Shown here: positions 1-64,000 of the stretch, piece by piece
Position numbering within the stretch: the stretch's first letter is position 1
Layout: every line of letters begins with the position of its first letter
From: a virus
Lineage: Duplodnaviria > Caudoviricetes
Virus record (IMG/VR): IMGVR_UViG_3300029288_004137
Span: 1-64,000 of that record
DNA: 64,000 bases
Direction: 5' to 3' (one strand)
The notes under the pieces: generated by a model
What the model was told of the DNA's origin: nothing
What the model saw: the letters and a program-made list of their open reading frames with translations, nothing else
Database searches by the model: none
Position numbers and translations under genes: made by a program

Positions 1-2
1 TT

Positions 3-503
3 ACCAGCACCATCTAAACCTACTGATTGAGCACTATCTTCTAACATTAATGTATTATATTTCGTGCACATTTCTCTCACTTCTTTGACATCTTTACCAA
101 GATATCCATTGTGCTCCACAAACATAACTATTTTTTCATCATATTTATATTTTATCAAAAACTTTTCAACTTCATTAATGTCCATACACATAGTATCATA
201 ATTTACTTCACATAAAACTATTTCAAGATCCAAATATTTTATTACATTTGCTCCAGCAATAAATGTATAAGAAGGAAATAAAACTTTAACATTCTTTCTA
301 TTTTTTGTCATTGCTAATAAAGACAAAAATAATGCAACAGTTCCAGAAGTCGTTGCTATAGCATATTTTCTTCCTGTTAATTCACATAATTTCTTTTCAA
401 AATAAAAAACTTGATCTCCACTCCCAATCCATCCAGATTCTATCTGTTCTTTTACTCTTCTTGCATATTCTTTTGTCATCAACGGTTCATATTGATATAT
501 CAT
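3..503 (-). CDS. DegT/DnrJ/EryC1/StrS PLP-dependent sugar aminotransferase (runs off left edge)
   Basis: Manual translation MIYQYEPLMT..ESGWIGSG..FEKKL..YAIATTSGTVAL..PSYTFIAGAN..LEDSAQS; ATG overlaps the TGA of the upstream gene. Confidence 0.85.
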   Translation of the reverse strand, partial: MIYQYEPLMTKEYARRVKEQIESGWIGSGDQVFYFEKKLCELTGRKYAIATTSGTVALFLSLLAMTKNRKNVKVLFPSYTFIAGANVIKYLDLEIVLCEVNYDTMCMDINEVEKFLIKYKYDEKIVMFVEHNGYLGKDVKEVREMCTKYNTLMLEDSAQSVGLDGAG

Positions 504-1381
504 ATTACTTTACCTTCTGTTATTGCTCTATAAATTGTCGGCCACATATTATATTTATCAAGAATTAAATCTCTTGACTCTTGAATAGAAGATATCACAT
601 CTTCATAAGAATGTTTATCTAAAAATTCAAAAATTTTATTTATACTGCTTAAATCATCTAAATCGTCTATAAGATAAAATGAATTCTCTGGAAAAAACTT
701 TGATAAAATCTTTGATTTCCAATAAATAGGAAAACACCAACATAAAAATGCATCAGTTAATTGAGCTCCAAAATAATAATCATAATCATTATTATCGAAA
801 GCAAAATAATATTTAGACTTACTCAATAAATCAAATTTATTTTCTAGTGGTTTAGCATCATTAAACTGTAACAATTTATTCATTGTACCATAAAAAGATA
901 TGATATCCGGGTTTTTTTTCTTTATTTCATACAAATAAAGAAGTCTTTTTCTTTGCCCTTCAATTTGAGTCTTATTTGATTGAATGGTTGAAGCATATAC
1001 GTCCTTTTTAGGATTTTTAAAATCTTTTAAATCATCATATGTTTTCCCAATTCCACCTATTTTAGAATTCCAATAAAGCCATTTTGTAAAAAAATAACTT
1101 GTTCCTTCAATATAATCAAATTTTTTAATTCTGTCATCATTACTAAAATCGTCTATTCTGCCAGCTCCAGGAATTTCTCTACGAAAAAAAATAGTTCTTT
1201 CTGGAAATTCTATTGGTATCTCCGTATAATCCTGAACAATATAAAAATCTGCCTTATCATAATCAGTTGTAGCAATCATATCCTTCCAAATACCTTTATT
1301 TTTTGGTGTTTGACATCTTGCTAAATCTAATATTTTTTTTGAAGACTCTCCCCAAACTGGCATGAAATATATCTTAAACAT
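500..1381 (-). CDS. GT10 (fucosyltransferase-like) glycosyltransferase
   Basis: KFDLLSKSKYYFAFDN..YY..QLTDAFL..FPIYW is a variant of the GT10 YKF.LAFEN..Y.TEK..DA..PIYWG motif. Confidence 0.65.
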   Translation of the reverse strand: MFKIYFMPVWGESSKKILDLARCQTPKNKGIWKDMIATTDYDKADFYIVQDYTEIPIEFPERTIFFRREIPGAGRIDDFSNDDRIKKFDYIEGTSYFFTKWLYWNSKIGGIGKTYDDLKDFKNPKKDVYASTIQSNKTQIEGQRKRLLYLYEIKKKNPDIISFYGTMNKLLQFNDAKPLENKFDLLSKSKYYFAFDNNDYDYYFGAQLTDAFLCWCFPIYWKSKILSKFFPENSFYLIDDLDDLSSINKIFEFLDKHSYEDVISSIQESRDLILDKYNMWPTIYRAITEGKVI

Positions 1382-2630
1382 TTAATTCTCCTCTTTTCAT
1401 TAATCTTAAATCGTTCAAGTCTTTTTCTTCCTTTCTAAAAGACTTGAATATCTTTAGTGCTCTAATTGACATAAATTTTATACCAAAAAAAGAAAAATAG
1501 TTTTTAGGATTATAAATTACACCATCAATATGCCCTGGATATTTATCTTTTTCCTTATTATGACAATCTATATTATTATCTGTATAAGGTGGTACCTCTC
1601 CATGATATAAATAATCTATATCTCTACAATCTCTTATATTATATGCAGATAATACTGCACTACTTGTAACACAAACTTTATCTGTTTTTAATTCATTTAT
1701 CTTCTCAAATCTATCAAATATTGTTTTGAAATTTTGAGAATAAAAATTATTTAAATATAATTGCTTAGCATATGGAGAAGTATTCATAAATTCAATACTA
1801 TTTTTATTAAAAAACATAGAAACATTTCTTAATGTTTGTTCATATGTATCGTTTATATGTATAGAATGATTTTCAATTTTTGATATTTCTCTAAATTCAC
1901 CTTTTATTTTTTTTATATTTTCAAGATCTGATTCAACAACCACAACTTGCATTTCTCTATCAACATCTTTATTTGGAAAACAAAAATTAATTTTATTTTT
2001 ACAACCACCAAACAACCATTGCTCATTATGATAAAGAGATTCCATTAAATTATATAATCCATATAAAGTAAAATTTATTCTCTTTGAAAAAACATATGTT
2101 GCTTTATTCTCAATAACTTCTTTGATTCTTTCCCAATATTTTCTGGCAGAAGGAAACAAACAAATAACGAAAGTATTTTTCTTTAATAAACAATATTGAT
2201 ATACCATATAATCAAGATATTCTTCTGACAATCCTCTATTTTTAAAATAATCAAAAGAACAATCTATTTGCCCTTCGCTCAAAAAAGATTCTTTTGTTTC
2301 AACATCTTTATTAAAATAAATTGAAGAAGCAACCCTATGAGATCCGTTTAACATTTTTCCTTGATAAACAGGTATAATTGATATACTTTTGTCAAACCCT
2401 TTTTCTTTTATTGAATTCATTATACTCATAAACGAATCAATGTACTCTTTTTCTCCAACTTTTCTTGGATTTATTTCAAATAAATTATTCCAATTTCTTA
2501 AATGCTCTATATATAACTCTTTTCCCCAAATACTTTGAATATTTTCTTCCAAAAACTTGATATAAGTATATTTTGGAATAATGTCAGATCTAAAAGGAGT
2601 TAATAAGTTTAAAGATTTCATCATCCTCAT
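1374..2630 (-). CDS. ParB/Srx-like N-domain plus possible nucleotidyltransferase-like C-domain
   Basis: SIKEKGF..MLNGSHRVA (ParB-like); SSAVL..IRDCRDID (DxD). Confidence 0.45.
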   Translation of the reverse strand: MRMMKSLNLLTPFRSDIIPKYTYIKFLEENIQSIWGKELYIEHLRNWNNLFEINPRKVGEKEYIDSFMSIMNSIKEKGFDKSISIIPVYQGKMLNGSHRVASSIYFNKDVETKESFLSEGQIDCSFDYFKNRGLSEEYLDYMVYQYCLLKKNTFVICLFPSARKYWERIKEVIENKATYVFSKRINFTLYGLYNLMESLYHNEQWLFGGCKNKINFCFPNKDVDREMQVVVVESDLENIKKIKGEFREISKIENHSIHINDTYEQTLRNVSMFFNKNSIEFMNTSPYAKQLYLNNFYSQNFKTIFDRFEKINELKTDKVCVTSSAVLSAYNIRDCRDIDYLYHGEVPPYTDNNIDCHNKEKDKYPGHIDGVIYNPKNYFSFFGIKFMSIRALKIFKSFRKEEKDLNDLRLMKRGELNV

Positions 2631-3475
2631 CTATCAATTATGCTTACATTTATAAAATTCATTTTAAATTCTTGATGAATACAGTTTATCTTATCTTTGT
2701 CTATTTCAGGGACAATAACTATTCCATCGATGAATTTCTGATTCAATTCATCTAAAGAATAAAAATATTTTTTACCAAACGGATTTGACAAACTTACAGT
2801 TTGTACCATGTTCATACAAATATTAACAGTTTTAGAATGCTCAAAAGAATATATAAATTTACCAAAAATTTTATTGGCATTATTCGTAAAAACTTCTTCC
2901 ATTTTTGGTGGAGAATTAAAATTATGTTTTGAATAAAAATCATATAAAAACTTTCTGTTATAAACATGATTGTCAATACAAGATGGAAATCCAAAACATG
3001 CTCTTTTTAAAATTCTCCACTCCCACTTCAAATATTCCTTTTCATTCAAAAAAACAGGAATCTCAGGTAAATTTCCTTCATATGTAATATTTATATTTTT
3101 CCCAACCCTTAAAGAAAAAATATCATTGTATTTAAAATCAACTTTACTTAATGTTTCTGATATGTTTGCATCTTTAAAAAACATATTGTCATCACATAAT
3201 CCTAAAATATGATCTGATCCTTCTTTCTTAAAAATATCCAAAAGATCTTCTCTAAAAGAACTTTCCAATATAGGAATTATATCTAAATTTGATAAATCCA
3301 TATTAAATATAGACATTTTTTTAAAAAGTTTATTATATCCTTGTTTGAAAAAATCGTTTGAATATGTATATAAAACATAAATTTTTTCAACATCAATAAA
3401 ATGTTCATTAATACTTGTTAAAAGTAAATGTAATTGTGATGCTCTGTTCTTAGATAATATAAAACAATCTGTCAT
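2627..3475 (-). CDS. putative GT-A glycosyltransferase
   Basis: ILSKNRASQL N-terminus, LCDD motif, cluster context. Confidence 0.55.
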   Translation of the reverse strand: MTDCFILSKNRASQLHLLLTSINEHFIDVEKIYVLYTYSNDFFKQGYNKLFKKMSIFNMDLSNLDIIPILESSFREDLLDIFKKEGSDHILGLCDDNMFFKDANISETLSKVDFKYNDIFSLRVGKNINITYEGNLPEIPVFLNEKEYLKWEWRILKRACFGFPSCIDNHVYNRKFLYDFYSKHNFNSPPKMEEVFTNNANKIFGKFIYSFEHSKTVNICMNMVQTVSLSNPFGKKYFYSLDELNQKFIDGIVIVPEIDKDKINCIHQEFKMNFINVSIIDR

Positions 3476-4215
3476 AATTCATTTATCCTTTTATATTTTG
3501 GAAGTGATCTTATATAATTATCCATTCTTCTAACTTCTTTAGTTCTTACTTTGTAATCATTATTTTCTGTTTCAATATTATATACATAGAGAACATCAGA
3601 TAAATATACCACCTTATGACCTGCCATTTCTAACATTGGGAACATAAATGCCAAATCCCACGAAACCTCAAACCATTTTCCATCCATATCTTTAAAATCT
3701 TTTATATCAATTCTTTTAAATAATCCATATTTAAACGTTCTTAAATGAGAATACACCCAATCAGAACTTCTAAACAATGAATTTTCAACTATCTCAAATG
3801 AAGGTTGCTTTATCCAGTCACTTTTCATTCTTGAAGGATAATTCATATAACTGCCATACGTCAACCAACACTGTTTCTTTTCATATATCTCATTTACTTT
3901 TGTTAAAACATTATTGTATGGAAACCAATCATCACCATCTAATGTAATAATAATATCATTATCTCTTGGTTTTAAAAAATTAATTCCTTCATAATAATTT
4001 CTAAGACCATATTTTTTCTCTGTATTTTGAATGATTTTAAATCTTTGATCGTTTTTGATTTTCCCTTTTACAAGTTCAACTGTATTATCCGTAGACATAT
4101 CATCTATGAATACACATTCAAAATCTTTAAAATCTTGAATCAAAACACTTTCTATGGTCCTTTCTACCCATTTTGATACATTATACGCTGGTATTACAAT
4201 TTTAAAATGATTCAC
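3472..4215 (-). CDS. GT2 glycosyltransferase
   Basis: IVIPAYN..IDDMSTD..LDGDD. Confidence 0.9.
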   Translation of the reverse strand: MNHFKIVIPAYNVSKWVERTIESVLIQDFKDFECVFIDDMSTDNTVELVKGKIKNDQRFKIIQNTEKKYGLRNYYEGINFLKPRDNDIIITLDGDDWFPYNNVLTKVNEIYEKKQCWLTYGSYMNYPSRMKSDWIKQPSFEIVENSLFRSSDWVYSHLRTFKYGLFKRIDIKDFKDMDGKWFEVSWDLAFMFPMLEMAGHKVVYLSDVLYVYNIETENNDYKVRTKEVRRMDNYIRSLPKYKRINEL

Positions 4216-5054
4216 TTACACAACTCCTTTATTTGCTCTTCTATACTAGAAGAACAATATTCAAAATTATCAATGTAACCCCTTACACTATATAAAACAC
4301 GATTAACACCTATCGGTGTCTCAAATGGTTCTATTTCTAATTCTAATTTATATACATCATTCATAATATGAAGAATTTCATACTTAGAAACAATATTATT
4401 TAATGTATATAAATGGTATAATCCTTCTTTATATAAATCGTCAGATATTATTTTATTAATAATTTTAGCAAATGTTAAAACAGTCATTCCATTCCAAAAA
4501 TGATTCGTATATCCTTTAATCGTTTTTCCTTTTTTACTTATTGCCCATTCTAACAATTGAATTTTTTTCTTTTGTTCTTCACCAATCATACTTGTTCTGA
4601 GAGCAAGACAATTATTAGGTTCTCCTAAAGACTTTGATTTACCATACTCATCCAATGGATCATGTAAATCGTCTTCACAATAAGGTCCACTTATCCCAGA
4701 AAATACACAATCAGTTGTTATATGAATAAATTTAATATTATTATATCTACAAAATGTAGATATATTCCACGGAAAAACAGAATTTACATAAATACTTTCT
4801 GATAAATTCTGTTTCATAAATGGTCTTATAACACCAATACAATTTATAACATAATCACACCCAATCAATAAATGAAATGAATTAAAAGAATCGCCTAATG
4901 CCCCAAAATATAAACAATTTGTTACACCCATAGATTTTGCTAATTGAATGTTTCTCGCAAACGGTTTAATAATAAAACTTTTATCATTCTTTAGTTTATT
5001 ATAAACCGCATTACCTATCATTCCAGTAACACCTAACACTGCAATAGTTTTCAT
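4212..5054 (-). CDS. RmlD-like NDP-4-keto-6-deoxysugar reductase (SDR)
   Basis: GVTGMIG, HITTDCVFSG, YGKSKSLGE. Confidence 0.85.
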   Translation of the reverse strand: MKTIAVLGVTGMIGNAVYNKLKNDKSFIIKPFARNIQLAKSMGVTNCLYFGALGDSFNSFHLLIGCDYVINCIGVIRPFMKQNLSESIYVNSVFPWNISTFCRYNNIKFIHITTDCVFSGISGPYCEDDLHDPLDEYGKSKSLGEPNNCLALRTSMIGEEQKKKIQLLEWAISKKGKTIKGYTNHFWNGMTVLTFAKIINKIISDDLYKEGLYHLYTLNNIVSKYEILHIMNDVYKLELEIEPFETPIGVNRVLYSVRGYIDNFEYCSSSIEEQIKELCK

Positions 5055-6074
5055 TTAAATACTTTCCAATTGTTTTTGTATATAAGGCAAATTCAATAAA
5101 AGTTCCGTCAATTCTTTTTCATCCAATCTTTTTGTATTCTCAGATGTATAATCTTCTTTCTCAGAAATTAAATTATTCCCAGAATCAAAATAAGCACCAT
5201 AATTTAATTCCATTGAATTTGATTTAATTCTAAAATACTTATTCAATTCAGATGCTCTAACACGTTCTTCACTAGAAATTAATGTTTCATGTTTCTTCTC
5301 ACCATATCTAGTTCCGATAATTTTTATATTATTTTTAAAACCAAAAATGTTTATTAAAGAATTTGCAATAGACATAACAGTTGCAGCAGGAGATTTTTGA
5401 ACAAATATATCACCCGCACATCCATTTTCAAACGCATACAAAACAAGATTGACCGCTTCATCTATAGACATAAGAAATCTAGTCATATTTGGATCTGTAA
5501 CAGTTAACTCTTGATTATTTTTTATTTGTTCAATAAATTTAGGTATCACAGAACCTCTTGAAGTCATTACATTCCCATATCTTGTTCCACATAAAATAGT
5601 ACCATTATCATTCGCAAATTTTGATTTTGAAGTCATTATTTTTTCCATCAAAGCTTTTGACATACCCATAGCATTTATTGGATACACTGCTTTATCTGTA
5701 CTTAAAACAATCACTTTTCTTACTTTATGTTCTATAGCAGAATTAATAACATTATCGGCTCCCAATGAATTGGTATTTATTGCTTCAATAGGAAAAAATT
5801 CACAAGAAGGAACTTGCTTTAATGCAGCTGCATGAAATACTATATCAACACCGCTCATAGCATATTCAAGACTTTTTTCATTCCTTACATCACCAATAAA
5901 AAACTCCAATTTCTTACAATCATACTCATTACGCATATCATCTTGTTTCTTTTCATCTCTGGAGAATATACGAATTTCTTCTATATCTGATTTTAAAAAC
6001 TTATCTAATACTGCTCTTCCAAATGTTCCTGTTCCACCTGTTATAAGAAGTATCTTATTTTTAAATGATATCAT
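5055..6074 (-). CDS. fnlA: UDP-GlcNAc 4,6-dehydratase/epimerase (FnlA/WbjB/CapE family)
   Basis: ITGGTGTFG, FSRDEKKQDDMR, HAAALKQVPSCEFFP, LSTDKAVYPINAMGMSKA. Confidence 0.9.
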   Translation of the reverse strand: MISFKNKILLITGGTGTFGRAVLDKFLKSDIEEIRIFSRDEKKQDDMRNEYDCKKLEFFIGDVRNEKSLEYAMSGVDIVFHAAALKQVPSCEFFPIEAINTNSLGADNVINSAIEHKVRKVIVLSTDKAVYPINAMGMSKALMEKIMTSKSKFANDNGTILCGTRYGNVMTSRGSVIPKFIEQIKNNQELTVTDPNMTRFLMSIDEAVNLVLYAFENGCAGDIFVQKSPAATVMSIANSLINIFGFKNNIKIIGTRYGEKKHETLISSEERVRASELNKYFRIKSNSMELNYGAYFDSGNNLISEKEDYTSENTKRLDEKELTELLLNLPYIQKQLESI

Positions 6075-7701
6075 TATATGTTTCCTTAATAGCAGATATT
6101 AAAGTATTGTCATATCTCTTATAATTTTTATGATTTAATGTATTATTCCATTTTTGACTAACTGGATGTCCTCCATACCAATGGACCCCTATTGCATTGT
6201 TTGGTAATAATTCATAATTGTTTTGATCATATATCTTATGTAGATTCAAGAAATTATAAAAATAAAAAGTACTTGTATCTAAATTAATCACTCTTAAGTT
6301 TTTAAAGAAGTTTCTTATAATTTCAATATTATGATATTTAGTGTTTATCATTGGAGCCCCCAATGACTGATATTCATTCACCATTTCTTTTGTTTTACAC
6401 ATTTCTATTAAAGATCTATAATAAGGATTCTTATTTCCATGAGAAGACAAAACACCAATAAAATTACCATGATTAGGATCTATACAAACAACTGTGTCTA
6501 CTACATTATTAATTTTATCATTAAAATAAATTTTTGACATGGGTTTAATAAAAACTATATCCATATCAAACCAAAAACCACCAGATTGATATAATAAAGC
6601 CCATCTGAAATAATCAGATTTTTGTGCTTCAGACAAAGTTTCACCAAATTGCTTTGTATCTATATCAACTTCAATAATCTTAACTGCAAAATCTTTCTTT
6701 AACTTATCAAAATAATCATATTCTTGATGATAATCAACTGTATCGCTCTGATGAAATTTATCTTCCCATAATTTTTCTTTAACAAAGTTTTTTGGAACAT
6801 AAATCTTAACAGACCAGTCAGGATTCAATGTCTTAAAAGAATGAATTGTCATATATCTCAAAAATGACATTTTTTCAGATCCCCAATAAAAATTTGCAAC
6901 TTTGGGAATTTTTGACAAATGCCAATGAATATAATTATGATTTATTAATTGTCTCGTTAATACATTTGCTTCTGCAACACAAGATCTGTTCATAACAGAA
7001 AGAGCATCCTCTGGACATTTATGTGTCCCTAAGACTTCATCTATATATCCAACTCTTGAATTCAAAGACATTAAGACTTCCATATAATAATCTTCTCCAG
7101 GAATAAGTAAATATTCCCCACATTTGTCTTTCAATTTTTTTGTATACATATAATTCACACCCATATGACAAGCAGATTCGTTTATAGATGTCCATTCATC
7201 AACAAAAAATTCTTCCTTTGATAATTTTGTTCCATTCTCAAAAACAGGACACGTTTGAATTTCATATCCTTTGGGATATTTATTCGAAGGCGTTACCGAT
7301 CTCCAAATACCTTTTAAATAATCAGAAATAAAAGCTGACACTACAAGTTCTATGTCCCTATTTTTTTTAAGAAAATTAACAAGCGTTTCAATCATATGTG
7401 GAAACTTTCTATCATCTGATGAAACCCAAGTTTGAAATTCACCTTGAGCAAATTTGTGCCCATAATTCAAAGCTGCTCCTGGCCCTGCTATATTTCCGTG
7501 TTCTTTTGTATAGACTTTTATAAAATCATATTGACTTTCATAATATGCTAAAATATTTGGTGTATCATCTGTACTTCCATCATCAACAATTATAATCTCT
7601 ATCGGACGATATGTCTGATTGACCATATCATCTAAAGCTTTTGTTAGATGCTTTTCATCATTATATGTCGGAATAACTATAGAAACAAGATCTTTAATCA
7701 T
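6061..7701 (-). CDS. GT2 + GT32-like (DxD) fused glycosyltransferase
   Basis: N-term SIVIPTYN/VDDGSTD; C-term IPKVANFYW..KSDYFRW..GGFWFDMD. Confidence 0.8.
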   Translation of the reverse strand: MIKDLVSIVIPTYNDEKHLTKALDDMVNQTYRPIEIIIVDDGSTDDTPNILAYYESQYDFIKVYTKEHGNIAGPGAALNYGHKFAQGEFQTWVSSDDRKFPHMIETLVNFLKKNRDIELVVSAFISDYLKGIWRSVTPSNKYPKGYEIQTCPVFENGTKLSKEEFFVDEWTSINESACHMGVNYMYTKKLKDKCGEYLLIPGEDYYMEVLMSLNSRVGYIDEVLGTHKCPEDALSVMNRSCVAEANVLTRQLINHNYIHWHLSKIPKVANFYWGSEKMSFLRYMTIHSFKTLNPDWSVKIYVPKNFVKEKLWEDKFHQSDTVDYHQEYDYFDKLKKDFAVKIIEVDIDTKQFGETLSEAQKSDYFRWALLYQSGGFWFDMDIVFIKPMSKIYFNDKINNVVDTVVCIDPNHGNFIGVLSSHGNKNPYYRSLIEMCKTKEMVNEYQSLGAPMINTKYHNIEIIRNFFKNLRVINLDTSTFYFYNFLNLHKIYDQNNYELLPNNAIGVHWYGGHPVSQKWNNTLNHKNYKRYDNTLISAIKETYNDII

Positions 7702-8981
7702 TCAAAACTTACTCCAGTGTCAATTTCTTCACTAAGATCTTTAGTATCATTCTTACGCACTGCATCTATAAGATTATAAAATCTATTATACAATGTTTCT
7801 TTCTTAAATTTAACCTTTATATACTCAGAAAGCGTTTTTGCTTTGCTTTTATAAAAAGTATAATCTTTTGTGACTTTTCTCATCTGCTCTCTTAATGAAT
7901 TGGCATATGGATGGCACCAATTTGTTCCTTCATTTAAAACACCTTTCCACGCTTCTTGTTTTGTCAATGGTTTTAACTCATATTTAACAGGAGCACAATA
8001 AGGAACATCTGTTTCTTTTTTACCTATTTCCTTCAAATATTCATTAGGAATATACATATAATCAGTTAAAGAACTCCACACCGAAGCTACTACTGGTAAT
8101 TCACTTACCACTGCATCCATAATTGGAATACCAAATCCTTCACCATGTGTTGTAGTTACATATGCCTTAATTTTAGGATGATGATTTAAATATATCATTT
8201 GTTCTTCTGTCAATCTACCATGTAAAAGATAAATTTTACATTTCTTTTCACCAAGTCCATTAATAAATGCTCTTAACTTTGCTTTTGTAAAATGTCTGTC
8301 CATAAGGGACGATGTAACAACACCTGTTTTCAAAATAAGTCCTACCTTCTCATCATTCCTGAATTCCTCAACAAAATTTTGAATCATCATTTCAATATTC
8401 TTTCTTGGACCCATAAGAGCAACAGATAAAAAGTTAAAATCTGTCTTTAATTCAAGATCTAAAGTTTTGTCAGAAAAAGATGTTAATTCTGTTGCTGGGA
8501 ATCCTAAAACTTCAATTTTTGTGCTTAAAGGAAAATTAATCTTTTCTGCTGTATTCAAAAAACCTTGTTTAGAATGCTCAGAAGTAACAATAACCAAATC
8601 CATAGAATTAACTGCTTGCAACCACGATGGATCTACTGCATCAGTCTCAACTCCAGCAGTATCTCCAACATTATATTGAGCTAACATCTGCCATTCAACA
8701 GGAAGAGAAACCTGAATTGATATGTCTACATTTGAAGGTTCTATTCTTTGATTCTTACTAAATCTTTTTATTGTTTCAATAATTCTGAAATCTATCCATT
8801 TACGTTCTTCATCGTTTTCAACAATCCAACCAGTTTTGCCCCATGGTGTATTTACAATATAAGTCTCATATTTATCACTTCTTTCTCTTAACATTTTTAA
8901 AATAAAACGTGATCTTTGACCATATCCGCTTGCGGACAATGCCGGAGCTTTTACCACTACGATTATTTTTCCGTTTTCCAT
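7698..8981 (-). CDS. GT4 (GT-B) glycosyltransferase
   Basis: SGYG, RKNI, HGEGFGIPIMDA. Confidence 0.85.
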   Translation of the reverse strand: MENGKIIVVVKAPALSASGYGQRSRFILKMLRERSDKYETYIVNTPWGKTGWIVENDEERKWIDFRIIETIKRFSKNQRIEPSNVDISIQVSLPVEWQMLAQYNVGDTAGVETDAVDPSWLQAVNSMDLVIVTSEHSKQGFLNTAEKINFPLSTKIEVLGFPATELTSFSDKTLDLELKTDFNFLSVALMGPRKNIEMMIQNFVEEFRNDEKVGLILKTGVVTSSLMDRHFTKAKLRAFINGLGEKKCKIYLLHGRLTEEQMIYLNHHPKIKAYVTTTHGEGFGIPIMDAVVSELPVVASVWSSLTDYMYIPNEYLKEIGKKETDVPYCAPVKYELKPLTKQEAWKGVLNEGTNWCHPYANSLREQMRKVTKDYTFYKSKAKTLSEYIKVKFKKETLYNRFYNLIDAVRKNDTKDLSEEIDTGVSFE

Positions 8982-8992
8982 ATCTTAAACTC

Positions 8993-10255
8993 CTAAAGTT
9001 CTATTAATTCATAAGGTATATAAAGTTTTCTTGTATCCCAAGATCCATATTTTTCATGAACATACAACATAAGATCTACCCAAGACTTCTTATATTGCGT
9101 TATATCAAATCTTTTTAATATACTTTCTCTCGCAGATTCTCCAAGTGCTAATCTCTCATCTTTTGGCATATAAAAAATTTTCTTCATGGCATCAACAAAA
9201 TCTTCTCTTGATATTCTATCTTCATATATCCAAGGAATCTGTTGTGATCCTATAATATTCTTTGAAACTGGTTTTATACCTACTCCATAATATTTTTCAC
9301 CATCAAAAACTTGATCTTGAAGTCCGCCTGTCATATTAGCAATAATAGGTTTGCCACATGCCATTCCTTCACAAACATTTAATCCAAACCCTTCTGCTTC
9401 TGAAATATTTATTACACAATCACAAACACCATTTAAGGTTGCTATATATTCTATAGGATATGGTTCCATAGAAATAACAACTTGCCCTTTTGTTAATCCA
9501 AGATGTTCCATAATTGAAATCAAATTTGGTCCTTCTACATCAAAGGGATTAGTATGCATAAACAAAACAGACTTATCATGTCCAGTCTCATCAAGAAAAT
9601 CTTTATACCAAAACAGTAAATCACCAGAATTTTTTCTTCTTGCATTTCTATTATTCCAAAACCACACAAACTTATTATGTGATGCACCAAAAATTCTTAA
9701 TCTCTGATTTTCAAATTCTTCTTTACTTAAAGGTTTAAAAATATTTGTATCAACCGCATGAGGTAAATAAACCCTTTCAACATTTGGGGATACTTCTTTT
9801 ACAATGTCATCTGTTAATTTGGATATTGTAGCAATCACATCTGTAGACTTGTAGATTGTTTCATTAAAAGTTGGAGTTGGTTTATTGTCCCAAACATGAT
9901 AATAAACCATAGGAATCAATGGTCTTATTTCATCCTCCATCTGCCATAACCATCCGAAAAACCTAGGATCTGTCATAAACCACAATATATCTGGTTTTTC
10001 TGTTCTTAGAATAGATCTTACTAATTCTGGATTTCCAAATTCTATCACAGGATAGATCGTCCAATCATCTCCCCATTTCTCCGTTTTTGTAGGTTGCATA
10101 CTTTGATGTTTCAATGCTCCACCAAAAGAAATAAAACAAAACTTTCCAGTTTCAAGTAAAGATTCTATGAAAAGCTTCGTTTGATGTGCAACACCTGTAG
10201 GATACAAAGGATGATCACTAAGTGTTAAAATTTTTATCTTTTTCTCATTTTCCAT
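8993..10255 (-). CDS. GT4 (GT-B) glycosyltransferase
   Basis: NRNARRKN, AEGFGL..EGMACGKP; start moved to the ATG following AGGAGG. Confidence 0.85.
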   Translation of the reverse strand: MENEKKIKILTLSDHPLYPTGVAHQTKLFIESLLETGKFCFISFGGALKHQSMQPTKTEKWGDDWTIYPVIEFGNPELVRSILRTEKPDILWFMTDPRFFGWLWQMEDEIRPLIPMVYYHVWDNKPTPTFNETIYKSTDVIATISKLTDDIVKEVSPNVERVYLPHAVDTNIFKPLSKEEFENQRLRIFGASHNKFVWFWNNRNARRKNSGDLLFWYKDFLDETGHDKSVLFMHTNPFDVEGPNLISIMEHLGLTKGQVVISMEPYPIEYIATLNGVCDCVINISEAEGFGLNVCEGMACGKPIIANMTGGLQDQVFDGEKYYGVGIKPVSKNIIGSQQIPWIYEDRISREDFVDAMKKIFYMPKDERLALGESARESILKRFDITQYKKSWVDLMLYVHEKYGSWDTRKLYIPYELIEL

Positions 10256-10266
10256 CAAATATCCTC

Positions 10267-11025
10267 CTAAGAACAATATTTTGTTTTCTTAAAATCACAC
10301 TTATCACAATTTAATTTGTTTTTAACATAAAAATTATTTTGTAAACTAAATAATGCTTTATTCATTAATTCTAAAGCATTGTTAATTTTTTTCTGTCCAG
10401 AAGTAATCTTTACAAATTCTATTCTATCTTTTTTTGCTGTCCTTTTTAACAAGATAAAGTATGTTTCTACCTTTTTAGGATCTATTTTTAATTCTTCAAG
10501 CAAGAAATATTTATAAAATGCAAGTTGATAACCAGTTAATTTATCTGATTTTTTTCTTGCATCCCATCCCCAAGAAGTTGTTTTCCAATCAATAATTTTA
10601 TATTCATCACCAATTTTTATTATAAGGTCTATATAACCAAGAAAATTCATTTGTTCGTTTAAAGAATATTCTATTCTTTTTTCTGTACTAATAACTTCAA
10701 AATCACCAAATCTATTTTTTATCGCTGGAACTGCTTCTTCTAAAAGAAGCACAGACTGTTCTCTTAAAGTGTTTATTAACTTTTCATCACATTTTTTTAA
10801 GCACATTATTTCCTGCTCAAACTTTTTCTTAAATTCATTATGTTTATCAAATTTTTCATTTAACAAAAGATTTTCTATAACATAATGCATAGAACTACCA
10901 AAAGCAGTAAATTCACTGTGATTAAATTCTTTTACTTTATCAACATAAACAATCTTATATGAATAAGGACATTTATTCCACTGATTTATGGCAGAAAAAC
11001 TTATATGCTTTTTTTCTTCATTCAT
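10267..11025 (-). CDS. PD-(D/E)XK exonuclease, RecB/Cas4-like
   Basis: SFSAI..CP, GYIDL..IIDWKT, QLAFY, C-terminal CxxC..C. Confidence 0.85.
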   Translation of the reverse strand: MNEEKKHISFSAINQWNKCPYSYKIVYVDKVKEFNHSEFTAFGSSMHYVIENLLLNEKFDKHNEFKKKFEQEIMCLKKCDEKLINTLREQSVLLLEEAVPAIKNRFGDFEVISTEKRIEYSLNEQMNFLGYIDLIIKIGDEYKIIDWKTTSWGWDARKKSDKLTGYQLAFYKYFLLEELKIDPKKVETYFILLKRTAKKDRIEFVKITSGQKKINNALELMNKALFSLQNNFYVKNKLNCDKCDFKKTKYCS

Positions 11026-11692
11026 TTTGATAAATTTCTACAAGTTTTTGATATAAATTTGGACTAATCTTTTCTAAATAAGAATTATCTTCCTCTAAAA
11101 CATATGTTTCAAATCCAGTTGCAAAATATTCTCTCAGTGTCGTAGCACTATAAGGAGAAATAAATAACCCTTGTGTAAAGGATGATAATTTTTCATACCC
11201 GATTACTTTATAAAATAAATCATCTACTGTATATCTTTTTGATTTCTTATAAGAATCAACAGAAAAACCATGTTCATCTAATATAGATGATAATTTATTA
11301 AACTTCATCTCATACTCTTCTTTTATCTTATCATCTTTATAAAGAAAATTAGTATATTGCTCTTCTATAGCATGTCCTATCTCATGAATAACATCTTCAA
11401 TAACATCATTAACATTTACTTGCCTATTTGTTATATATATGACACCATTGTCATATAGAGAGTCTATTTCTCTTTTTTTAAGTTCTGCAAAATCTCCAAT
11501 TTTAATTGTAGATATGTTTTTGATTAATTTTTCTGGGATTTCTTCTAGTCTGTTCCAGACTATTGCTGAATCTATCGTCAAAGGAAACTTATCTTTATAT
11601 TCAATATTTATTCTTCCATTAAATATTGATTTTTGTCTCAAAGACTCTTTTAACTCATTTGAATTTTTTCTTATATACTCTTCATTCAACAT
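11018..11692 (-). CDS. zincin metallopeptidase-like protein
   Basis: HEIGH and EYFATGFE. Confidence 0.65.
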   Translation of the reverse strand: MLNEEYIRKNSNELKESLRQKSIFNGRINIEYKDKFPLTIDSAIVWNRLEEIPEKLIKNISTIKIGDFAELKKREIDSLYDNGVIYITNRQVNVNDVIEDVIHEIGHAIEEQYTNFLYKDDKIKEEYEMKFNKLSSILDEHGFSVDSYKKSKRYTVDDLFYKVIGYEKLSSFTQGLFISPYSATTLREYFATGFETYVLEEDNSYLEKISPNLYQKLVEIYQNE

Positions 11693-11951
11693 CTTTATTT
11701 TTTCTGCCTTTTACATCTCTTGGATCTCTCTTCTTTTTGTTTGTTACAGATTTTGTTTCTTTCTTTTCTATGATAATTTCTTCTTTGCACAATCTCTTCT
11801 TAAGAACAAACTCTGTCATTGTTCTATTTATATACTTTCTTCGTATCTTTGTTTGGAAAGATTCATCTATCAATTTTCTTGCGTTTAACGCATCTTCATA
11901 AGATACAAATTTAGTTACAATTTCCCAAGGTTTTCCAGCATTATTCTCCAT
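11682..11951 (-). CDS. hypothetical basic protein
   Basis: ORF overlapping its neighbours in the operon. Confidence 0.6.
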   Translation of the reverse strand: MENNAGKPWEIVTKFVSYEDALNARKLIDESFQTKIRRKYINRTMTEFVLKKRLCKEEIIIEKKETKSVTNKKKRDPRDVKGRKNKDVE

Positions 11952-12270
11952 TTTTTTCTCCTATAATCTCTTCTTTTACATATTCCTTATTATCAAAAAC
12001 AATCTTATGCCCTTCAACGTGTAAAATACCCATATTGTCAAAAGCAATCTTATGCCCTTCGTCGTGTAAAATAGATAACATTTCTGCGTTTTCTAAATTC
12101 TTTATTTTTTTATATGCAGAAACTATCAAATTTAAATCTTCTAAGCTCTTAAGTCCTTCATATAATAAAACTTTTATTGTGTGTTCTGCTGACCACCTAT
12201 TACCTTCCTCTACTTCTTTGATTCTTGCTTTAAGAACTTCATCTTTAATGTCTTTAATCATTTCAAGCAT
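11941..12270 (-). CDS. hypothetical, paralog of 12263-12538 (possible RHH-like)
   Basis: Shared I.DE.LK.RI...W S.E..I..LLYEGL..LE; internal EGHKI.FDN duplication. Confidence 0.6.
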   Translation of the reverse strand: MLEMIKDIKDEVLKARIKEVEEGNRWSAEHTIKVLLYEGLKSLEDLNLIVSAYKKIKNLENAEMLSILHDEGHKIAFDNMGILHVEGHKIVFDNKEYVKEEIIGEKNGE

Positions 12271-12538
12271 TTTTGTCTCCTATCGAAACACTGGTTGTTC
12301 CTGAAGTTGAACTATACCAATCACTAGGTTTATATTCATATGGAGTACATCCATAATATACTGCTGGAGTTGTAAACAAATATGGGTTTATATTTGTGTT
12401 TTGATCTTCTTCTAATAAATCCAAACCTTCATACAATAAGGTTAATATTGCATATTCTTCTGACCACTTATTCTTTTCCATTAACTTATTTATTCTTTCT
12501 TTAAGAGTTTCATCTGTTATTCTAATTATTTCATGCAT
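12263..12538 (-). CDS. hypothetical, paralog of 11941-12270
   Basis: Shared N-terminal motif; SD GAGGT. Confidence 0.6.
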   Translation of the reverse strand: MHEIIRITDETLKERINKLMEKNKWSEEYAILTLLYEGLDLLEEDQNTNINPYLFTTPAVYYGCTPYEYKPSDWYSSTSGTTSVSIGDKNA

Positions 12539-12572
12539 ATTCTTTACCTCATAATTCTTAATATAACTAATA

Positions 12573-12947
12573 TCATTCTTTATCAGGATTGTTAACCATT
12601 TTATTAAAAAAATATTCAGGAGATTTTGAATATTTTTTTAATAAACTTATTGCAGAACCCCGAGTAATACCCAAAAATGAAGAAACATCAGCAGCAGTCT
12701 TGCAAAAATTTTCAGAATGTCGCACAATTATTATTCTTAAAAGTCTTTTTAAATTTTTATAAAGAGACATCCCATATAAAGAACCTTTGGCAAAAACAGA
12801 AGCTAATTCAAGTTTTAACAAAACAACTTCTTCTAAACTTAATCGTGATAACATAAATTCAAATTCTTCATTACTTTTATTTTCTTTTCTTAATTGTTTA
12901 GAAATGGAAGTAAATGGATTGTGTTTGTATTCATACAAAAAAAACAC
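12573..12947 (-). CDS. Fis/NtrC-type HTH protein
   Basis: C-term TAADVSSFLGITRGSAISLLKKY resembles HTH_8. Confidence 0.5.
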   Translation of the reverse strand: MFFLYEYKHNPFTSISKQLRKENKSNEEFEFMLSRLSLEEVVLLKLELASVFAKGSLYGMSLYKNLKRLLRIIIVRHSENFCKTAADVSSFLGITRGSAISLLKKYSKSPEYFFNKMVNNPDKE

Positions 12948-12964
12948 CTATTTAACCATATAAA

Positions 12965-13276
12965 TTATAATGTGACTTTTTTAGACTTTTTTTTCGTATA
13001 AGGACTTGAAAATATAGGTGGTTTTTTTTCAATTTTCTCAACCTTTTTTTCAAGAATAGATAATGCCTCTTTAACTTTTGATCCACATGCTTTCATATCA
13101 TAATATCCATCAGTCCATTCAGTGATAAAATAATCTACATTACCACCAAATCCAAAGCATTGATTTAAGCATTTGCTAAACAAAGCATAATCAGTATCTT
13201 TTAATGTTCTAAGCATACCACCAAATCCATTAATATAGTCTAAAGCTTCTTTTCTTTCCATTATGTTATGTTCCAC
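12965..13276 (-). CDS. hypothetical protein
   Basis: ORF coupled to the upstream gene. Confidence 0.55.
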   Translation of the reverse strand: MEHNIMERKEALDYINGFGGMLRTLKDTDYALFSKCLNQCFGFGGNVDYFITEWTDGYYDMKACGSKVKEALSILEKKVEKIEKKPPIFSSPYTKKKSKKVTL

Positions 13277-14298
13277 TCCATCATAAATCCTTTGTTTAAA
13301 TCAGTATCTTCAAGCGAACCACTTACAGGCACATATCTAAGTCTATAAGGAAGTTGATAACAATATAAAGATCCAGAGGTAATCGTATGAGAAGAACCCG
13401 TTGCATTTATTGCACTTGAAGCATACTCTGTTGCAGCAACACTGCCAGTGAATGAAGAAGATGTAAACCAACTTGCTGTTCCAGCAGCAAAACTCATTGA
13501 TGCAGAATTTCCATCAGTTCCTCTATTAATATAGTCATAAATTGTAATAGCACCAGCAGAGGCAGATGCATACCAATAACTTGAACTATTGATTGCTCCA
13601 ACAATATTTGAAGCAATTTCTGTTGGAGTAAACGAAGCAGAATAATACCACCAACTACCAGTTGCACTCCCAGAAGTTTCTGTAAGTCCATAGGTAAAGA
13701 CTTGTCCACTGCTTTCAGTAAGAGCAAATAAGTCTCCCAATGTCCCACTTGATCCACTCGCAATCGTAAACACTCCTGATGATGGAGTGTTTGCTGTATA
13801 ATCTACTTTAAGAGAACTATAAGGTGATCCTAAAATCTGATATCTAACTGTATAATCCAATTTACCAACATTTGTTGATCCTGTAAATGTTAAGAAACTT
13901 GCTTCAGTTGCCATAATTTTGAAATCATAATTCGATGCACTTGGATAACAATTTGTATCCATAAAATATGCTTTAGGACTAGAAAGATCGTAAACACATC
14001 CATTTGTTTTTAACGATTCGGTTGTAGAATTATCCAACCAATAATGATAACGAGCCGTACCAATATCAGTGGTTTCTCCATTTGTAAAAAGATCATATAC
14101 ATCATCTGCGTCTGCTAAAAGAAGAGACTCTTCTTGAGTCCACATTTTATAAACAGATTGATTTGATTTTCCACCGTATAAAGCAGTTTTCATTAGCGCT
14201 TCAAACTGTGCAGATCCATAATTTGCATAATTCAAAACAGAATTATCATCTATATATGCACCAATCATCGCCTTACGTCTTCTACCACGAGGATTCAT
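13261..14298 (-). CDS. probable virion structural protein (Ser/Gly/Thr-rich)
   Basis: Composition, SGS repeats, TEIASNIVGAINS motif. Confidence 0.5.
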   Translation of the reverse strand: MNPRGRRRKAMIGAYIDDNSVLNYANYGSAQFEALMKTALYGGKSNQSVYKMWTQEESLLLADADDVYDLFTNGETTDIGTARYHYWLDNSTTESLKTNGCVYDLSSPKAYFMDTNCYPSASNYDFKIMATEASFLTFTGSTNVGKLDYTVRYQILGSPYSSLKVDYTANTPSSGVFTIASGSSGTLGDLFALTESSGQVFTYGLTETSGSATGSWWYYSASFTPTEIASNIVGAINSSSYWYASASAGAITIYDYINRGTDGNSASMSFAAGTASWFTSSSFTGSVAATEYASSAINATGSSHTITSGSLYCYQLPYRLRYVPVSGSLEDTDLNKGFMMEWNIT

Positions 14299-14384
14299 TC
14301 CTTGTTCTCCAGAAATATTTTATCAGAAATCTATCTAAAATTAAATAGTTTTAAAAAACATCTTATTCCACAACAAATTTATTT

Positions 14385-15134
14385 TTATTCATTACCAAGT
14401 TCTAAGTCTAATTCTTCATCACTTATCCCTGTTTCATCTGATTCACCTTCTGATCCTTCTAATCCGCCTTCTGTTTCTCCAGAATCTATTTCTTTTCTTT
14501 CATCTTCATATTGTTTTGTTGTTGGTTCTGAAAGTTTCGATTGTAATTCATCTTCCCATTTATCGAAATAAAGTTTAATATTTGTTAAAAGATAATCATA
14601 AAACAATTCTCTATCTTTATCATTCGCTAATGCAGTATAAGAATCTATTATATTTGTTTGAATTTTTTTATATGATCTAAATGCAATATTTCTTCCTGTT
14701 TCATCTTCCCCGGAGATCCCGAATTCTTTTTCTTCTCTTTCTTCATCTGTTAATCCTTTGTCATTTTCGATATCAATAAATGCTTCTTCATCTGGTATTT
14801 CATTATCTTTATCTACATCAACTTGAATATCTTCTTGCAGGTCTAATATTCCATTGTCATCAGTCTCCACTGATCTCGAAGGAGCTAAAGAATTTTGAAT
14901 CGCATTGATTATATGAGATCTAAAAGATTTTCTTTGTTTTTCATCAGAAGTTAATTTCTTATAATCTTCTTCTAAAGAAGGAATTATTTTTTTCAAAAGA
15001 TCTTCAAGAACATTAATACCAGTTGATTCGTTTGGAGAATTAACATCTATCTTTTCTTGAATAATTTTTTTTGCCTTATCTCTCACATACTTACGTAACA
15101 AAATTTCTGTTATCATTTCATTTCTTGAAAACAT
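14385..15134 (-). CDS. acidic hypothetical protein
   Basis: 249-aa ORF with SD. Confidence 0.7.
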   Translation of the reverse strand: MFSRNEMITEILLRKYVRDKAKKIIQEKIDVNSPNESTGINVLEDLLKKIIPSLEEDYKKLTSDEKQRKSFRSHIINAIQNSLAPSRSVETDDNGILDLQEDIQVDVDKDNEIPDEEAFIDIENDKGLTDEEREEKEFGISGEDETGRNIAFRSYKKIQTNIIDSYTALANDKDRELFYDYLLTNIKLYFDKWEDELQSKLSEPTTKQYEDERKEIDSGETEGGLEGSEGESDETGISDEELDLELGNE

Positions 15135-15136
15135 AT

Positions 15137-16945
15137 TTATTCTCCTTTTTTTACTTGTATTTTATTATATTTTTTTATTGTATGCAAAATTTGATTTGCT
15201 TTTCCTCTAAGAAAACCTGGAAGGTAATCCGAGAACACTTCTAATTCATTATTAACTATAGCATCTCTCATTCTAGTAGAACTAAGCGGTAATCCTGTTT
15301 GTATCTCAGAAAACAAAGATGATCCTTCAATATTAACTATATAATCAGATCCAAATAGAATCTTTACACCACTTCTCGCATATTTTTTAACAGAATCATT
15401 AAATCTATCTTCATCCTTACTAGAAACTCCTAAAATTATGGTATCTCCTGGTTGAGCATACTCTTCTCTATTTTCTTGATTCGCAACAAACTGTAGGACA
15501 GATCCTACAGGTGAATTAACTGGTGATTCTAGAATATAAACATTTTTTGCCCAAGATTGTCCTTTAAGATATAAATTGAACATCCATTTTGAAGTATCAA
15601 ATCCAATATCGCTTCCATCTGCTGCTTTTCTTGATAAAGGAGATATAAAAACAATAACTTTGTCAGAAATAAGTGCATATCGCTTTATCATTTCTAAATG
15701 ACCTCTATGTGGAGGTTTAAAAGATCCAGGAATAACAGTAATATCCGCTATCTTTTCAATCAACCGTTCGTTAAGAACTTGTTTTTCGTCTGAATCTGAT
15801 TTTGAAATATTTGGAATATTTGGATTATATTTTATAATACCATTTATTTGATTAAGAGGAGCAAAATTTCCTGTAATCTTATATACTTTATCTTTATAAA
15901 TAAAAACAAATCCTTCACTGGAATTGGTGATATCTTCTGCCTTTTCTAATTTTAGAAGTTGTCTTTCAAGAATTTCTATCGCTTTTTCATCTCCGTTTCT
16001 TCTAATTTCTTCAACAGCGGTATTATATAAATTCTGCAACCTTGTCACTTCTTCTTTATCATTTTCTATAAAAGAACTATCAAAATCATTTAATATTTCT
16101 ACAGAAAATTTATGAACTAAATCTTCTAAAGGAAGAATTGCCTGTTTATAATACTTCCCAGAAGGTTTAAGTATTTTTTTTATTATTTTTTTCATGGATT
16201 CAGTATCAGTATAATTTCCATTTTTTTCAACAATCTCTTTCAATCTTCTTACTATAAACTCGAATATTGTTGAATCTTTCGATAAAGAATTATCTTTTAA
16301 CAACCTATCTATTGAATTTTTTATATTGTTATAAACACTAAATTTCATTTGATGATCTAAAATTTGGATTGCATCCATACGAACTAAGTAATCATGCATA
16401 TTAACATTGTGTTCAGAATCAGAAAATATCTGTTGAAGAGATATTATATTATCTTTCAAATCTATATTTTTAATTATTTCTGTTTTTTTATTTACTTCTA
16501 AACTTCCTGTTAAATGAATAATTATTGCTTTAACATCATATTTTAAAACATTGAAATAATCTGGACTTATTATTTCACAATTATAAAATTTATAATTTTC
16601 TCCATCATCAAACAATTCTTTTTGCTGTTCCGGTTTTATTTTTTTAACAATAGAAGAAAAAACATTCATTGCATTATTAAAAACATTTGATAATTGTTCT
16701 TTCTCTTTGAGTTTTAAGGACATATCTGTAAGAGTAAGACCACCTTGCTTTAGTTCTGATTTATTTCTAGCAACTTTTACATTCATTGAAGATATATCAA
16801 AAGAAACAAAAAGATTTATTCCATCTATTTTTTCACTTCCTTTTATTTTTTTTTCATATAAACCATCAAGAATTTCATTCAATTCACCAAATGTTAAATC
16901 ATAATCTTCATAAAGATGATTTATATGTCCTGCCAAACCACCCAT
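15137..16945 (-). CDS. fusion: ligase-like KxDG domain plus HxGH (cytidylyltransferase-like) nucleotidyltransferase
   Basis: HINHLYED, EKIDG, EGFV..YKITG; PGSFKPPHRGH, LSSTRMR. Confidence 0.7.
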   Translation of the reverse strand: MGGLAGHINHLYEDYDLTFGELNEILDGLYEKKIKGSEKIDGINLFVSFDISSMNVKVARNKSELKQGGLTLTDMSLKLKEKEQLSNVFNNAMNVFSSIVKKIKPEQQKELFDDGENYKFYNCEIISPDYFNVLKYDVKAIIIHLTGSLEVNKKTEIIKNIDLKDNIISLQQIFSDSEHNVNMHDYLVRMDAIQILDHQMKFSVYNNIKNSIDRLLKDNSLSKDSTIFEFIVRRLKEIVEKNGNYTDTESMKKIIKKILKPSGKYYKQAILPLEDLVHKFSVEILNDFDSSFIENDKEEVTRLQNLYNTAVEEIRRNGDEKAIEILERQLLKLEKAEDITNSSEGFVFIYKDKVYKITGNFAPLNQINGIIKYNPNIPNISKSDSDEKQVLNERLIEKIADITVIPGSFKPPHRGHLEMIKRYALISDKVIVFISPLSRKAADGSDIGFDTSKWMFNLYLKGQSWAKNVYILESPVNSPVGSVLQFVANQENREEYAQPGDTIILGVSSKDEDRFNDSVKKYARSGVKILFGSDYIVNIEGSSLFSEIQTGLPLSSTRMRDAIVNNELEVFSDYLPGFLRGKANQILHTIKKYNKIQVKKGE

Positions 16946-17223
16946 TATTTTACCTCATTAATATCAAATTCTGGCATACCATCTACTAAAGCATGATATA
17001 CCCATATTTTATTATTTTGCATCACTTCAATTTTCATACCATCTCGAAACCAACCAATACGTTCTTCTTGTGAAGCATCCCGCCACATATCAGATACAAC
17101 TTCACTAGCAATTAGAAAGGGATGATTCTCAACTTCATATCCATCATTGTCTCGTGTCCACTTTGGATATGTTGTCCATTCACAACCAACAAGATGTCCC
17201 ATCCATTGCCCCAATTCACCCAC
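16945..17223 (-). CDS. hypothetical protein
   Basis: ORF coupled to both neighbours. Confidence 0.55.
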   Translation of the reverse strand: MGELGQWMGHLVGCEWTTYPKWTRDNDGYEVENHPFLIASEVVSDMWRDASQEERIGWFRDGMKIEVMQNNKIWVYHALVDGMPEFDINEVK

Positions 17224-18389
17224 TACTTCACCTCATCTTTAAAGAAATTAAACATTTCTGTAAAAGTTTCAAATGTCTCTTTTGTAGTGTTATCTTCAAT
17301 AATTAAAACACTCATTAATAAACTAGATTTATCTATATCAATCTTTATAATACTGTTTCTTGCTGAAGAAACATTATTTTCTCTATAAAATTCAATATGA
17401 TACGGAAAATGAGTTCCTTTATCATATAAAACAAATCCTAAATTTTCATAAGACGAAATAATTGTTTTTAATGACTTTTTGTACTCTTCCGCATTGTTTG
17501 AATCATTTTCTATAAAGTTTTTAAAATCCAAAATAGCATTTTTATCTATATATTTTTTGTAATCTACTATATAATTACTTTTTGTTTCACTAAATTCATT
17601 AATAGGAAAATAAAATCCATTTATATAATCTTCAAAGATTTTTTTCTTTGTTTCTGTAGAATTTATATCAACTTCTAAAAAAAGAGGTCTAACTATATAG
17701 AATATATCATTTTTCTTAAATTTAAAATACTCCCCATCACCAGATGTTTGTAATTTTAATCCTAGATTTTCCAGTTTTTGAACAAAAATACTTTTGAATT
17801 TATTCTTAAATAATATTTCTATTTTATTTTCTTCTTCGTTGTCTAATGTTTCGTCATATTGATTTAGTAATTTGCTTAATACTTGAAATTCAGTATTTTC
17901 TTTATAATATTCTACCTGTTCTTTTAAAATTCTAGATTTTAGTCTTTGATTTTTTTTCTTTGATTCATTGCTTCTTCTTTCTTCTTTCTTCTTTTCTTCA
18001 TATGAACGAAAAGCCATATTGCCTTCTGCAAACGCTTCTTCTTCTAAACCCCTTAAATGTTTATTCTTATTAAAATATCCTTCACCTTGATATCCAAAAT
18101 CCTCAAGATTTCCCATTTCATTTTGTTTGTGGTGTACTAATTCATGACAGATTGATCTTAAAATATCTTTTGGATGTCTATTGTTTGTATAAACTCCTAT
18201 ATGTCTCTGATCTGGATTATAAAATGCCGTATTCGCTAGCATATCTTTAGAATTATCTTGATTATGCATTAAAGATATAGATGGATAATTATTGAATTCC
18301 ATATATGCTTTAACAAACTTAAGCATATCTTTTGTCGCTTCAATAAGATCATTTAAATTCTCAGATGTCTGATTTATTATTTCTATCAT
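17223..18389 (-). CDS. HExxH metallopeptidase-domain protein
   Basis: DILRSICHELVHHKQ..EEEAF. Confidence 0.7.
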   Translation of the reverse strand: MIEIINQTSENLNDLIEATKDMLKFVKAYMEFNNYPSISLMHNQDNSKDMLANTAFYNPDQRHIGVYTNNRHPKDILRSICHELVHHKQNEMGNLEDFGYQGEGYFNKNKHLRGLEEEAFAEGNMAFRSYEEKKKEERRSNESKKKNQRLKSRILKEQVEYYKENTEFQVLSKLLNQYDETLDNEEENKIEILFKNKFKSIFVQKLENLGLKLQTSGDGEYFKFKKNDIFYIVRPLFLEVDINSTETKKKIFEDYINGFYFPINEFSETKSNYIVDYKKYIDKNAILDFKNFIENDSNNAEEYKKSLKTIISSYENLGFVLYDKGTHFPYHIEFYRENNVSSARNSIIKIDIDKSSLLMSVLIIEDNTTKETFETFTEMFNFFKDEVK

Positions 18390-18421
18390 TTTTTAAAATT
18401 ATCCTTAATACTCTTCTATTA

Positions 18422-18649
18422 TTACTCTTTTTCTTTTTCTTTGGAAACCGAAATTGGTACATTATCAGTTATTGCTTTTTGGATATCTTTGTCCAATTCA
18501 ACAGGGCACTTCAACCCTGACTTGTCTAATGCTGATGCAATAACCATCAACATCTTGTTTTCAAAAGAAAGTTGTTCTTCAGTATCACATATCTCTCCAT
18601 AAAGAGATATCGTAAACCATCGAAACCACTGTTTTGTATTTTCATTCAT
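18422..18649 (-). CDS. hypothetical protein
   Basis: ORF. Confidence 0.55.
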   Translation of the reverse strand: MNENTKQWFRWFTISLYGEICDTEEQLSFENKMLMVIASALDKSGLKCPVELDKDIQKAITDNVPISVSKEKEKE

Positions 18650-18654
18650 CGTTT

Positions 18655-19152
18655 TTATCCTACCCCCACTGCACTTAATGATTCAATTGGATAATCTTTA
18701 TGAACAACATACAATCTTGGACCGTATGTTGTGATATTAGCACCAGATTCTCCCCCTATATACCACGCTACTATTAAATTTTCTGTTTTGGCATATGCCG
18801 TTGCCGTTATAATATCAGTAGGAGTAATAACACGCCTAACAAAGACGTTTCTTGCTCCTCCTGATGAATTCGTGTATGTTGTTGTAGAAGAATACGACAA
18901 AGATAATGATGCTAATAATCTAGAGAATCCAAATTTATTCTGAACAACCCTAGCATCAGCAATGTTTGATAATGTTGTTTCGCCAATTAATTTCCAATTG
19001 TAATTTCCAAATAACAAATTGTATGTTGAAATATCTAAGTGAGATAAAGCACTTCCAAATATGTTTGAGAAACCAGCACCCAAAACCACAACACCTGCTG
19101 TTATTGTTCCTAGTTCAATTATTGGATAATTATCATATTTTACTCTTGCCAT
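18655..19152 (-). CDS. probable virion protein, paralog 3 of triplet
   Basis: Shared NWKLI, TNS.GGAR, I.P..II.A, C-terminal GVG. Confidence 0.6.
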   Translation of the reverse strand: MARVKYDNYPIIELGTITAGVVVLGAGFSNIFGSALSHLDISTYNLLFGNYNWKLIGETTLSNIADARVVQNKFGFSRLLASLSLSYSSTTTYTNSSGGARNVFVRRVITPTDIITATAYAKTENLIVAWYIGGESGANITTYGPRLYVVHKDYPIESLSAVGVG

Positions 19153-19154
19153 AA

Positions 19155-19643
19155 TTAACCTACTCCTAATTGGAATATTTCATCAAGATCTATATGCAAA
19201 GGGACAACATACAATTTTGCCCCATACGCATTAAGATTAGTTCCAGCATCACTTCCTAACATTGAGGCAATATAAATAGATTCTGTTTCCGCTTCTGGTA
19301 ATGCCGTAATTATTTCACTGGGTAATACAATATTTCGTATTTTCGCAGAACGTGCCGCTCCTGCTGAATTCGTTAATGTTCTTTCGGTTGAATAAACAAA
19401 ACTTGGAGTAACCAAATTTCGTGATACTCCTAATTTAATTTTCATTACTCTTGTATTTGGAACATTGAAAAAGAAACATTCTTGAATAACCTTCCAATTT
19501 CTATGCCCAAAAGACCTATCCAATTGTTTTAAATTAATTACAGAGTATGCCCCTGACCCATAGACATAAGTTCCTCCTGTAACCACTGTATTTGATGAAA
19601 CAGCAGATATCTGAAATATAGAAAAATTATCTCTTATTCTCAA
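19155..19643 (-). CDS. probable virion protein, paralog 2 of triplet
   Basis: FNVPNTRVMK, TNSAG.ARSA, IFQLGVG. Confidence 0.6.
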   Translation of the reverse strand: MRIRDNFSIFQISAVSSNTVVTGGTYVYGSGAYSVINLKQLDRSFGHRNWKVIQECFFFNVPNTRVMKIKLGVSRNLVTPSFVYSTERTLTNSAGAARSAKIRNIVLPSEIITALPEAETESIYIASMLGSDAGTNLNAYGAKLYVVPLHIDLDEIFQLGVG

Positions 19644-19645
19644 TT

Positions 19646-20140
19646 TTATCCCACTCCTAATTGAAAAATATCATAAATTGGATAATTGCTGGGAATAATA
19701 TACGAATTAACAGCATATACACTAAGATTAGTTGCTGTTCCAGCATCACAACCAAGAAACCCTCCCCAAACAACAGTTTCAGTTTCCGCTTGTGATAATA
19801 AAGCAATAATTTCGTCTGGAGTAATACTTATTCGACCAAAAGCAGACCTTGCTCCACCTGCTGAATTTGTTAGATAAGATTCATCAGTATATTTCAAATC
19901 CAAAGATGCTAGAACTCTTGAAAATCCCATTTTCATTTTCATTACTCTTGTATTTGGAACATTAAACCACAAACATTGAAGAATTAATTTCCAATTATGA
20001 TAACCATATATTTCATCTAATTCACTAATGTTTATGGTAGAATACCCAGCATTGGCAGTAATATATGTACCTGATGTTACTGTAATTGCTGTTTGAACAT
20101 TAGTCAAATTAATTATTTGATAAGATTGATCTAAATACAT
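19646..20140 (-). CDS. probable virion protein, paralog 1 of triplet
   Basis: FNVPNTRVMK, TNSAGGARSA, IFQLGVG. Confidence 0.6.
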   Translation of the reverse strand: MYLDQSYQIINLTNVQTAITVTSGTYITANAGYSTINISELDEIYGYHNWKLILQCLWFNVPNTRVMKMKMGFSRVLASLDLKYTDESYLTNSAGGARSAFGRISITPDEIIALLSQAETETVVWGGFLGCDAGTATNLSVYAVNSYIIPSNYPIYDIFQLGVG

Positions 20141-20143
20141 TAA

Positions 20144-20812
20144 TTAATTCTCTCTTGAACTTAAGGATTTCCAATAAGCGCTTCCAGTAAATACAGAACT
20201 AAATGTTAATTCTACTTGTTTAATGTTCCCAACCAAATCTCCACTTCGTGGATAATACCAATTTATTACACTTGCAGTTTCAACTAAAATAACTTGATCA
20301 TTAACATCTATAGTATTAACAGCAATCGTTCCAACAGTCAAAGTTCCACTCATTTGAAACTCATGAAAAGATTTTGGATGTTCTGCTACATATGGCATAT
20401 CAATTGTATAAACTAAACCACCGAGTGCTCCCGTACTTGATTGAGTTAATGGCAAATAAGTTTGTCCTACTTGTTGTGAAGTAATATCTACTGCATAATG
20501 ATCAATTAAAACCTGAATAGAAGTAGATCCAGTAATTCCTGTTCCTGTAATTGCTAAACAATCCAAATATCCTGATATCTTATATTCTCCAGCAGAATCA
20601 AAATCTCCAATTTTATAATTTTTTGCACCATTACTGTAATTTAAAGTAAGATATTCCGTATCCAATGTCCATCCAGTAGGAGAATACCACTTGACAATAT
20701 GACAAGGCATCACTTTCCTTAACGTAGAAACAACAATGCTTCCTGTAGGCATTGTTGAAGAAATTGGTGTTACCAAAGATGAACAAACTTGATAAACTCC
20801 ACAATTAGACAT
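20144..20812 (-). CDS. probable virion/beta-rich protein
   Basis: Ser/Thr/Gly-rich; SD GGAG. Confidence 0.5.
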   Translation of the reverse strand: MSNCGVYQVCSSLVTPISSTMPTGSIVVSTLRKVMPCHIVKWYSPTGWTLDTEYLTLNYSNGAKNYKIGDFDSAGEYKISGYLDCLAITGTGITGSTSIQVLIDHYAVDITSQQVGQTYLPLTQSSTGALGGLVYTIDMPYVAEHPKSFHEFQMSGTLTVGTIAVNTIDVNDQVILVETASVINWYYPRSGDLVGNIKQVELTFSSVFTGSAYWKSLSSREN

Positions 20813-21057
20813 TATAGATCTCCAAATTTAAGATAATTTTATCTACAATAAATAGATTTATAAATAATATAAATCGCAATCCTTTAAACTTAATAATAAA
20901 AAAAGTTGTTAACAAACTAAAAAATATAGTATATGATCATCATATATATAACGACGATGAGAATCACTTTGAAAGTTTAAAAAAAACGTGCTTCGTCGTT
21001 TAAGACATGCGTTATACAGTATGTATTACAAATAACTAATTATGTTAAAATTTCTTC

Positions 21058-21086
21058 TTGACTTAAATAAAAAAATATGTTATTAT
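21058..21086 (+). promoter_or_regulatory. sigma70 promoter
   Basis: TTGACT-17-TATTAT with TGn extension. Confidence 0.75.
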
Positions 21087-21105
21087 ATCTACAGGAGATA
21101 AAAAA

Positions 21106-21288
21106 ATGAAAGCTTCAAAGAAAAAAGAAAAAATTGGTTGGGTATGTTCTTTGTGTGGTGCATCTATAAATCCCGAAATAGATAGGTGCCCTAAATGTGA
21201 AGCAGAAAATCTTTTAGAAAATGATTTGTTACCAGATTCTCTTCTAAAGAAGAAAGAAAAATCAAAAAAAATATTATTAACAGATTAA
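21106..21288 (+). CDS. zinc-ribbon protein
   Basis: WVCSLCG..CPKC; SD AGGAG. Confidence 0.7.
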   Translation: MKASKKKEKIGWVCSLCGASINPEIDRCPKCEAENLLENDLLPDSLLKKKEKSKKILLTD

Positions 21289-21303
21289 CTTAAAAAGGAC
21301 AAA

Positions 21304-21840
21304 ATGACTACATTCGAAAAAATAAAGTGCTTTAAAACAGAAATTATATCACTCTTAAGTTTAAGTATCATAATCCCAGCACTTTTATATTCTTTTAATT
21401 ATTCTTTTATTGAAAAAGAAACATTTTTTCTTTTTCTTTTTATTGGTTTTTGTAGTTTTGCTTTATCTTTTTATATCGTATTTGTTATTCGTGATTTAAT
21501 ACATGTTAAATTTGGAATTAAATTTTTTGCTAAACATTCTTTGAAATATTATATAAATAATGACGTTTTAGACGATGTTCTTTCAAAGTGCATAGAACAA
21601 ACAGCATTTAAGTTTAAAGTCTCTACAAATCAAATTGAAGAGCTCTTGAATGGTCTACAAGTTAGATTCGTAGATCATATATTAAATGATCAGTCATTAA
21701 AAATTAACTTAATGACTGAGAAACCTCAGTTCTTTAAAATGATAAGAAGAGAAATATATATTACTGTAATAGCAAATAATAACTATCATTATGATTCCCT
21801 CTATAAAGTATTAGAAGGATATATAGATATATTTAGATAA
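21304..21840 (+). CDS. membrane protein
   Basis: Two hydrophobic N-terminal segments. Confidence 0.6.
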   Translation: MTTFEKIKCFKTEIISLLSLSIIIPALLYSFNYSFIEKETFFLFLFIGFCSFALSFYIVFVIRDLIHVKFGIKFFAKHSLKYYINNDVLDDVLSKCIEQTAFKFKVSTNQIEELLNGLQVRFVDHILNDQSLKINLMTEKPQFFKMIRREIYITVIANNNYHYDSLYKVLEGYIDIFR

Positions 21841-21865
21841 ACTCCTTAAAGTAAAGGACATCAAA

Positions 21866-22354
21866 ATGAAATTTATAGAATTTGAAGCAAAAGAAATTCT
21901 CAGGGGATTTGGATATTTTAAAGGTATTCATACAAAAGAACCTATAAAAGTTCCTATTAAATTAAACTTAACATGGAACTCAGATTTATTAAGTTTTATA
22001 AACCCTATTCATATAGGGTTTTTACGTGCATATGTTGATGGTACAATTCAAATAGATGATGAAGAATTCACTTTGTTTGGAACACTTACTTTAAAATATT
22101 TTGAAGATAATTCTATAGAATATCATCTCTTTATAGAAAATTTTATAAAAAAATCTTCAACAAAAGATTCAGAATGTCTTACTTTTATTGGGAAAAAAAT
22201 AAATATAAAACCCTGGAATCTTCTTTTTTCTCATACTACTTGCTTTGGAACACTTTTACAAAACAATGAATTAATTGCTGATTGTTATTTGTTTTTCAAT
22301 TTAAAAGATTTATTTCCATTTTTGAAAAGTTTCAAGTTCAAATTTAATGTATAA
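21866..22354 (+). CDS. hypothetical protein
   Basis: ORF with SD. Confidence 0.65.
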   Translation: MKFIEFEAKEILRGFGYFKGIHTKEPIKVPIKLNLTWNSDLLSFINPIHIGFLRAYVDGTIQIDDEEFTLFGTLTLKYFEDNSIEYHLFIENFIKKSSTKDSECLTFIGKKINIKPWNLLFSHTTCFGTLLQNNELIADCYLFFNLKDLFPFLKSFKFKFNV

Positions 22355-22365
22355 AGGAATAATAA

Positions 22366-22638
22366 ATGTTTACTTTTTTTTATTGTTTATTTGGTTTCAG
22401 TATGTTAATTATGTTAATTAATGTCTTTTATAAAAACATCTTTCAAAATAAGGAAAAAAAAGTTATGAATAATCTTGAAATTTATCACAATGATTATCTA
22501 AAAAAGATTAGAGAAAAAAATGAATTTATCAAAAATAGTCAAAAGACTACCAACCCCAAGATTGGTGTTTCTGATCTACATGTAGAAGCACCATCAGATG
22601 ATATTATGTTTTTTCCAAAAAATCATGAAATAAAGTGA
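22366..22638 (+). CDS. hypothetical membrane-anchored protein
   Basis: N-terminal hydrophobic helix. Confidence 0.55.
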   Translation: MFTFFYCLFGFSMLIMLINVFYKNIFQNKEKKVMNNLEIYHNDYLKKIREKNEFIKNSQKTTNPKIGVSDLHVEAPSDDIMFFPKNHEIK

Positions 22639-22643
22639 TATAA

Positions 22644-22726
22644 GGAAGGATCGCATAGAGGCCGAGTGCAGTGGTTTGCTAAACCATCGAACGAAAGTTC
22701 CAAGGGTTCGAATCCCTTTCCTTCCT
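22644..22726 (+). tRNA. tRNA-Ser(GCT)
   Basis: GGAAGGA/TCCTTCC acceptor, GTGGT-TTGCTAA-ACCAT, long variable arm, GGTTCGAATCC. Confidence 0.9.
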
Positions 22727-22789
22727 CTAATTTAATAGAATTATTCTTTTTTAAATTACGTCTAATTAATAGACTGTTTTGGAGAGAAC

Positions 22790-23035
22790 ATGAAAAAATA
22801 TTTATTTTTAATTTTATTTGCTTTATTCACTTCTGGGTGTACTGGAACATATTACTGGACGTATTCACCTCCAATCATTTACCCAGAATATCATCAAACT
22901 TATTATCATAAACATTATGTTGTTCATCATAAAGTTGTTAATTATTCCAATCACAGTTGGAATAAAAATAAATGGTATAAAAAACCTCATTCTTATCCAC
23001 AAAAACCTCACTGGAATCACAAAAAGAAGTTTTAA
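22790..23035 (+). CDS. putative His-rich lipoprotein
   Basis: MKKYLFLILFALFTSG-C lipobox. Confidence 0.6.
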   Translation: MKKYLFLILFALFTSGCTGTYYWTYSPPIIYPEYHQTYYHKHYVVHHKVVNYSNHSWNKNKWYKKPHSYPQKPHWNHKKKF

Positions 23036-23050
23036 TTCAAAAATTTTTTC

Positions 23051-23079
23051 TTGACAAAAAAGTTATTCTGTGTTAGAAT
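23051..23079 (+). promoter_or_regulatory. sigma70 promoter
   Basis: TTGACA-17-TAGAAT. Confidence 0.75.
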
Positions 23080-23106
23080 GTATATATAAAATAAAAAAAG
23101 GTTAAA

Positions 23107-23475
23107 ATGTATATCACAAAAAAATATTTAGAAAATCATCCAAATCATATTTTTGTATTTGGAGATAATTCTTTAAGACAAGGAAAAGGAGGAGCTGCCT
23201 CTTTAAGAGATGAACCAAATACATATGGATTTATTACAAAAAGATATCCAAGTGATGATTGTAAATCTTATTATAATTCAAAAGAATATGTTTTTGTTTT
23301 TCAAAAAGAACTTGAAAGTCTGGAGTACTTTATAAGAAGCAATCCAAATAAAACATTTCTTATTTCTAAACTTGGAGCAGGACTTGCAAACAAATATTTA
23401 ATTTTTGAAAACGTCATTGAACCAACTTTAAAAAACTCTTTATCACACTATAAAAATGTAATATTTCTTTATTAA
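23107..23475 (+). CDS. macrodomain-like phage protein
   Basis: IFVFGDN..GKGGAA..YG..TK..LGAGLA. Confidence 0.55.
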   Translation: MYITKKYLENHPNHIFVFGDNSLRQGKGGAASLRDEPNTYGFITKRYPSDDCKSYYNSKEYVFVFQKELESLEYFIRSNPNKTFLISKLGAGLANKYLIFENVIEPTLKNSLSHYKNVIFLY

Positions 23476-23501
23476 TTAATAAATTTTATGAAAGAAAAAA
23501 A

Positions 23502-24215
23502 ATGAGAATTAAACTAATATCTGATATTCATGCAGAATTCCATGCTGACAACGGAAAAGATTTTTGTAAAAGATTACCTGTAGATAATGCAGAAATTTTA
23601 ATTATATGCGGTGATCTTGGACAATCTCAAAGTGTAGATATTTGTCTTTCTATATTATCCAAAAAATTTCCACATATAATTTATGTACTTGGAAATCATG
23701 AATATTATGGACTTTCACTTTTTGCTGGAAAAACAAAATATACAAACATTTGTAATTCTTTTAAAAATGTTTATTTGCTAGATAACAGTTTTATCACAAT
23801 TGAAGAACAAAGATTCTTTGGTGGAACAATGTGGTTTCCAAAAGTTGATTTAATTGATTTTTATAAAAAGTATATAAGTGATTCAAAACTTATAAAAGAT
23901 TTTGGAAATGTTTTTGTAGAAAATCAAAAATTTATAGAAGCATTTGAAAAAACAAATGCGAATGATATTATTGTTACTCATCATTTACCATCCTATAATT
24001 GTGTAGGAAAACAATGGAAACACAGTAAGTTAAATATGTTTTTTGTATGTGATATGGAAAAATATATTATCGACAAGAAACCTAAACTTTGGTGTGCTGG
24101 ACATACTCATGTAAGTTGTGATACTCTTGTAGATGGTACAAGAATAGTTGTTAACTGTCACGGGGGATACGACTATAATGAAAACTACAAAGAAAACTTT
24201 ATTATAAAGGTATAA
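23502..24215 (+). CDS. calcineurin-like metallophosphoesterase
   Basis: SDIH, GD, GNHE, THH, GHTH. Confidence 0.9.
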   Translation: MRIKLISDIHAEFHADNGKDFCKRLPVDNAEILIICGDLGQSQSVDICLSILSKKFPHIIYVLGNHEYYGLSLFAGKTKYTNICNSFKNVYLLDNSFITIEEQRFFGGTMWFPKVDLIDFYKKYISDSKLIKDFGNVFVENQKFIEAFEKTNANDIIVTHHLPSYNCVGKQWKHSKLNMFFVCDMEKYIIDKKPKLWCAGHTHVSCDTLVDGTRIVVNCHGGYDYNENYKENFIIKV

Positions 24216-24288
24216 ATATGGAAACAATAGCGATAATAATGTTTTTGATTATGTGCTCAGTTCTTTATATTTTTTATGGAGATAATCG

Positions 24289-25449
24289 ATGACATATGCA
24301 AATAAACTAAAAGTTATGACAATAGTAGGCACAAGACCCGAGATAATCAAGTTATCCCAGGTTATTAAAGTGCTTGATGAAGAAACAAATCATATACTTG
24401 TTCATACTGGACAAAATTATGATTATGAATTAAACAACATTTTCTTTGAGGATCTAAAATTAAGAAATCCAAATTATTATCTTGACGCTGCTGGTAAAAC
24501 ATCTACTGAAACAATAAGTAATGTTATTATAAAAGTTGATGAAATCCTTGAAATTGAAAAACCCGATGCTGTTCTTATTTTAGGTGATACAAATAGTTGT
24601 TTATCAGTCATTGCAGCAAAAAGACGAAAAATTCCTATTTTTCATATGGAAGCTGGAAATAGATCTTTTGATGAAAGAGTCCCAGAAGAAATAAATAGAA
24701 AAATACTTGATCATATAAGTGATATAAATCTTCCTTATTCTGATATAGCAAGAGAATATCTCTTGAAAGAAGGACTTTCACCTGACAGAATAATTAAAAT
24801 AGGAAGTCCAATGGCAGAAGTATATTATGAACATTTTAAAGCAAATTCTTTTATTTTTCCTGAAAAATGGACAAAAGATATTCTTGAAAAATTTAATCTT
24901 GAAAAAAACAAATTTTATCTTTTTTCTCTTCATAGAGAAGAATCAATAGAAAATGAAAAACAAATTAATAAATTAATTAACGTACTTACTTGGATGGATG
25001 AGAATTTACAATATCCAATTATTTTTTCAACACATCCACGAACAAAAAACCGTTTAACCACTTTAGGAGTTATTGATTCTTTTAAAAATATTAAATTTAT
25101 GAAACCATTTTCTTTAACAGAATATGTTGCATTACAGATAAATGCATCTATTGTTTTTTCAGACAGTGGTACAATTTCTGAGGAAACTTCTCTTCTTCAA
25201 TTAAAATCATTAAATTTGAGAGAAGCACATGAAAGACCAGAAGCTATGGAAGAAGCTACTGTAATGATGGTTGGATTAGATTTAGAAAGAATTAAACAAG
25301 GGATTGATATATTAAATTCAGGACATGGATTTTCATCTTATGTTGCTGATTATACACGTCATAGTATTGCATCAAAAGTATTAAAAATAATAATCAGTTA
25401 TACTGATTATGTAAAAAGAAATGTATGGAGAGAAGAACCACATGAATGA
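24289..25449 (+). CDS. UDP-sugar 2-epimerase (WbjD/FnlC/Cap5G-type, WecB family)
   Basis: KLKVMTIVGTRPEIIKLS, HTGQNYDYEL, GDTNS, HMEAGNR, DSGTISEE. Confidence 0.9.
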   Translation: MTYANKLKVMTIVGTRPEIIKLSQVIKVLDEETNHILVHTGQNYDYELNNIFFEDLKLRNPNYYLDAAGKTSTETISNVIIKVDEILEIEKPDAVLILGDTNSCLSVIAAKRRKIPIFHMEAGNRSFDERVPEEINRKILDHISDINLPYSDIAREYLLKEGLSPDRIIKIGSPMAEVYYEHFKANSFIFPEKWTKDILEKFNLEKNKFYLFSLHREESIENEKQINKLINVLTWMDENLQYPIIFSTHPRTKNRLTTLGVIDSFKNIKFMKPFSLTEYVALQINASIVFSDSGTISEETSLLQLKSLNLREAHERPEAMEEATVMMVGLDLERIKQGIDILNSGHGFSSYVADYTRHSIASKVLKIIISYTDYVKRNVWREEPHE

Positions 25450-25702
25450 AGATCTTTCTATAGTAGTTGAATCTTTTCTTGAAAGATTTTTTGAAGTTAT
25501 AAATCAATATTGTTTGGATCATAATGTAGATAGACAAACTATATCTGAAAGATCTGGAATGAATAAACAATATTTAGAAAAACTATTTAGTAGAGAACTC
25601 GAACCTACTATCTTTGATATTGTGTTTTTACTTGATAGTATTGATTATTCTTTTACATTATTTTATTCTAAAAAAGACAGTGACAAAATGTACTGTGAAT
25701 GA
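25442..25702 (+). CDS. XRE-type HTH protein
   Basis: RQTISERSGMNKQYLEKL..EPTI. Confidence 0.6.
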   Translation: MNEDLSIVVESFLERFFEVINQYCLDHNVDRQTISERSGMNKQYLEKLFSRELEPTIFDIVFLLDSIDYSFTLFYSKKDSDKMYCE

Positions 25703-25953
25703 AAGGAGAAAAAGTGTCAACATTTAAAGAAGGTATAATGGAAGGTAAAGTTTCGTTTTTGGAAGTTTCTGATTTCTTAAAAAAAGGTATAGCGTATGTA
25801 AAAACTCATAAAGGAACATTTATGCATGATTTTTTTGGAATGACCAGCGAACAATTCGACACACTTCTGAATAAAGGATTTTTTAAGGAGGATAATGTAT
25901 ATTACTGTGATTTTTCCGATGCTGGCAAATTATCTGGAAAAAGAAAAAAGTAA
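25699..25953 (+). CDS. hypothetical protein
   Basis: ORF. Confidence 0.55.
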   Translation: MKGEKVSTFKEGIMEGKVSFLEVSDFLKKGIAYVKTHKGTFMHDFFGMTSEQFDTLLNKGFFKEDNVYYCDFSDAGKLSGKRKK

Positions 25954-25980
25954 GATAAGCAAATCCATAATTTTTTGTTC

Positions 25981-26009
25981 TTGACAAATTCAAAATTAAG
26001 TATTATACT
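25981..26009 (+). promoter_or_regulatory. sigma70 promoter
   Basis: TTGACA-17-TATACT. Confidence 0.75.
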
Positions 26010-26122
26010 TAAAATTAAATAACAATTTGGAGGTATTTATGCTACACATAAGAGATATACCCTGCTAAACTATTCATACATGTTTCTTTTTAATGATGCT
26101 ATTTAACAATGGAGGACATAAT

Positions 26123-26449
26123 ATGACACCTAATTCACTTTTTAATATTCTTTATCCTTATTCAAGCAAAAATGCGATTGTTCCAAAACAACTCGAAGAC
26201 GGTTCTCTTGAATACAGATTCAACCTTGCAGGAACACCACTTGAGGATATCAAAGTTACATGCGGAGAAGGAAGATTTGAAGTCTTATCGAAAGATAAGC
26301 ACTATTCAGCATATTTAGATGATACACAAGACATAAAATATCTTGTTTTTGATATGAAAGCTGAATATAAATTGGGAATATTGATTATCACAATTCCCAC
26401 AAAGCTCCCTGATATTCGTTTGATACCTGTTAAACTTATCACTGAATAA
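26123..26449 (+). CDS. small heat-shock protein (Hsp20)
   Basis: FNLAG..EDIKVT..KAEYKLGILIITIP; GGAGG SD. Confidence 0.75.
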   Translation: MTPNSLFNILYPYSSKNAIVPKQLEDGSLEYRFNLAGTPLEDIKVTCGEGRFEVLSKDKHYSAYLDDTQDIKYLVFDMKAEYKLGILIITIPTKLPDIRLIPVKLITE

Positions 26450-26451
26450 AA

Positions 26452-26678
26452 TCTTAATGTTTCTATAGCTCAGCCACCATGTGTGGAAGGAGTTCCGGTG
26501 CCGTCTTAAACGACACCAGATAGTTTTCATGTTTTCTATTGCTCTTTCACCATAGCTCGTCCACCATGCGTGGAAGGAGTTCCGGTGCCGTCTTAAACGA
26601 CACCAGCTAATCTTCATGTTTTCTATTGCTCTTTCACCATATGTGAAGGGGTTCTGGTGCCGTTTAAAACGGCACCAG
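26452..26678 (+). repeat. three tandem GC-rich double-hairpin units (73-87 nt period), probable structured RNA
   Basis: CAC-CATRY-GTG..G(A/G)GTTC(C/T)GGTGCCGT-YTWAA-ACG(A/G)CACCAG three times. Confidence 0.8.
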
Positions 26679-26728
26679 GCAATTTTCTCTACAATATTTA
26701 AACATTAAACATTAATAAAGGAATATTT

Positions 26729-27778
26729 ATGACTATCCGAGCTTTAAAATCACCTCAATATAATTGGGTTTTTGATGATTCTAATGGTAACTTTGCTAGA
26801 TGGGGAAAAACTGAAGAAGAAAATCCTTCTTATTCTCCGCTAGGACCAGAACTTCTTGATATTGAAGTTTCAACAATTTGTCACAATGGATGTACTTTTT
26901 GTTATAAAAGTAATACGGGCAAAGGTCACAATATGACACTTGATGAATTCAAAAAGATTTTTCACAAAATTCCTCAGAATTTGACACAAATTGCTTTTGG
27001 AATAGGGGATATTGATGGTAATCCAGAATTATTTGATATGTTTAAATATTGTAGAGAAAATAGTTATAATCTTGTGATTCCTAATGTAACTATTAATGGA
27101 AAAAACATTTCTAAAGAGCATTATGATAATCTTTCTAAATTATGTGGTGCCGTTGCAGTATCTATGTATGATAAGGATAATTGTTATAATTCAGTTTTTG
27201 AACTAACAAGCAGAGGACTAAAACAAGTTAATATTCATATGCTTTTAAGTGAAGAAACATATGATGATTGTTTTCAGGTAATCAATGATAAACTGACTGA
27301 TAAACGTCTTGAAAAACTTAATGCTATTGTTTTTCTTATGTTAAAGCCAAAAGGTGATAGAAATACATACAATTCTATTAAAAGCATAGAAAAATATTCA
27401 AAATTGGTTAATTATGCAATAGAAAAGAATGTTCAAATTGGTATGGATTCATGTTCAGGACCATCAGTACTTAAATCATTAAATAACATTGATACTAGAT
27501 CAATTGAACCTTGTGAAAGTGGATTGTTTTCGTTATATATAAATGCTTTTGGAGAAGCATTTCCATGTTCTTTTACAGAAGGAACTAAAGGATGGAAAAA
27601 AGGAATCAATATTCTTCAGATTGAAGATTTTATTTCTGATGTCTGGAACAGTAATAAAATTCTTAAATGGAGAAAAACGCTCTTAGGTTCTACAAAAAAT
27701 TGTGATTGCAAATTCAAAAATGATTGTAGATCTTGCCCTGTATACGATATTTCTTTATGTAAAGGTAAAAAACAATGA
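26729..27778 (+). CDS. radical SAM protein with SPASM/twitch-like C-terminus
   Basis: CHNGCTFC; C-term CESG..I..FG..FPCSF..C.C...C.SCP. Confidence 0.9.
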   Translation: MTIRALKSPQYNWVFDDSNGNFARWGKTEEENPSYSPLGPELLDIEVSTICHNGCTFCYKSNTGKGHNMTLDEFKKIFHKIPQNLTQIAFGIGDIDGNPELFDMFKYCRENSYNLVIPNVTINGKNISKEHYDNLSKLCGAVAVSMYDKDNCYNSVFELTSRGLKQVNIHMLLSEETYDDCFQVINDKLTDKRLEKLNAIVFLMLKPKGDRNTYNSIKSIEKYSKLVNYAIEKNVQIGMDSCSGPSVLKSLNNIDTRSIEPCESGLFSLYINAFGEAFPCSFTEGTKGWKKGINILQIEDFISDVWNSNKILKWRKTLLGSTKNCDCKFKNDCRSCPVYDISLCKGKKQ

Positions 27779-28146
27779 AAATTAGACAAGGATTTGTCAG
27801 CAACTCTAGTTCTACAAGTTTTATTATAAAAAATAAAACAAATAAACAAAAAACTTTAATGGATTTTATAGAAGAAACTTCTGTTTTCTTATATAAAATA
27901 TATATACAAAAGTATCCTTATCATCTTTGGAAGGATAGTCAAGATGAAAGTTACAGGGAAATATTTTCTGCTGAAAGTGTAAAAAGTTTTATTCAAAAAA
28001 GAAATTTTCGGATAAAAGGTAACAAAGAAATAGGAATTATATTTGCTGATGATCAAACATCTACAGAAAATTTCTATGAATTAATGTTAAGAGATTTTAA
28101 TGAAACAGAATCATTTTCTTGGCAAATGGATGAAAATCTTCACTAA
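27775..28146 (+). CDS. MKIRxGFVSNSSSxSF-family protein
   Basis: N-terminus MKIRQGFVSNSSSTSFII; ATGA overlap with the rSAM gene. Confidence 0.7.
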   Translation: MKIRQGFVSNSSSTSFIIKNKTNKQKTLMDFIEETSVFLYKIYIQKYPYHLWKDSQDESYREIFSAESVKSFIQKRNFRIKGNKEIGIIFADDQTSTENFYELMLRDFNETESFSWQMDENLH

Positions 28147-28235
28147 AGATAGATTATTTGTAAATATTTTTTCTTTACTTTTTTTAAAAAATATGGTATT
28201 ATGAATTATAAAGTTAAGAAATTGAAAGGATTACT

Positions 28236-28472
28236 ATGCGTTTTATTTATCTTAATGGATTAACACAAGAAATTGTATTCACACTTGAAAATCATAGTGA
28301 TGATGGTAAGTTTAAACTTCTTGCGATAAAAGATAATCAAATTTTAGTTTCTTCATTAAAAGATGATGATTATCTTCTTGTTGGAGATAATGGTAGAAAA
28401 GAAAAGACGAATTGGATTGAAAAATTTATTATAGGAAAAGATGTAGAAATTGGTAGTATCGAAGAAACATAA
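28236..28472 (+). CDS. hypothetical protein
   Basis: ORF with SD. Confidence 0.55.
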   Translation: MRFIYLNGLTQEIVFTLENHSDDGKFKLLAIKDNQILVSSLKDDDYLLVGDNGRKEKTNWIEKFIIGKDVEIGSIEET

Positions 28473-28710
28473 AAGTGCTCAAGAGCTTTTAAATCTTAAA
28501 AAAAACGATATGTTTCTTCTTAAGAAAAATGCTATTTTATATAAAAATGCTGAAATCCGTATTAAACCTTTAGTAGGAAATGGATTAGCAATCTTTTTAG
28601 CACAAGTTAATCAAAGCACAATCAAAATTGGTTATCAAGGTAAAATTTATTATACAACTTTTTCTTCAATAAAAAAAATATACAATCCTTCTGAATATTC
28701 TATAGAATAA
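28450..28710 (+). CDS. hypothetical protein
   Basis: ORF. Confidence 0.45.
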   Translation: MVVSKKHKSAQELLNLKKNDMFLLKKNAILYKNAEIRIKPLVGNGLAIFLAQVNQSTIKIGYQGKIYYTTFSSIKKIYNPSEYSIE

Positions 28711-28743
28711 CTACTTAATTAAAGTATCTTTCTGGAGAAATTA

Positions 28744-29535
28744 ATGAAATTACAACAAATTATAAAACAAGAAGTTTTAGGTTATCTTAAAGAAATAAAA
28801 ATCTTAAAAGAAAGTGGTTTTGCTAGATTAGCAAATATTCTTCGAGGCGATATTCCATATATCAAAACACTTGCTATTTTCACCGCTGCGAATCCAAAAA
28901 CGTCTAAAACCGATGCAGCAATGAATAATGAATTAAACAAGGAATTAATGGCAGACTTGAGACAGGCAAATTATGGTCCTATTATGATGGCTGGAATGTT
29001 TGATAATTTTGAACATAGTTTTGCTATCCCGAATATAAATAAAGAAGATACAATTTCATATGGTAAAAAGTATAATCAAACTTCGGTCATATGGGGATAT
29101 AAAACAAACGAAGGAATGACCTTTGAATATATTGTTTCTGATACAGGCGATGTTGAAAGTGTTAGAGAAGTGTTTATTGATGCTTCTAATAGAAAAAATT
29201 TCTATTCTATTATTCATGGAAGAAAATTTACTATTCCATTCTTTGATCCCGTCTATGAAGATTCTAAGTGGAATCCAGAAAAACATGGGCAAGTAATAGG
29301 AACAAAGCCAGAAACAGTTAATGAATCTATAAGAATTGTAGGTTCTAAGAAATTTACATATAACAGTGAAGATTTACTTAAACTTAAAAATCCTGAAATT
29401 GATAAATTGGTTAATAAAATCAAGAAACAACAAGAATTTTTATTTGAAAACACAAATAAATCTGGTAAATCTATGTGGGAAAGTAGAGGTATTATTCGTA
29501 TGTGTCTTTTCAAACTTCAAAATCTAATAAAATAA
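28744..29535 (+). CDS. hypothetical protein (DUF3293-like TA.NP motif)
   Basis: AIFTAANP..N.EL..E.SF..G.KY.Q.SV. Confidence 0.5.
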   Translation: MKLQQIIKQEVLGYLKEIKILKESGFARLANILRGDIPYIKTLAIFTAANPKTSKTDAAMNNELNKELMADLRQANYGPIMMAGMFDNFEHSFAIPNINKEDTISYGKKYNQTSVIWGYKTNEGMTFEYIVSDTGDVESVREVFIDASNRKNFYSIIHGRKFTIPFFDPVYEDSKWNPEKHGQVIGTKPETVNESIRIVGSKKFTYNSEDLLKLKNPEIDKLVNKIKKQQEFLFENTNKSGKSMWESRGIIRMCLFKLQNLIK

Positions 29536-29551
29536 ACATAAAAGGTGATAT

Positions 29552-30685
29552 ATGTCAATTTATCTTGAGAAATTAAGCAATAACAAAACAATTTTCTGGA
29601 AAGCTGAATTTAATAGCAATACTGTTATATACTCTTATGGACAAGTTACTGGAAAAGTCCAAGTAAAAGAAGAAACTTTTCTTGAAGGAAAAAACATTGG
29701 AAGATCCAATGAAACATCTCCTGAACAACAATGTATGCAAGATGCTGTTAAGAAAGCAAGAAAAAAGATTGAATCTGGATATACTGTAGTTTCTGGTCAA
29801 GATTTGATTGACATTTTTACTTCAAAAACTGCTCAAAAATCAAATCTTGATATTCCAAAACCTATGCTTGCATTTAAAATGCAAGAACATTTAGAAAAAA
29901 TTAAACCTTTTGTTTTCTGTCAACCTAAAGTTGACGGAAATAGATGTCTTTTAAATATAAAAACAGGAAAACTCTATTCAAGAACAAGAAAAGAAATTAT
30001 TTCATGTCCTCATATTACTCATAATTTGATGAATACAAATTTCTCTTCATATTTATATTTTCCTGAAAATAATGTTGAATGGATTGATGGAGAATTATAT
30101 TCTCATGAATTGACATTTAACGACATACAAAGTATTGTAAGAAGAACAAAAAACATTGATTATGAAAAATCAACTTCTATTTTCTTTTATATGTTTGATT
30201 TTATTTCTGATTTGTGTCAAGAAGGCAGAATGCAAATTCTAAATACACTCGAAGATACAACATATATAAAAATCCTTAAATCTTCTTTTATACCAAAAGA
30301 AGAAATTGATAAATATCATGATCAATATGTATCAGAGGGATTTGAAGGAATAATGATTAGAATGCCAGAACATCCTTATGAACAAAAAAGAAGTTATTCT
30401 CTCTTTAAATATAAGAAGTTTTATGATGATGAATTTAAAGTTGTTGGGTTTAAATGTGAAAAAAACAATCCAAATGTTCTTGGAACAGTAACTTGTCTTA
30501 TGAATGACTCTGAAAAAACTTTTGAAGTGACTCCATCTATGACTGATGATGAAAAACAAAATATTTGGGACAATCAAGATTGTTTTCTTGGAAAATTTGC
30601 AACAGTTGTCTTCCAAGAAAGAGATTCTAAAACAAATATTCCAAGATTCGGAACATTAAAAGCATTCAGAGAAAAAAACACTTGA
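29552..30685 (+). CDS. lig: ATP-dependent DNA ligase
   Basis: PMLA, KVDGNR, DGELY, FD, EGIMIR, KYK, PRF. Confidence 0.92.
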   Translation: MSIYLEKLSNNKTIFWKAEFNSNTVIYSYGQVTGKVQVKEETFLEGKNIGRSNETSPEQQCMQDAVKKARKKIESGYTVVSGQDLIDIFTSKTAQKSNLDIPKPMLAFKMQEHLEKIKPFVFCQPKVDGNRCLLNIKTGKLYSRTRKEIISCPHITHNLMNTNFSSYLYFPENNVEWIDGELYSHELTFNDIQSIVRRTKNIDYEKSTSIFFYMFDFISDLCQEGRMQILNTLEDTTYIKILKSSFIPKEEIDKYHDQYVSEGFEGIMIRMPEHPYEQKRSYSLFKYKKFYDDEFKVVGFKCEKNNPNVLGTVTCLMNDSEKTFEVTPSMTDDEKQNIWDNQDCFLGKFATVVFQERDSKTNIPRFGTLKAFREKNT

Positions 30686-30710
30686 CATTTTAATATAACT
30701 ATGATATAGT
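30682..30710 (+). promoter_or_regulatory. sigma70 promoter of the tRNA cluster
   Basis: TTGACA-17-TATAGT. Confidence 0.75.
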
Positions 30711-30723
30711 TGTTATAGATTGA

Positions 30724-30798
30724 TGCGGAGTAGAGGAGTGGTTCATCGCTAGGCTCATAACCTGGAGAACGGCAGTTCGATTCTGCCCTCCGCAACCA
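30724..30798 (+). tRNA. tRNA-Met(CAT), initiator-like
   Basis: TGCGGAG/CTCCGCA-ACCA, CTAGG-CTCATAA-CCTGG. Confidence 0.88.
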
Positions 30799-30799
30799 T

Positions 30800-30872
30800 C
30801 CATCCATAGTTCAGATGGCAGAACGACAGACCGATAATCTGTAAATCGGAGGTTCAAGTCCTTCTGGATGGA
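30800..30872 (+). tRNA. tRNA-Ile(GAT), C33 variant
   Basis: CCATCCA/TGGATGG, ACAGA-CCGATAA-TCTGT. Confidence 0.85.
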
Positions 30873-30880
30873 CTATAATC

Positions 30881-30954
30881 CCTTTCGTAGCTCAATTGGT
30901 TAGAGCAGTCGCCTTATAAGCGACAGGTAAGTTGTTCAAATCAACTCGGAAGGA
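30881..30954 (+). tRNA. tRNA-Ile(TAT)
   Basis: CCTTTCG/CGGAAGG, GTCGC-CTTATAA-GCGAC. Confidence 0.88.
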
Positions 30955-30956
30955 CT

Positions 30957-31029
30957 CCAGATGTAGCTTAACGGTTAAAGCACAAGATTGTGGTTCTTGA
31001 TACTGAGGGTTCGAGTCCCTTCATCTGGC
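30957..31029 (+). tRNA. tRNA-His(GTG)
   Basis: CCAGATG/CATCTGG-C, CAAGA-TTGTGGT-TCTTG. Confidence 0.88.
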
Positions 31030-31053
31030 CGATTTCATTAAAAATGAGGTAAT

Positions 31054-31287
31054 ATGTCTATGAAAAATATTTATGAAATAGTTGATGAATATGAAAAGAA
31101 ATCTGAAAAGGAACTTGTTGAAGAACTTAAACAAAAAATTAACTTTTTAGAAGAATCTATTCGACAACTAAAAGATGATTATCATTATGTAACAAATGAT
31201 ATTTTAAATAAATTAATTGATGTTAAATATGATATAGAAAACACAATTGAAGATATTGAAGAAATAACTGATTCTTATAAACCATAA
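31054..31287 (+). CDS. coiled-coil hypothetical protein
   Basis: ORF with GAGGT SD. Confidence 0.6.
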   Translation: MSMKNIYEIVDEYEKKSEKELVEELKQKINFLEESIRQLKDDYHYVTNDILNKLIDVKYDIENTIEDIEEITDSYKP

Positions 31288-31303
31288 AAAGAATAACATC
31301 ATC

Positions 31304-31498
31304 ATGAAAAAATCAATAAATCAAATCATTAATGTTAAAAAAAGAATTGAAGAACAATCTGAAAAAAATATAATAGAAGAACTTAAAAATCAATTCAATG
31401 ATCCAAATATAGCAAATAACATCGCAGATATAATACCTTATATTGAATTCGAAATGAATAAATTAAAAAAATCTGCCAAGAACATAATTCTTAAATAA
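31304..31498 (+). CDS. hypothetical protein
   Basis: ORF. Confidence 0.5.
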   Translation: MKKSINQIINVKKRIEEQSEKNIIEELKNQFNDPNIANNIADIIPYIEFEMNKLKKSAKNIILK

Positions 31499-31509
31499 AA
31501 GGAGAATAC

Positions 31510-31968
31510 ATGGGATACACACATTATTGGCATTATACTCCAATAACATCTTTAGATGAAATGAAGAATAATTTTAAAAAATCTATTCCTTCTCTTGAAA
31601 AAATTCTCGATTCTTTTAAAGAGTTAGTATGCTTTGAAATGGGAGCAGAAGATGTTTCAGCATTTTTATCAGAAAATACAATTCGTTTTAATGGAAAACT
31701 TGAAGAAGCACATGAAACTTTTTCATTTTCTACTTTAAATCTACGTTCTTTTAATTTCTGCAAAACAGCAAGAAAAGAATACGATATAGTTGTCTGTGCA
31801 TGTTTAATTGTGCTTCAGCATTTTATTCCAGGTTTAACTGTTAGTTCTGATGGGTTGTGTGAACGTGAAAATTCAGAAAACCTTATCGAGTTAATAAACA
31901 GCAAAAAAACAGAACAAACTTGGAAAGATGCATTAAAATTTGTTTTAAAAAATAGATTAATTAACTAA
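31510..31968 (+). CDS. conserved phage protein (MGYTHYW..FNFCKTARK.YD..SSDG)
   Basis: Recognisable motif family; SD. Confidence 0.7.
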   Translation: MGYTHYWHYTPITSLDEMKNNFKKSIPSLEKILDSFKELVCFEMGAEDVSAFLSENTIRFNGKLEEAHETFSFSTLNLRSFNFCKTARKEYDIVVCACLIVLQHFIPGLTVSSDGLCERENSENLIELINSKKTEQTWKDALKFVLKNRLIN

Positions 31969-31984
31969 TTAAGTAATTAATAAT

Positions 31985-32058
31985 CTGGGTGTAGCCTAAT
32001 CTGGCAAGGCGCTTGGTTTGGGTCCAAGAGACTGATGGTTCGAATCCATTCACTCAGA
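31985..32058 (+). tRNA. tRNA-Pro(TGG)
   Basis: CTGGGTG/CACTCAG, CTTGG-TTTGGGT-CCAAG. Confidence 0.9.
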
Positions 32059-32093
32059 CTAATAAAAGTAAATTTAATAATTAAATAAATTTT

Positions 32094-32166
32094 GCTCTTT
32101 TAGTTTAAATAGGGAGAACAATTGGGATACACCCAATAAGCAGAAGTTCAATTCTTTTAAAGAGCA
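32094..32166 (+). tRNA. tRNA-Val(TAC), atypical anticodon loop
   Basis: GCTCTTT/AAAGAGC, ATTGG-GATACAC-CCAAT, GTTCAATTC. Confidence 0.65.
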
Positions 32167-32202
32167 CTGATCCTTAATTTTATATTATAGAAAGGAGTAA
32201 AA

Positions 32203-32856
32203 ATGCATATTTGCATATCATCTCGTGAAAATGTATTAGATCTAGCTCATAAATTTATGAACACACAACCAAATTATGACATGATTCATATTATTTCTAT
32301 TAAGTCGCCTGGAGACTCAAAAGTAGACTTTTCCAGCATTATTGAAAATAACACATGTGATGAATTTCCACCAACTTTAAATATTAATTATTTTTCATTT
32401 GATGATGTATCATCATATGATCCATATTATGTAATGTTTAACATAGAAAATGCTGCGCATGTTATGTGTATAGCAGCACAAATTCAAGCATACACTGAAG
32501 AAAGATATAAGAATACTCTTCTGTTAATTCATTGTAATCAAGGTATTAGCAGATCACCAGCGATTGCTTATTGCATTCTCAGTCTTTTAAATGAAACTGA
32601 AAATGCTGATCTTATTTTTAATGATCGCAAACAATATAGTCCAAACATGCATGTTATCAACACTATTATGAGTTATGCATCTTACCATTTTGATAGTGAT
32701 GATAATATGATTTATGATGCTTCGGCATCTTATGAAAAACTTCGTCGTATAGCAAAAGAAGCAGTATCATATCTTTCACTATCTGATTCTGAATTAAATG
32801 AATTTAAAGAACTTAAAGAATTTGATTGGCTGGATGATAATGAGGTGCCAGAATGA
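32203..32856 (+). CDS. protein-tyrosine/dual-specificity phosphatase-like
   Basis: HCNQGISRS CX5R loop; FDD. Confidence 0.85.
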   Translation: MHICISSRENVLDLAHKFMNTQPNYDMIHIISIKSPGDSKVDFSSIIENNTCDEFPPTLNINYFSFDDVSSYDPYYVMFNIENAAHVMCIAAQIQAYTEERYKNTLLLIHCNQGISRSPAIAYCILSLLNETENADLIFNDRKQYSPNMHVINTIMSYASYHFDSDDNMIYDASASYEKLRRIAKEAVSYLSLSDSELNEFKELKEFDWLDDNEVPE

Positions 32857-33113
32857 AGAAAATCTTTTTATTTGGAATATTTCTTTTATTTATTATGCTT
32901 TCTTGTGGAAGTTCATTAAAAACTGTTTATTTATTTAATCGTCAAACGATGTTGCTTGATAAGCATATCGGATATGCCACATTTGTTAAATGTGGTGAAA
33001 AGGATGGATCTTGGAAAAGATGTGCTGTATGCAATTCAGAACAAACACCAAAATGCAAAGAAATATTTTATGACAACGCTCTATATGATTTATATATTGA
33101 AGATGTTGAATAA
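32853..33113 (+). CDS. putative lipoprotein
   Basis: MLS-C lipobox. Confidence 0.6.
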   Translation: MKKIFLFGIFLLFIMLSCGSSLKTVYLFNRQTMLLDKHIGYATFVKCGEKDGSWKRCAVCNSEQTPKCKEIFYDNALYDLYIEDVE

Positions 33114-33323
33114 AGGATAATAATGAATTTTCATATAAATATTGGAGATAAAGTTTGTTGTGTTGGTTCTTTCTCAGTGTTTGGCACTGTTTATTCTTTA
33201 GGAATAAATTCAAATAAAGAACAAATTTGTATAATTCTTTGGGATGATGCACCAGAATATCCAGATGTTCAAAAAATTGAAAAGTTAGTTAAAATAATTT
33301 AATTTTTTTATTAAAAAAAAATC

Positions 33324-33352
33324 TTGACAAATTAAAAAAAATATGTTATTAT
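33324..33352 (+). promoter_or_regulatory. sigma70 promoter
   Basis: TTGACA-17-TATTAT. Confidence 0.75.
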
Positions 33353-33392
33353 AGGATCATAATAGAGTAAAACTTATAAAAAAGGAGTTGTT

Positions 33393-33752
33393 ATGGATTA
33401 TTCAAATGTAAATGTACGTTTTCGTTATTCGCCATGCAAAAGATTGACTCTTGCTGTACTGAGAGACGTTGAGTCTGGAACTTTCCAAATTGGTTATGCT
33501 TTTTGGAATAAAAATCATGATAATTACAACAAGAATATTGCCAGATCTGTTGCGTTTGGAAGAGCTGAAAGATTTCCTATTTATCTTGAATTTCAAGAAC
33601 TTAAAAATGGTACATATAAATCGGTTAAAGATGCTTTTTATAAGACTCTTTATGAAGACATTGATAATGTACCTCATTGGTTCTTGGAAGAAAGAGAAGC
33701 ATATCTTTCAAATGAACCTGCAACTACAATCTCTGAAGACGCTCGTAACTAG
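33393..33752 (+). CDS. hypothetical phage protein
   Basis: GYA..D.YNK.IAR..A.GRA motif; SD. Confidence 0.65.
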   Translation: MDYSNVNVRFRYSPCKRLTLAVLRDVESGTFQIGYAFWNKNHDNYNKNIARSVAFGRAERFPIYLEFQELKNGTYKSVKDAFYKTLYEDIDNVPHWFLEEREAYLSNEPATTISEDARN

Positions 33753-33763
33753 TTATACATAAA

Positions 33764-33834
33764 GCGGATATAGCACAAAGGCAGTGCGGTAGACTTCCAC
33801 TCTATTAATGAGAGTTCAATTCTCTCTATCCGCT
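33764..33834 (+). tRNA. tRNA-Gly(TCC)
   Basis: GCGGATA/TATCCGC-T, GTAGA-CTTCCAC-TCTAT. Confidence 0.88.
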
Positions 33835-33864
33835 CAATTTAATCAACTTAACCAGGAGAATCAA

Positions 33865-34092
33865 ATGATAAGTGAAATGAAGAAGGGTGAAAGAAAAACT
33901 TTAAGTTTAGGACTTGATGTAGAAAGAAGAGAAGATGGGATGTTCATGACAAGAATTTTCCTTGAAACACCAAATGGTAATATGGCAATTAGATTCCGTC
34001 CAGGGATCGGAAAAACTGCTGAAGAAAGCGTTGTTAGTGCCTTCAGCAAGATTTCTACACCAATTATAACAGAAACAGAACCTAAAACATAA
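33865..34092 (+). CDS. hypothetical protein
   Basis: ATG after AGGAG; track start overlaps the tRNA. Confidence 0.6.
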   Translation: MISEMKKGERKTLSLGLDVERREDGMFMTRIFLETPNGNMAIRFRPGIGKTAEESVVSAFSKISTPIITETEPKT

Positions 34093-34113
34093 TTTTTATT
34101 TTGTCATTAAAAA

Positions 34114-34305
34114 ATGAAAAAATCTTGTGATACTTGTGGATACCATTCTGTTTATATTGTCTATTCATCCCAGGTTTTCTCTGAAAGAAAAAAATACATT
34201 TATTTATGTGCTAAATGTGGAATCTTATGGGAAGATGGATTCATATTAAATGACACATATTATAAAAGCAAAAAAGATAAACAAGTTTTTTCGTCCGTTA
34301 TTTAA
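34114..34305 (+). CDS. zinc-ribbon protein
   Basis: CDTC..CAKC. Confidence 0.55.
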   Translation: MKKSCDTCGYHSVYIVYSSQVFSERKKYIYLCAKCGILWEDGFILNDTYYKSKKDKQVFSSVI

Positions 34306-34364
34306 TGGTAGAATGTGAGGCTTTGAACCTCAATATGTAGGTTCGATTCCTACCGGGCGAACCA
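34291..34364 (+). tRNA. tRNA-Gln(TTG)
   Basis: TCGTCCG/CGGGCGA-ACCA, TGAGG-CTTTGAA-CCTCA. Confidence 0.88.
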
Positions 34365-34391
34365 TACAATCAACAATTTGGAGTTTAAATT

Positions 34392-34619
34392 ATGAGCCGC
34401 TCGTCTAAAGATTTTCTTAAAAAAGAAAATCTCATGTCAATTACTGAAAAAAAGAACAAAAGAAAACTTAATAAAAATGTAAGACAAAATATAAAAAATA
34501 ATCTTAAACCATTCTTTCAAAAAGATTTAAAAACAAATGAAGAACTATCTATTGTTGATGAACTAGATGAAAGCCTTTGTGAAGAGGAAATTATAGAAAT
34601 AAATTCCATTGGAGATTAA
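34392..34619 (+). CDS. hypothetical protein
   Basis: ORF with SD. Confidence 0.55.
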   Translation: MSRSSKDFLKKENLMSITEKKNKRKLNKNVRQNIKNNLKPFFQKDLKTNEELSIVDELDESLCEEEIIEINSIGD

Positions 34620-34803
34620 AATGACTTATCATTGTTTGAATTGTGATTCTGTTGTAGATATCTCAATAAGAGAAGGAACATGCCCAGAATATATCTTTTG
34701 TCCAATTTGTTCATCACAAAATACTGAAGAAATTATGATGTTGTCTTCCCTTTATCCAAAAACAAATGAAAAACCTAAAGAGTACCATAAATTACATTCG
34801 TAA
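34609..34803 (+). CDS. zinc-ribbon protein
   Basis: YHCLNC..CPICSS. Confidence 0.6.
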   Translation: MEIKMTYHCLNCDSVVDISIREGTCPEYIFCPICSSQNTEEIMMLSSLYPKTNEKPKEYHKLHS

Positions 34804-34823
34804 TTTATCATAAAAATTTTTTC

Positions 34824-34852
34824 TTGACAAATTTTTAATTTTATGATATTAT
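34824..34852 (+). promoter_or_regulatory. sigma70 promoter
   Basis: TTGACA-17-TATTAT. Confidence 0.75.
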
Positions 34853-34879
34853 TAAGATAATAAAACAAAAGGAAAGTCT

Positions 34880-35155
34880 ATGAATATCAATTCTATATGC
34901 GAACATATCGCAATATGTGTTAATTCAATCAATTATAATCAAAAAGTTGAAGTGTCTGTTACAGCAGATGAATTAAAAAATCTGATAACAATGGATATAA
35001 TCAATAAAAAACATTTTATTAAATTCAATAAAATACATACTGGACCTGTAAGCATACGTTTTTATGCAACAATGCTTATATCAAACTTATATGAAGATAT
35101 TATCGTTGACGGTAATGATGTTATTATTGTTGTTTCTAAATTGGATGAAAAGTAA
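34880..35155 (+). CDS. hypothetical protein
   Basis: ORF with SD. Confidence 0.6.
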   Translation: MNINSICEHIAICVNSINYNQKVEVSVTADELKNLITMDIINKKHFIKFNKIHTGPVSIRFYATMLISNLYEDIIVDGNDVIIVVSKLDEK

Positions 35156-35313
35156 TGAACACAAGATACGAACTTATTAATCTTATTAAAGAACTTAATC
35201 ATTATGGTGCCAATATTCATATTGAAAAAGATCTTAACAATAATAATCAAAAACCTATTTTAAATAAAAAAGAAGATACAGTTGAATGGATTAATAAAAT
35301 TGAACTTGATTAA
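35155..35313 (+). pseudogene. repeat-deleted paralog of ankyrin gene 35327-35974 (52 aa)
   Basis: MNTRYELINLIKELNHYGANIHIEKDLNNNNQKPILNKKEDTVEWINKIELD: similar N-cap, identical C-tail, no repeats. Confidence 0.65.
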
Positions 35314-35326
35314 AAGGAAAAAAATA

Positions 35327-35974
35327 ATGAGTATTAAAGAAAAAAATATTTTCAATATGAGCACAAAATACGGACTTGTTAATCTTATTAAAGATCTTAA
35401 TGATTATGGTAACAATATTCAGTATGATCATGGTTATGCTTTACAATTGGCAGCACGACTTGGTCGTCTTGATATGGTTAAATATCTGATTGATATTGGT
35501 GCTGATATTCATGTTTTGAATGATTATGCTTTACGATGGGCAGCATCAAAAGGTTATCTTGATCTGATTAAATATCTGGTTGAAAATGGTGCTGATATTC
35601 ATACTGAAAATGATTATGCTTTACAATTGGCAGCACAACTTGGTCGTCTTGATATGATTAAATATCTGGTTGAAAATGGTGCAAATATTCATACTTATGA
35701 TGATTCTGTTTTACAATATGCAGCACTAAATGGACATCTTGATATGGTTAAATATCTGGTTGAAAATGGTGCTAATATTCATGCTGAAAATAATAAAGCT
35801 TTAAAATGGGCAGCTGAAAAAGGTCATTATGATATTGTTGAATATCTTAAAGATTTTAATAACAATAAACTTATTGAGGAAAGTAAAGAAGATCTTAACA
35901 ATAATAATCAAAAACCTATTTTAAATAAAAAAGAAGATACAGTTGAATGGATTAATAAAATTGAACTTGATTAA
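35327..35974 (+). CDS. ankyrin-repeat protein
   Basis: About five 30-aa repeats ALxxAA..G.LD.VKYLVE.GA.IH; start moved to the SD-preceded ATG. Confidence 0.9.
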   Translation: MSIKEKNIFNMSTKYGLVNLIKDLNDYGNNIQYDHGYALQLAARLGRLDMVKYLIDIGADIHVLNDYALRWAASKGYLDLIKYLVENGADIHTENDYALQLAAQLGRLDMIKYLVENGANIHTYDDSVLQYAALNGHLDMVKYLVENGANIHAENNKALKWAAEKGHYDIVEYLKDFNNNKLIEESKEDLNNNNQKPILNKKEDTVEWINKIELD

Positions 35975-35990
35975 AAGGAAAAGAAAAGTA

Positions 35991-36413
35991 ATGAATAAAC
36001 ATACTGACATTGAAACTCAATTCAATGCTACTCTTGAATATGCAGTACGACAAAATTATTTTGATGCTGTCAAATTTCTTGTTGAAAATAATACTAATAA
36101 TTATAACTTTAATACTGCACTTTTATATGCAGCAATTTATTGTGATCTTGATGTTGTCAAATATCTGGTTGAACATGGTGCTGATATTCATTCTGATGAT
36201 GAACATATTTTGCGAATCGCAGTGAAATATGAGCGTTTTAATATTGTTAAATATTGTATTGAACAAGGTGCTAATGTTCATGTAAGGAATGATGAAACAT
36301 TACGATGGGCAAAGAAACGGGGTAATGATAAAATTATTAAATATCTTTCTATTCAAGGTGATAAATATCTTTGTAGAGAAATTGATCTTGAAGATAATCC
36401 AAAACTTAACTAA
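35991..36413 (+). CDS. ankyrin-repeat protein
   Basis: [15 protein letters not shown]; start moved. Confidence 0.85.
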   Translation: MNKHTDIETQFNATLEYAVRQNYFDAVKFLVENNTNNYNFNTALLYAAIYCDLDVVKYLVEHGADIHSDDEHILRIAVKYERFNIVKYCIEQGANVHVRNDETLRWAKKRGNDKIIKYLSIQGDKYLCREIDLEDNPKLN

Positions 36414-36425
36414 AAGGAGAAAAAA

Positions 36426-36809
36426 ATGAAAATTACTAGTGCTCTTAAGACTCTTGAAAAAATGGGGTATAATGTTCGTTTTAAAGGTAATCACTATTGG
36501 GTTACTGTTGGAGACAACACTATTGATATGTTTACATCAAGTGTTGGTGAAGTTCGAGATATCCGAGCATTTAGAGTCAGAAAATCTAATGAAACTGATG
36601 ATCTAAGTGGTGCTTTTGCCGGAACATTTGAATTAAATCTCTCACAATCTTTGAAGAAACTTGGTCTTCCTGGAAATCTTTCTGAGATGAAGAAACTTCT
36701 TTCAAAAGAAACAAAAATTAATTCCGATCTTTCTGAAAAAGTTGAAGAAATAGCACCACATGCTGAATGTGCCCTCAAGGATGCTATGGATAATGGAATT
36801 GAATATTAA
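36426..36809 (+). CDS. hypothetical, paralog of 38515-38892
   Basis: MK..A...LE..GY N-terminus. Confidence 0.6.
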   Translation: MKITSALKTLEKMGYNVRFKGNHYWVTVGDNTIDMFTSSVGEVRDIRAFRVRKSNETDDLSGAFAGTFELNLSQSLKKLGLPGNLSEMKKLLSKETKINSDLSEKVEEIAPHAECALKDAMDNGIEY

Positions 36810-36838
36810 CTTCTTAAGTAAAAGAATAATAAAAGAAT

Positions 36839-37144
36839 TTGATGGAACAAATATATACAGACCATGAAATGGAACAAATGTATAAAGACTATGATCTAGG
36901 CATGGCATCATATTATAATAAGATCGAATCTGTTATACAATTAATTAATGATGGTGCTAATTATCATGTTGATAATGATTATCCCTTAAGAGTTGCATCA
37001 ATTTATGGTAATTTTGATATTGTCAAATATTTAATTCCTTTGTATAATAATAAAGAAGAATTAAAAACATTGTTTTTTAGAGTTAATAACTTTTATGTTA
37101 AATATCTAATTTTGGAAAGATTATATGAATTACAAAAATTCTAG
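36839..37144 (+). CDS. ankyrin-repeat protein with conserved LILERLY tail
   Basis: One repeat plus tail. Confidence 0.8.
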   Translation: MMEQIYTDHEMEQMYKDYDLGMASYYNKIESVIQLINDGANYHVDNDYPLRVASIYGNFDIVKYLIPLYNNKEELKTLFFRVNNFYVKYLILERLYELQKF

Positions 37145-37667
37145 ATTTATTGAAGCAGTTAAAACTAATAATTTTCAGCAAGTTAAAGAATGTATTGAAG
37201 AAGGTATAGATATTCATGCTGACAAGGATTACGCTTTACGATATGCAGCAGAACGTGGTCACTTTGATATGGTTAAATATTTAGTTGAAAATGGTGCTGA
37301 TATTCATGCTTGTTATGATGCTGCTTTTAGATTTTCAGCGGAGAATAATCATTTAAATGTTGTCAAATATCTTGTTGAAAATGGTGCTGATATTCATAAT
37401 GATGATAATAATGTTATACGATTAGCAGCAGAATATGGATATTTCGAAATTGTTAAATATTTAATGGAAAAAGGTACTTATAATTATGCTGACAACAATT
37501 GTATTTTAGAATATGCAATAGAATTTAAACATTTTGATATTATTAGATATTTAATTCCTTTATATTCTAAATCGGAATTAAAAGAATTGTTTTTAAAAAT
37601 TAATAATTTCTGTGTCAAATGTTTGATATTGGAAAGGTTATATAATGGATCTTTTTGTTGCAATTAG
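37125..37667 (+). CDS. ankyrin-repeat protein with LILERLY tail
   Basis: About four repeats plus tail. Confidence 0.9.
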   Translation: MNYKNSRFIEAVKTNNFQQVKECIEEGIDIHADKDYALRYAAERGHFDMVKYLVENGADIHACYDAAFRFSAENNHLNVVKYLVENGADIHNDDNNVIRLAAEYGYFEIVKYLMEKGTYNYADNNCILEYAIEFKHFDIIRYLIPLYSKSELKELFLKINNFCVKCLILERLYNGSFCCN

Positions 37668-38070
37668 AAGAAACGATCTTCAGCAAGTTAAAGAATGTAT
37701 TAAACATGATGTTAATATTCATTATGATAAAGGTAATGCTTTACGATATGCAGTAGATAATGGTTGTTTTGAAATTGTTAAATATCTGGTTGAATATGGC
37801 ACTGATATTCATATTTGGAATGATTATCCTTTACGAATTGCAGCACTTTATGGTTATTCTGATATTGTTAAATATCTTGTTGAGCATGGTGCTGATATTC
37901 ATGCTGATAATGATTATGCTTTACGATGGGCAGCAAATAAGGGTCATTTTGATATTGTTAAATATTTAATTCCTTTGTATAATAATAAAGAAGAATTAAA
38001 AACATTGTTTTTTAGAGTTAATAACTTTTATACTAAATTCTTAATTTTAGAACAATTATATGGAACTTAA
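37645..38070 (+). CDS. ankyrin-repeat protein with LILE tail
   Basis: About three repeats plus tail. Confidence 0.9.
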   Translation: MDLFVAIRRNDLQQVKECIKHDVNIHYDKGNALRYAVDNGCFEIVKYLVEYGTDIHIWNDYPLRIAALYGYSDIVKYLVEHGADIHADNDYALRWAANKGHFDIVKYLIPLYNNKEELKTLFFRVNNFYTKFLILEQLYGT

Positions 38071-38076
38071 TTAAAA

Positions 38077-38448
38077 ATGAAAAAACTTTTATTTTCTATA
38101 ACCAAAAAAGATTTAGAATTTGATTATTTTTCTGGTACTGGAAATGGTGGGCAAAACAGAAATAAACACCAAAAATGTGTTAGGTGCAAACATCCACCTT
38201 CTGGTGCAGTAGGAATAGGACAAAATACTAGGTCTTTAGAACAAAATAAAAGAGATGCTTTTTTAAACATGACGAACAATAAATTATTTAAAGATTGGAT
38301 GAAAATAAAAATTGCTAAGTTTACTGTATCTGTTAAAGATATCCCTATAGAAGATGTTGTAAATGAATCAATGAAAGAAGAAAACATTAAGATAGAAATC
38401 CATGATGAAGATGGTAATTGGATCGAGGTTAAAGACATAAAAAAATAA
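38077..38448 (+). CDS. stand-alone GGQ peptidyl-tRNA hydrolase / release-factor domain (ArfB/PrfH-like)
   Basis: SGTGNGGQNRNK..VR..H.PSG..RS..QNK..A. Confidence 0.85.
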   Translation: MKKLLFSITKKDLEFDYFSGTGNGGQNRNKHQKCVRCKHPPSGAVGIGQNTRSLEQNKRDAFLNMTNNKLFKDWMKIKIAKFTVSVKDIPIEDVVNESMKEENIKIEIHDEDGNWIEVKDIKK

Positions 38449-38451
38449 ATC

Positions 38452-38480
38452 TTGACTTTTGATCCAATTTTTGATATTAT
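38452..38480 (+). promoter_or_regulatory. sigma70 promoter
   Basis: TTGACT-17-TATTAT. Confidence 0.7.
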
Positions 38481-38514
38481 AAGTATATAAAATAAAAAAT
38501 CAGAAAGGAACATT

Positions 38515-38892
38515 ATGAAATTCGAGAACGCAATAACAAAACTGGAAAGACTTGGTTATAAAACTGAAAAGAACACTTATGGTATTTATTCATTTGTAGT
38601 GAATAACCATACTATTTCTTTTTTTAAAGTTATTGGAAAAGGTACCGTAGATAAACCTACAGTAACTTATCCAATAGAATCAGACAAACAACCAAAAAGA
38701 TTCTCTTCTCTAATGGCAGCAATTAGAGAATGTGGAGGAGTTGCTACCCTTAAAGAACTCAATGAACTTCAAAAAAAGCAAAAAATTGCTTCTCTTAATA
38801 ACGTTGAAGCTCTACGAAGAAAAGCAGATAAGATAGATGAAAACAAAAAAGAAGAATTTGTTAATAAAATTCTTGAACTACGTAACTCATAA
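38515..38892 (+). CDS. hypothetical protein
   Basis: ORF with SD. Confidence 0.65.
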   Translation: MKFENAITKLERLGYKTEKNTYGIYSFVVNNHTISFFKVIGKGTVDKPTVTYPIESDKQPKRFSSLMAAIRECGGVATLKELNELQKKQKIASLNNVEALRRKADKIDENKKEEFVNKILELRNS

Positions 38893-38914
38893 AGTATAAA
38901 GGAGAATATAAATT

Positions 38915-40174
38915 ATGGCTGTTGGAATTACATTTAAAACTCTTGAAAAAATTGTTTTCCCAATTGTAAAGGCTAAACATCCTATCCTCATTCGTGGTAG
39001 GCATGGAATTGGTAAATCTGAAGTTGTTTATCAATTTGCAAATCAACTTTATTTTGATGAAAATGGAGAAATGCAAACCTTAATAGGACTTTCAGAAGAA
39101 AGTGCTAAAGAAAAGATATCTTCATTAAAAGAAAAAAACATCAACATAGGTTTAAAAGTTGTTGAAAGAAGAGCATCTCAAATGACAGAAGGAGATCTTA
39201 TGGGACTTCCTGTTTCAAAAGAAAATTCCACTACGTGGAATCCTCCTGATTGGTTCAAAGAAGCATGTGATTATCCGGTTGTTTTGTTTTTAGATGAAAT
39301 CGATAGAGCAGTTCTCGAAGTAAGACAAGGCATCTTTGAATTGACTGATTCAAGAAAACTTAATGGATGCAAATTACATCCTCAAACAATCATTTTCGCA
39401 GCAGTAAATGGTGGTAATCATGGAAGTATGTATCAAATTTCTGAGATGGAGCCAGCAGAACTTGATAGATGGACAACTTTTGATTTAGAGCCCAGTGTAG
39501 AAGATTGGGTAGAATGGGCAAGAAAGAAAGGAAATGTCCATAAATATATTATCGATTTCATTATCGGAAATCCTAAACGGCTTGAGTTCGATGGTGAACA
39601 TGAACCAAATAAAAAATATCCATCAAGAAGAAGTTGGGTTAGAGCTAGTTCTACATTAGTTGCATCGGATCTCTTCTCTTGGGAAGATAAAGCAAGTTTG
39701 GAACAACTTGATACAATCCTTTATATTACACAAGGATTCATTGGTACTGAAATCGGGTTTGATTTCAGAGATTATTGTGCAAATATCAAAGGTCAAGTAA
39801 CTCTTGAAGAAGTTCTTGATAAGGGTAAACTTGATAGAGTTAAAGATTGGGAGATAACTGAACACTCAACCTTTGTTGATAAAATTATCAACTCGAATCT
39901 TATTGAATCTGCGTTGACAAAAAAACAATTGAAAAATTGGGCAGAATATATCGCTATTCTACCAGCAGAAGTTGCAGTACATTTTTTCTCTGTTCTTACA
40001 ACACAAAAAACTACTTCTGAAATAGTTCAGAATAATGTTTTTAATCTCTATAGCCAAAATACTAAAGGTGAAAGAAATATAAGAACAATTATATCAAATC
40101 ACTTCGTAGATCAAATCGCTTCTAAAGAAAAATCTACCTCTGAAGGAGAAACAAATGAAAAAGAAAATGGTTGA
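38915..40174 (+). CDS. MoxR-like AAA+ ATPase
   Basis: GRHGIGKS, LFLDEIDRA, AAVN, DRW, PSRRSW. Confidence 0.9.
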   Translation: MAVGITFKTLEKIVFPIVKAKHPILIRGRHGIGKSEVVYQFANQLYFDENGEMQTLIGLSEESAKEKISSLKEKNINIGLKVVERRASQMTEGDLMGLPVSKENSTTWNPPDWFKEACDYPVVLFLDEIDRAVLEVRQGIFELTDSRKLNGCKLHPQTIIFAAVNGGNHGSMYQISEMEPAELDRWTTFDLEPSVEDWVEWARKKGNVHKYIIDFIIGNPKRLEFDGEHEPNKKYPSRRSWVRASSTLVASDLFSWEDKASLEQLDTILYITQGFIGTEIGFDFRDYCANIKGQVTLEEVLDKGKLDRVKDWEITEHSTFVDKIINSNLIESALTKKQLKNWAEYIAILPAEVAVHFFSVLTTQKTTSEIVQNNVFNLYSQNTKGERNIRTIISNHFVDQIASKEKSTSEGETNEKENG

Positions 40175-40355
40175 AAACTATAACGATCTTCCGAAAGATT
40201 GTCCTTTGTGTAAAAAATCCCTTAAAGGACATAGAATCCCTGAATCAGTTAAAAAATTATTTGACAATGCAGAATTCTATAACACTGTATGGACACTATA
40301 TAATAATGGAGATCTTGTATATAAATGTCCTTCCTGTAATTTCATTTGGAAGTAA
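40155..40355 (+). CDS. zinc-ribbon protein
   Basis: CPLC..YKCPSC..W. Confidence 0.65.
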   Translation: MKKKMVENYNDLPKDCPLCKKSLKGHRIPESVKKLFDNAEFYNTVWTLYNNGDLVYKCPSCNFIWK

Positions 40356-40364
40356 AGGAGAAAA

Positions 40365-40544
40365 ATGAATAATAATTTTAATAATTTTCCTAATTTGTGC
40401 CCTTCATGTGGATATGTCTTAATAAAAGATGAAATCTCTGAATCAGATAAGAAATTACTTGATACAGTTGAATCACTATATAAAGTAGGAGATCCTGTAT
40501 ATAAATGTCCAAAATGTAAGTCCATTTGGATTATTTGGAAATAA
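40365..40544 (+). CDS. zinc-ribbon protein, paralog of 40155
   Basis: Manual translation CPSC..GDPVYKCPKCKSIW; AGGAG SD. Confidence 0.65.
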   Translation: MNNNFNNFPNLCPSCGYVLIKDEISESDKKLLDTVESLYKVGDPVYKCPKCKSIWIIWK

Positions 40545-40549
40545 AATAA

Positions 40550-41083
40550 ATGGACTTTTTGATAAATTGGGTATGTGTGTTTTTTCTTTTCCTTTCTGAT
40601 TGGCATGGTGTATGTTATATAAATTCTAATTCAAAAATCTGTAAAAATATTGATATACCAACTATCTTTCAATATACATCAATTATATTAAAAGAAACAA
40701 ATATTTATAATGATATAAATCCATTAGTAGTAGCTGCAATAATTTGGCATGAAAGCCATTTGAATCCAAAAGCGATTGGTCCTAATAAAAAAGACATAGG
40801 ACTTATGCAAATCTCTTATATTTGGGTTAAAGAAACAAAAAATGATTTAAAAAATCCTGAAATAAATATAAAAGTTGGTATATCAATATTAAATTATTGG
40901 AAAAATGAAAGAACAAAATCACATTCAAAAAACTACTTAGCACATTATGCAGCAGGTAATTCCCCAGAAAAAAAACATTTTCTTTTTCAAAAAAAAATTA
41001 TTAATAAAGCAAAAAAATTTAATATAAAAGAACAAATTTATGTCAATGTTAACAAACTTAGAAAAAAGAACCCAAGAAATTAA
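40550..41083 (+). CDS. lytic transglycosylase (SLT)
   Basis: AAIIWHES.LNPKA..GLMQI..NPEINI..G. Confidence 0.85.
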   Translation: MDFLINWVCVFFLFLSDWHGVCYINSNSKICKNIDIPTIFQYTSIILKETNIYNDINPLVVAAIIWHESHLNPKAIGPNKKDIGLMQISYIWVKETKNDLKNPEINIKVGISILNYWKNERTKSHSKNYLAHYAAGNSPEKKHFLFQKKIINKAKKFNIKEQIYVNVNKLRKKNPRN

Positions 41084-41378
41084 TCTAGCTACAAAATTGC
41101 TTGATTGTATTTATACAAATGATACAAAAAACTTCTCAGAACTCATAGAAGACAATATAGAAATTATTAAAAAAAATCTTTATTTTGAAGTCTTTTCAAA
41201 ATGTTTAAAACTTTCATTTCTTCTTGAAAAAACAGAAATATTATATATATTTATGAAATATAATATAAAAGAATTTTTCCATAAATATCCACATCAAAAA
41301 AAAATGATTGGAGACGCTGCTTTTAAAACAAAAAATACAGAATGTATATATATTTTTTTATCTATGTTCTTTGGTTAA
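41040..41378 (+). CDS. hypothetical protein
   Basis: ORF. Confidence 0.5.
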   Translation: MSMLTNLEKRTQEINLATKLLDCIYTNDTKNFSELIEDNIEIIKKNLYFEVFSKCLKLSFLLEKTEILYIFMKYNIKEFFHKYPHQKKMIGDAAFKTKNTECIYIFLSMFFG

Positions 41379-41387
41379 AAAAAAATC

Positions 41388-41416
41388 TTGACTTTTTCCC
41401 AAAATAATGATATTCT
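41388..41416 (+). promoter_or_regulatory. sigma70 promoter for the vWA gene and ankyrin array
   Basis: TTGACT-17-TATTCT. Confidence 0.65.
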
Positions 41417-41445
41417 ATTAACAGACAAACAAAAAAAGTGTAAAA

Positions 41446-42915
41446 ATGAAAAATATTAAAAAAGAATCAAATTTTATTCTTGATGATCATATTGCTTCTG
41501 CTTTAAAAGATGAAGAATTCTTTAGATGTCTATCTTTAAGAATTAACAAAAGAATTGATTATACAATCCCCACTGCTGGAGTGAGAATTGATAAGAGAAC
41601 AATGAACTTTGTTCTTGCATACAATCCGCTTTTTCTAGAATTATTAACTCAAGAAGAAGTTAGAGCAGTCCTTTCTCATGAATTTCTTCATATTTCTCTT
41701 GGACATGTTACTAAAGAAATAGTACATGAAAAAACACGTAATAATTTTATTGCTTTACATCATAAAAGAAATATAGCATTTGACTTATCAATAAATACAC
41801 ATTTGAAAAATTTTCCAGAAACAATAAAAATCCCAGATGCTAATGGAAAAGAAAAAATTGGATATAGTTGCATTCCTGGAAAAAATCAATATATTGATCT
41901 CCCTAAAAATTTAACATCAGATCAATATTTTTCTCTCCTACCTGATCCAGTTTGCATTTTTTCAAAATTGTTAAAAAATGCAGACAAGAATGGTCAGAAT
42001 GATCAAAGTGGTGAGAATGGCGAAAATAATCAAAATGGTAAAGGTAGTGAAGGTAGTGAAGGTAGTGAAGGTAGTGAAGGTAGTGAAGGTAGTGAAGGTA
42101 GTGAAGGTAGTGAAGGTAGTGAAGGCAGTGAAGGCAAAGACTCTCAGGGTTCTTCTGGAGATGATAAAGCACCTGCCTGTATTGGATGTGGAACTTGTTG
42201 TAATCAGGTTGGAGATCATGATTGGGGTGATTTGACTCAAGAAGAAAAAGAAATTCTTGAGAACAGAAGACTTCAAATTATTAGAAAAGCTGTGCAAGAT
42301 TCTAATTATAGATGGGGGACAATACCCAAAGAAGTCAGTGAAGAAATAATTAAACAAATTTCTAACAAAATTAACTGGAGATCTTTATTAAGATATTTTG
42401 TTAAATGTAATAGAAAAGCAGATAAAATTTCTTCTATTAAATCAATAAATAAAAGATTTCCGTATATTCATGCTGGAAAGAAAAGAACAAGAATGGCGAA
42501 TATTGCTGTTTCATTTGATGAATCTGGATCTGTAGATGATGAAATGTTGTCATTGTTTGCAGCAGAATTATCAAAACTTGTTCAAATAGCGTCATTTACT
42601 CTTATTCCATTTGACTATACAGTAGATGAAGAGAATATTTCTGTGTGGAAAAAGAATGATAAGTTCGAATTAAAAAGAACAAGGTCAGGTGGTACAAATT
42701 TTGATGCACCAACAGTTTATGTTAATGAACATAGAGAATTTGACGCTCATATAATTTTAACAGATTTAGAAGCTCCACAACCAACATTTTCAAAAGTACC
42801 TAGATTGTGGATAACTGATTCTGATCATGCAGAATCCCCTTATTTTAAACCTGAAAAAGAAAAGTTAATCGTAATAGAAAAAGATAAATGTATACAAATC
42901 TCTTTGAAGCAGTAA
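41446..42915 (+). CDS. DUF2201-type metallopeptidase plus vWA-like protein (MoxR partner)
   Basis: PTAGV, HEFLH, NIAFD.SIN; DESGS, GGTNF, LTD. Confidence 0.88.
   Translation: MKNIKKESNFILDDHIASALKDEEFFRCLSLRINKRIDYTIPTAGVRIDKRTMNFVLAYNPLFLELLTQEEVRAVLSHEFLHISLGHVTKEIVHEKTRNNFIALHHKRNIAFDLSINTHLKNFPETIKIPDANGKEKIGYSCIPGKNQYIDLPKNLTSDQYFSLLPDPVCIFSKLLKNADKNGQNDQSGENGENNQNGKGSEGSEGSEGSEGSEGSEGSEGSEGSEGSEGKDSQGSSGDDKAPACIGCGTCCNQVGDHDWGDLTQEEKEILENRRLQIIRKAVQDSNYRWGTIPKEVSEEIIKQISNKINWRSLLRYFVKCNRKADKISSIKSINKRFPYIHAGKKRTRMANIAVSFDESGSVDDEMLSLFAAELSKLVQIASFTLIPFDYTVDEENISVWKKNDKFELKRTRSGGTNFDAPTVYVNEHREFDAHIILTDLEAPQPTFSKVPRLWITDSDHAESPYFKPEKEKLIVIEKDKCIQISLKQ
42043..42132 (+). repeat. in-frame 9-bp tandem repeat (GGTAGTGAA)x10 encoding (GSE)10
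   Basis: Direct reading; last unit is GGC. Confidence 0.95.
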
Positions 42916-43142
42916 GGAATAACGACCTTCAACAAGTTAAAAGATCCATTGAAAATAATACTGATATTCATGCTGCTAATGATTATGCTTTAAGCTGGGC
43001 AGCATATTTCGAACATTTTGATATTGCTAAATATTTAATTTCTTGTTATTCTAATATAGAATTAAAAAAAATATTTTCTCAATTCAATAATTTTTATGTT
43101 AAATCCTTAATCTTGGAAAGGTTATATAATGGATCTCAATGA
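42888..43142 (+). CDS. ankyrin cassette
   Basis: N-cap, one repeat, LILERLYN tail. Confidence 0.85.
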   Translation: MYTNLFEAVRNNDLQQVKRSIENNTDIHAANDYALSWAAYFEHFDIAKYLISCYSNIELKKIFSQFNNFYVKSLILERLYNGSQ

Positions 43143-43680
43143 TAAAATTAGAAATGATAATCTCAATCTTTTTGATGCAGTTGAAAATAACAATCTCCAG
43201 AAAGTTAAAGAACTTGTTGAACTTGGTGCAGATATTCATGCTGATGATGATTGGTCTTTAAGACATGCAGCAGAACATGGTTATTTTTATATTATTAAAT
43301 ATCTTATTGATCTTGGTGCTGATATTCATACCAATAATGATTGGCCTTTAAGATATGCAGCAGAATTTGGTCGTCTTGATATTGTAAAATATTTAGTTGA
43401 ACATGGTGCTGATATTCATGCTTTTGATAATTGGACTTTAATATGGACAGCACAAAAAGGTTATTTCGATGTTGTCAAATATCTCATTGAACATGGTGCT
43501 GATATTCATATAGATAATGATTATCTTTTACGATGGATAGCAAAACATGGACATCTTGATGTTGTTAAATATTTAATTCCTTTATATAAAAAATCAGAAT
43601 TAAAAAATTTTTTTTCTCGAATTGATAGTTTTTATGTTAAATTTCTAATCTTAGAAAGGTTATATAATGACTCTTATTGA
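43129..43680 (+). CDS. ankyrin cassette
   Basis: About four repeats plus tail. Confidence 0.9.
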   Translation: MDLNDKIRNDNLNLFDAVENNNLQKVKELVELGADIHADDDWSLRHAAEHGYFYIIKYLIDLGADIHTNNDWPLRYAAEFGRLDIVKYLVEHGADIHAFDNWTLIWTAQKGYFDVVKYLIEHGADIHIDNDYLLRWIAKHGHLDVVKYLIPLYKKSELKNFFSRIDSFYVKFLILERLYNDSY

Positions 43681-44005
43681 TGCAATTAGTATAAACGACC
43701 TTCAACAAGTTAAAGAATGCATTGAAAATGGTGCTGATATTCATGCTCATGATGAGTATGCTTTAAAATATGCAGCAATGTATGGTTATTTGAATATTGT
43801 TAAATATCTTGTTGAGCATGGTGCTGATATTTATGCTCTTGATAATTATACTTTAAAATGGGCAACATATTTTGAACATTTTGATGTTATCAAATATTTA
43901 ATTTCTTTATATAATAAAGAAGAATTGAGAAAATATTTTTCTCAATTCAATTTTTTTTATATTAAATACTTAATCTTGGAAAGGTTATATGATAAGCCTC
44001 AATGA
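43667..44005 (+). CDS. ankyrin cassette
   Basis: About two repeats plus tail. Confidence 0.9.
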   Translation: MTLIDAISINDLQQVKECIENGADIHAHDEYALKYAAMYGYLNIVKYLVEHGADIYALDNYTLKWATYFEHFDVIKYLISLYNKEELRKYFSQFNFFYIKYLILERLYDKPQ

Positions 44006-44534
44006 AGCAGTTAGAAATAACGATCTTCAACAAGTTAAACGCATTGTTGATAGATACATTGTTGGTAATTTTTTGAATCGTAAAGATTTTTTTAATCAAA
44101 AAGATGAAGCTTTAATAATTGCATCAGATAATGGATATTTGGATATTGTTAAATATTTAGCTGAGCATAATGCTGATATCCATGCACATGATGATATTGC
44201 TTTACGGTGGGCAGTAGAAGGAAGTCATTTTGATGTTGTTAAATATCTGGTTGAACAAGGAATTAACATCCATCGAGATTGTGATGATATTATAACAAGT
44301 GCGGCAGGTCAAAAAAATCTTGAAATTCTCAAATATTTGGTTGAACATGGTGTTAATATTCACGCTTCTAATGATTATGCTATAGAGTATGCAGTAGAAA
44401 ATGATAGATTAGATAATTTTAAATATTTAATTTCTTTATTCACAAAAACAGAATTAATAAAATTACTCCTTCAATATAAAGGACTCTATATTAATTTTTT
44501 AATCTTGGAAAGGTTATATAATGGATCTTATTGA
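43989..44534 (+). CDS. ankyrin cassette
   Basis: About four repeats plus tail. Confidence 0.9.
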   Translation: MISLNEAVRNNDLQQVKRIVDRYIVGNFLNRKDFFNQKDEALIIASDNGYLDIVKYLAEHNADIHAHDDIALRWAVEGSHFDVVKYLVEQGINIHRDCDDIITSAAGQKNLEILKYLVEHGVNIHASNDYAIEYAVENDRLDNFKYLISLFTKTELIKLLLQYKGLYINFLILERLYNGSY

Positions 44535-44802
44535 TGCAGTAAGAAATAATAATTTTCAACAAATTAAATATCTTGTTGAGCATGGTGCTGATATTCGTAT
44601 TTGGAATGATTATCCTTTACGAATTGCATTAGATTATGATCATTTTGATATTGTTAAATATTTAATTTCTTATTATTCTGATACGGAATTAAAAACATTA
44701 TTTTCTTATTATTCTGAGATGGAATTAAAAAAATTAATTTCTCAAAGAAATAGTTTTTATGTTAAATTTTTAATCTTGGAAAGATTTTATGAAAAAAAAT
44801 GA
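44521..44802 (+). CDS. ankyrin cassette with duplicated tail segment
   Basis: SYYSDTELK / SYYSEMELK duplication. Confidence 0.85.
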   Translation: MDLIDAVRNNNFQQIKYLVEHGADIRIWNDYPLRIALDYDHFDIVKYLISYYSDTELKTLFSYYSEMELKKLISQRNSFYVKFLILERFYEKK

Positions 44803-45034
44803 TTTAATAATGATTAGCTTTAAACAATCTATTGGTCTTGGTCTTGCTGGTGTTTTTGCTTCAAATATAAAAAATACATCATCGCTTTTGATATCAAAAC
44901 CTAGGTATGTTATTTTTCTTCATATTGACAAAGGTACAATAAACAGAATAAAATATTTATATTTCTTTGATATTTTAACAAAAGAAAATTTTAAAATACC
45001 ACTTTATAAATCATTATTAATAAGGAAAAAATAA
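44789..45034 (+). CDS. non-ankyrin hypothetical inserted in the array
   Basis: Starts in the conserved junction. Confidence 0.5.
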   Translation: MKKNDLIMISFKQSIGLGLAGVFASNIKNTSSLLISKPRYVIFLHIDKGTINRIKYLYFFDILTKENFKIPLYKSLLIRKK

Positions 45035-45274
45035 ATGTATACAAGTCTTATGACCTATGGTTCTACAAAAAAAGAAGTACTCGATCTTCTTTTAAAACAA
45101 ATACCAAATTTATACGCAGAAATATCTATTAATCTTTTATGCCTTCAAGATCCACGAGCAACCCATTTGTCAGATTATGAAACAAGTTTGCGAAACAATT
45201 CACAAGTCACTTGGAAAGCTTCTTTAGATTATATTTATGAATTCTCAAAAGAAGAAAATAATGATAAATCATAA
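45035..45274 (+). CDS. non-ankyrin hypothetical inserted in the array
   Basis: SD AAGGA; followed by an orphan junction. Confidence 0.6.
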   Translation: MYTSLMTYGSTKKEVLDLLLKQIPNLYAEISINLLCLQDPRATHLSDYETSLRNNSQVTWKASLDYIYEFSKEENNDKS

Positions 45275-45335
45275 TCTAAACAATCTTCAATAAATAAATT
45301 TTATATCAAATGCTTAATCTTAGAAAGGTTATATA

Positions 45336-45596
45336 ATGAATCTCATTGAAGCAGTTGAAAATAATAATTTTCAGCAAGTTAAAGAATACATTAAATATGG
45401 CGCTGATATTCATATTGATAACAATTATGCTTTACGATATGCAGCACTAAATGGTTATATTAATATTGTTAAATATCTTATTAAATATGGTGCTGATATT
45501 CATGCTATTAATGATAATACCATAAATTGGATAACAGAATTTGGTCATTTTGATATTGTCAAATATTTTATTACTTTATATTCTGATACAGAATAA
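45336..45596 (+). pseudogene. ankyrin cassette with premature stop (TTA>TAA in ELK)
   Basis: GAA TAA AAA where paralogs have GAA TTA AAA; tail sequence retained to about 45660. Confidence 0.75.
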
Positions 45597-45660
45597 AAAG
45601 AATTAATTTTTAAACTTAATTCTTTTTATGTTAAATGCTTGATCTTAGAAAGGTTATATA

Positions 45661-46089
45661 ATGAATCTCATTGATGCAGTTGATAATAATGATATTCAAC
45701 AAGTTCAACATTTTGTTGAACAAGGTGATGATATTCATATTTATAATGATCTTGCTTTACGATTAGCAGCATTAAATGGTCATTTTGAAATTGTTAAATA
45801 TTGTATTGAAAATGGTGCTGATATTCATGCCGCTTATGATAATGCTTTACGAGGATCAGCAAAAAATGGACATTTTGATGTTGTTAAATATTGTATTGAA
45901 AATGGTGCTGATATTCTTGCTATTGATCATTATATAATGAGCATAGCTGTTAATAAAAATTATTTTGATGTTGTTAAATATTTAATTCCTTTATATCCAA
46001 TATCAGAATTAAAAGAATTGTTTTCTGAAATTGATAATTTCTATATCAAATTCTTAATCTTAGAAAGGATATTTAATGAATCTCAATGA
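45661..46089 (+). CDS. ankyrin cassette
   Basis: About three repeats plus tail. Confidence 0.9.
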
Positions 46090-46864
46090 AGCAATTATAA
46101 ATAACAATTTCCAGCAAGTTAAAGAATGTATTGAACATGGTGCTGATATCCATGCTCAAGATGAATATGCTTTAAAATATACAGCAATGTATGGTCATCT
46201 TGATATTGTTAAATATCTTGTTGAACTTGGTGCTGATATCCATGTTCAAGATAATCTTCCTTTAAGATACGCAGCAGAAAATGGACATCTTGATATTGTT
46301 AAATATCTGGTTGATCTTGGTGCTGATATTCATGCTCTTGACAATAGTGCTTTAAGATATGCAGCACCAAAAGGCCATTTTGAAATTGTTAAATATTTGG
46401 TTGACCTTGGTGCTGATATTCATGCTCAAGATGAATATGCTTTAAAATATACAGCAATGTATGGTTATTTGAATATTGTTAAATATCTGGTTGAACTTGG
46501 TGCTGATATTCATATTCAAAATGATATTACTTTAAGATATGCAGCGGAATTTGGATGGCTTAATATTGTTAAATATCTGGTTGAACTTGGTGCTAATATT
46601 TATGCTGCTGATGATTGTGCTTTACGATGGGCAGCAAAAAATGGACATCTTGATGTTGTTAAATATCTGGTTGATCTTGGCGCTAATATTCATGCTCAAA
46701 ACGATTATCCTTTACAATGGGCAGCAGGATTTGATCATTTTAATGTTGTTAAATATTTAATTCCTTTATATAAAAAATCAGAATTAAAAAAATTGTTTCC
46801 TTATATTGATAACTTCTATGCTAAATTCTTAATCTTGGAAAGATTATATAATGCAACTCAATGA
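46076..46864 (+). CDS. ankyrin cassette (longest)
   Basis: About seven repeats plus tail. Confidence 0.92.
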
Positions 46865-47378
46865 AGTGGTTGATAATAATGATTTTCAACAAATTAAAGA
46901 ATGTATTGAAAATGGTGCTGATATTCATTTTTGGAATGATTATGCTTTAAGAAGAACAGTAGAATATGGTCGTCTTGATGTTGTTAAATATTGTATTGAA
47001 CATAATGCTGACATTCATGTTTTAAGTGATCTTCCTTTACGATTAGCAGCATTAAATGGACATCTTGATATTGTTAAATATCTGGTTGAACATGGTGCTG
47101 ATATTCATATTTGGACTGATTGCCCTTTACGATTAGCAGCAGAATGTGGTTGTCTTGATGTTGTTAAATATTTTATTGAACTTGGTGCTGATATTCATGT
47201 TATTAATGATTACGCTTTAAGATATACAGTATATAATGAACATTTTGATGTTACTAAATACTTAATTTCTTTCTATTCTGATATAGAATTAAAAAAAATA
47301 TTTTCGCAGATCGATAATTTTTATATTAAATACTTAATTTTGGAAAGGTTATTTAATGAATCTCATAGATGCAGTTAA
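46851..47378 (+). CDS. ankyrin cassette
   Basis: About four repeats plus tail. Confidence 0.9.
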   Translation: MQLNEVVDNNDFQQIKECIENGADIHFWNDYALRRTVEYGRLDVVKYCIEHNADIHVLSDLPLRLAALNGHLDIVKYLVEHGADIHIWTDCPLRLAAECGCLDVVKYFIELGADIHVINDYALRYTVYNEHFDVTKYLISFYSDIELKKIFSQIDNFYIKYLILERLFNESHRCS

Positions 47379-47850
47379 TAATAATGATCTTCAACAAGTT
47401 AAATGTCTTGTTGAAAATGGTGCTGATATTCATGCTCAAGGTGATTGTGCTTTATGTCTTGCAGCAGAATATAGTCATCTTGATATTGTTAAATATCTTA
47501 TTGAACATGGTGCTGATATTCATGCAAATGCAGAACATGGACATCTTGATATGGTTAAATATCTTATTGAACATGGTGCTGATATTTATACTCTTAATGA
47601 TTGGCCTTTAAGATGGGCAGTAGAATATGGACATTTTGATGTTGTTAAATATTTGATTGAACATGGCGCTAATATTCGTATTTGGAATGATTATCCTTTA
47701 CGAATGGCATTAGATTATGATCATTTTGATATGGTAAAATATTTACTTTCTTATTATCCTGATACGGAATTAAAAAAATTGTTTTCTAAAACTGATAGTT
47801 TCTATGTTAAATTTCTAATCTTAGAAAGATTATACAATGAGTCTCATTGA
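47356..47850 (+). CDS. ankyrin cassette
   Basis: About four repeats (one internally deleted) plus tail. Confidence 0.9.
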   Translation: MNLIDAVNNNDLQQVKCLVENGADIHAQGDCALCLAAEYSHLDIVKYLIEHGADIHANAEHGHLDMVKYLIEHGADIYTLNDWPLRWAVEYGHFDVVKYLIEHGANIRIWNDYPLRMALDYDHFDMVKYLLSYYPDTELKKLFSKTDSFYVKFLILERLYNESH

Positions 47851-48184
47851 TGCAGTTTATAATAATGATCTTCAACAAGTTAAATGTCTTGTTGAAAATG
47901 GTGTTAATATTCATGTTGACAATGATATATCTTTAAGACATTCAGCACGACATGGTTATATTGATATTGTAAAATATCTTGTTGAGCATGGTGCTAATAT
48001 TCATACCGATAATGATGAGCCTTTATATTTTGCAGTATATTACAATCATTTTGATATTATCAAATATTTAATTTCTTTATATTCAATATCAGAATTAAAA
48101 GAATTAATTTTTAAATTTGATTCTTTTTATGTTAAATTCTTAATCTTAGAAAGGTTATATAATGAATCTTATAGATGCAGTTAA
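47837..48184 (+). CDS. ankyrin cassette
   Basis: About two repeats plus tail. Confidence 0.9.
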   Translation: MSLIDAVYNNDLQQVKCLVENGVNIHVDNDISLRHSARHGYIDIVKYLVEHGANIHTDNDEPLYFAVYYNHFDIIKYLISLYSISELKELIFKFDSFYVKFLILERLYNESYRCS

Positions 48185-48689
48185 TAACAATGATCTTCAA
48201 CAAATTAAATGTCTGGCTGAAAATGGTGCTGATATTCATTGTGAAAATGATTATGCTTTAAGAAGTGCAGCATATCTTGGACATCTTGATATTGTTAAAT
48301 ATCTGATTGAACATGGCGCTAATATTCACGTTCAAGATGAACTTCCTTTAAGATTTGCAGCATGTAATAATTATTTTGATATGGTTAAATATCTGGTTGA
48401 GCATAACGCTAATATTCACGTTCTTGATGATTATCCTTTACATTGGACAACAAAAAATGGATATTTTGATATTACTAAATATCTGATTGAACATGGTGCT
48501 AATATTTATGCTGAAAATGATAAAGCTTTAAAATGGGCAGCAGAATTTGGACATTTTGATATTGCTAAATATTTAATCTCTTGTTATAAAGAATCAGAAT
48601 TAAAAAAATTGTTTTCTAAAACTGATAGTTTCTATGTTAAATTCTTAATTTTAGAAAGGTTATATAATGAATCTCATAGATGCAGTTGA
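48162..48689 (+). CDS. ankyrin cassette
   Basis: About four repeats plus tail. Confidence 0.9.
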   Translation: MNLIDAVNNNDLQQIKCLAENGADIHCENDYALRSAAYLGHLDIVKYLIEHGANIHVQDELPLRFAACNNYFDMVKYLVEHNANIHVLDDYPLHWTTKNGYFDITKYLIEHGANIYAENDKALKWAAEFGHFDIAKYLISCYKESELKKLFSKTDSFYVKFLILERLYNESHRCS

Positions 48690-49014
48690 TAATAATGATC
48701 TTCAACAAGTTAAATGTTTGGTTGAAAATGATGCTGATATTCATGTTTATTATGAAGAACCTTTACGATTGGCAGTATATAATAATTATTTTGATATTGT
48801 TAAATATCTGGTTGAGCACGGCGCTAATATTCGTGCCAGTTGTGATTGGCCATTAAAATGGGCGTTTCAGTATGGTTATTTTAATATTGTTAAATATTTG
48901 ATTTCTTGTTATAAAAAATTTGAATTAAAAGAATTGTTTTCTGAAATCAATAGTTTTTATATTAAATACTTAATATTAGAAAGGTTATATAATGAATCTT
49001 TATGTTGCAATTAA
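48667..49014 (+). CDS. ankyrin cassette
   Basis: About two repeats plus tail. Confidence 0.9.
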   Translation: MNLIDAVDNNDLQQVKCLVENDADIHVYYEEPLRLAVYNNYFDIVKYLVEHGANIRASCDWPLKWAFQYGYFNIVKYLISCYKKFELKELFSEINSFYIKYLILERLYNESLCCN

Positions 49015-49333
49015 AAAAAACGATCTTCAAAATGTTAAAAAATATCTTAAAGAAGAAAATGAAAATAATTATAATTTAATTCTACGATATGCAATATTAT
49101 ATGGTAATCTTGGTATTATTAAATATCTGATTGAAAATGGTGCCAATATTCATACTAGTATTGATTATCCTTTAAGACATGCAGCAAAACGTGGTTATTT
49201 TGATGTTGTTAAATATTTGATTTCTTGTTATTCCGATATAGAATTAAAAACATTATTATTTGAAGTTGATAACTTCTATGTTAAATTCTTAATTTTAGAA
49301 TTTTTTCAGAAAAAATTTTCAAAAAATATTTGA
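48992..49333 (+). CDS. ankyrin cassette (last of array)
   Basis: About two repeats; tail diverges after LILE and the AAAGG SD is lost. Confidence 0.88.
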   Translation: MNLYVAIKKNDLQNVKKYLKEENENNYNLILRYAILYGNLGIIKYLIENGANIHTSIDYPLRHAAKRGYFDVVKYLISCYSDIELKTLLFEVDNFYVKFLILEFFQKKFSKNI

Positions 49334-49387
49334 TTTTGTCTTAAATTTCAGAAAAAATTGTCGGAAGAATAAAAGTGTGTATAGTTC

Positions 49388-49627
49388 TGCAAAATACGTG
49401 CCAACCGTCTAGGTGTACCTAGTACCGGGGGGGTGTCTCATTATACCACATTGCTTTTCACTTGTCAAGAAAAATCGACATGGCATAGTTATTGCATATT
49501 GCTTTTTATTGTCATTGTTCCTTCACTGTTTATGCTCTAAGCATACCATACCTCGAAATGATTGTCAAGAAAAATCGACATGGCATGGTGATTGCATACT
49601 GAAGATGTATATGCAATCACCGTGCCA
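49388..49627. promoter_or_regulatory. four sigma54 -24/-12 consensus boxes
   Basis: 49388-49403(-) TGGCACGTATTTTGCA; 49481-49496(+) TGGCATAGTTATTGCA; 49581-49596(+) TGGCATGGTGATTGCA; 49612-49627(-) TGGCACGGTGATTGCA. Confidence 0.75.
49440..49468 (-). promoter_or_regulatory. perfect sigma70 promoter firing toward the end of the ankyrin array
   Basis: TTGACA-17-TATAAT with TGn extension. Confidence 0.8.
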
Positions 49628-49632
49628 ATCAT

Positions 49633-49962
49633 TTACGCATTCAATCGCTTATTGATAAGCGTATTGATATCATTTACAAAGGTATCTAATTCCTCTTTGA
49701 TATTATCAAAGAGCTCTTCAATCCTTTCCAGTTCTTCGTTTGCTTCTCTGATTTCACAGGAAGCAAAGTCAATCAATTCCAATGTCGCAGGATCATCATT
49801 CAATATCTTTTCTCGAAGCTCTTCGCATACTTCCTCTTTATCTTCTTCAAGCTTCTCGACATAAGCACATTGTTCGTCAACCTTTTTGGCAAGGCAATCT
49901 CTTTCGTTGGTAAGCTGATTGATTCTTTCCATTGCGGATTCAAGTGTAAAGGTCTTTTTCAT
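49633..49962 (-). CDS. acidic coiled-coil protein
   Basis: ORF with promoter at 49992-50020 and GAGGG SD. Confidence 0.75.
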   Translation of the reverse strand: MKKTFTLESAMERINQLTNERDCLAKKVDEQCAYVEKLEEDKEEVCEELREKILNDDPATLELIDFASCEIREANEELERIEELFDNIKEELDTFVNDINTLINKRLNA

Positions 49963-50044
49963 TGCTTTGTTCCCTCACTGTTTATGCTCTAAGCATACCA
50001 TACCTCGAAACGATTGTCAAGAAAAAAACAACTGGAAATCTAAT

Positions 50045-50335
50045 TCTATTACCTTTCTTCCGGTGATAGAGAAAAAGCATCATGCTTCTTAATTCTATTT
50101 ATATGTTAACTCCTTGATATTATTCAATTCACATTTTATTGTATCACTTTTCTCTAGTGAAGAGAAAAGAATCATGCTTTTTAAAATCTATTTGTATGTT
50201 AACTCCTTGATACTATTCAATTCACATTTTTTGGTATACTTTCTTTCCAGTGAAGAGAAAGAGGTATGAATTGAATATCATGTAAGTATTGTTAACACTA
50301 TGATAACATTCAATTCATACTTTTTGGTATACTTT
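50045..50335. repeat. three 93-bp tandem units, each with a hairpin and an IHF-like site
   Basis: Minus-strand TATCAAGGAGTTA at 50107 and 50200; TATCATAGTGTTA at 50293. Confidence 0.75.
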
Positions 50336-50375
50336 TTCTTATATAAAGCGCAATCATCTTAAGCATTAAGTTTTT

Positions 50376-50899
50376 AACTGTTTCTTTTCAAACCGGCTTA
50401 TCTCGTATATGATTCATTGTATCACCGTTAAATTAATTGTTTTTAATACAAAGATGATATATTCAATATAACAAAAATTGTTCAGGACCATCTCTAATTG
50501 AATTCATTGTTTTATCGCCTTCAATTGCATTTACGGAAGTTTAAAAGGCACCTGATATAATTCTGTTATAAAGCGCCTATCAAATACAATCATCATTCTT
50601 ACGTACAAGTTTAACAAGTCATGACAATTGTTAATTGTTGTATAGAACAATACTTCATTCTATTTTATCGTCAAGAAAACAGCATTGTATTTGATAGACT
50701 TATTCAATGTATTTTATAACCAATCACCTTCCTTTCAAAGAGAAAACATAAAATCATATCTTGTTTCCATTGCTTATAATAGACCATTCCACTCAAGGCC
50801 CAATGAAATCTATTGCGTCAGCTCTTGGTCAGGCTAGTTTATTTTAACGCGCTACAAGACTTTGACTTTGCTTATGTTTCTTTGTTAAAAAAAACAGTT
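50376..50899 (-). ncRNA. putative large multibranched ncRNA
   Basis: No ORF of 60 aa or more; nested stems 50376-50388/50887-50899 and 50577-50590/50684-50697. Confidence 0.4.
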
Positions 50900-50926
50900 G
50901 ACAAACAGAATCAAATGTGGTAAAAT
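50898..50926 (+). promoter_or_regulatory. sigma70 promoter with no downstream plus-strand gene
   Basis: TTGACA-17-TAAAAT with TGn extension. Confidence 0.6.
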
Positions 50927-51085
50927 CGGATTAAATCCGATTTTTTTCTGTTATAAACCCGAAGTTATGCCATAAAATGATTCTATTTTTGTAACCATGT
51001 TAAATCATGGTACAATTTGATTGAAACATTTGGAACATTTCAATTTTATTCATAATTTAAAAGAGCGAGGGATTTACTTAATTGC

Positions 51086-51340
51086 TTAACGAGCAATAGT
51101 CGTGAGTTTAGCATTTTCGGTGCTACGGTTTTCTTCGAGTACAGAGAGATAATCGTTCAAGAAGGCGATTTCTTTTTCGATTCTTGATTTCAGAAGGGAA
51201 AGGGTATCTTTTTTGGATACATCGTTAGAGATAGAGATATGGAAAAGTATGTTTGCCAGATCTTTTTCTTTTTTTTCAATCTGGGAGATAGTCATGTTCA
51301 ATTCTTTGAAGAAGAGATTGACTTTCGTATTCTTTTTCAT
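51086..51340 (-). CDS. hypothetical protein
   Basis: Own promoter and SD. Confidence 0.65.
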   Translation of the reverse strand: MKKNTKVNLFFKELNMTISQIEKKEKDLANILFHISISNDVSKKDTLSLLKSRIEKEIAFLNDYLSVLEENRSTENAKLTTIAR

Positions 51341-51414
51341 GGTATGTTCCCTTTTCAGGTGTTGTTCCCTAACTCTCTATTATATACTCATCATAGCACA
51401 GGTTGAATCAAGAG

Positions 51415-51630
51415 TCAAGCTTTTTCTGAAGGAGAGCAAGAAGCAATATGTTTGACCAGAAATTTGACGGTTTCAAGATTGCTTTCATCATCAGAGACAC
51501 AAGCGCCATGTTTGAGTAGCAATTTGACGGTTTCAAGATTGCTTTCATCATCAGAGACATGAACATCAGCGCCATGTTTGAGTAGCAATTTGACAGATTC
51601 AAGATTGCTCGTATTCTTATTCTTTCTCAT
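51415..51630 (-). pseudogene. degenerate ankyrin gene with internal duplications
   Basis: SNLE.VKLLLKHGA repeated. Confidence 0.6.
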
Positions 51631-51922
51631 GGTGTGTTTTCCTTTTTAAGTGTTGTTTTATTCTTTAACTCTTTATATATTTTCATCATAATAGCACGGA
51701 TTGGATCAAGAGTCAAGGCTTTTCTTATATCTATTGATGGAAAAGAAGAGACCTACTGTTATGAAGAAGAATACTATTGACGTGGGAAAGAATTCCTTTT
51801 TTTTCCTAACCTTTCATATATTCATCATAGCACGGATTGGATCAAGAGTCAAGGCTTTTTTTCCATCAAAAAGAAGAGACATGTCATTATTATAAAGAAT
51901 AGTACTATTAACATGGAGAGTA

Positions 51923-52186
51923 TCACAAAGGACGCCTAAGATTATTGTCAGAAAAAGGGGTAGAGACTTTCATTGAGAAATCGAGTACAATAGATTCGGA
52001 TATAGGAAGATCTTTATCTTTACGAATACCCGTCAAATGTTGACAAAAAGAAGAATAGACTGTATTGATATAGAGTTTATTTACATCCTCGTCTTGATGA
52101 TCTTTAACGATACAAACTCTATTTATTAATCCACAAACAGGGCAAGTAACAAGATTAAGATCAAACATTTCGATATTTTTAAACAT
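51923..52186 (-). CDS. CPxC zinc-binding hypothetical
   Basis: CPVC..CQH. Confidence 0.6.
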   Translation of the reverse strand: MFKNIEMFDLNLVTCPVCGLINRVCIVKDHQDEDVNKLYINTVYSSFCQHLTGIRKDKDLPISESIVLDFSMKVSTPFSDNNLRRPL

Positions 52187-52357
52187 TGTTATTATTTTCC
52201 TTTTATTTAATTATTAAAAGTGAAACAATTTACTAAGGAACCATATAACTCCAAAAACTTCAAGGATACATTGAAAAACTTCAATACCTTTCATTTTATT
52301 TATTTGTGATCTTATTTCTTTTCTTCCTTTCATATATTCATCATAGCACAGATTGAA

Positions 52358-52615
52358 TCAAGAGTCAAGTTCTTTTTTTGACAAAAGAGCAAAAAAGTGA
52401 TTATTGTAGATATATTTGTATCTGAAGGGAGAAGGTCTATTTATTTCTTTTTTATTCTTTTCTTCGATTAGATAATCATTAATATAGTGAATGATTGTCA
52501 TAATTGAAGAGAATAGAGCAATAATGAGAAGGAACAATGTTTCGATTGAATTGAACATTTTCTTTTCTTTCATAGGAGAAATACAAGAGACAATATAATC
52601 CAAAACAAGAAACAT
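52358..52615 (-). CDS. small membrane protein
   Basis: Hydrophobic helix; start uncertain. Confidence 0.45.
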   Translation of the reverse strand: MFLVLDYIVSCISPMKEKKMFNSIETLFLLIIALFSSIMTIIHYINDYLIEEKNKKEINRPSPFRYKYIYNNHFFALLSKKELDS

Positions 52616-52676
52616 GCAAAGAGCATTAGAATGATATCTACAATCAAAGGATTCTTTTTAATTTCTTTCATATTCT

Positions 52677-52922
52677 TCAATCATCCTTTGTTTTGAACAA
52701 AGGGTTTTTTACAATAACAGGTTTTACATTATTTATGTTCAGAATGATTTTAAAAGAGAATGTTCCTATTTTATGTTCTGAACATGAAGTAGAAAAGTTT
52801 TCGAAATGTTTACAAGCATCAATTTTAAGTGGACGGCTCCGTCCATGATCTTCTTCATGGAATTCGGTTATTTCGTGACATATAGGACATTCTGCTACCC
52901 AAGCTAAGCATGTTCTTTCCAT
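52677..52922 (-). CDS. ECPIC family paralog A
   Basis: W..ECPIC..EFHE..C.HFE..FSFKIIL. Confidence 0.7.
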   Translation of the reverse strand: MERTCLAWVAECPICHEITEFHEEDHGRSRPLKIDACKHFENFSTSCSEHKIGTFSFKIILNINNVKPVIVKNPLFKTKDD

Positions 52923-52970
52923 TTTATATATCCTTTTTCATCCATATTGTTTATATTGTTTATATATATC

Positions 52971-53258
52971 TTAATTCTTGTGTATAGAAAGATATGAACA
53001 ATAGGAGATACCACTATAATCAGTCCAGAATTCAAATTGATTTAATTCAATTTGATTTTCAAGGTAACAATATATTGCTTGGTTTTTTGCAAAGGGAATG
53101 AACATACCTCCGTTAAAAAAAGATAAGGAAGCAATATTATCTATTTCTATTTTTCCACTATCTACCTCATTATTATCTCTATCTACTGAGTCTATAGAAA
53201 TGATGGCTTTATTATTTTTATTATTTTCTTTATATTCTATTTTAAGATGAATTCCCAT
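52971..53258 (-). CDS. IEYK/LNQF family paralog
   Basis: IEYKENN..LNQF.F. Confidence 0.7.
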   Translation of the reverse strand: MGIHLKIEYKENNKNNKAIISIDSVDRDNNEVDSGKIEIDNIASLSFFNGGMFIPFAKNQAIYCYLENQIELNQFEFWTDYSGISYCSYLSIHKN

Positions 53259-53272
53259 TATATTTCTTTCTC

Positions 53273-53500
53273 TTATATTGTTATTGTTTTAAAATAACCT
53301 TTTTTATTGATTTTTAAAATTATTTTAAAAGAGAATTCTCCCTTTTTTCTATCTAAAGAAGCGGTTTCAAAGTGTTCACAAACGGATATTTTTCGGGGGA
53401 CACTTTGACCATCATTTGTTTCAACTTCATGGAATTCGATTATTTTACCGCATATAGGACATTCTGTATCCCAACCAAAGCATACTGTATAATTTTCCAT
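53273..53500 (-). CDS. ECPIC family paralog B
   Basis: Same motifs as 52677. Confidence 0.7.
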   Translation of the reverse strand: MENYTVCFGWDTECPICGKIIEFHEVETNDGQSVPRKISVCEHFETASLDRKKGEFSFKIILKINKKGYFKTITI

Positions 53501-53576
53501 TTTCTTTTTCTTTCTTTTTCAATCGTTCATGCTTAAAGCATATCATAATTTGAGCATAAAGTCAAGAAAAAAATCA

Positions 53577-53867
53577 TCAAAGATCATCGAGGTCATTACG
53601 AAATATATTGAATACTCCGTGATAAGAAGAGAAATCCAAGGGCAATATAGAAAAAGTGAATTGATTCAATTCCTTTTTAGTAAAAAGGGTAAAAAGAATT
53701 ATTTGAAAAGGTACAAGATTGATTGAAGTATCCTTTGAATGATAACAAACGTGCATAAAATCAAATTTTTGTTTAATTTCAATTGATTCACAATTTACAG
53801 AAACGATAATTGTTTGTCTATCTTTATATTCTATTGAAAGATAGATAGGACTATTATTGTTATTCAT
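53577..53867 (-). CDS. IEYK/LNQF family paralog (close to 56153)
   Basis: SKDTSINLVPFQ..ELNQFTFS..RNDLDDL. Confidence 0.7.
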   Translation of the reverse strand: MNNNNSPIYLSIEYKDRQTIIVSVNCESIEIKQKFDFMHVCYHSKDTSINLVPFQIILFTLFTKKELNQFTFSILPLDFSSYHGVFNIFRNDLDDL

Positions 53868-53868
53868 T

Positions 53869-54135
53869 TTATTTTCTATACCTTTTAATAAAAAGCATAA
53901 TAGATTGAAGAGTATCAAGCATGGCTGAGAATTGAAATTGATTTAATTGATCTTTATTATCAAGATCGATATATATTTTTTGTGTTTCTACAAGAGTAAT
54001 AAACGTATCTCCGTCACAAAAGACAAGGGCAGAAACATTGTTTATTTCTGTTTTTTCATCATTTATGAAAATGACAGCTTTGTTATTTTCTTTATATTCT
54101 ATTCTAAATTTAATTTGAAATATTCCCGTTTTCAT
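53869..54135 (-). CDS. IEYK/LNQF family paralog
   Basis: IEYKENNKA..LNQFQF. Confidence 0.7.
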   Translation of the reverse strand: MKTGIFQIKFRIEYKENNKAVIFINDEKTEINNVSALVFCDGDTFITLVETQKIYIDLDNKDQLNQFQFSAMLDTLQSIMLFIKRYRK

Positions 54136-54437
54136 TTTATTTTCTTTCTTTTAATCGTTCATGCTCTAAGCATAACACGCTTTGAGCATAAAGTCAAGAA
54201 AAAAGAATATATCGAATGGATAGACTTAGGATCTATCATCTCTTGACCTTATCGATCTAGATCAAGTGTTTTTACCCTTAAACTACATTCGATATAATAA
54301 CTGATAGATCACATTAGTTGTTTCTTTTTTCTCTTCTTCCATCATATCATAATCATGCTTTAAAGCATGATATGATTTAACTAATCGATCACATTAGTTG
54401 TTTCTTTTTCCTTCTTCATGCTCTAAGCATGATATGA

Positions 54438-54767
54438 TTATTTGGTTGGTTTGTCATTATTGGACATGGAAACGAAAATTTCTTTTGTCTCTATAAACCT
54501 TGAATTGAATTCATTTTTTTCTTTATCTATCACAATGCCCTTGAAATGATTACAAGTTTTGTCGCCTTCATGCCCCATGACATTGAAAACATGATTCATA
54601 TTTCCATTTAAATCAAGAAATCTTTTTACTCTGAGAAGAAGAACAATTTTCTTTTCACATACCGGACATTTGGCTACATACCTTTCAATCTCTATTTCAT
54701 CATGATAGTGATTTGGTATTTCATCGTCAAATTTAAAAAGCACTCTAGCATTCTTCTTGGTATCCAT
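54438..54767 (-). CDS. CPVC protein, tandem duplicate 1
   Basis: MDTKKNA..CPVCEK..C.HFK. Confidence 0.75.
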   Translation of the reverse strand: MDTKKNARVLFKFDDEIPNHYHDEIEIERYVAKCPVCEKKIVLLLRVKRFLDLNGNMNHVFNVMGHEGDKTCNHFKGIVIDKEKNEFNSRFIETKEIFVSMSNNDKPTK

Positions 54768-54880
54768 TTTATATTCCTTTTTTTATGTTTTCTCAATCGT
54801 TCATGCTCTAAGCATAACATAACATGATTATTTAGTTGGTTTGTCATTATTGGACATGGAAACGAAAATTTCTTTTGTCT

Positions 54881-55159
54881 CTATATAAACTTTGATTCGA
54901 ATCCGTTTCTTTCTTTATTTATCACAATGCTCTTGAAATGGTTACAAAACCTATTGCCTTCATGTCCTATGACATTGAAAACATTGTTTTCATTTCCATT
55001 TATATCAAGAAATCTTTTTGCTCTGAGAAGAAGAACAATTCTCTTTTCACATACCGGACATTTGTCTACATACCTTTCAATTTCCATTCCATCCTGATAG
55101 AAATTTGGTCTTTCATCGTCAAATTTAAAAAACACTTTAGCATTCTTCTTGGTATCCAT
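54881..55159 (-). CDS. CPVC protein, tandem duplicate 2 (truncated by GAG>TAG)
   Basis: Close paralog of 54438; downstream DNA still matches. Confidence 0.7.
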   Translation of the reverse strand: MDTKKNAKVFFKFDDERPNFYQDGMEIERYVDKCPVCEKRIVLLLRAKRFLDINGNENNVFNVIGHEGNRFCNHFKSIVINKERNGFESKFI

Positions 55160-55226
55160 TTTATATATCTTTTTTTTGTTTTCTCAATCGTTCATGCTCA
55201 AAGCATAACACGATTTTTTTGGTTTG

Positions 55227-55559
55227 TCAAGGATTATTTTCAGTAAAAAAGTCAACTAAAAAAGTAACATTTTTCCAGAAATGCTCTGCTGATTCCATTG
55301 CTTTCTCAATGGCTTTTTTACCCACGGGATTCATTGAATGAACATTCCACTTAAACCGTAGAATTTTTCCATAAAAAGCACGATATTCAATTTCCTTCGC
55401 AAGATCATATCCTGTTTTTTCATTCATTCCAAGATCATGATCAAAAGAAATCTCAGATATATTGTTATTATCCATTAAATCAATTGCTTCTTTAACGGAT
55501 CTTGCAATTGTCCAAGAAGAATCAGGTGGGTTTCTTATATCATCAAGAAAAATTTTCAT
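55227..55559 (-). CDS. cyclic-phosphate-processing receiver-like domain protein
   Basis: KIFLDDIR, ISFDHDLG..TGYD, VHSMNPVG. Confidence 0.75.
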   Translation of the reverse strand: MKIFLDDIRNPPDSSWTIARSVKEAIDLMDNNNISEISFDHDLGMNEKTGYDLAKEIEYRAFYGKILRFKWNVHSMNPVGKKAIEKAMESAEHFWKNVTFLVDFFTENNP

Positions 55560-55637
55560 GTTTTTTTCAATCCGTTCATGTTTATGCTCTAAGCATAGCA
55601 TGATTTGAAGGCAATGTCAAGGAAAAAACGAATGGAA

Positions 55638-56015
55638 TTAAATTTCCCTGCAAGCGTATAAATCTGCCTTTTCAGAATAACACCCATTGCTTGTTCCATA
55701 CCATCGAATAGTAACAGATCCTTTTATGGTTCTGATATTATAAAAAGCCCACGTTTCACTTATATCGTCATTACCAAAATTTTCAGTGCAGTAAGCATCG
55801 AGAATCTCAGTGTTTTCAAGGTCCGAAAGATCTCCACATATATCTTCAATAGATACATCTTCACAACAATCTTGATCGTGATAAAGAATATATCCAGAAT
55901 TTGAATCTTTTAACTGAAAAACAATGGAGTTTATAAAATATTTATTTTTAAAAACCTTGGAAAAAGTTTTTCCTATCAATTCTTTAAACTCTACAGATTT
56001 ATTTTCAGCGTACAT
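55638..56015 (-). CDS. conserved phage protein (HDQDCCEDV..RWYGTSNG.YSE)
   Basis: Recognisable motif family. Confidence 0.75.
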   Translation of the reverse strand: MYAENKSVEFKELIGKTFSKVFKNKYFINSIVFQLKDSNSGYILYHDQDCCEDVSIEDICGDLSDLENTEILDAYCTENFGNDDISETWAFYNIRTIKGSVTIRWYGTSNGCYSEKADLYACREI

Positions 56016-56152
56016 TTTTATATCTCCTTCAATTTTTAATAAGAGAAGCAATAAAGTTCTTGAAATTTAATTCTTCTTTTTTTCTCTCTTCAATCAATCG
56101 TTCATGCTCCAAGCATAACATGATTTGAAGGCAATGTCAAGAGAAAAGATCA

Positions 56153-56452
56153 TCAAAGATCATCTAGATCATTACGAATTATATTGAATACTCCATTCTG
56201 GAAATGGAATCTCAAGAAGGGCAACATACTAAAAGTAAATTGATTCAATTCCTTTTCACTGAAAAGGGTAAACCGGATTGTTTGAAAAGGTACGAGATTG
56301 ATCGAAGTATCCTTTGAACAATAGGAAACATACATAAACTCAAATTCTTGTTTTACTTCAATTGATTGTTCGTTTACGGAAACGATAACCGTTTGTTTGT
56401 CTTTAAATTGAATTTTGAGATCAATATACTTTATTTCAGTATTATTATTCAT
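56153..56452 (-). CDS. IEYK/LNQF family paralog
   Basis: Paralog of 53577. Confidence 0.7.
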   Translation of the reverse strand: MNNNTEIKYIDLKIQFKDKQTVIVSVNEQSIEVKQEFEFMYVSYCSKDTSINLVPFQTIRFTLFSEKELNQFTFSMLPFLRFHFQNGVFNIIRNDLDDL

Positions 56453-56561
56453 TTTATTTTATGTACCTTTTTTCATGTTCTTCTTTAATCGTTCATGCTC
56501 TAAGCATAGCACAATTCGAGTGCAATATCAAGGAAAAAGTGAATGATTTATATTTCCTTTT

Positions 56562-57698
56562 TTATTGTGCTTTGAAGTTAAAGACTGGTTTCATAATGAA
56601 TTCGATATCTACAGTATCTTTGATAGAATCAATTATTCTTTGAGAATCTTTATATGCCATAGGGCTTTCATCGAGTGTATCTTTTGATATACACTTTGAC
56701 CATACATTTTCCATTGTCTTTTTAAAGGTATCCAAAGACAATGTTTTTTTGGCTTTGGATCTTGCGAGGATTCTTCCTGCTCCATGAGGAGCTGAATAAT
56801 TCCATTCTATATTTTCTTTTCCTTTTCCAATAATAATCCCATCTCTCATATTCAATGGGATTATTAAGTTTTGTCCTTTATAAGCAGATATGGCACCTTT
56901 CCTGATAATTGCTATATCTTTTTGGAATTCGATATAATTGTGGATAGATTCTATTTTAGTTCTAATTCCTTTTTGATTAAAGAAATCAATTAAAATCTTT
57001 TCTGCAATCAGTGCTCTATTAAGTTTAGCATATGCTTGAGCAATGATCATATCATCGAAGTATGCTTGTGCTTCTTTTCCTGTTAAATACTCAAGATTTG
57101 AAACACAAGGATAATTTTTAATTTCTTTGGCAATTGCTTGATGGAAATTAGCAATTCTAAGTCCAAAGTTTCTTGATCCGGTATGGATTGTAAGCCACAA
57201 TCTATCTTGATCATCTTTATCTATTTCAATAAAATGATTTCCACCTCCAAGTGTCCCCAAAGAGCACAAAACATTTTCAATGTTTTGTTCGGTACGACAA
57301 GAAATCTTTTTGATATCAGAATCAAGATAAAAATCTAATACTTCTTTAGGATTAGAATGTTTATTGAATCCTGAAGGAACGTTTTCAATAAGAAAATTAT
57401 GAAAACGCTCAAAATCTATTTCTTTCTTATCATTAATTAAATAAGAAGATACACCGCAACCAATGTCAACCCCCACAATATTCGGGATTATAATTGGTTT
57501 GAGTATGTTAATTATTGAAGTAAACCCAATACAAGATCCACTTCCTGAATGACAATCAGGCATGATTGAAATCTTGCTATCCTTAAAAACAGGATGATTT
57601 ATAAATGTTGATATTTGTTTTGAAGTTTCTTCTTCAAGATCTGAATAATCTTCTAACATAACATCTGCATTTGTATATTTCCCTTCAATTTTTAACAT
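56562..57698 (-). CDS. rtcB: RtcB 3'-phosphate RNA ligase
   Basis: MPDCH, VGVDIGCG, GTLGGGNHFIE, HTGSR, HNY, RKGA, SAPHGAGR, DESP.AYK. Confidence 0.95.
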   Translation of the reverse strand: MLKIEGKYTNADVMLEDYSDLEEETSKQISTFINHPVFKDSKISIMPDCHSGSGSCIGFTSIINILKPIIIPNIVGVDIGCGVSSYLINDKKEIDFERFHNFLIENVPSGFNKHSNPKEVLDFYLDSDIKKISCRTEQNIENVLCSLGTLGGGNHFIEIDKDDQDRLWLTIHTGSRNFGLRIANFHQAIAKEIKNYPCVSNLEYLTGKEAQAYFDDMIIAQAYAKLNRALIAEKILIDFFNQKGIRTKIESIHNYIEFQKDIAIIRKGAISAYKGQNLIIPLNMRDGIIIGKGKENIEWNYSAPHGAGRILARSKAKKTLSLDTFKKTMENVWSKCISKDTLDESPMAYKDSQRIIDSIKDTVDIEFIMKPVFNFKAQ

Positions 57699-57740
57699 TT
57701 TATATTTTTCTTTTTCCTTTGGATTATAATTGTTTTTTTC

Positions 57741-57931
57741 AAGTTAAAAATAGAATTCAAGGATAATCACATGTATTTATTAACGATTTTCATCTTTTTT
57801 CACACTCATATAAGATTTGAAAAAGTATCAACTTCAGAAAACAATTTTTTTAATTCTATATCAGAATAATAAGGAATAAAAATGTAAATCTTATATCTGC
57901 AAGGATTATCCTTGAATTCTATTTTTAACTT
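57741..57931 (-). ncRNA. long-stem structured RNA A (28-bp perfect IR) carrying ankyrin-tail sequence in a loop
   Basis: Arms 57741-57768/57904-57931; inner stem 57808-57818/57886-57896; homologous to 63597-63866; strand inferred from the homolog. Confidence 0.65.
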
Positions 57932-57981
57932 TTCAAAGAACAAATAACAATATTATTGATTTGTTTCTTTTCAACGAAAAA

Positions 57982-58341
57982 TTAATATTAACAAGAGGTT
58001 TTTACTAAGTATAAACAAGTTCAGTTAAAAAGACAGCTCGATCAAATCTTTAAGATTTGAACCTTTTAACAAGAGACTAATATTGTTTAAACGTCACTTG
58101 AAAAGAGAATGATAAATTTCCTCTTTCAAAGAAAAGAAATTGTTTTGTCTTTTAGGTAAATTATTTATACCATTATATTTTAAAACTTCCGGCTGTTAAA
58201 ACATATTATAACAAAGAGAGATTTATCAAAATATATTGAAAGTTATAAAATTGTATAAATCTTTAATAAAATATATCAATAAACAATTTGATTATATTTT
58301 CTACTCTTTGTTTTTTAGTAAAAACCTCTTGCTAATATTAA
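57982..58341 (-). ncRNA. long-stem multibranched RNA B (27-bp IR)
   Basis: Arms 57982-58008/58315-58341 with a G.U pair on the minus strand; several inner hairpins. Confidence 0.6.
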
Positions 58342-58535
58342 CTTCTCAAATAACAAATACAAGATTTTTCTTCTTCTTTTTCTTCTTCTTCTTCTATTTC
58401 GCTCATTAATTGATCAATTTCATATTCATTATCTGTAATTTCAGTAGTAAGACGTGAAATTTCTTCTTCAATTCTGGAATTTCTTGCTTCCAAAATCTCC
58501 AATTTTATTGTAAGCTTAATAATAGAATCTTTCAT
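58338..58535 (-). CDS. acidic coiled-coil protein
   Basis: Own promoter and SD. Confidence 0.65.
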   Translation of the reverse strand: MKDSIIKLTIKLEILEARNSRIEEEISRLTTEITDNEYEIDQLMSEIEEEEEKEEEKSCICYLRS

Positions 58536-58628
58536 TTTATAAACCTTTCTTTTTTATGTTTTCTCAATCGTTCATGCTCTAAGCATAGCACACTTAAAAC
58601 ATGAAGTCAAGAGAAAAAGCACTATGCA

Positions 58629-58907
58629 TTATATTTTTTTATAGTCAAGAGAAAGGAAAAAATTAATTGGCAATGTGATTGTATTAAATGATATATTGAA
58701 AGTATTTTCCATATGCTCTATTATATTTTCCAGCATATCATTAACTGAAATTTCAGGAATATCAGCATTATTTATCCGATCTATATCTGGATAATCACCG
58801 CGAAAAATTTCACACAACTCTATTGATCCATCATTTACATTAGCTTTAATACAAATGGATATTCCATTAGTCATCTGAATAGTCGTTTTCATCGAAAAAA
58901 CTTGCAT
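58629..58907 (-). CDS. triplet paralog 3
   Basis: IELCE..GD..PDI..EHM...F..ITLPI.FF. Confidence 0.75.
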   Translation of the reverse strand: MQVFSMKTTIQMTNGISICIKANVNDGSIELCEIFRGDYPDIDRINNADIPEISVNDMLENIIEHMENTFNISFNTITLPINFFLSLDYKKI

Positions 58908-58944
58908 TTGTTATTTTCCTTCTTTTATCTTTTTTTTTGTTGTG

Positions 58945-59262
58945 TTATGATGGATTTATTGATATATATTCATAATCCATTCGAGGTATAACATTAATAA
59001 GAAAAAAATCAATTGGCAATGTGATTGTTTCAATTGAAACATCGAAATTGAGTTTCATATGTTCTTTGATATTATTCAATAGATCATAAATTGTAAATCC
59101 AGTAAGATTAACATTGTTTAACCAATTGATATCTGGAGAAGCAAGATCACCATGAACAACTTCACACAATTCTATTGTGTTGTCCCTTGTATTAACTATA
59201 ACATTAATTTTAATTTCACTATTTACTCGAATAGTCATTTTTATTGAAGAAATTTGTTGCAT
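58945..59262 (-). CDS. triplet paralog 2
   Basis: Same motifs. Confidence 0.75.
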   Translation of the reverse strand: MQQISSIKMTIRVNSEIKINVIVNTRDNTIELCEVVHGDLASPDINWLNNVNLTGFTIYDLLNNIKEHMKLNFDVSIETITLPIDFFLINVIPRMDYEYISINPS

Positions 59263-59324
59263 TTATTATTTCTCTTCTTTTTTTATCTTTTTTTTTCGTT
59301 GTGTTATGATGGATTTAATATATA

Positions 59325-59612
59325 TTATTCATGATCCATTCGAGGTACAACATTAACAATAAAAAAACCAATTGGCAATATGATTTTTTCAATTGAAACA
59401 TCGAAATTGAGTTTCATATGTTCTTTGATATTATTCAATAGATCATAAATTGTAATTCCAATATCAGCATTTAACCAACTGATATCTGGAGAACCAAGAT
59501 CACCACGAACAACTTCACACAATTCTATTGAATTGTCCCTTGCATTAGCTATAACATTAATTTCAATTTCACTATTTACTCGAATAGTCATTTTCATCGA
59601 AGAAACTTGCAT
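59325..59612 (-). CDS. triplet paralog 1
   Basis: Same motifs. Confidence 0.75.
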   Translation of the reverse strand: MQVSSMKMTIRVNSEIEINVIANARDNSIELCEVVRGDLGSPDISWLNADIGITIYDLLNNIKEHMKLNFDVSIEKIILPIGFFIVNVVPRMDHE

Positions 59613-59640
59613 TTGTTATTTTCCTTCTTTATCTTTTTAA

Positions 59641-59895
59641 TTATTCTGGCATGATAGCTTTTAGAATTTGATCTGTCAAAACATCAATAACTTCTTCGCA
59701 TTTGTCTCTTTTATCGCTAAGAACACGAATTTTTTCTTTCATAGCAATTATTTCATTATCAAAGAGGAACATTTGTGTTTTATAAGATTTTACTCTAGTG
59801 AGCAATCCTAGAGATTGATCTTTTTCCTCTCGTGTAAGATCAATTTTCAAAACTTTCGACATGGATTCATCATTTTCTTGTATAAAATTTTCCAT
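59641..59895 (-). CDS. hypothetical protein
   Basis: ORF with SD. Confidence 0.65.
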   Translation of the reverse strand: MENFIQENDESMSKVLKIDLTREEKDQSLGLLTRVKSYKTQMFLFDNEIIAMKEKIRVLSDKRDKCEEVIDVLTDQILKAIMPE

Positions 59896-59918
59896 TTCTT
59901 TTTCCTTTGGTGGTGAAT

Positions 59919-60311
59919 TTAATTAAAACAATTATCAGGATCAAAAGAATAACTTCTATCATATTCATTCGGCGAATGAATAATCAATACTGTTTCTTTA
60001 TGTCCAAAGATAAATTGATTTCTCATTTCCCATCTGAGAGAATTAAGATTGTTTTTATCTCTTACCTCAAAAGAGATCCCATTGATTTTATCAGATAAAT
60101 CAAATACTTGCATTGTCTTTTCATTTGGATCTTCTTCATTTGGAGAAGGAAAAACAAAATGAATAAAAAGACTTGAGATATCTTCGTCAATAGGAATAGA
60201 AACTTTTACCAAAGAATCACTATAATTATCCACACGGAAATGAATAATAAACAATTTATTCATTTCTTTTGCATAGGTAATTACGAATTGCGGTGAATCA
60301 ATCATTTCCAT
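59919..60311 (-). CDS. hypothetical protein
   Basis: ORF with SD. Confidence 0.65.
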   Translation of the reverse strand: MEMIDSPQFVITYAKEMNKLFIIHFRVDNYSDSLVKVSIPIDEDISSLFIHFVFPSPNEEDPNEKTMQVFDLSDKINGISFEVRDKNNLNSLRWEMRNQFIFGHKETVLIIHSPNEYDRSYSFDPDNCFN

Positions 60312-60326
60312 TTCTTTGTCCTATTG

Positions 60327-60620
60327 TCAATTCAAATTGTAATTCTTTTTCAAAAGAGTAGAAAGCAGGTTACAATTCGTTAGTTCTCTATCAGAGAAAC
60401 TCTTGATTTTACGAATACAATCCAAAGAATCATTGAAAAGTTTATTGCAAAGATAGGAATCAAAATTCTTATCTTTGGTTACATCATTTTTCTTCAGAAG
60501 AAAAAGAAGTCTATCTGACTCACGCTTAGCAGTGAAAAGATCAAAGCTCAATTTCTTGATTTTATTGAAAGAATCATCATACAACTTCTTGCAAAGGTAG
60601 GAATCAAAATTCTTTTTCAT
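60327..60620 (-). CDS. hypothetical with internal duplication (KNFDSYLC.KL..DS x2)
   Basis: Own promoter; start moved. Confidence 0.65.
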   Translation of the reverse strand: MKKNFDSYLCKKLYDDSFNKIKKLSFDLFTAKRESDRLLFLLKKNDVTKDKNFDSYLCNKLFNDSLDCIRKIKSFSDRELTNCNLLSTLLKKNYNLN

Positions 60621-60689
60621 TTTATAGACCTTTTTTTTATGTTTTCTCAATCGTTCATGCTCTAAGCATAGCACGCTTTAAGCACAAAG

Positions 60690-60893
60690 TCAAGGAAAAA
60701 GTTTTGAATTTATTTCATCGCAATTATAATCTAAAAGATTTTCAATGCGATGATTTCTTTCTTTATACCCCCAGATTTTATTTGAAATTTCTTCCATTCT
60801 TTTTTCCAAAATAAAAATTTGTTCTCTATTTCGAATTTTTTCTTCAATAAGAAGTTCATTTTCATCTCTTATTTCTTCATAACTTCTTCTCAT
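60690..60893 (-). CDS. coiled-coil hypothetical
   Basis: GAGGGG SD. Confidence 0.6.
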   Translation of the reverse strand: MRRSYEEIRDENELLIEEKIRNREQIFILEKRMEEISNKIWGYKERNHRIENLLDYNCDEINSKLFP

Positions 60894-60911
60894 AATAAAA
60901 ACCCCTCTTTT

Positions 60912-61463
60912 TTAAAAAGAAAACAATACTGGATCTATCTTATCAGATAGTATCTCAAATAATTTCTTTGTTCTTTCGCAATCAGATGAAGCACAATGTG
61001 CTTCACCTTTGAATTGAATATTATACTTTTCACAAAGAAAATCTAGTTTTGTATTTGATTCTCCGCTATCCTTTGCCATTTCTTTTGTATCAAAGAAATA
61101 CGGAAAATTTATATTTAAATTATTTGATTTAAATAATTTATCAATAAATTCCAAATCAAATATCAGGTTTTGACCTACAAGAATATCTGATTCTTCAATC
61201 ATATCCTTAATTATATGAGATACGGATTCAAATGATTTAGCTGTTTTCTCCCATTCTTCTTTCGAATAATGATTCATTTCAAGAGCTTTCGGTGAGGCTG
61301 TTTCAATATGAGATGGAATGAATTTTACTTCAAATTTATCTAATTGATAAAGCTTTGCATTTTGTTCATTTGAAAGAACATAACGAATCATTGCCAATTG
61401 AATGATTTCATTGTCTTTTAGCACTAATCCAGTTGTTTCTGTATCAAGAAATGTAAGGATCAT
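60912..61463 (-). CDS. DEDDh 3'-5' exonuclease (DnaQ-like)
   Basis: LDTETTGL, GQNLIFD, DT, AHCASSD. Confidence 0.9.
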   Translation of the reverse strand: MILTFLDTETTGLVLKDNEIIQLAMIRYVLSNEQNAKLYQLDKFEVKFIPSHIETASPKALEMNHYSKEEWEKTAKSFESVSHIIKDMIEESDILVGQNLIFDLEFIDKLFKSNNLNINFPYFFDTKEMAKDSGESNTKLDFLCEKYNIQFKGEAHCASSDCERTKKLFEILSDKIDPVLFSF

Positions 61464-61866
61464 TTTTATTTTTATTCCAAATGATAAGATGACTTTCAAG
61501 AGGAGAACTGATTTCCTCAGAAATTTTAATACTATCAAATATTTCTTTTGAAACATGAAGAGTAAAATATTGTCCTTTCTGCAAAGGAAGAGAAATTCTT
61601 ATTATAGCTAAATTATCTTCTCTTTCTTTTTCAATACAAATAGATACAAATTTATATGTTACTATTGGAGAACATGGTGAAAATTTAGCACAATGCTCAC
61701 TATTTACAATAATAAATATTTCATCCAAATTACAGTTTTCTTGTTTACATCTTTCAATAAAAATTTCATAATCTTCGTTATCATCAATTTTTTTTGAAAA
61801 TATGTCTTTCAAAAAAAATGATTCTTTGCGAGGATTAAAAGTACATTGAGTTAGCATTTTATTCAT
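61444..61866 (-). CDS. hypothetical protein
   Basis: ORF. Confidence 0.55.
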   Translation of the reverse strand: MNKMLTQCTFNPRKESFFLKDIFSKKIDDNEDYEIFIERCKQENCNLDEIFIIVNSEHCAKFSPCSPIVTYKFVSICIEKEREDNLAIIRISLPLQKGQYFTLHVSKEIFDSIKISEEISSPLESHLIIWNKNKNDPYIS

Positions 61867-61891
61867 TCCAAATGATAATAACTAAAAATAG

Positions 61892-61964
61892 TACCCTTAC
61901 CAGGAATCGAACCTGGATTGTCAGATTAGAAGTCTGATACTCTTTCCAATTGAGATATAAGGGC
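61892..61964 (-). tRNA. tRNA-Arg(TCT)
   Basis: GCCCTTA/TAAGGGT, TCAGA-CTTCTAA-TCTGA, GGTTCGATTCC. Confidence 0.9.
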
Positions 61965-61967
61965 ACA

Positions 61968-62052
61968 AAATAAAGTTAAGATACGAAGTCCTAAAATGCC
62001 CTACAATTGATTTGTTTTAGGGTTTAGGTAAAAAAATATCTTAACTTTATTT
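61968..62052 (-). ncRNA. short AAAGTTAA-stem element F immediately 5' of tRNA-Arg
   Basis: 16-bp IR AAATAAAGTTAAGATA/TATCTTAACTTTATTT. Confidence 0.45.
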
Positions 62053-62107
62053 CAACGCTTCCAATTTAAATTATGGAAGCGTAGCAGGCATTTATATTTA
62101 TACTATA

Positions 62108-62344
62108 TCAAAAAGATACCATTAACAATTCAATGACTGATTGAACATTGCTTGTTTGACAATCTTCGCAGAAATAATTTCTTGCATCAGTCTCTACTGA
62201 GTCTACAATAGAACCACAATTAGTACAAAATCCATCTGTTATACCATCAAATATCATACTTTGAATGGTATTATAAGAATATTCTGCTTCTTTTCCATTC
62301 TTTGCAATGAGAACCAAATTCCCATTAATACGATGAATAACCAT
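62108..62344 (-). CDS. zinc-ribbon protein
   Basis: GFCTNCG..VETDA..CEDC. Confidence 0.75.
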   Translation of the reverse strand: MVIHRINGNLVLIAKNGKEAEYSYNTIQSMIFDGITDGFCTNCGSIVDSVETDARNYFCEDCQTSNVQSVIELLMVSF

Positions 62345-62370
62345 TTTTATTTCCTTCCTTTTTCAATAAG

Positions 62371-62616
62371 AAAGTTAATATTAGGAAGAGATTTATATCA
62401 AGTATGAATATTAAAGATAAAGGTTTCTTTCTCTCTCAGCTCAAAGAACTTCGCTTTTCTTAAGAATATTTCATACCATCACAATACAAGACGACTAGTA
62501 TTTCCGTTATATTGTGTTCTAACGAAGAATAACATTATTCATATACTGAGATGATACATGATATAACGTATCTTTTCTTGGCTTTTTAATATAAATCTCT
62601 TCCTAATATTAACTTT
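62371..62616 (-). ncRNA. long-stem structured RNA C (28-bp perfect IR) with own promoter
   Basis: Arms 62371-62398/62589-62616; TTGACA-17-TATGAT at 62627-62655. Confidence 0.7.
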
Positions 62617-62691
62617 TCATAGTTCAATCATACCATACTTTTTTTCAAATGTCAAGCTTTATTTTTATCAAGAAAATCACAATGTTAAAAA

Positions 62692-62870
62692 GGATAGAGA
62701 AAAGGGAACAATTAACAATTAGTTTATATTTCAAAATTAAATTTCAACCATCAAGCAATTAATGAAATTGCGGAACGTGGTATCACAGTTTAATTTTGAC
62801 TAATTTCAATATGGGTAATTAATCCATATATCCCTCATTAAAAACGAGAATTGTTCCCCTTTCTCTATCC
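62692..62870 (-). ncRNA. long-stem structured RNA D (22-bp IR) with own promoter
   Basis: G.U pair on the minus strand; TTGACA-17-TATGCT at 62879-62907. Confidence 0.65.
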
Positions 62871-62932
62871 ATAAACTAAGCATATCACGCTTTTTTTCAA
62901 ATGTCAAGAAGAAAAAGCATTGGAAATGTTGT

Positions 62933-63121
62933 TCAGAATGTTGTATTCAAAAAACGAATTGTTTGTTCTCTGAGAAGTCCTAGATAAGACTCAAATTCTT
63001 CATCATAAAAACAATTTTCATCAATTGTTTTTTCAAATTCTTTATTTATAATAACATTGAATTGAGAATAAATATTTTCCCATAATTGAGATATAACCTT
63101 TTTTTGAAGATCATTTAACAT
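62933..63121 (-). CDS. hypothetical protein
   Basis: Start moved to MLNDLQ. Confidence 0.55.
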   Translation of the reverse strand: MLNDLQKKVISQLWENIYSQFNVIINKEFEKTIDENCFYDEEFESYLGLLREQTIRFLNTTF

Positions 63122-63248
63122 TCTTCTACATTTCCTCTTTAAGAATATCAAGAATTCCAAGAATTTCTTCTTTTTCTTCAGAAGAATAAGAATCATAATT
63201 ATTGTTTAAATCATCAAGAACATCTTTATAAAATTCAAACATTTATTT

Positions 63249-63470
63249 TCAATCTTCTTCTTTTGATAGGTTAATAATATCAGCCATTTCTTCTTTAAGA
63301 GGGTTTCTCTTTCGCCTTCTTATTTCTTTTCTTTTAAAGCGGACAATACTTCTTTCCACATAATCATCACTTGCTTCTTTTTTGTTAGAATCTTCAAGAT
63401 AAGAATCTTCATCGAATCCAATGGATTCATCAAAAGCATCAGTTATGCGCTTAATCTTCTTCTTTCCCAT
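63249..63470 (-). CDS. hypothetical protein
   Basis: ORF. Confidence 0.6.
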   Translation of the reverse strand: MGKKKIKRITDAFDESIGFDEDSYLEDSNKKEASDDYVERSIVRFKRKEIRRRKRNPLKEEMADIINLSKEED

Positions 63471-63521
63471 TTAGAACATCCCTATCATTTAAACAAGTTA
63501 AACAATTAATAACAATTAAAG

Positions 63522-63593
63522 TGGAGAATAAGGGAATCGAACCCTTAAAATAAGATTGCAAATCTTATATTTTCCCAATTAAATTAATTCCCC
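63522..63593 (-). tRNA. tRNA-Ala(TGC)
   Basis: GGGGAAT/ATTCTCC-A with G3:U70, TAAGA-TTTGCAA-TCTTA. Confidence 0.88.
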
Positions 63594-63596
63594 AAT

Positions 63597-63866
63597 AAGT
63601 TAAAAATAGGATTCAAGAATAAACTTGTATTTATTAGCGATTTCTCCTCAATATCTAAAAAGTGCCCCTTACCACAAAATTGGTATTATTGACTTTTAAT
63701 TGAGAAGAAACCTGGCATATAGTGTGCCCCGTACTCCCATCGTTTTTATCATTAACCGATCTTTTGACAAGAGATGTTCTATACACTTCAAGATTTGAAT
63801 TTAAAATCTACAAAACAATTCAAGTCTTATATCTGCAAGTTTATTCCTGAATCCTATTTTTAACTT
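63597..63866 (-). ncRNA. long-stem structured RNA E (31-bp IR) with own promoter, 5' of tRNA-Ala
   Basis: Arms 63597-63627/63836-63866; TTGACA-17-TATGAT at 63878-63906. Confidence 0.7.
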
Positions 63867-64000
63867 TTCATGGTTCAATCATACCATACTTTTTTTCAAA
63901 TGTCAAGAACAAAATTCTACGGAAGATTCGTGCTTCACATGGAAATTAACTACTATGCCATTCTTAGCATGTTCAATTTCCATGTTAAAAAAATGAGGAC

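What the first reader, a model, noticed from the sequence alone, without database searches (positions are those of the whole stretch)
36839..49333. Cassette-like array of about 17 ankyrin genes joined by a conserved junction that is both coding tail and next-gene RBS
Each unit has an N-cap (MNLIDAV.NNDLQQVK), 1-7 repeats of 30 aa with variable positions, and a tail Y...ELK.LF.....[13 protein letters not shown]. The tail DNA (TTAATCTTAGAAAGGTTATATAATG) supplies the SD and ATG of the next unit. Two unrelated genes (44789, 45035) sit inside the array, and an orphan junction follows them (about 45295-45338). The junction also persists after the nonsense mutation in 45336, and its SD is lost at the last unit. 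This suggests the junction is a recombination/expression module that generates a DARPin-like binder repertoire, possibly anti-defence or active on a eukaryotic associate. The repeats resemble giant-virus ankyrins.
Basis: partly seen in the sequence, partly recalled or inferred. Interest (0 to 1): 0.75.

Follow-up and report, generated by a model that had tools for sequence, protein, structure and literature searches.

The report
Overlapping ankyrin gene family in phage
A 210-kb uncultured T4-like phage carries 23 back-to-back genes for small ankyrin "binder" proteins, each of which ends in a conserved cap whose codons also form the ribosome site and start of the next gene; the layout is real and unusual in size for a phage, but the shared joint looks like ordinary translational coupling, not a special recombination device.

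Summary
The range 36839-49333 holds 17 paralogous ankyrin genes, and the 209,974-bp genome holds 23. Each has an N-cap, 1-7 repeats of 30 aa and a conserved tail. The 25-nt junction occurs 14 times in the window against 0 expected.

The AlphaFold model shows the tail as a fourth helix pair, so it is a C-terminal capping repeat. Its Glu-Arg codons (GAA AGG) act as the Shine-Dalgarno site, and the next gene's ATG sits in its Tyr-Asn codons. AGG is used at that Arg in 13 of 16 genes, against 9.6% genome-wide (p = 3e-11). The motif is gone in the three units with no overlapping downstream start.

The "recombination module" reading has no specific support:
- The junction is no better conserved than the repeat framework (0.80 vs 0.81).
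- Its synonymous sites are not frozen.
- Mosaicism is as strong inside the tail as across the junction.
- The genome has no integrase, resolvase or reverse transcriptase.

Orphan junction relics and a foreign two-gene insert keep whole-gene shuffling plausible.

Variable residues sit at DARPin-type binding positions. No tail-bearing relative was retrievable, and the nearest phages lack the family. This scan noted analogous overlapping-junction arrays, of another protein family, in other T4-type phages.

The parts
36839..37144 (+). Unit 1: one repeat plus tail. It lacks the N-cap. Its 5' end holds two degenerate junction relics (GGAACAAAT[A/G]TAT).
37125..37667 (+). Unit 2: 4 repeats. Its start overlaps the tail of unit 1.
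37645..38070 (+). Unit 3: 3 repeats, end of the first sub-array. The tail reads LILEQLYGT, the Shine-Dalgarno motif is lost, and no downstream start overlaps.
38077..42915 (+). Interruption of the array by unrelated genes: RF-1-domain protein, AAA ATPase (phrog_1297), small zinc-ribbon-like ORFs, SLT transglycosylase and a DUF2201 metallopeptidase/VWA protein.
42888..43142 (+). Unit 4: 1 repeat, the minimal unit at 84 aa.
43129..43680 (+). Unit 5: 4 repeats.
43667..44005 (+). Unit 6: 2 repeats.
43989..44534 (+). Unit 7: 4 repeats with an insertion in the N-cap. A variant differing by one residue exists on a separate 2446-bp metagenome contig that also carries gene 45035.
44521..44802 (+). Unit 8: 1 repeat, with a 12-aa duplication inside the tail. 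Its junction feeds the non-ankyrin gene 44789.
44789..45274 (+). Two unrelated small ORFs (44789-45034 and 45035-45274) with no Pfam match. They occupy the place of a unit body, between a junction on the left and an orphan tail on the right.
45289..45338 (+). Orphan tail remnant (..[18 protein letters not shown]). It carries a perfect junction that serves gene 45336.
45336..45674 (+). Unit 9: 2 repeats. An in-frame TAA at 45594-45596 replaces the Leu of ELK, and the rest of the tail and the junction remain intact in frame.
45661..46089 (+). Unit 10: 3 repeats.
46076..46864 (+). Unit 11: 7 repeats, including an internal duplication at a 270-nt (3-repeat) offset with a 45-nt exact match.
46851..47378 (+). 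Unit 12: 4 repeats.
47356..47850 (+). Unit 13: 3 full repeats plus one shortened by 8 residues, an in-frame deletion between repeats.
47837..48184 (+). Unit 14: 2 repeats. This is the modelled unit: 8 helices, with the tail as the fourth helix pair (C-cap).
48162..48689 (+). Unit 15: 4 repeats.
48667..49014 (+). Unit 16: 2 repeats.
48992..49333 (+). Unit 17, the last: 2 repeats with a divergent N-cap. The tail ends LILEFFQKKFSKNI, the Shine-Dalgarno motif and ATG are lost, and no gene follows.

Best explanation
This is a lineage-specific multigene family of small cytoplasmic ankyrin-repeat proteins, amplified in tandem in a T4-like phage of about 210 kb.

Architecture. Each protein is a self-contained solenoid: an N-terminal capping helix pair, 1-7 internal repeats of 30 residues, and a C-terminal capping repeat, which is the 'tail'.

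The junction. It is the last helix of that C-cap (..[13 protein letters not shown]). Its Glu-Arg codons, GAA AGG, serve as the Shine-Dalgarno site for the next gene. The next gene's ATG sits in the Tyr-Asn codons, so neighbouring genes overlap by about 10-20 nt. They are read from one transcript with coupled translation (inferred).

Why it is conserved. Protein fold plus selection on the Shine-Dalgarno site and the ATG explain the conservation. No dedicated DNA element is needed.

How it varies. Gene number and repeat number change through ordinary homologous (UvsX/RecA-type) unequal recombination and gene conversion (inferred). Any conserved stretch can serve as substrate: repeat framework, caps or junction. 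Copies that keep the junction survive because it carries their ribosome site.

Likely function. Sequence variation is concentrated on the canonical ankyrin binding face. The family is therefore most likely a set of binders against different host or competitor proteins inside the infected cell, for takeover or anti-defence. That last step is inference.
For: Family and fold:
- Pfam Ank_2, E = 1e-65.
- AlphaFold2 model with pLDDT 95.5 and 8 helices. The tail forms helices 84-93 and 97-113.
- Best fold matches are designed ankyrins and DARPins, TM about 0.62.
- In register, the tail aligns as a degenerate repeat: ELK matches ALR and FYVKFLILE matches DIVKYLVEH.

Shine-Dalgarno site and start:
- AGG at the LILER Arg in 13/16 genes, against 9.6% genome-wide and 1/62 at other Arg codons of these genes, p = 2.6e-11.
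- The genome uses such sites: AGG occurs upstream of 50% of starts against 6% background, with a G peak at -12 to -8.
- All 20 junctions with an overlapping start keep a purine-rich motif. The 3 without one (37645, 48992, 76394) have lost it.
- The same junction also feeds non-ankyrin genes: 44789, the gene after 70210, and the ORF after 110399, which begins MKFINLHVHSNFS and was read by eye as the start of DnaE.

No special DNA constraint:
- Pairwise identity is 0.80 for the core and 0.81 for the repeat framework.
- Synonymous homozygosity is 0.69 for the core, 0.80 for the tail and 0.84 for the repeat.
- There is no conserved RNA fold, -3 kcal/mol.

Recombination is general:
- Mosaic segments.
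- Internal duplications at 90-nt and 270-nt offsets.
- A RecA/UvsX homologue is present. No integrase, resolvase or reverse transcriptase is found.

Binding face: entropy peaks at repeat positions 1, 3, 7, 10, 11, 23, 29 and 30. pN/pS is 1.4 there against 0.55 in the framework.
Against: - No expression, translation or binding data exist.
- The host is unknown.
- The pN/pS values are uncorrected and near saturation.
- Orphan junction relics precede every dispersed sub-array, and a foreign two-gene insert lies between two junctions. Both could mean the junction is a preferred breakpoint, which the internal tests here lack the power to exclude.
- The strain comparison that would settle this could not be run.
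Confidence: 0.68

Rival explanations
1. Junction-centred cassette shuffling. The conserved block of tail, junction and N-cap is the preferred crossover site, so whole genes are gained, lost, reordered or replaced at the joint. This would be the coding-sequence counterpart of PeSL-mediated modular shuffling in T4-type phages, and it would make the array an evolvable binder library.
For: - Orphan junction relics lie directly upstream of each sub-array's first gene: 45289-45338, 70666-70639(-), about 75665-75690, about 111700-111672(-), and 36842-36900.
- Two unrelated ORFs sit between a junction and an orphan tail.
- High-identity tracts of about 140 nt span tail, junction and N-cap in the 47356-48992 cluster.
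- A metagenome fragment, P0023/P0026, is 88% identical to the tail of 110829. It diverges from the LILER position onward and runs into a different downstream reading.
- PeSL precedent in T4-type phages (PMC2839356).
- Earlier scan notes describe gene swaps at overlapping junctions in other T4-type phages. These are unchecked leads.
Against: - The core is no more conserved than the repeat framework, and its synonymous sites vary.
- Four-gamete incompatibility across the core (0.63-0.70) is not above that within the tail (0.64).
- Exact matches across the junction reach at most 33 nt, while longer ones lie in tails, N-caps and repeats.
- The right breakpoint of the foreign insert lies 25 nt upstream of the core, not in it.
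- The relics are equally explained by selection to keep the ribosome site.
- The 2446-bp variant contig carries both gene 43989 and gene 45035, as here.
Confidence: 0.2
2. Eukaryote-directed effectors. The proteins would act on a eukaryotic associate of the bacterial host, like ankyphage ANKp, phage WO ankyrins or secretion-system ankyrin effectors, with the tail as an export signal.
For: - Ankyrin repeats are typical of bacterium-eukaryote interfaces.
- The repeat type, with its 30-aa period, has a named Megavirus hit among otherwise unnamed metagenome proteins.
- Ankyphage ANKs are known (bioRxiv 10.1101/608950).
Against: - There is no room for a signal peptide. Residue 1 onward is the folded N-cap at pLDDT of about 97, whereas two ankyphage ANKs carry N-terminal signal peptides.
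- The tail is a folded cap, and the residues after LYN are dictated by the next gene's N-cap and vary.
- The tail has no F-box or PRANC match.
Confidence: 0.07
3. Neutral or selfish amplification. The array would be decaying duplicated DNA without function.
For: - One unit carries a nonsense codon.
- There are relics and a truncated repeat.
Against: - 22 of 23 ORFs are intact.
- Framework pN/pS is 0.55.
- Selection on AGG at the junction is strong.
- The caps fold with high confidence.
Confidence: 0.05

Closest known systems
Translationally coupled overlapping genes of phages and bacteria (Shine-Dalgarno site and start codon inside the upstream coding sequence)
   Same: The downstream ATG lies 8-20 nt before the upstream stop. 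The Shine-Dalgarno motif sits inside the upstream ORF at -8/-9. The genes are tightly packed on one strand.
   Different: Here the same overlap is inherited by about 20 paralogous junctions, and its Shine-Dalgarno motif is written in two conserved structural residues (Glu-Arg) of a capping helix.
PeSL (promoter-early stem-loop) cassettes of T4-type phage hyperplastic regions (Arbiol et al. 2010, PMC2839356; Comeau et al. 2014, PMC4122927)
   Same: A short motif with an expression function is repeated between non-essential genes of a T4-type phage, and it could serve as homology for modular shuffling.
   Different: The junction here is coding, with no sigma-70 promoter and no stem-loop terminator. 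Shuffling at it has not been demonstrated.
Designed ankyrin repeat proteins (DARPins; e.g. PDB 1n0q, 5ma8)
   Same: N-cap, a few internal repeats and a C-cap. The framework is conserved and a handful of surface positions vary. These are the best fold matches.
   Different: This is a natural family. The period is 30 rather than 33 residues, with a shorter beta-turn. The C-cap has a long final helix and its own sequence. Binding is untested.
Viral ankyrin multigene families: poxvirus ANK/PRANC host-range genes and Mimiviridae ankyrin paralogues
   Same: A large paralogous ankyrin family in variable genome regions of a large DNA virus, with a variable repeat number and a conserved C-terminal module.
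   Different: The host is presumably bacterial, since the genome uses Shine-Dalgarno sites. The C-terminal module is a capping repeat with no F-box or PRANC match. The genes overlap.
Ankyphage ANKp (Jahn et al., bioRxiv 10.1101/608950) and phage WO ankyrin genes
   Same: Phage-encoded ankyrin-repeat auxiliary genes.
   Different: The ankyphage ANKs are reported with N-terminal signal peptides. Here there are 23 tail-bearing paralogues with no signal peptide, in a T4-like lytic-type genome.

Membership tests
Ankyrin repeat superfamily (Pfam Ank_2 PF12796, Ank PF00023) | Profile match above the curated cut-off | tested here: met
   Ank_2 scores 218.5 and 101.8 bits against a cut-off of 27.3.
Ankyrin repeat superfamily (Pfam Ank_2 PF12796, Ank PF00023) | Stacked helix-turn-helix repeat solenoid | tested here: met
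   AlphaFold2 model with pLDDT 95.5 and four stacked helix pairs. Foldseek matches ankyrin structures.
Ankyrin repeat superfamily (Pfam Ank_2 PF12796, Ank PF00023) | Typical 33-residue period | tested here: not met
   The period is 30 residues in all internal repeats, 41 of them in register genome-wide. This is a short-loop variant, not grounds for exclusion.
DARPin-like capped binder architecture | Dedicated N- and C-terminal capping repeats around the internal repeats | tested here: met
   Helices 3-8 and 12-20 form the N-cap, and helices 84-93 and 97-113 form the C-cap.
DARPin-like capped binder architecture | Variation confined to the beta-turn and first-helix surface positions | tested here: met
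   Entropy is at least 2.3 bits at positions 1, 3, 7, 10, 11, 23 and 30, and 2.0 bits at position 29. Most framework positions are below 1.5 bits.
DARPin-like capped binder architecture | Specific target binding | not testable with these tools
   This needs pull-down or two-hybrid experiments.
Translationally coupled overlapping genes | The downstream start overlaps the upstream coding end, with a Shine-Dalgarno site inside the upstream ORF | tested here: met
   20 of 23 junctions. AGG bias p = 2.6e-11. Spacing matches the genome-wide G peak.
Translationally coupled overlapping genes | Downstream translation depends on upstream translation | not testable with these tools
   This needs reporter fusions or ribosome profiling.
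PeSL cassettes (T4-type phages) | A strong sigma-70-like early promoter within the motif | tested here: not met
   Promoter-like sites number 110 against 128 expected, and none recurs at the junction.
PeSL cassettes (T4-type phages) | A stem-loop terminator within the motif | tested here: not met
   The consensus fold is -2.98 kcal/mol with no covariation.
PeSL cassettes (T4-type phages) | Indels and replacements between close relatives bounded by the motif | tested here: inconclusive
   No relative DNA was retrievable. Only relics inside this genome were seen.
Poxvirus-type ANK/PRANC (F-box-like) proteins | A C-terminal PRANC or F-box-like domain | tested here: not met
   Four tails gave no Pfam match at E up to 10. 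The tail profile gave no meaningful match among solved structures.
Ankyphage ANKp | An N-terminal signal peptide, implying secretion | tested here: not met
   Residues 1-20 form the folded N-cap at pLDDT of about 97. The feature is reported for two ankyphage ANKs.
Integron-like or DGR-like diversification systems | A cognate integrase or resolvase, or a reverse transcriptase | tested here: not met
   PF00589, PF00239 and PF00078 are absent from the complete 210-kb record, and the control genomes gave matches.

The most novel reading that the evidence does not exclude
The array is a natural phage-borne 'DARPin library'. It would be a set of more than 20 co-expressed capped ankyrin binders with diversified binding faces, directed at host defence or takeover targets. 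Whole genes would be exchanged, lost and captured at the dual-function joint of C-cap codons, ribosome site and start codon. On this reading the joint is the coding-sequence equivalent of T4 PeSL cassettes and lets the repertoire turn over quickly between strains.
Probability: 0.2. Interest if true: 0.75.

Novelty: new variant of a known kind. Interest (0 to 1): 0.52.

Why it matters
Ankyrin genes in phages have so far been discussed as single, secreted, eukaryote-directed factors. Here a T4-like phage devotes about 10 kb, roughly 5% of its genome, to 23 capped and probably cytoplasmic ankyrin proteins whose variation sits on the binding face. This points to a family of intracellular binders used against the bacterial host.

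If their targets are defence or core host proteins, the family would give a set of natural inhibitors built as small, stable scaffolds. The array is also a clean natural case of a structural peptide whose codons double as the ribosome site and start of the next gene. It can be used to test how dual coding constrains codon choice, and whether such joints guide gene shuffling in T4-type phages.

Tried and rejected
Searches for relatives that carry the tail found nothing retrievable outside this genome:
- The junction pattern in viral contigs gave 37 single chance hits and no arrays.
- The tail profile found only repeat-level matches in viral contigs. It found nothing in metagenome contigs or genome contigs.
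- A degenerate tail DNA pattern in metagenome contigs gave 6 chance hits in non-coding context.
- The tail profile against 1.84 billion representatives found only this genome's proteins, spurious repeat translations and a weak repeat-only ankyrin hit, plus one fragment, P0023.
- megablast against phage records found nothing.
- Capsid relatives reach at most 55% identity, and five long ones have no such ankyrin genes.
The 2446-bp, 1146-bp and 752-bp contigs and the 209,843-bp assembly therefore could not be fetched.

Readings tested and dropped:
- Tail as an F-box, PRANC or other known domain.
- An RNA hairpin hiding the ribosome site.
- A promoter or terminator in the joint.
- An integron-like or DGR-like mechanism.
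- Tail as a secretion signal. It is a folded cap and its extreme C-terminus is variable.

Tests that lacked power:
- Mantel tests of segment co-inheritance were underpowered. N-cap against own tail gave r = 0.21, and against the neighbour's tail r = 0.01; neither was significant.
- Exact look-ups of many unit proteins failed because source gene calls differ.

Full report
**Context.** The window is the first 64 kb of a single 209,974-bp virus record with 27.7% G+C. The record has a T4-type major capsid gene (PF07068, E = 4e-59), a RecA/UvsX homologue, 12 tRNA genes in the window, a DNA ligase and several glycosyltransferases. The closest capsids in public phage records and IMG/VR are at most 55% identical. 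It is therefore a deep-branching T4-like phage with no close sequenced relative. Its genes use Shine-Dalgarno sites: AGG occurs upstream of 50% of starts against 6% background, and G peaks at -12 to -8.

**Observation.** The ORF list and translations show 17 paralogous ORFs in 36839-49333. Each has an N-terminal MNLIDAV.NNDLQQVK..VENGADIH module, 1-7 repeats of 30 residues, and a tail Y...ELK.LF.....[13 protein letters not shown]. Pfam calls them ankyrin repeats (Ank_2, E = 1e-65 and 3e-29). The 25-nt junction occurs 14 times at up to 3 mismatches, against 0 in 100 shuffles. The finer details hold:
- The TAA at 45594-45596 in gene 45336, with the tail continuing in frame.
- The two unrelated ORFs 44789 and 45035, followed by an orphan tail and junction at 45289-45338.
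- The lost motif in the last unit.

Three corrections are needed:
- The array is split by 4.8 kb of unrelated genes at 38077-42887.
- Unit 36839 has no N-cap.
- The family has six more members elsewhere in the genome, at 70210(-), 75687, 76394, 110399(-), 110829(-) and 111235(-). That makes 23 tail-bearing genes, plus tail-less ankyrin genes at 35282, 35943, 70691(-), 145317(-), 146571(-) and 160100(-).

**What the tail is.** An AlphaFold2 model of the 115-aa unit 47837, built on an alignment of 14 paralogues, has pLDDT 95.5. It shows eight helices in four stacked pairs: N-cap (3-8, 12-20), two repeats, and the tail (84-93, 97-113). Foldseek's best matches are designed ankyrin proteins and DARPins. 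Written in register, the tail is itself a degenerate repeat: ELK corresponds to ALR, and FYVKFLILE to DIVKYLVEH. The tail is therefore a C-terminal capping repeat. It has no match to any Pfam family, including F-box and PRANC, and none to solved structures by sequence.

**What the junction does.** In the cap's last helix, the codons for Glu-Arg read GAA AGG, and the next gene's ATG lies in the Tyr-Asn codons seven bases downstream. The upstream frame then runs on for 3-6 more codons, whose identity is dictated by the next gene's N-cap.

The Arg codon is AGG in 13 of 16 genes. AGG makes up 9.6% of Arg codons in long ORFs of this genome and 1 of 62 other Arg codons in these same genes (binomial p = 2.6e-11). 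All 20 junctions with an overlapping downstream start keep a purine-rich motif (GAAAGG, GAAAGA or GGAG..). The three units with no such start (37645, 48992, 76394) have lost it.

The same junction also serves non-ankyrin genes. These are 44789, the gene after 70210, and the ORF after 110399. That ORF begins MKFINLHVHSNFS, which I read by eye as the start of DnaE. The ribosome-site and start function is thus shown as far as sequence can show it. Actual coupling is inferred.

**Is the junction a recombination device?** Several tests bear on this.
- *DNA conservation.* Mean pairwise identity of the 25-nt core is 0.80, the same as the framework half of the internal repeats (0.81).
- *Synonymous sites.* Codon homozygosity at conserved residues is 0.69 in the core, 0.80 in the rest of the tail and 0.84 in the last repeat. 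The core is not frozen at the DNA level beyond AGG and ATG.
- *Long exact matches.* The longest between units (72, 49, 47 and 45 nt) lie in tails, N-caps and repeats. Matches across the core reach at most 33 nt.
- *Mosaicism.* Four-gamete incompatibility between informative sites is 0.64 within the tail, 0.44 within the N-cap and 0.63-0.70 across the core. Mantel tests find no significant linkage either within a gene or across the joint. Histories are scrambled everywhere, or homoplasy is high, with no step at the junction.
- *Enzymes.* No tyrosine or serine recombinase and no reverse transcriptase is present. A RecA/UvsX homologue is present.
- *RNA and signals.* There is no conserved hairpin and no promoter or terminator at the joint, so it is not a PeSL.

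Some observations do fit whole-gene mobility with the joint:
- Junction relics lie just upstream of each dispersed sub-array.
- The two foreign ORFs sit between a junction and an orphan tail.
- In the 47356-48992 cluster, the block of tail, junction and N-cap is 85-100% identical over about 140 nt, while the repeat bodies are 55-75% identical.
- A metagenome fragment, P0023/P0026, is 88% identical to the tail of 110829 but departs from the LILER position onward.

Each of these is also expected if copies must keep their ribosome site to survive. Repeat-number change is clearly produced inside genes as well. Examples are duplications at 270-nt and 90-nt offsets, a repeat shortened by 8 residues, and a 12-aa duplication in one tail.

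**Binder repertoire.** Across 41 internal repeats, entropy exceeds 2.3 bits at positions 1, 3, 7, 10, 11, 23 and 30 and is 2.0 bits at position 29. These are the beta-turn, the first helix face and the position equivalent to DARPin z26. Most framework positions are below 1.5 bits. Uncorrected pN/pS is 0.61/0.44 at the most variable positions and 0.17/0.31 in the framework. This fits diversification of the binding face, but it is not a rigorous test. The N-terminus is part of the folded cap, so there is no signal peptide. Two ankyphage ANKs, by contrast, do have one.

**Relatives.** No tail-bearing gene was retrieved from IMG/VR, JGI metagenomes or GTDB genomes. Among 1.84 billion protein representatives, the only ones outside this genome are short fragments of close variants. 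Five long contigs with the nearest capsids lack the family. Cluster look-ups reveal three things:
- A second assembly of 209,843 bp with single-residue variants.
- A 2446-bp contig that carries both a one-residue variant of gene 43989 and gene 45035.
- The P0023/P0026 fragment.

The repeat portion has many metagenomic homologues at 40-60% identity. Named ones include a Megavirus lba protein and a Burkholderia protein.

**Verdict.** The anatomy is real and the expression role of the junction is well supported. The tail is a capping repeat, and the family looks like a diversified set of intracellular binders. The claim that the junction is a dedicated recombination module is neither needed nor supported by the internal tests, though it is not excluded.

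Large ankyrin families are known in giant viruses and poxviruses, single ankyrin genes are known in phages, and translational coupling is commonplace. A 23-member capped and overlapping family in a T4-like phage appears undescribed (literature searches found none). Earlier notes of this scan describe analogous overlapping-junction arrays of an unrelated mini-protein in other T4-type phages, with swaps at the joint. I did not test those claims.

Noticed in passing
window 35155-36413: A second small ankyrin family has its own repeated joint. A 114-nt block at 35225-35338 recurs at 35886-35999 with 93% identity, and an N-terminal module at 35155 recurs at 35357 with 88% identity. ORF 35155-35313 looks like a 'zero-repeat' unit, with N-module and C-module but no ankyrin body.
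   Followed up: partly
window 57820-57880 (-): A tail fragment (..YYSDIELKKLFSEVDTF..) lies outside any ankyrin gene and lacks the LILERLYN core (nhmmer E = 2e-8). It sits in the non-coding RNA region that other reports of this scan describe.
   Followed up: partly
genome 110399-110425 (-), outside the window: The tail of ankyrin gene 110399 (..LILERLYEIH) overlaps the ATG of the next gene. That gene's product begins MKFINLHVHSNFS, which by eye looks like the start of the phage's split DnaE polymerase. An essential replication gene would then take its ribosome site from an ankyrin cap.
   Followed up: partly
window 41446-42915: The DUF2201 metallopeptidase/VWA protein carries a run of 9-nt tandem repeats, (GSE)n, at about 42041-42120. 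Its C-terminal codons (..KLIVIEKDKC, TTAATCGTAATAGAAAAAGATAAATG) loosely resemble the ankyrin junction just before unit 42888. This may be a relic or chance.
   Followed up: no
genome 70691-71122 (-), outside the window: A diverged ankyrin ORF upstream of 70210 ends ..SELLHLKFLILKKLNEKKISKK, a degenerate version of the tail. A separate orphan junction follows it at 70666-70639.
   Followed up: partly
window 38077-38448: A 123-aa RF-1-domain protein (Pfam PF00472, E = 2e-12; possibly a peptidyl-tRNA hydrolase of the ArfB type, which was not tested) sits in the gap between the ankyrin sub-arrays, next to an AAA ATPase and a VWA protein.
   Followed up: no
window 47387-47418 and 47868-47899: A 12-pair inverted repeat lies inside the N-cap coding sequence. 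CAACAAG...CTTGTTG encodes QQVKCLVE in units 47356 and 47837 only, and was flagged by the terminator scan on the minus strand. It is probably a by-product of the codons.
   Followed up: no
window 49440-49468 (-): A perfect sigma-70 consensus promoter (TTGACA, 17 nt, TGnTATAAT) lies on the minus strand about 100 nt after the end of the array, pointing back toward it.
   Followed up: no

Follow-up and report, generated by a model that had tools for sequence, protein, structure and literature searches.

A cluster of candidate sigma-54 binding sites in a gene-free gap of an uncultured T4-like jumbo phage, and comparable site clusters in unrelated phages

The usual interpretation of a sigma-54 site is that of a bacterial gene promoter dependent on an activator, and the sigma-54 holoenzyme is unable to open DNA unless an activator ATPase is present. 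What, then, is to be made of four consensus-grade sites of this type that lie together in phage DNA with no gene behind any of them? This question was raised by a sequence-only reading of the first 64,000 nucleotides (henceforth the window) of IMG/VR virus record IMGVR_UViG_3300029288_004137, a genome of 209,974 bp that is complete by CheckV. The record represents an uncultured T4-like jumbo phage with a G+C content of 28%; it carries a major capsid gene of the T4 type, whose nearest cultured relatives share 33-49% identity with it and have Flavobacterium, Rhodothermus and Microcystis as hosts. The host of the phage itself could be inferred neither from these capsid relatives nor from the protein atlas, and an RpoN-containing host, which the sequence-only reading took the boxes to imply, is plausible. 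The features of the locus, in order along the window, are the following.

48992..49333, plus strand: last ankyrin-repeat gene of the plus-strand array, the left flank of the convergent junction
49388..49403, minus strand: box 1, TGGCACG-N4-TTGCA preceded by T, with a spacer of its own (TATT)
49427..49433, no strand: G7/C7 run separating P3 from box 1; no other G or C run of at least 7 exists in 210 kb
49440..49468, minus strand: P3, predicted promoter TTGACA-N17-TATAAT with TG (extended -10), no ORF behind it
49481..49496, plus strand: box 2, TGGCATA-N4-TTGCA, apparently a direct-repeat copy of box 3
49540..49568, minus strand: P2, predicted promoter TTGACA-N17-TATGCT with TG, start codon lost and an 8-codon ORF left
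49581..49596, plus strand: box 3, TGGCATG-N4-TTGCA, one hairpin arm
49581..49627, no strand: boxes 3 and 4 face to face across a 15-nt gap, giving a 17/18-bp hairpin whichever strand is read
49612..49627, minus strand: box 4, TGGCACG-N4-TTGCA preceded by T, the other hairpin arm
49633..49962, minus strand: gene of a 109-aa coiled-coil-like protein, after which the minus-strand early-type region has no further real gene
49693..49713, no strand: perfect palindrome (10-1-10) within the 109-aa gene; its centre lies some 103 nt upstream of the predicted box 4 start
49992..50020, minus strand: P1, predicted promoter of the 109-aa gene and parent copy of P2

All four boxes were recovered where the sequence-only reading had placed them, with TGGCAC at 49388 and 49612 on the minus strand and TGGCAT at 49481 and 49581 on the plus strand. 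Its impression that such words are rare in this genome was borne out: the window contains 4 matches to TGGCAY-N5-TTGCA against 0.04 expected (window shuffles, maximum 1), and a fifth match is absent from the whole 209,974-bp genome. The reading had further proposed a genome-wide scan, which outside the cluster returned 12 sites with at most 2 mismatches against 7.5 expected. As sigma-54-like sites elsewhere are thus near chance, the phage does not run on sigma-54 promoters and possesses one isolated cluster; phage-wide use of sigma-54 was rejected on the same grounds.

The GG and GC elements of every box lie exactly 10 bp apart, as in TGGCAC-N5-TTGCW and as in the bacterial RpoN -24/-12 promoters exemplified by glnAp2, pspA and those of Salmonella (PMC3844500). 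Boxes 1 and 4 carry, in addition, the consensus T before and G after TGGCAC; they match YTGGCACG-N4-TTGCA fully, equalling or bettering most of the ChIP-supported intergenic sites of Salmonella, both the consensus and these sites being those of PMC3844500. The phage boxes differ from the bacterial promoters in having neither a downstream gene or known RNA nor a recognisable enhancer, apart from the candidate near box 4 considered below; in the lack of a phage-encoded sigma-54 or activator, searches of the phage for the sigma-54 gene (PF04552) and the activator ATPase gene (PF00158) having found neither; and in their crowding, with four sites in 240 bp, two of which face each other 15 nt apart.

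The cluster occupies a gene-free gap of about 300 bp between genes that do converge, as had been claimed, ending at 49333 (plus strand) and 49633 (minus strand). This gap marks the boundary between the minus-strand early-type region, which is rich in sigma-70 promoters, and the plus-strand ankyrin array of 23 genes. The assertion that no credible gene follows any box likewise held: the sole ORF candidate (plus strand, 49592..49864) is serine-rich and lies antisense to the 109-aa gene. Rfam yielded only sub-threshold microRNA-like matches to the hairpin and no family, the P2 and P3 transcripts fold no better than shuffles, and no significant fold was detected downstream of box 1. Two observations on the surrounding non-coding DNA may be recorded here. 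Decayed copies of the ankyrin-gene tail extend into the gap (repeats 49211-49230/49324-49343 and 49304-49320/49346-49362). Nearby, 1 kb at 50030-51085 is non-coding and repeat-rich, with 93-bp repeats, and within this block, at 50898-50944, a plus-strand TTGACA-N17-TAAAAT promoter is followed immediately by a 10-bp hairpin with a T run, an arrangement that would give a very short transcript or an attenuator.

Searches by blastn, in IMG/VR and with proteins found no related phage that would show conservation of the box locus. The segment 49300-50100 had no blastn match among 50,697 phage records, and the 21-mer of the promoter leader had none in IMG/VR. Homologues of the 109-aa protein were absent from IMG/VR, and 5.8 billion proteins returned only the protein itself, whose protein cluster lists a second contig carrying the same protein. 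A relative found through RtcB (L001) is, at 43% identity, too distant for comparing the locus, and the three nearest capsid relatives of the phage contain no boxes, which counts against the reading favoured below.

Along the minus strand, the elements of the locus follow each other in the order P1, the 109-aa gene, box 4, the 15-nt gap, the complement of box 3, P2, box 2, P3, the C7 run, a 5-bp hairpin and box 1. P3 is the best sigma-70 consensus of the region (12/12 plus TG). Boxes 4 and 3 directly follow the P1-driven gene; counted from the predicted starts, box 2 occupies about +37 to +52 of the P2 transcript and box 1 about +30 to +45 of the P3 transcript. Transcripts started at P3 or at P2 would enter the tail of the array's last ankyrin gene in antisense. 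The sequence-only reading had emphasized that each plus-strand box sits 12 bp behind the -35 element of a minus-strand sigma-70 promoter. The distances proved exact, boxes 2 and 3 each lying 12 nt from the -35 element of a TTGACA-N17 promoter (P3 and P2, respectively), but the two cases amount to a single duplicated module of 40 nt. A sigma-70 promoter paired back-to-back with a box was, moreover, seen in none of 369 box contexts of other phages, and the combination was rejected as a recurrent design on those contexts. Each of the -35 hexamers of P2 and P3 is, in addition, the right-hand half of a short inverted repeat, TGTCGA-N6-TTGACA (49563-49580 and 49463-49480), which was copied with the 40-nt module. 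The ATTGCTTTT words at 49447 and 49495 were considered as T4 MotA boxes and rejected by eye, the -10 element not being at the right distance.

The G7 run at 49427, near which the reading had suggested looking for genome termini, is real, and the genome has no other G or C run of that length or longer. No evidence for a terminus or an origin at the cluster emerged, and both were rejected: the cumulative GC skew merely follows gene orientation. A packaging site at the cluster was dismissed as well, the terminase gene of this phage lying far away, at 166 kb.

How many independent boxes does the locus contain? The 25-nt repeat noted earlier proved genuine and extends to a direct repeat of 40 nt, D2 (49462-49501/49562-49601, 93% identity), which covers a box together with a sigma-70 -35 element. 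A second direct repeat, D1 (73 nt, 90%), shows that P2 derives by decay from a copy of P1, leader and ribosome site included, and an inverted repeat, I1, links box 3 and box 4. Boxes 3 and 4 share the spacer GGTGA (5/5), boxes 2, 3 and 4 constitute one spacer family (GGTGA or AGTTA), and the regions of boxes 1 and 4 are related as a 24-nt repeat of 71% identity. Since boxes 2, 3 and 4 are tied by direct and inverted repeats, the four boxes represent about two independent events. Inverted copying of one box probably gave boxes 3 and 4; direct copying together with the -35 element would then have produced box 2, and box 1 is presumably older or independent. Judged from the repeats, box 2 is a recent direct-repeat copy of box 3; for the 3/4 pair, either a recent inverted duplication or additional selection as an RNA hairpin is possible.

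This history raises the possibility that the likeness to sigma-54 sites is accidental, with a long hairpin ending or stabilising the message of the 109-aa gene, as a terminator or an RNase III site, and tandem duplication of promoter, gene and hairpin as one unit, with later deletions, leaving extra arms behind; the decay of P2 from P1 and its leader (D1) and the position of box 2 within D2 both accord with such an origin. The hairpin is very stable: its stem extends 2 bp beyond the boxes, the minus-strand RNA of 49555-49640 folds with -34.2 kcal/mol (z -7.2) and the plus strand with -32.1 (z -5.1), it is among the longest and most G+C-rich in the genome, and long-range folds add nothing to it. 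Box 4 starts 5 nt past the stop codon of the 109-aa gene, and box 1 likewise has a TAG stop codon 5 nt upstream; in RNA, the pair of boxes 3 and 4 would be the 3' hairpin of the gene's message, with a stable stem of 17/18 bp right after the stop codon, a feature shared with intrinsic terminators and RNase III hairpins at the 3' ends of phage mRNAs. A T5 run lies 6 nt beyond the stem on the minus strand. The locus nevertheless differs from these known hairpins in its 11-nt loop, in a U run that does not adjoin the stem, in an arm that is itself a sigma-54 box, and in extra unpaired copies of this arm nearby. The consensus scan for intrinsic terminators does not list the hairpin: the G+C-rich stem is there, but the 11-nt loop and the T run set off from the stem keep it out. 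The sequence-only reading had itself named, as the outcome that would refute it, a 49581/49612 pair acting only as a terminator hairpin: fully complementary spacers and a stable fold favour this, and absence from the terminator scan goes against it.

Box 1 provides an internal argument against an accident. Although it lacks a partner arm, it agrees with box 4 at 13/13 positions of TTGGCACG-N4-TTGCA and differs from it at 4/4 of the N positions, and a relic arm has no reason to decay in this pattern. If the two are old copies, the probability that four differences would be confined by chance to the four free positions among 17 is 1 in 2380; if they are unrelated, the chance of a second box within 250 bp is about 3 in 10,000, as estimated from the shuffle rate. 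On either calculation, the motif itself, and not a hairpin arm, appears to have been kept in boxes 1 and 4. Set against this is the look-elsewhere effect: over the approximately 250,000 windows scanned, the same shuffle rate predicts that a few box pairs within 250 bp will arise by chance, though the flanking consensus T and G of boxes 1 and 4 lower this expectation further.

A search of the 2.9 million viral contigs of IMG/VR for pairs of boxes in face-to-face orientation, separated by 5-25 nt, returned 89 loci. Clusters of 3-12 boxes (one mismatch allowed), within about 600 bp and in both orientations, surround 85 of the 91 viral loci examined, usually in ORF-poor gaps and often at divergent gene junctions. 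When the gap was fixed at 5 and the box spacers were left free to vary over 2-8 nt, 32 of 34 unique units used 5/5. The spacers of paired boxes agree at 0-3 of 5 positions in 80 of the 84 unique viral units, and because this is no more than chance likeness, it is the box and not a hairpin that has been kept. The same pattern in 596 Gb of bacterial genomes gave 32 loci, or 30 unique units. Fully complementary spacers occur in 15 of these 30 (with 4 more nearly perfect) as against 1 of the 84 viral units, and the 80 non-hairpin units from 2.9 million viral contigs, compared to 11 from 596 Gb of bacterial DNA, establish non-hairpin pairs as a viral feature. About a quarter of the bacterial matches are accounted for by an Acidimicrobiales MAG, OZ257146.1 (L096, L097, L103, L105, L110, L112 and L114), which has dispersed perfect 42-nt hairpins with arms matching the box (TGGCATGCGTYTTGCA) that look like a REP-like family.

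The viral boxes agree with the sigma-54 consensus also at positions that the search left unfixed: the base before TGGCA is T in 66%, the base after TGGCAY is G in 60% or A in 36% (purine in 96%), and the next base is again a purine in 72%. The strict 5-nt spacing and these consensus-like flanks, in many unrelated phage contigs, back the identification of the words as probable sigma-54 sites, as the sequence-only reading had recognized them. In the window, the fully complementary spacers of boxes 3 and 4 are a point against the sigma-54 reading, since they are as in the bacterial chance hairpins. In view of an entire class of phage loci that keeps its boxes without hairpins, together with the behaviour of box 1, we regard an accidental likeness as unlikely.

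Sorted by the proteins that they share within 4 kb, the viral loci form 23 groups (one of 62 and 22 small), with G+C contents of 34-61%. No nearby protein is shared between the groups, or between any of them and the window of our phage; a shared neighbouring protein as the binder was rejected, and this lack points to a host factor. A host factor is the simplest common binder, and sigma-54 is the obvious candidate for it. Two related jumbo-phage contigs of 395 and 236 kb have 13 exact boxes each, all within about 14 kb (G002:C1:141612-155957, L088, and G001:C1:61364-75709, L047), compared to 0 for the reversed control pattern; among these boxes are three face-to-face pairs, which lie 517-566 bp from each other and have unrelated spacers. 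Other arrays comprise up to 12 boxes at intervals of 21-26 nt. Runs of at least 5 G or C show a 4.4-fold higher density within the box clusters of other phages than in the flanks of these clusters, at no fixed position. At two loci (L018 and L057) the gap between the facing boxes contains CATATACGCGCGTATG, which we take to resemble the core of an N15-type telomere resolution site.

An alternative binder deserves consideration here, namely some other phage or host DNA-binding protein preferring T(G/T)GCA words one helical turn apart, in which case the boxes would be part of an origin, partition, packaging or switch region. The arrays of up to 12 boxes at 21-26 nt are too dense for a holoenzyme on each box, and at least 5 groups (L004, L068, L058, L085 and L079) have their cluster at a module boundary 0.1-3 kb away from the large terminase gene, a place at which to expect packaging sites or the DNA that enters first; in the window, the adjoining 1 kb at 50030-51085 is also non-coding and repeat-rich. 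Against this, the terminase of our phage is encoded at 166 kb, the cluster neighbourhoods of the 23 groups have no protein in common, and the motif follows the sigma-54 consensus even where another protein need not agree with it. Free sigma-54 without core could equally account for the dense arrays, and we consider a different binding protein very improbable.

How closely does the locus resemble these clusters (L004-L094)? It shares with them boxes in both orientations, at least 3 within a few hundred bp of non-coding DNA, a face-to-face pair (the 15-nt gap recurs in 5 of the 84 units), a nearby G/C run and the absence of boxes elsewhere, confinement to one genome region being true also of the two jumbo contigs G001 and G002. 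The spacers are non-complementary between box 1 and the others, but not in the 3/4 pair. Further differences lie in its small size (4 boxes, about 2 of them independent), in its convergent rather than divergent junction, and in its perfect-hairpin pair and interleaved sigma-70 promoters. As far as the sequence comparison can tell, clusters of such sites recur in many unrelated phages, and the one in the window is a small member whose boxes are in part duplicates.

If the boxes are sigma-54 sites, are they promoters? Genuine activator-dependent sigma-54 promoters would produce non-coding or antisense RNA here, with boxes 1 and 4 directed to the left, into the ankyrin array from its 3' end, and boxes 2 and 3 to the right, antisense to the 109-aa gene, and they would be switched on by a host enhancer-binding protein under some host condition. 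Several observations are in keeping with this: the full promoter consensus of boxes 1 and 4; the frequent location of face-to-face pairs of other phages at divergent junctions, where they could be two-way promoters; the spread of the boxes of the two jumbo contigs through a 14-kb gene region; and the two gene-less sigma-70 promoters that point in the same direction, suggesting that antisense transcription into the ankyrin array may be wanted. A precedent exists in the Pseudomonas phage YuA, which uses a mapped sigma-54-like promoter (Ceyssens et al. 2008, as cited in PMC10914365). A search for activator sites, usually about 70-150 bp upstream, found a recognisable candidate for box 4 only, the 10-1-10 palindrome at 49693-49713 about 103 nt upstream of the predicted start. 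Its position could be due to chance, there being about 40 such tight palindromes in 210 kb, and the palindrome is a weak candidate for an activator site. The predicted starts of boxes 3 and 4, furthermore, fall in the hairpin loop between these two boxes, and a gene for an activator is missing from the phage. The absence of an ORF, an Rfam family or a convincing fold downstream of box 1, and of a sigma-54 or activator gene in the phage, rules out a conventional promoter here, and we view activator-dependent promoters of non-coding RNA as somewhat unlikely.

With no gene at any box and no phage activator ATPase, occupancy of the sites, rather than promotion of genes, is the most likely role. 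We therefore tentatively favour, with a probability of about 0.4, the reading that the boxes are candidate sites for the host sigma-54 holoenzyme that would act by being occupied, damping P2 and P3, limiting read-through and possibly titrating sigma-54. Sigma-54 binding and each of the functional steps below are what we infer from the sequence of the boxes, their uniqueness and duplication history, the absence of genes and the recurrence of such clusters. Under occupancy, the phage would have kept -24/-12-type binding sites for the host sigma-54 RNA polymerase holoenzyme in a gene-free gap. A holoenzyme on the boxes would sit right behind the 109-aa gene and, in the transcripts of P2 and P3, neither of which has a gene, 30-50 nt from the start; it would also cover the upstream flank of these two promoters, which boxes 3 and 2 abut. 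From there it might damp P2 and P3 and reduce read-through across the convergent junction, and on replicated phage DNA scarce host sigma-54 may be tied up. The non-promoter role suggested by the sequence-only reading is thus reasonable to the extent that no box has a gene to drive, whereas the roadblock, repressor or decoy action that it named can only be inferred. We know of no work establishing that a closed sigma-54 complex stops an elongating polymerase.

Known systems provide partial parallels for occupancy. According to PMC4591121, the sigma-54 holoenzyme binds promoters in a transcriptionally inactive state, and the intragenic and orphan sigma-54 sites of E. coli and Salmonella described there and in PMC3844500 likewise serve no obvious gene; they are bound by the holoenzyme, with repression, interference (PMC3844500) and antisense RNA as the proposed roles. 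These orphan sites are single, mostly intragenic and sub-consensus, whereas the boxes described here are consensus-grade, clustered, intergenic and carried by a phage. Phage YuA resembles the reading given here in that a phage without an RNA polymerase of its own uses host sigma-54 besides sigma-70 (PMC10914365). It differs in having one promoter with a mapped start and genes behind it, compared to the gene-less cluster of the window, and YuA is a Pseudomonas siphovirus unrelated to this T4-like jumbo phage with its 28% G+C.

A broader proposal, which we put forward as doubtful, is that the gene-less box arrays of unrelated phages are docks or sponges for host sigma-54, free or as holoenzyme, that would shut down host responses such as the Psp membrane-stress and Rtc RNA-repair systems or would insulate phage units, the present locus being a minimal and recently amplified example. 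Our literature search did not find a description of sigma-54 box clusters in phages, and the only phage it found with sigma-54 promoter use was YuA (PMC10914365). In the phage studied here, the locus is the boundary between the early-type region and the ankyrin array, with two gene-less promoters pointing antisense into the array. If many phage lineages do keep gene-less clusters of consensus sites, the implications would be of two kinds: 1) a phage programme may be tied to host enhancer-binding proteins that the phage does not encode; or 2) the inert closed complex of sigma-54 may itself serve as a tool, in the form of a block, an insulator or a sink. The sponge reading, if true, would mean a takeover of host transcription by DNA sites alone, a form of takeover on which we found no paper.

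What the first reader, a model, noticed from the sequence alone, without database searches (positions are those of the whole stretch)
57808..57896. A structured RNA displays a consensus-like copy of the ankyrin cassette tail in its loop
Seen: the 67-nt loop of an 11-bp hairpin inside element A reads, on the minus strand, TTTATTCCTTATTATTCTGATATAGAATTAAAAAAATTGTTTTCTGAAGTTGATACTTTT (FIPYYSDIELKKLFSEVDTF). It matches ankyrin tails 8-20 kb away as a mosaic: 24 nt exact at about 47274, 21 nt at about 47767, 15 nt at about 44669 and 11 nt at about 49261. The homologous hairpin in element E carries an unrelated 15-nt loop, so the scaffold is constant and the loop is exchangeable. The matched site lies just upstream of the cassette junction/RBS. 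Inference: a programmable guide, template or decoy RNA tied to the ankyrin array. As a sense RNA it could pair with DNA for shuffling or conversion, or decoy crRNAs. As a plus-strand RNA (TATAAT at 57725) it would be one antisense regulator for all paralogs. No RT or recombinase is visible in this window.
Basis: partly seen in the sequence, partly recalled or inferred. Interest (0 to 1): 0.88.

Follow-up and report, generated by a model that had tools for sequence, protein, structure and literature searches.

The report
Phage RNAs displaying own ankyrin sequences
An uncultured 210-kb phage has a family of hairpin-closed non-coding RNA genes among its tRNAs. Two of them carry short same-sense copies of the phage's own 30-member ankyrin gene family, most likely as decoys that soak up complementary RNA, an arrangement I could not match to any described RNA family.

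Summary
The match is real: loop 66 bits against at most 41 in 300 shuffles, with 20 hits against at most 2. Element A is one of at least seven long-stem RNA genes in the phage's tRNA and RNA-repair region.

All 8 wobble positions in their closing stems are G-U on the minus strand, and paralogous stems show compensatory changes. The predicted RNA is therefore minus-strand and carries ankyrin mRNA sense, so it cannot be an antisense regulator. A second member, F (genome 66106-66362, beyond the window), carries four 28-37-nt tiles covering most of the 90-nt ankyrin repeat. A and F are the only ankyrin copies away from the gene arrays.

The 'mosaic/consensus' look is ordinary for this family. There is no reverse transcriptase, no adenine-specific change and no A/F-specific allele in any gene, which argues against a DGR or retron template.

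Best reading (0.40): a stable sense decoy that binds antisense-ankyrin RNA, either from a perfect promoter at 49468 aimed into the array or from host guides. Captured cargo (0.28) and a DNA-pairing guide (0.17) remain open. No diverged relative or RNA data exist to test this. The scan noted it only on this genome.

The parts
57741..57931 (-). Element A: 191-nt predicted ncRNA closed by a perfect 28-bp stem; paralog of E, lacking most of E's 3' domains
   Evidence: fold z -7.7
57808..57896 (-). Inner 11-bp helix (57808-57818 / 57886-57896), homologous to E's first hairpin
   Evidence: sequence; p 0.26 in full A, about 0.8 in the released interior
57820..57881 (-). 60-62-nt same-sense copy of the ankyrin C-terminal tail coding sequence, confined to the loop
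57932..57946 (-). boxA-like motif running straight into the 5' arm of A; the same pattern occurs only before B and F in the whole genome
   Evidence: 3 hits, pattern chosen post hoc; 11 of 13 matches to the B. subtilis boxA consensus in PMC13753749
57979..58344 (-). Element B: 30-bp closing stem, multibranched interior, no ankyrin cargo; paralog of D
58338..58610 (-). sigma70 promoter (58610) and 65-aa ORF upstream of B, A and rtcB; likely source of the A transcript (inferred)
56562..57698 (-). RtcB RNA ligase gene, 43 nt downstream of A
   Evidence: Pfam PF01139 E 2e-62
61968..62052 (-). Element C: short stem-closed unit directly 5' of tRNA-Arg
62371..62616 (-). Element D: 31-bp closing stem with its own sigma70 promoter (62655); no ankyrin cargo
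62692..62870 (-). Further stem-closed block behind the promoter at 62907; no ankyrin cargo
63597..63866 (-). Element E: 270-nt structured paralog of A with its own promoter (63906), directly 5' of tRNA-Ala. The family continues beyond the window with F (genome 66106-66362, 5' of tRNA-Trp), which carries four ankyrin tiles
49433..49468 (-). Perfect 12/12 extended sigma70 promoter with no ORF of 50 or more codons after it, pointing antisense into the 3' end of the main ankyrin array
42888..49333 (+). Main ankyrin array (30-aa repeats plus a family-specific tail), the source family of the cargo
35282..38070 (+). Second ankyrin cluster; three genes carry the same tail

Best explanation
A is a predicted stable non-coding RNA made from the minus strand, built like a miniature rRNA precursor: a boxA-like signal followed by a long helix joining its 5' and 3' ends. 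It arose from an E-like scaffold whose apical loop was replaced by 60 nt of ankyrin tail coding sequence. Sister RNA F presents four overlapping tiles of the ankyrin repeat. Because the cargo has mRNA sense, its only pairing partners are antisense-ankyrin nucleic acids. Most likely A and F are decoys (sponges) that bind antisense-ankyrin RNA and so protect about 30 ankyrin mRNAs at once. The bound RNA is either the phage's own convergent transcript from the promoter at 49468 or host guide RNAs (for example type III/VI crRNAs) aimed at this highly repeated family. SHOWN in sequence: homology and its significance, strand of the fold, scaffold paralogy with compensatory changes, a second carrier, specificity for ankyrins, and the antisense-facing promoter motif. 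INFERRED: expression, Nus loading, RNase III processing, read-through into the array, pairing in vivo, and who the partner is.
For: Strand: 185 Watson-Crick, 8 G-U and 0 A-C pairs in the closing stems on the minus strand. Two-sided compensatory changes: A/E 2, B/D 4. Minus-strand promoters. Specificity: away from the arrays, the only significant ankyrin-like DNA lies in A and F. Ankyrin genes are 6.3% of the genome, and B, C, D, E and other blocks match nothing clearly above shuffles. Cargo-bearing interiors are unstructured relative to shuffles (A z +0.24, F z +0.98), while cargo-free ones are structured (B -3.7, E -2.8). F tiles at offsets 42-77, 31-66, 14-48 and -5 to 23 cover 82 of the 90 nt of the repeat and are joined by linkers with little or no gene similarity. 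Pairing is energetically plausible: loop with antisense tail down to -56 kcal/mol, against -23 at best with the mRNA. A 12/12 promoter fires towards the array, the first tail it would cross (49216-49271) is a joint-best match to A, and one search lists no strong terminator in between. The neighbourhood is an RNA-conflict toolkit: RtcB, Rnl1, a second RNA ligase, a cREC domain, an RNase T-like enzyme and 22 tRNAs. Type III systems preferentially take spacers from early phage genes (PMC13575424).
Against: No conservation test is possible. All other assemblies are identical over the elements, and the nearest capsid relatives (50-55% identity) lack ankyrins and such stems. The cargo is not optimised: it is no closer to consensus than a typical paralog and shows no consistent wobble bias in either orientation. 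A true mRNA duplex (-76 to -92 kcal/mol) outcompetes A, so the decoy would need to be far more abundant. The 11-bp display helix is weak in the unprocessed RNA. The promoter at 49468 may serve an origin or DNA-entry role, or be silenced by Rho. The host and its immune systems are unknown.
Confidence: 0.4

Rival explanations
1. Captured cargo without a pairing role. The scaffolds are tRNA-cluster stable RNAs, or decaying copies of them, and the ankyrin pieces were picked up by recombination because ankyrin DNA is the most repeated and mobile sequence in the genome. F would be a deletion-ridden remnant of a four-repeat gene.
For: A looks like any paralog in identity and mosaicism. F1-F3 lie in one frame with a single stop and can be aligned collinearly to tandem repeats with deletions. 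F1's private changes are all synonymous, as expected for a former coding sequence. Orphan ankyrin fragments exist at 35163-35230, 45294-45333 and in ORF 51415-51630. The array recombines: a 481-nt deletion variant occurs in another assembly. A has lost most of E's structured 3' domains.
Against: Two separate captures are both ankyrin (6.3% of the genome), both in RNA sense and both inside closing stems. A's stem is still perfect over 28 bp and F's over 34 bp with two G-U pairs. The tiles are 80-91% like consensus while adjacent linkers are not recognisable. Cargo boundaries coincide with the helix ends.
Confidence: 0.28
2. DNA-pairing guide. The sense RNA invades ankyrin genes and pairs with the template strand (R-loop), helped by the phage RecA/UvsX or an unrecognised RNA-guided protein. 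This would focus recombination on conserved repeat cores and tails, damp transcription, or attack related ankyrin-rich phages.
For: The orientation fits. RecA/UvsX is present. The one observed array crossover lies in the 11-nt repeat core covered by tiles F1 and F2. Tile length is about 35 nt. Every tile differs from all own genes at near-invariant positions, as expected if the real target is a relative.
Against: No TnpB/Cas12f, IS110, Nop, Piwi or integrase gene was found. The crossover site is simply the most conserved homology, which ordinary recombination explains. No related phage carrying the A or F alleles was found.
Confidence: 0.17
3. Template for reverse transcription (retron- or DGR-like donor), copied by a host RT and used to convert or diversify ankyrin tails.
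For: The layout resembles a retron ncRNA or an engineered retron donor: terminal inverted repeats, an inner hairpin with a donor-sized loop, and a long 3' hairpin in E. A sense copy of C-terminal coding sequence is the DGR orientation.
Against: No RT by PF00078, phrog_1423, NF038233 or a six-frame motif screen. Template adenines are kept in 78% of target positions, C and G in only 34-45%, the opposite of DGR. A-specific codons occur in 0 of 21 tails and several F-specific codons in 0 of 40 repeats. The longest shared tract with a gene is 24 nt, less than genes share with each other.
Confidence: 0.07
4. Plus-strand antisense RNA that silences all ankyrin paralogs.
For: TATAAT at 57725. The antisense loop would pair with mRNAs at down to -51 kcal/mol. 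Some F changes (C for T) would be G-U wobbles in this orientation.
Against: No -35 element. On the plus strand the 8 stem wobbles become A-C mismatches. B, D, E and F fold 12-23 kcal/mol better on the minus strand. The site does not cover the RBS.
Confidence: 0.04
5. A encodes a 45-aa TTG-start peptide carrying the tail as a dominant-negative mimic.
For: An open frame from 57943 runs through the tail, and 18 of its 20 tail codons encode residues seen in paralogs.
Against: There is no Shine-Dalgarno upstream, the start lies in the boxA-like motif, the frame runs through a perfect 28-bp stem, and the most conserved end of the tail is missing.
Confidence: 0.04

Closest known systems
Stable RNAs of unknown function in phage tRNA regions: T4 RNAC and RNAD (described as of unknown function in PMC9697503); GOLLD/ROOL RNAs (location and GOLLD/ROOL from own knowledge)
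   Same: Structured non-coding units interleaved with phage tRNA genes; several abut a tRNA 5' end that RNase P could cut.
   Different: No Rfam match at E up to 1; a paralogous family with 28-34-bp closing stems; two members carry coding sequence of a phage gene family, which I did not find described.
Pre-rRNA layout: boxA plus leader-trailer helix processed by RNase III (PMC10250234; B. subtilis boxA in PMC13753749)
   Same: A boxA-like motif followed at once by a roughly 30-bp helix that brackets the cargo RNA.
   Different: The cargo is 135-300 nt and not rRNA; NusB binding and RNase III cleavage are untested; no phage RNase III was found.
RNA sponges and decoys: bacterial and prophage anti-sRNAs, P1 c4 decoy sites, RNA anti-CRISPRs (Racr), pseudo-ToxI (own knowledge)
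   Same: A non-coding RNA mimics something to titrate an RNA or ribonucleoprotein.
   Different: Racr mimics the CRISPR repeat and pseudo-ToxI an antitoxin. Here the mimic is 28-60 nt of the phage's own paralogous coding sequence, and no partner has been identified.
Diversity-generating retroelements (TR/VR; PMC3240598 abstract)
   Same: A sense non-coding copy of C-terminal coding sequence shared by several target genes.
   Different: No RT and no adenine-specific mismatches.
Retron ncRNA (msr-msd), including engineered donors (own knowledge)
   Same: Terminal inverted repeats enclosing hairpins, with a donor-like loop.
   Different: No RT gene adjacent or elsewhere in the genome; no sign of transfer into genes.
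IS110 bridge RNA, TIGR-Tas, TnpB/TldR guides (own knowledge)
   Same: A constant scaffold with exchangeable target-matching loop sequence.
   Different: No cognate protein was found; the homology is one long same-strand tract rather than paired 9-11-nt top- and bottom-strand guides.

Membership tests
DGR template RNA | TR/VR differences confined to TR adenines | tested here: not met
   A kept 78%, T 79%, C 34%, G 45% across 22 tails
DGR template RNA | Cognate reverse transcriptase | tested here: not met
   an RT supplied by the host cannot be excluded
DGR template RNA | Sense copy of the 3' coding region of target genes | tested here: met
Retron | Terminal a1/a2 inverted repeats around hairpins | tested here: met
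Retron | Retron-type RT next to the ncRNA | tested here: not met
   NF038233 and motif screen negative; the neighbour is RtcB
Retron | Branched msDNA made in vivo | not testable with these tools
   needs infected cells
IS110 bridge RNA / TIGR-Tas | DEDD recombinase or Nop-domain protein in the element | tested here: not met
TnpB/Cas12f or Argonaute guide | Cognate effector gene | tested here: not met
   (family models only; remote homologs could be missed)
Y RNA | Ro60 partner and YrlA model match | tested here: not met
   no TROVE gene; the only YrlA hit is sub-threshold and over tRNA sequence
Racr / CRISPR mini-array | CRISPR repeat units flanking or forming the RNA | tested here: not met
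   the linkers between F tiles are unrelated to each other
Any Rfam family | Covariance-model match at gathering score | tested here: not met
   only tRNAs reach threshold
MITE / DNA hairpin element | Strand-symmetric terminal repeats with a conserved interior | tested here: not met
   strand-asymmetric G-U pairs, covarying arms and unrelated interiors
boxA plus leader-trailer helix stable RNA | boxA-like motif directly before a closing helix of more than 17 bp | tested here: met
   A, B, F; consensus from PMC13753749; pattern defined post hoc
boxA plus leader-trailer helix stable RNA | NusB binding and RNase III processing | not testable with these tools
   needs biochemistry or RNA end mapping
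RNA sponge / decoy | Extended complementarity to an identifiable partner RNA | tested here: inconclusive
   complementary to predicted antisense RNA from the promoter at 49468; partner not shown to exist; no matching spacer found
RNA sponge / decoy | Expression and titration of the partner in vivo | not testable with these tools
   needs RNA data or culture

The most novel reading that the evidence does not exclude
The phage has a modular RNA display platform: rRNA-precursor-like scaffolds loaded with roughly 35-nt pieces of its most repeated gene family. These act either as sequence-programmed sponges against host guide RNAs (an RNA anti-CRISPR that mimics the target rather than the repeat) or as guides for an unrecognised RNA-guided process acting on a whole paralog family.
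Probability: 0.25. Interest if true: 0.9.

Novelty: new variant of a known kind. Interest (0 to 1): 0.66.

Why it matters
A family of about 30 paralogs with dozens of near-identical repeat units cannot escape a complementary guide or antisense RNA by point mutation. A stable RNA that displays the shared sequence would be a family-wide solution that I did not find described in phages. It would also give a first testable function to a member of the long-unexplained class of stable RNAs in phage tRNA clusters, and show a natural scaffold (boxA plus closing helix, swappable interior) usable for RNA display in bacteria. If it is only captured cargo, it still shows how such RNAs acquire gene fragments, which is of modest interest.

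Tried and rejected
Read-level evidence: the look-up of sequencing runs gave two DNA holders and no RNA holder listed.

Relatives: DNA patterns for the stems, scaffold motifs and A/F-specific alleles in IMG/VR, JGI metagenomes, GTDB and INPHARED gave nothing or chance hits. Tail-profile searches returned only this phage's proteins and generic ankyrins. RtcB relatives are at most 54% identical. Five capsid-related genomes show no similar elements, and 20 show no ankyrins.

Ideas tested and dropped: adenine mutagenesis; A as a super-consensus or special mosaic (a biased rank of 2/25 fell to 7/22 when tails were defined independently); a consistent G-U wobble signature; private F substitutions selected for internal structure (ddG -0.4 against -2.2 +/- 2.7 for random changes); cargo from other gene families in B, C, D, E or other blocks. 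An empirical boxA check in four unrelated genomes was uninformative. The Atlas search of the tail gave leads below 0.9 only. Paper searches found no description of this arrangement. Searches were input slips or unsupported requests.

Full report
Setting. The window is the first 64 kb of a 209,974-bp virus record of 27.7% G+C, rated 100% complete. It has a T4-like major capsid protein, sigma70 promoters and 22 tRNA genes. The host is unknown; the DNA holders are landfill and groundwater metagenomes. It encodes 31 ankyrin-family ORFs, and 21 of them end in a tail found in no other sequence I could search.

The observation. The 11-bp inverted repeat, the 67-nt loop and all four exact matches are at the stated places. 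The loop scores 66.2 bits with 20 hits of at least 36 bits; 300 dinucleotide shuffles reach at most 41 bits and 2 hits. Homology stops at the helix boundary. Two descriptive claims need softening. The loop is an ordinary-looking family member (mean identity 0.73, rank 7 of 22; best single tail 82%; mosaicism within the paralog range). The matched site ends 34 nt before the next start codon, clear of the Shine-Dalgarno.

The scaffold. A genome-wide inverted-repeat scan shows the longest end-to-end stems clustered between 57.7 and 66.4 kb: A, B, C, D, E, F, plus one block at 62692. A and E are paralogs, as are B and D. Their closing stems differ by two-sided compensatory changes (2 for A/E, 4 for B/D, 12 for A/D). 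Across seven stems there are 185 Watson-Crick pairs, 8 G-U and no A-C on the minus strand, so the structure is selected as minus-strand RNA (one-sided chance 1 in 256). D and E have their own sigma70 promoters on that strand. A, B and F instead begin with a boxA-like motif that occurs nowhere else in the genome (pattern chosen post hoc). In A it matches the B. subtilis boxA consensus at 11 of 13 positions (PMC13753749). boxA followed by a helix of about 30 bp bracketing the product is the layout of rRNA precursors (PMC10250234). C, E and F abut tRNA 5' ends. I infer stable, processed RNAs; none of this is shown at RNA level. Rfam has no family for them.

A second carrier. F (genome 66106-66362, outside the window) holds four sense ankyrin segments of 28-37 nt, with 31 BLAST hits against at most 3 in shuffles. 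They map to offsets 42-77, 31-66, 14-48 and -5 to 23 of the 90-nt repeat, overlapping and stepping backwards, and together cover 82 of 90 positions. Profile scans of the masked genome find ankyrin-like DNA away from the arrays only in A and F. B, C, D, E and other structured blocks match nothing clearly above shuffles. The two cargo-bearing interiors fold no better than shuffles (z +0.24, +0.98), whereas B and E do (z -3.7, -2.8). The display helix of A is weak in the full RNA (p 0.26) and forms well once the closing stem is removed (p about 0.8).

What a sense copy can do. The cargo has mRNA sense, so it pairs poorly with ankyrin mRNA (at best -23 kcal/mol) but can pair with antisense sequence (down to -56). 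Three partners are possible. (a) The phage's own antisense RNA. A 12/12 extended promoter at 49468 has no ORF after it and points into the 3' end of the main array. The first tail it would cross is a joint-best match to A, and no strong intrinsic terminator is listed between. It could instead serve an origin or DNA-entry role, or be stopped by Rho. (b) Host guide RNAs. The tiles are spacer-sized, the arrays sit behind sigma70 promoters, type III systems favour early genes (PMC13575424), and the region is rich in RNA-repair genes. No matching spacer was found in the limited pattern searches. (c) The template DNA strand, through an R-loop. RecA/UvsX is encoded, and an independent assembly shows a 481-nt deletion with its crossover in the repeat core covered by F1 and F2, but ordinary recombination predicts the same site.

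What it is not. It is not a DGR: there is no adenine-specific spectrum and no RT. It is not a retron by membership, although the layout resembles one: no retron RT, and the A- and F-specific alleles are absent or nearly absent from the genes, which argues against any donor role. No IS110, TnpB/Cas12f, Nop, Piwi, Ro60, integrase or RNase III gene was found. The plus-strand antisense model conflicts with the G-U evidence. The 45-aa frame has no ribosome-binding site and runs through the perfect stem.

The neutral rival. F1-F3 share one frame, F1's private changes are all synonymous, A is as divergent as any paralog, and ankyrin fragments are strewn near the arrays. Captured, slowly decaying cargo therefore remains a serious option. 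Against it: two captures are both from a family that is 6.3% of the genome, both in sense orientation and both inside intact stems, with conserved tiles joined by unrecognisable linkers. The decisive co-variation test could not be run. Every other assembly is identical over the elements, and the nearest relatives by capsid lack both ankyrins and the stems.

Verdict. The feature is real, part of a larger RNA family, and not a member of any family tested. It most likely works like an RNA sponge, here built from the phage's own paralogous coding sequence on an rRNA-precursor-like scaffold (0.40). Captured cargo (0.28) and a DNA-pairing guide (0.17) are the main rivals. I rate it a new variant of a known kind, interest 0.66, with a 0.25 chance of a categorically new RNA-programmed system. 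The score is held down by having a single genome and no expression data.

Noticed in passing
L001:6106-6362 (genome 66106-66362): Element F: 34-bp closing stem enclosing four overlapping sense tiles of the ankyrin repeat, directly 5' of tRNA-Trp and preceded by a G+C-rich hairpin (66366-66420).
   Followed up: yes
window 49330-50060: Three tandem leftward sigma70 promoters (50020, 49568, 49468); the last has no ORF and is followed by a C7 run, a small hairpin and an A+T-rich tract. Possible origin, DNA-entry end or antisense promoter.
   Followed up: partly
window 50040-51075: About 1 kb without a convincing ORF, with short direct repeats near 50060-50320, close to the switch of coding strand and GC skew; candidate origin or terminus region.
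   Followed up: no
L032:667-677 (genome 47073-47083 / 47554-47564): A JGI assembly of the same phage has a 481-nt deletion fusing ankyrin genes 46851 and 47356 into one intact gene, with the crossover in an 11-nt repeat core. It is a natural variant or an assembly artefact.
   Followed up: yes
window 51415-51630: 71-aa ORF with its own promoter and RBS, made of three tandem ankyrin-core fragments.
   Followed up: no
window 63522-63593 and 57808-57896: The 11-nt arm of A's inner helix also occurs in the anticodon arm of tRNA-Ala next to E; possibly chance in A+T-rich DNA.
   Followed up: partly
L001:6440-6760 and L001:9441-9780: Two further highly structured minus-strand blocks; the first starts with a boxA-like motif and has a weak, non-significant 24/30 sense match to the same ankyrin tail region.
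   Followed up: partly
window 57819-57826 and L001:6215-6295: The 3' flanks of A, F1 and F2 begin with CTTT or GTTT, like an anti-tag to common type III crRNA 5' tags; post hoc and weak in T-rich sequence.
   Followed up: no
L001:7221-8021: Intron-like insert between tRNA-Leu genes, with an apparent homing endonuclease ORF (67436-67888) on the opposite strand.
   Followed up: no
L169:171-7090 (genome 78171-85090): Tandem arrays of 14, 5 and 6 small Cys-rich paralogs; no non-coding copies of these families were found in the stem-closed RNAs.
   Followed up: partly
genome 109852 (L002:4852): Three other assemblies have one extra base here, joining ORFs 109831-110412 and 108905-109834 into one 502-aa DnaE piece, so the split in this record is probably an assembly error.
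   Followed up: partly
window 55227-61556 and L001:12146-15595: RNA-repair toolkit around the tRNA cluster: cREC receiver domain, RtcB, RNase T-like exonuclease, T4 Rnl1-like ligase and a second RNA ligase.
   Followed up: partly

Follow-up and report, generated by a model that had tools for sequence, protein, structure and literature searches.

A 210-kb T4-like phage genome carries, among its tRNA genes, at least six small candidate non-coding RNAs that are recognizable at the level of sequence. On balance, we favor the reading that these loci yield stable, stem-closed RNAs through host antitermination and cleavage by RNase III and RNase P and, with equally modest confidence, that the RNAs are phage products borrowing the packaging route of host rRNA. 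The units (A–F; Table 1) occupy non-coding loci within the phage tRNA region, a placement of the T4 type, and lie in the window, which is the whole 64,000-nt stretch of DNA that was analyzed. Our claims concern this one genome.

Table 1. Positions in the window of the units and of the features discussed with them.
Feature	Position	Strand	Description
Unit A	57741..57931	-	Perfect 28-bp closing helix; 191 nt; interior weakly folded; E is its paralogue; 42 nt separate its end from the rtcB start
Unit B	57975..58348	-	34-bp closing helix (4 G.U); four-way junction; paralogue of C
Unit C	62371..62616	-	31-bp helix (1 G.U); four-way junction; paralogue of B
Unit D	62692..62870	-	22-bp helix (1 G.U); three inner arms, then five U; no AAGTTAA, no boxA
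Unit E	63597..63866	-	31-bp helix (1 G.U); structured interior; paralogue of A
Unit F	61966..62054	-	19-bp helix (3 G.U at ends); one interrupted hairpin; no boxA; kinship to A/B/C/E unsupported
9-bp hairpin	62055..62082	-	Directly before F; its place matches boxB in rRNA leaders
boxA-like site of A	57931..57942	-	13-mer from 57942 equals the boxA that precedes the 23S gene in Priestia megaterium pBM400
boxA-like site of B	58344..58355	-	3 differences from nearest published boxA; overlaps helix foot
Promoter of C	62615..62655	-	Predicted +1 62620; boxA-like 12-mer 62626-62615 overlaps -10 to +1 stretch
Promoter of D	62879..62907	-	Predicted +1 62872
Promoter of E	63866..63906	-	Predicted +1 63871; boxA-like 12-mer 63877-63866 overlaps -10 to +1 stretch
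Sigma70-type promoter, extended -10	58582..58610	-	Heads predicted operon orf65 - B - A - rtcB
65-aa ORF	58338..58535	-	Stop codon inside B 5' arm
rtcB RNA ligase gene	56562..57698	-	PF01139, E 2e-62; downstream of A on the same predicted transcript
tRNA-Arg(UCU)	61891..61964	-	Its 5' end, if cut by RNase P, would define the F 3' end
tRNA-Ala(UGC)	63521..63593	-	3 nt after E
Ankyrin-gene tail fragment in A	57820..57881	-	In sense with ankyrin mRNAs; 19 codons without a stop
Ankyrin gene array	35264..49333	+	C-terminal tail motif is source or target of A cargo

Closing helices and kinship of the units

All six inverted repeats described in an earlier note on this DNA were recovered at the coordinates given there; Table 1 gives helix lengths for the minus strand with G.U pairs allowed. 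The 27-bp helix previously assigned to B is real, but its measured length is 34 bp. The closing stems of A–E are far above chance, with scores of 26–35 compared to a best score of 19 in two locally shuffled genomes; the stem of F scores 18.1, inside the shuffle range.

Comparison within the genome supports the action of selection on RNA pairing. The previously claimed bias toward G.U on the minus strand proved stronger than stated, as all internal mismatches are G.U on that strand: there are six (three in B and one each in C, D, and E) and no internal A.C (one-sided P-value = 1/64 for six sites), although only three sites remain when five Watson–Crick pairs are required on both sides (P-value = 1/8), and the bias depends on 3–8 sites. 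The favored strand is that of the promoters and tRNAs. Between the arms of A and E there are three double changes and one wobble change, and between those of B and C four double and three wobble changes, together seven double changes, four wobble changes, and no broken pair in 28 positions; because one genome and no homologue are available, covariation is limited to these two paralogue pairs. Copying between arms at the DNA level could also yield double changes.

The units do not make up the single family of six that had been proposed. Only A, E, B, and C are related in sequence, in the pairs A/E and B/C, and GARAAGTTAAWAWTAG is present at all four, as claimed. The arms of D and F resemble those of the other units no more than shuffled arms do (P-values of 0.96 and 0.33), and D and F have only the layout in common with them. 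The two motifs reported for A and E were confirmed: both units keep 14- and 18-nt single-stranded motifs, and conserved single-stranded stretches flank the closing helix on both sides. B and C have the same junction order and linkers. Predicted folds agree with the description of the interiors as multibranched for B, C, D, and E, but not for A, whose interior is no more stable than shuffled sequence (z = +0.5), or for F. The interior of E is structured (z = -3.7), whereas that of D gives a more stable fold on the plus strand (z = -5.0) than on the minus strand (z = -1.1). Cargo sizes range from 135 to 306 nt.

No homologue of A–F was found outside this phage. Searches of viral contigs with five DNA patterns were blank or at chance level; one pattern run against metagenomes gave as its best match an unrelated repeat of ~95 bp (L134), and one run against bacterial genomes gave three matches, none of the three at an rRNA gene. 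With blastn, 50,697 phage records returned only tRNA matches and chance-level matches, and plasmids and E. coli gave blank or chance-level results. Matches to the neighboring proteins and the ankyrin tail were restricted to this phage, tail-tube relatives are at most 59 per cent identical and located on short contigs, and the ankyrin-bearing viral loci examined do not belong to relatives.

boxA-like sites, promoters, and a putative route of release

Ahead of the stems of A, B, C, and E lies a boxA-like site, absent from the earlier note, that runs into the helix and whose 3' half is the common GARAAG. The 12-mer has the same offset (-11) in all four units and differs from published boxA sequences at 1, 3, 2, and 1 positions, respectively, against a genome background per position of 8e-5 (up to one difference), 1e-3 (up to two), and 7e-3 (up to three); the consensus was taken from the literature (PMC13753749, PMC7862264, bioRxiv 2021.01.08.426015). 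At D and F, such a site was sought and is absent. In two control rRNA operons, those of pBM400 (Bacillota) and E. coli rrnB, boxA likewise leads into the processing helix, with offsets of 9–13. Leader–trailer helices of rRNA span 25–40 bp (PMC10250234), a range reached by the helices of A, B, C, and E; those of D and F are shorter.

The sigma70 promoters reported for C, D, and E were also found, with predicted +1 positions 4, 2, and 5 nt before the stems, as were the 3-nt gaps that separate E from tRNA-Ala and F from tRNA-Arg. In C and E, the local promoter would not transcribe the whole boxA-like site. The boxA-like letters of these two units resemble the first transcribed bases of ~20 other promoters.

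Under the model that we prefer, host NusB/S10 would bind boxA in A and B and help the 5' arm find the 3' arm; in C and E, only read-through transcripts would contain the whole boxA. RNase III would then cut the closing helix, RNase P would cut at the tRNA that follows, and the product would be a stem-closed RNA resistant to exonucleases. The scaffold would have been duplicated (A/E and B/C) and the loops exchanged. The promoters and the pairing of the stems support the earlier reading of the units as promoter-driven, stem-closed non-coding RNAs of the minus strand, and release by RNase III, likewise suggested before, is plausible because the layout copies rRNA leader–trailer helices. No phage-encoded RNase III was found in the genome.

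What the helices enclose matches no known class that was searched for. The Rfam check that the earlier note had suggested was run on the units and gave no match to 6S, msr, YrlA (RF02553), or rRNA models, the weak YrlA hit sitting on tRNA genes; tmRNA, RNase P RNA, and SRP RNA models did not match either. Similarity of the units to two rRNA operons was not above shuffles, and likenesses to the sarcin–ricin loop and GTPase center, spotted by eye, were discarded as short chance words.

Cargo of unit A and candidate functions

The loop of A carries ~60 nt of the tail of the phage's ankyrin genes in sense orientation, which had escaped the earlier note. The fragment scores 59 bits against the ankyrin profile (95th percentile of shuffles, 19), and the best tail copies match it at 47 of 57 nt (e.g. 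47746-47802 and 49220-49276). In the predicted ensemble it is unpaired; a possible 11-bp helix (57886-57896 with 57808-57818) brackets it with a pairing probability of only ~0.26. Its likeness to the ankyrin family is that of an ordinary copy (mean of 41.4/57, rank 14 of 18), and its differences are mixed, with no clear wobble bias for sense versus antisense pairing. The lack of such a bias and the ordinary-copy distance are as expected of a pseudogene remnant. Translation of the open frame of A was rejected (no ribosome-binding site, a start buried at the helix foot, and a frame that is not significant), as was a diversity-generating retroelement template repeat (no reverse transcriptase in the genome, and differences of all kinds).

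The design of A recurs, with five ankyrin pieces, in unit G beyond the window. Neither ankyrin sequence nor other cargo taken from the phage itself reached significance in B–F, and antisense targets of these five units in the phage genome do not rise above shuffles. E has a possible weak 18-nt ankyrin-tail remnant (63804-63821) in the loop that corresponds to the A cargo; an ankyrin patchwork in E was rejected, as the overall P-value is 0.29 and only a position-restricted test is significant (P-value of ~0.01).

In the likeliest alternative, the units are cis-acting processing or stabilizing leaders for rtcB, the 78-aa ORF, and the tRNAs (RNase III punctuation, as in T7 early RNA), their interiors being mostly filler and that of A a collapsed ankyrin pseudogene. 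Every unit except D does precede a gene or tRNA of the same direction (C ends 26 nt before the 78-aa ORF, which has a ribosome-binding site), the A cargo resembles a regular copy of the gene whose frame is open and lies within an unstructured interior, and ankyrin genes are numerous and scattered, with roughly 26–30 ankyrin mRNAs. However, filler would not preserve the four-way junction of B and C with its conserved linkers or the single-stranded motifs of A and E, local hairpins would suffice for punctuation, and D has its own promoter and U-run yet no downstream gene before the next promoter. We consider this explanation credible but rather unlikely.

If the RNAs are instead released as stable products, a decoy role is a tentative proposal and the weakest part of our model. 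Decoys would be produced in bulk early in infection; the unpaired sense ankyrin sequence of A (and G) would sequester a host factor, RNA-guided or sequence-specific, that would target the ankyrin mRNAs of the phage, and B, C, D, E, and F would present folded arms to candidate proteins. The decoy reading of the earlier note has gained in the A cargo a specific lead. More speculatively still, the units may form a modular RNA-display platform, in which an rRNA-style scaffold of boxA and helix carries exchangeable loops, with sense pieces of the gene family that is most repeated in the phage serving as target decoys against RNA-guided immunity. Candidate systems under that reading are type III or VI CRISPR, Argonaute, or antisense RNA, and the counter-defense would mimic the target, not the guide. 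If A and G are indeed target decoys, they would represent a new class of RNA counter-defense. Paralogues with exchanged loops also allow scaffold and cargo to be told apart in a natural experiment, and they hint at a general way in which phages may turn the antitermination and processing of host rRNA to the making of stable RNAs.

Other explanations and known systems

Titration of the host rRNA maturation machinery, of NusB/S10 via boxA and of RNase III via the long helices, would slow ribosome synthesis or RNase III-dependent defenses and leave the interior secondary. We judge it improbable: it leaves the conserved interiors and the ankyrin cargo unexplained, D and F lack boxA, and helices so close to perfect would be expected to be cleaved and degraded, making them poor sinks. 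Strong promoters, boxA-like sites, and rRNA-like helices speak for it, and one report describes titration of Nus factors by over-expressed nut RNA in E. coli (PMC4807359).

Circular forms were suggested earlier on account of the rtcB gene. RNase III and RNase P leave 5'-phosphate and 3'-hydroxyl ends, which RtcB does not join, and circularization by RtcB is therefore unsupported. The gene adjoins only one unit and groups with a cREC gene, Rnl1, and Rnl2 as an RNA-repair set, and its role is probably tRNA repair. RtcB acts on 2',3'-cyclic phosphate and 5'-hydroxyl ends (PMC7824862, PMC3400036), whereas the Rnl1- and Rnl2-type ligases encoded in the genome join 5'-phosphate to 3'-hydroxyl ends (PMC7824862). 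Circles closed after processing by Rnl1 or Rnl2 are compatible with our preferred model, and the helices would keep the ends together; such circles are nonetheless quite improbable, as jumbo phages commonly carry genes for these ligases and for RtcB that serve tRNA repair (PMC7824862), and no bulge–helix–bulge motif was found in the stems, which are uninterrupted.

DNA-level elements, be they MITEs with TTAA as the target-site duplication, invertible segments, or template-switch foldbacks, might be suspected from the near-perfect terminal inverted repeats, from TTAA in both arms of A, B, C, and E, and from a further perfect 24-bp repeat (H, 26682-27061) with one arm inside a gene. The earlier note had named target-site duplications with a transposase as evidence against its view; we found no cognate enzyme in the genome (no match to tyrosine or serine recombinases, Y1, TnpB, IS110, or DDE_Tnp_1; the piggyBac search carried no positive control) and no direct repeats in the flanks, although a host-encoded transposase or recombinase may act on the units. 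The interiors differ, all units point in the same direction behind promoters or boxA, and the G.U bias also counts against this view. Among the matches listed, contigs from the sequencing run that is the likely source span A, C, D, E, and F, and those from a second study span C, E, and F, without differences; no variants or inversions occur among them, with contigs losing rare variants. A JGI contig is identical across C–F, so that cross-strain changes are absent from the comparison. The DNA-level reading is largely refuted, and we assign it very little probability. Equally improbable is a 6S-like RNA polymerase mimic (A and E) or retron-like RNA, both raised earlier: the length of A, the conserved single strands that flank the helix of A and E on either side, and terminal repeats that recall retron a1/a2 arms are set against searches that gave no match to 6S or msr at E values up to 5, the absence of a reverse transcriptase (PF00078) from the genome, and folds without a 6S rod and central bubble, A having no stable helix inside and B, C, D, and E being branched.

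Among known systems, YrlA Y RNAs resemble the units in having ends paired in a long helix and in lying near tRNAs and rtcB, but no Ro60/TROVE was found in the phage genome and the units lack a YrlA match. Racrs, small RNAs of phages, have been proposed to use mimicry to disarm RNA-guided immunity (PMC10651486); they copy the CRISPR repeat, whereas A reproduces part of an mRNA of the phage itself, which would be the target. The best match of the units to CRISPR repeat models (CRISPR-DR47 in B) is on the plus, and thus wrong, strand, at 23 bits (threshold 39; E 2.2).

Stable RNAs of phage tRNA clusters have been without an assigned function for decades. RNA C and RNA D of T4 lie in its tRNA cluster and are released by host tRNA-processing enzymes. 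They are likewise non-coding RNAs of a T4-like phage, and their function is unknown (PMC9697503). Our units differ in being larger, paralogous, and boxA-led, with very long closing helices, early-type promoters, and, in one unit, gene-derived cargo, and they have no sequence match to cultured phages outside tRNAs. A close parallel is the packaging of rRNA operons by boxA, a leader–trailer helix, and a linked tRNA (PMC10250234, PMC13753749, PMC4838370). The phage cargo of 135–306 nt is not rRNA, with no Rfam rRNA match, and the helices are almost perfectly paired; transcription of C and E begins at their own +1, and no boxA accompanies D or F. As in rRNA operons, however, a boxA-like site runs into a helix of 28–34 bp that loops out a cargo, two boxA-led cassettes stand in tandem (B then A, as 16S then 23S), and a tRNA directly follows the helix in E and F.

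Setting and reality of the units

The phage record is 209,974 bases long (G+C 27.7 per cent), with the window as its first 64 kb, and the phage is present in two metagenomes (landfill and groundwater). Its genome encodes a tail-tube protein of the T4 type, about 23 tRNAs, and roughly 26–30 ankyrin-repeat proteins. A genome-wide scan recovered all six inverted repeats that the earlier note had placed at 57741–63866 as closing stems of putative ncRNAs (units A–F), in a region where every gene, tRNA, and family promoter lies on the minus strand. With G.U pairs allowed, the minus-strand helices span 34 bp in B, 31 in C and E, 28 in A, 22 in D, and 19 in F. Helix scores of A–E are 26–35, whereas shuffled genomes reach 19 at best; the score of F (18.1) is not above this chance level on score alone. 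Internal mismatches are, as had been claimed, G.U on the minus strand (six G.U and zero A.C; one-sided P = 1/64, rising to 1/8 when sites are counted most strictly). Unit G, which lies outside the window, adds two G.U. The promoters proposed just before C, D, and E (predicted +1 at 62620, 62872, and 63871) and the 3-nt gaps from E to tRNA-Ala and from F to tRNA-Arg were also found, and the suggested Rfam search of the units returned tRNAs as its sole matches.

About 20 related sigma70 promoters occupy window positions 49468–63906 and the genome beyond, and most of their predicted transcripts start with ATGAACGATTGA or a variant of it, a leader with a loose likeness to boxA that is also readable as a three-codon frame.

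The 5' arms align in register within two pairs, A/E and B/C, each with 24/28 identical positions. The differences comprise three double and one wobble change in A/E and four double and three wobble changes in B/C, with zero broken pairs in either. The four-way junction of B is matched in C, down to its linkers, and the base of the last arm carries a compensated change between the two; the two motifs noted earlier as common to A and E are indeed there, single-stranded and flanking the closing helix. Arm similarity to the other four is not significant for D (P = 0.96) or F (P = 0.33). The proposed family of six therefore stands as a sequence family of four units in two pairs, with D and F sharing the layout only. 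Compared with shuffles, interiors fold best in B and E (z = −3.7) and modestly in F (−2.5) and C (−2.1); the D interior is weak (−1.1; plus strand, −5.0), and that of A folds no better than shuffles (+0.5). The inverted-repeat units are real at the RNA level, and four of the six are related.

Additional features of the phage genome and of other viral contigs (L019, continuation of the same genome; L024, near-identical JGI contig; L032, L034, and L035, unrelated viral contigs; other coordinates are of the window unless marked)
Feature	Location	Strand	Description
Unit G	L019:12106–12362 (genome 66106–66362)	minus	Promoter, hairpin, boxA-like site, 34-bp helix, then tRNA-Trp
Unit J	L019:12464–12742 (genome 66464–66742)	minus	Promoter, boxA, two stem-closed structured segments, U-run
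Ankyrin-like segment of A	57820–57881		59 bits against ankyrin nucleotide profile (95th percentile of shuffles, 19)
cREC receiver-domain gene	55227–55601		Near rtcB
Rnl1 and Rnl2-type ligases	genome 72146–73378, 74588–75595
Unit H	26682–27061		Perfect 24-bp inverted repeat; one arm lies about 310 nt into the radical SAM gene, its partner in the 5' untranslated region; could lead to cutting or silencing of its mRNA
Radical SAM gene	26729–27778	plus
Hairpin-ended repeats	26470–26680		Directly before H; three tandem repeats of a unit with a terminal GC-rich hairpin, at spacings of about 87 and 71 nt; either a terminator or a repeat array
Unannotated ORFs	58629–59612		92–105 aa; three tandem paralogues spaced about 350 nt
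Weak tRNA call	54210–54293		Ser-AGA, or Tyr with short intron; 32 bits (other tRNAs, 50–68); possibly a pseudo-tRNA or tRNA-like RNA
tRNA-Leu(UAA)	L019:13231–14014 (genome 67231–68014)		699-nt intron with 150-aa ORF on opposite strand, HNH-like by eye; no Rfam intron among the matches listed
101-nt tandem duplication	L019:10022–10223 (genome about 64022–64223)		Single copy in otherwise identical contig (L024:1–126); either assembly artefact or polymorphism
Inverted repeats	L032:3437–3620, L034:4375–4558, L035:807–993		17–20 bp, starting like B/C arms, AT-rich interiors; look like invertible promoter segments, otherwise unlike the units

BoxA-like sites and proposed release of the RNAs

Matches to boxA were scored against four published sequences (PMC13753749, PMC7862264, bioRxiv 2021.01.08.426015). 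The best match lies at an identical offset, −11, before A, B, C, E, G, and J, with 1, 3, 2, 1, 2, and 0 differences, respectively; the genome background per position is 8e-5 for at most one difference, 1e-3 for at most two, and 7e-3 for at most three. Unit J, which has no Rfam match, holds the one site in the genome that matches a published boxA 12-mer perfectly, and D and F have no boxA. Two real rRNA operons served as controls for the layout. On Priestia megaterium pBM400, both boxA sites continue directly into processing helices, and in Escherichia coli rrnB the helices begin 11–13 nt from the boxA start. The 13-mer of A equals the pBM400 23S boxA, and that of C is one base off the 16S boxA. 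The order promoter, orf65, boxA, B, boxA, A, rtcB in the predicted operon therefore mirrors the two-cassette plan of rRNA operons. The site of C and E coincides in part with the −10 to +1 stretch, so that the whole boxA would be present in read-through transcripts only; C and E also begin with bases resembling the initial transcribed bases of about 20 other promoters of the phage.

By analogy with rRNA biology, NusB/S10 loaded at boxA would favour long-range pairing (PMC10250234, PMC4838370), and cuts by RNase III in the helix and by RNase P before the tRNA would yield stem-closed RNAs. We lean toward this route of loading and release.

Ankyrin-derived loops and alternative readings

The interior of A corresponds, in mRNA sense, to the 3' ends of numerous ankyrin genes; its segment 57820–57881 is 47/57 identical to the nearest copies and is predicted to be mostly unpaired. 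Unit G, of the same design, contains five ankyrin pieces whose order is scrambled. In E, the loop equivalent to that of A retains no more than an 18-nt remnant (restricted test, P about 0.01; overall, P = 0.29). For the interiors of B, C, D, and F there was no sense or antisense match in the phage genome and none in rRNA operons. We tentatively suggest that the RNAs act as decoys, because an abundant RNA that is stable and presents, unpaired and in sense orientation, the most conserved stretch of so large a gene family would bind a guide-loaded or sequence-specific factor aimed at ankyrin mRNAs. The target-decoy reading, in which such loops counter RNA-guided immunity, is itself improbable.

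The main rival, in which the helices act in cis as processing leaders and the A loop is a collapsed pseudogene, is also doubtful. The A segment, no more central to the ankyrin family than an ordinary copy, fits this rival, but the conserved B/C and A/E interiors and the free-standing unit D do not. Circularization by RtcB, as had been proposed, is not supported by the expected ends or by the stems. RNase III and RNase P leave 5'-phosphate and 3'-OH ends. RtcB substrates carry cyclic or 3'-phosphate and 5'-OH ends (PMC7824862, PMC3400036), and the unit stems have no bulge-helix-bulge motif. With a cREC gene near rtcB, Rnl1, and Rnl2, the phage has a complete RNA-repair set of the kind common for tRNA repair in jumbo phages (PMC7824862). 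If RNA circles exist, Rnl1 or Rnl2 would be chemically apt to close them. MITEs and invertons are very unlikely: searches for six recombinase and transposase families, with working controls, found none in the phage genome, no direct repeats flank the units, their orientation is fixed, and crossing contigs are unchanged among the matches listed. The retron and 6S-mimic readings of the earlier note, like a Y RNA reading, fail on the features that define those RNAs.

Relation to known systems

No homologues of the units were found in the viral contigs, metagenomes, bacterial genomes, phages, and plasmids searched, and the family therefore rests on one phage; nor did we find, in the open-access literature, a description of phage RNAs that are led by boxA, closed by a helix, and carry gene-derived loops. 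Their mode of working is like that of rRNA packaging, but the units are not an rRNA operon. Closest in kind, although not homologous in sequence, are the stable RNAs C and D of T4, whose function is unknown (PMC9697503), and the units are a newly seen variant of such phage tRNA-cluster stable RNAs.
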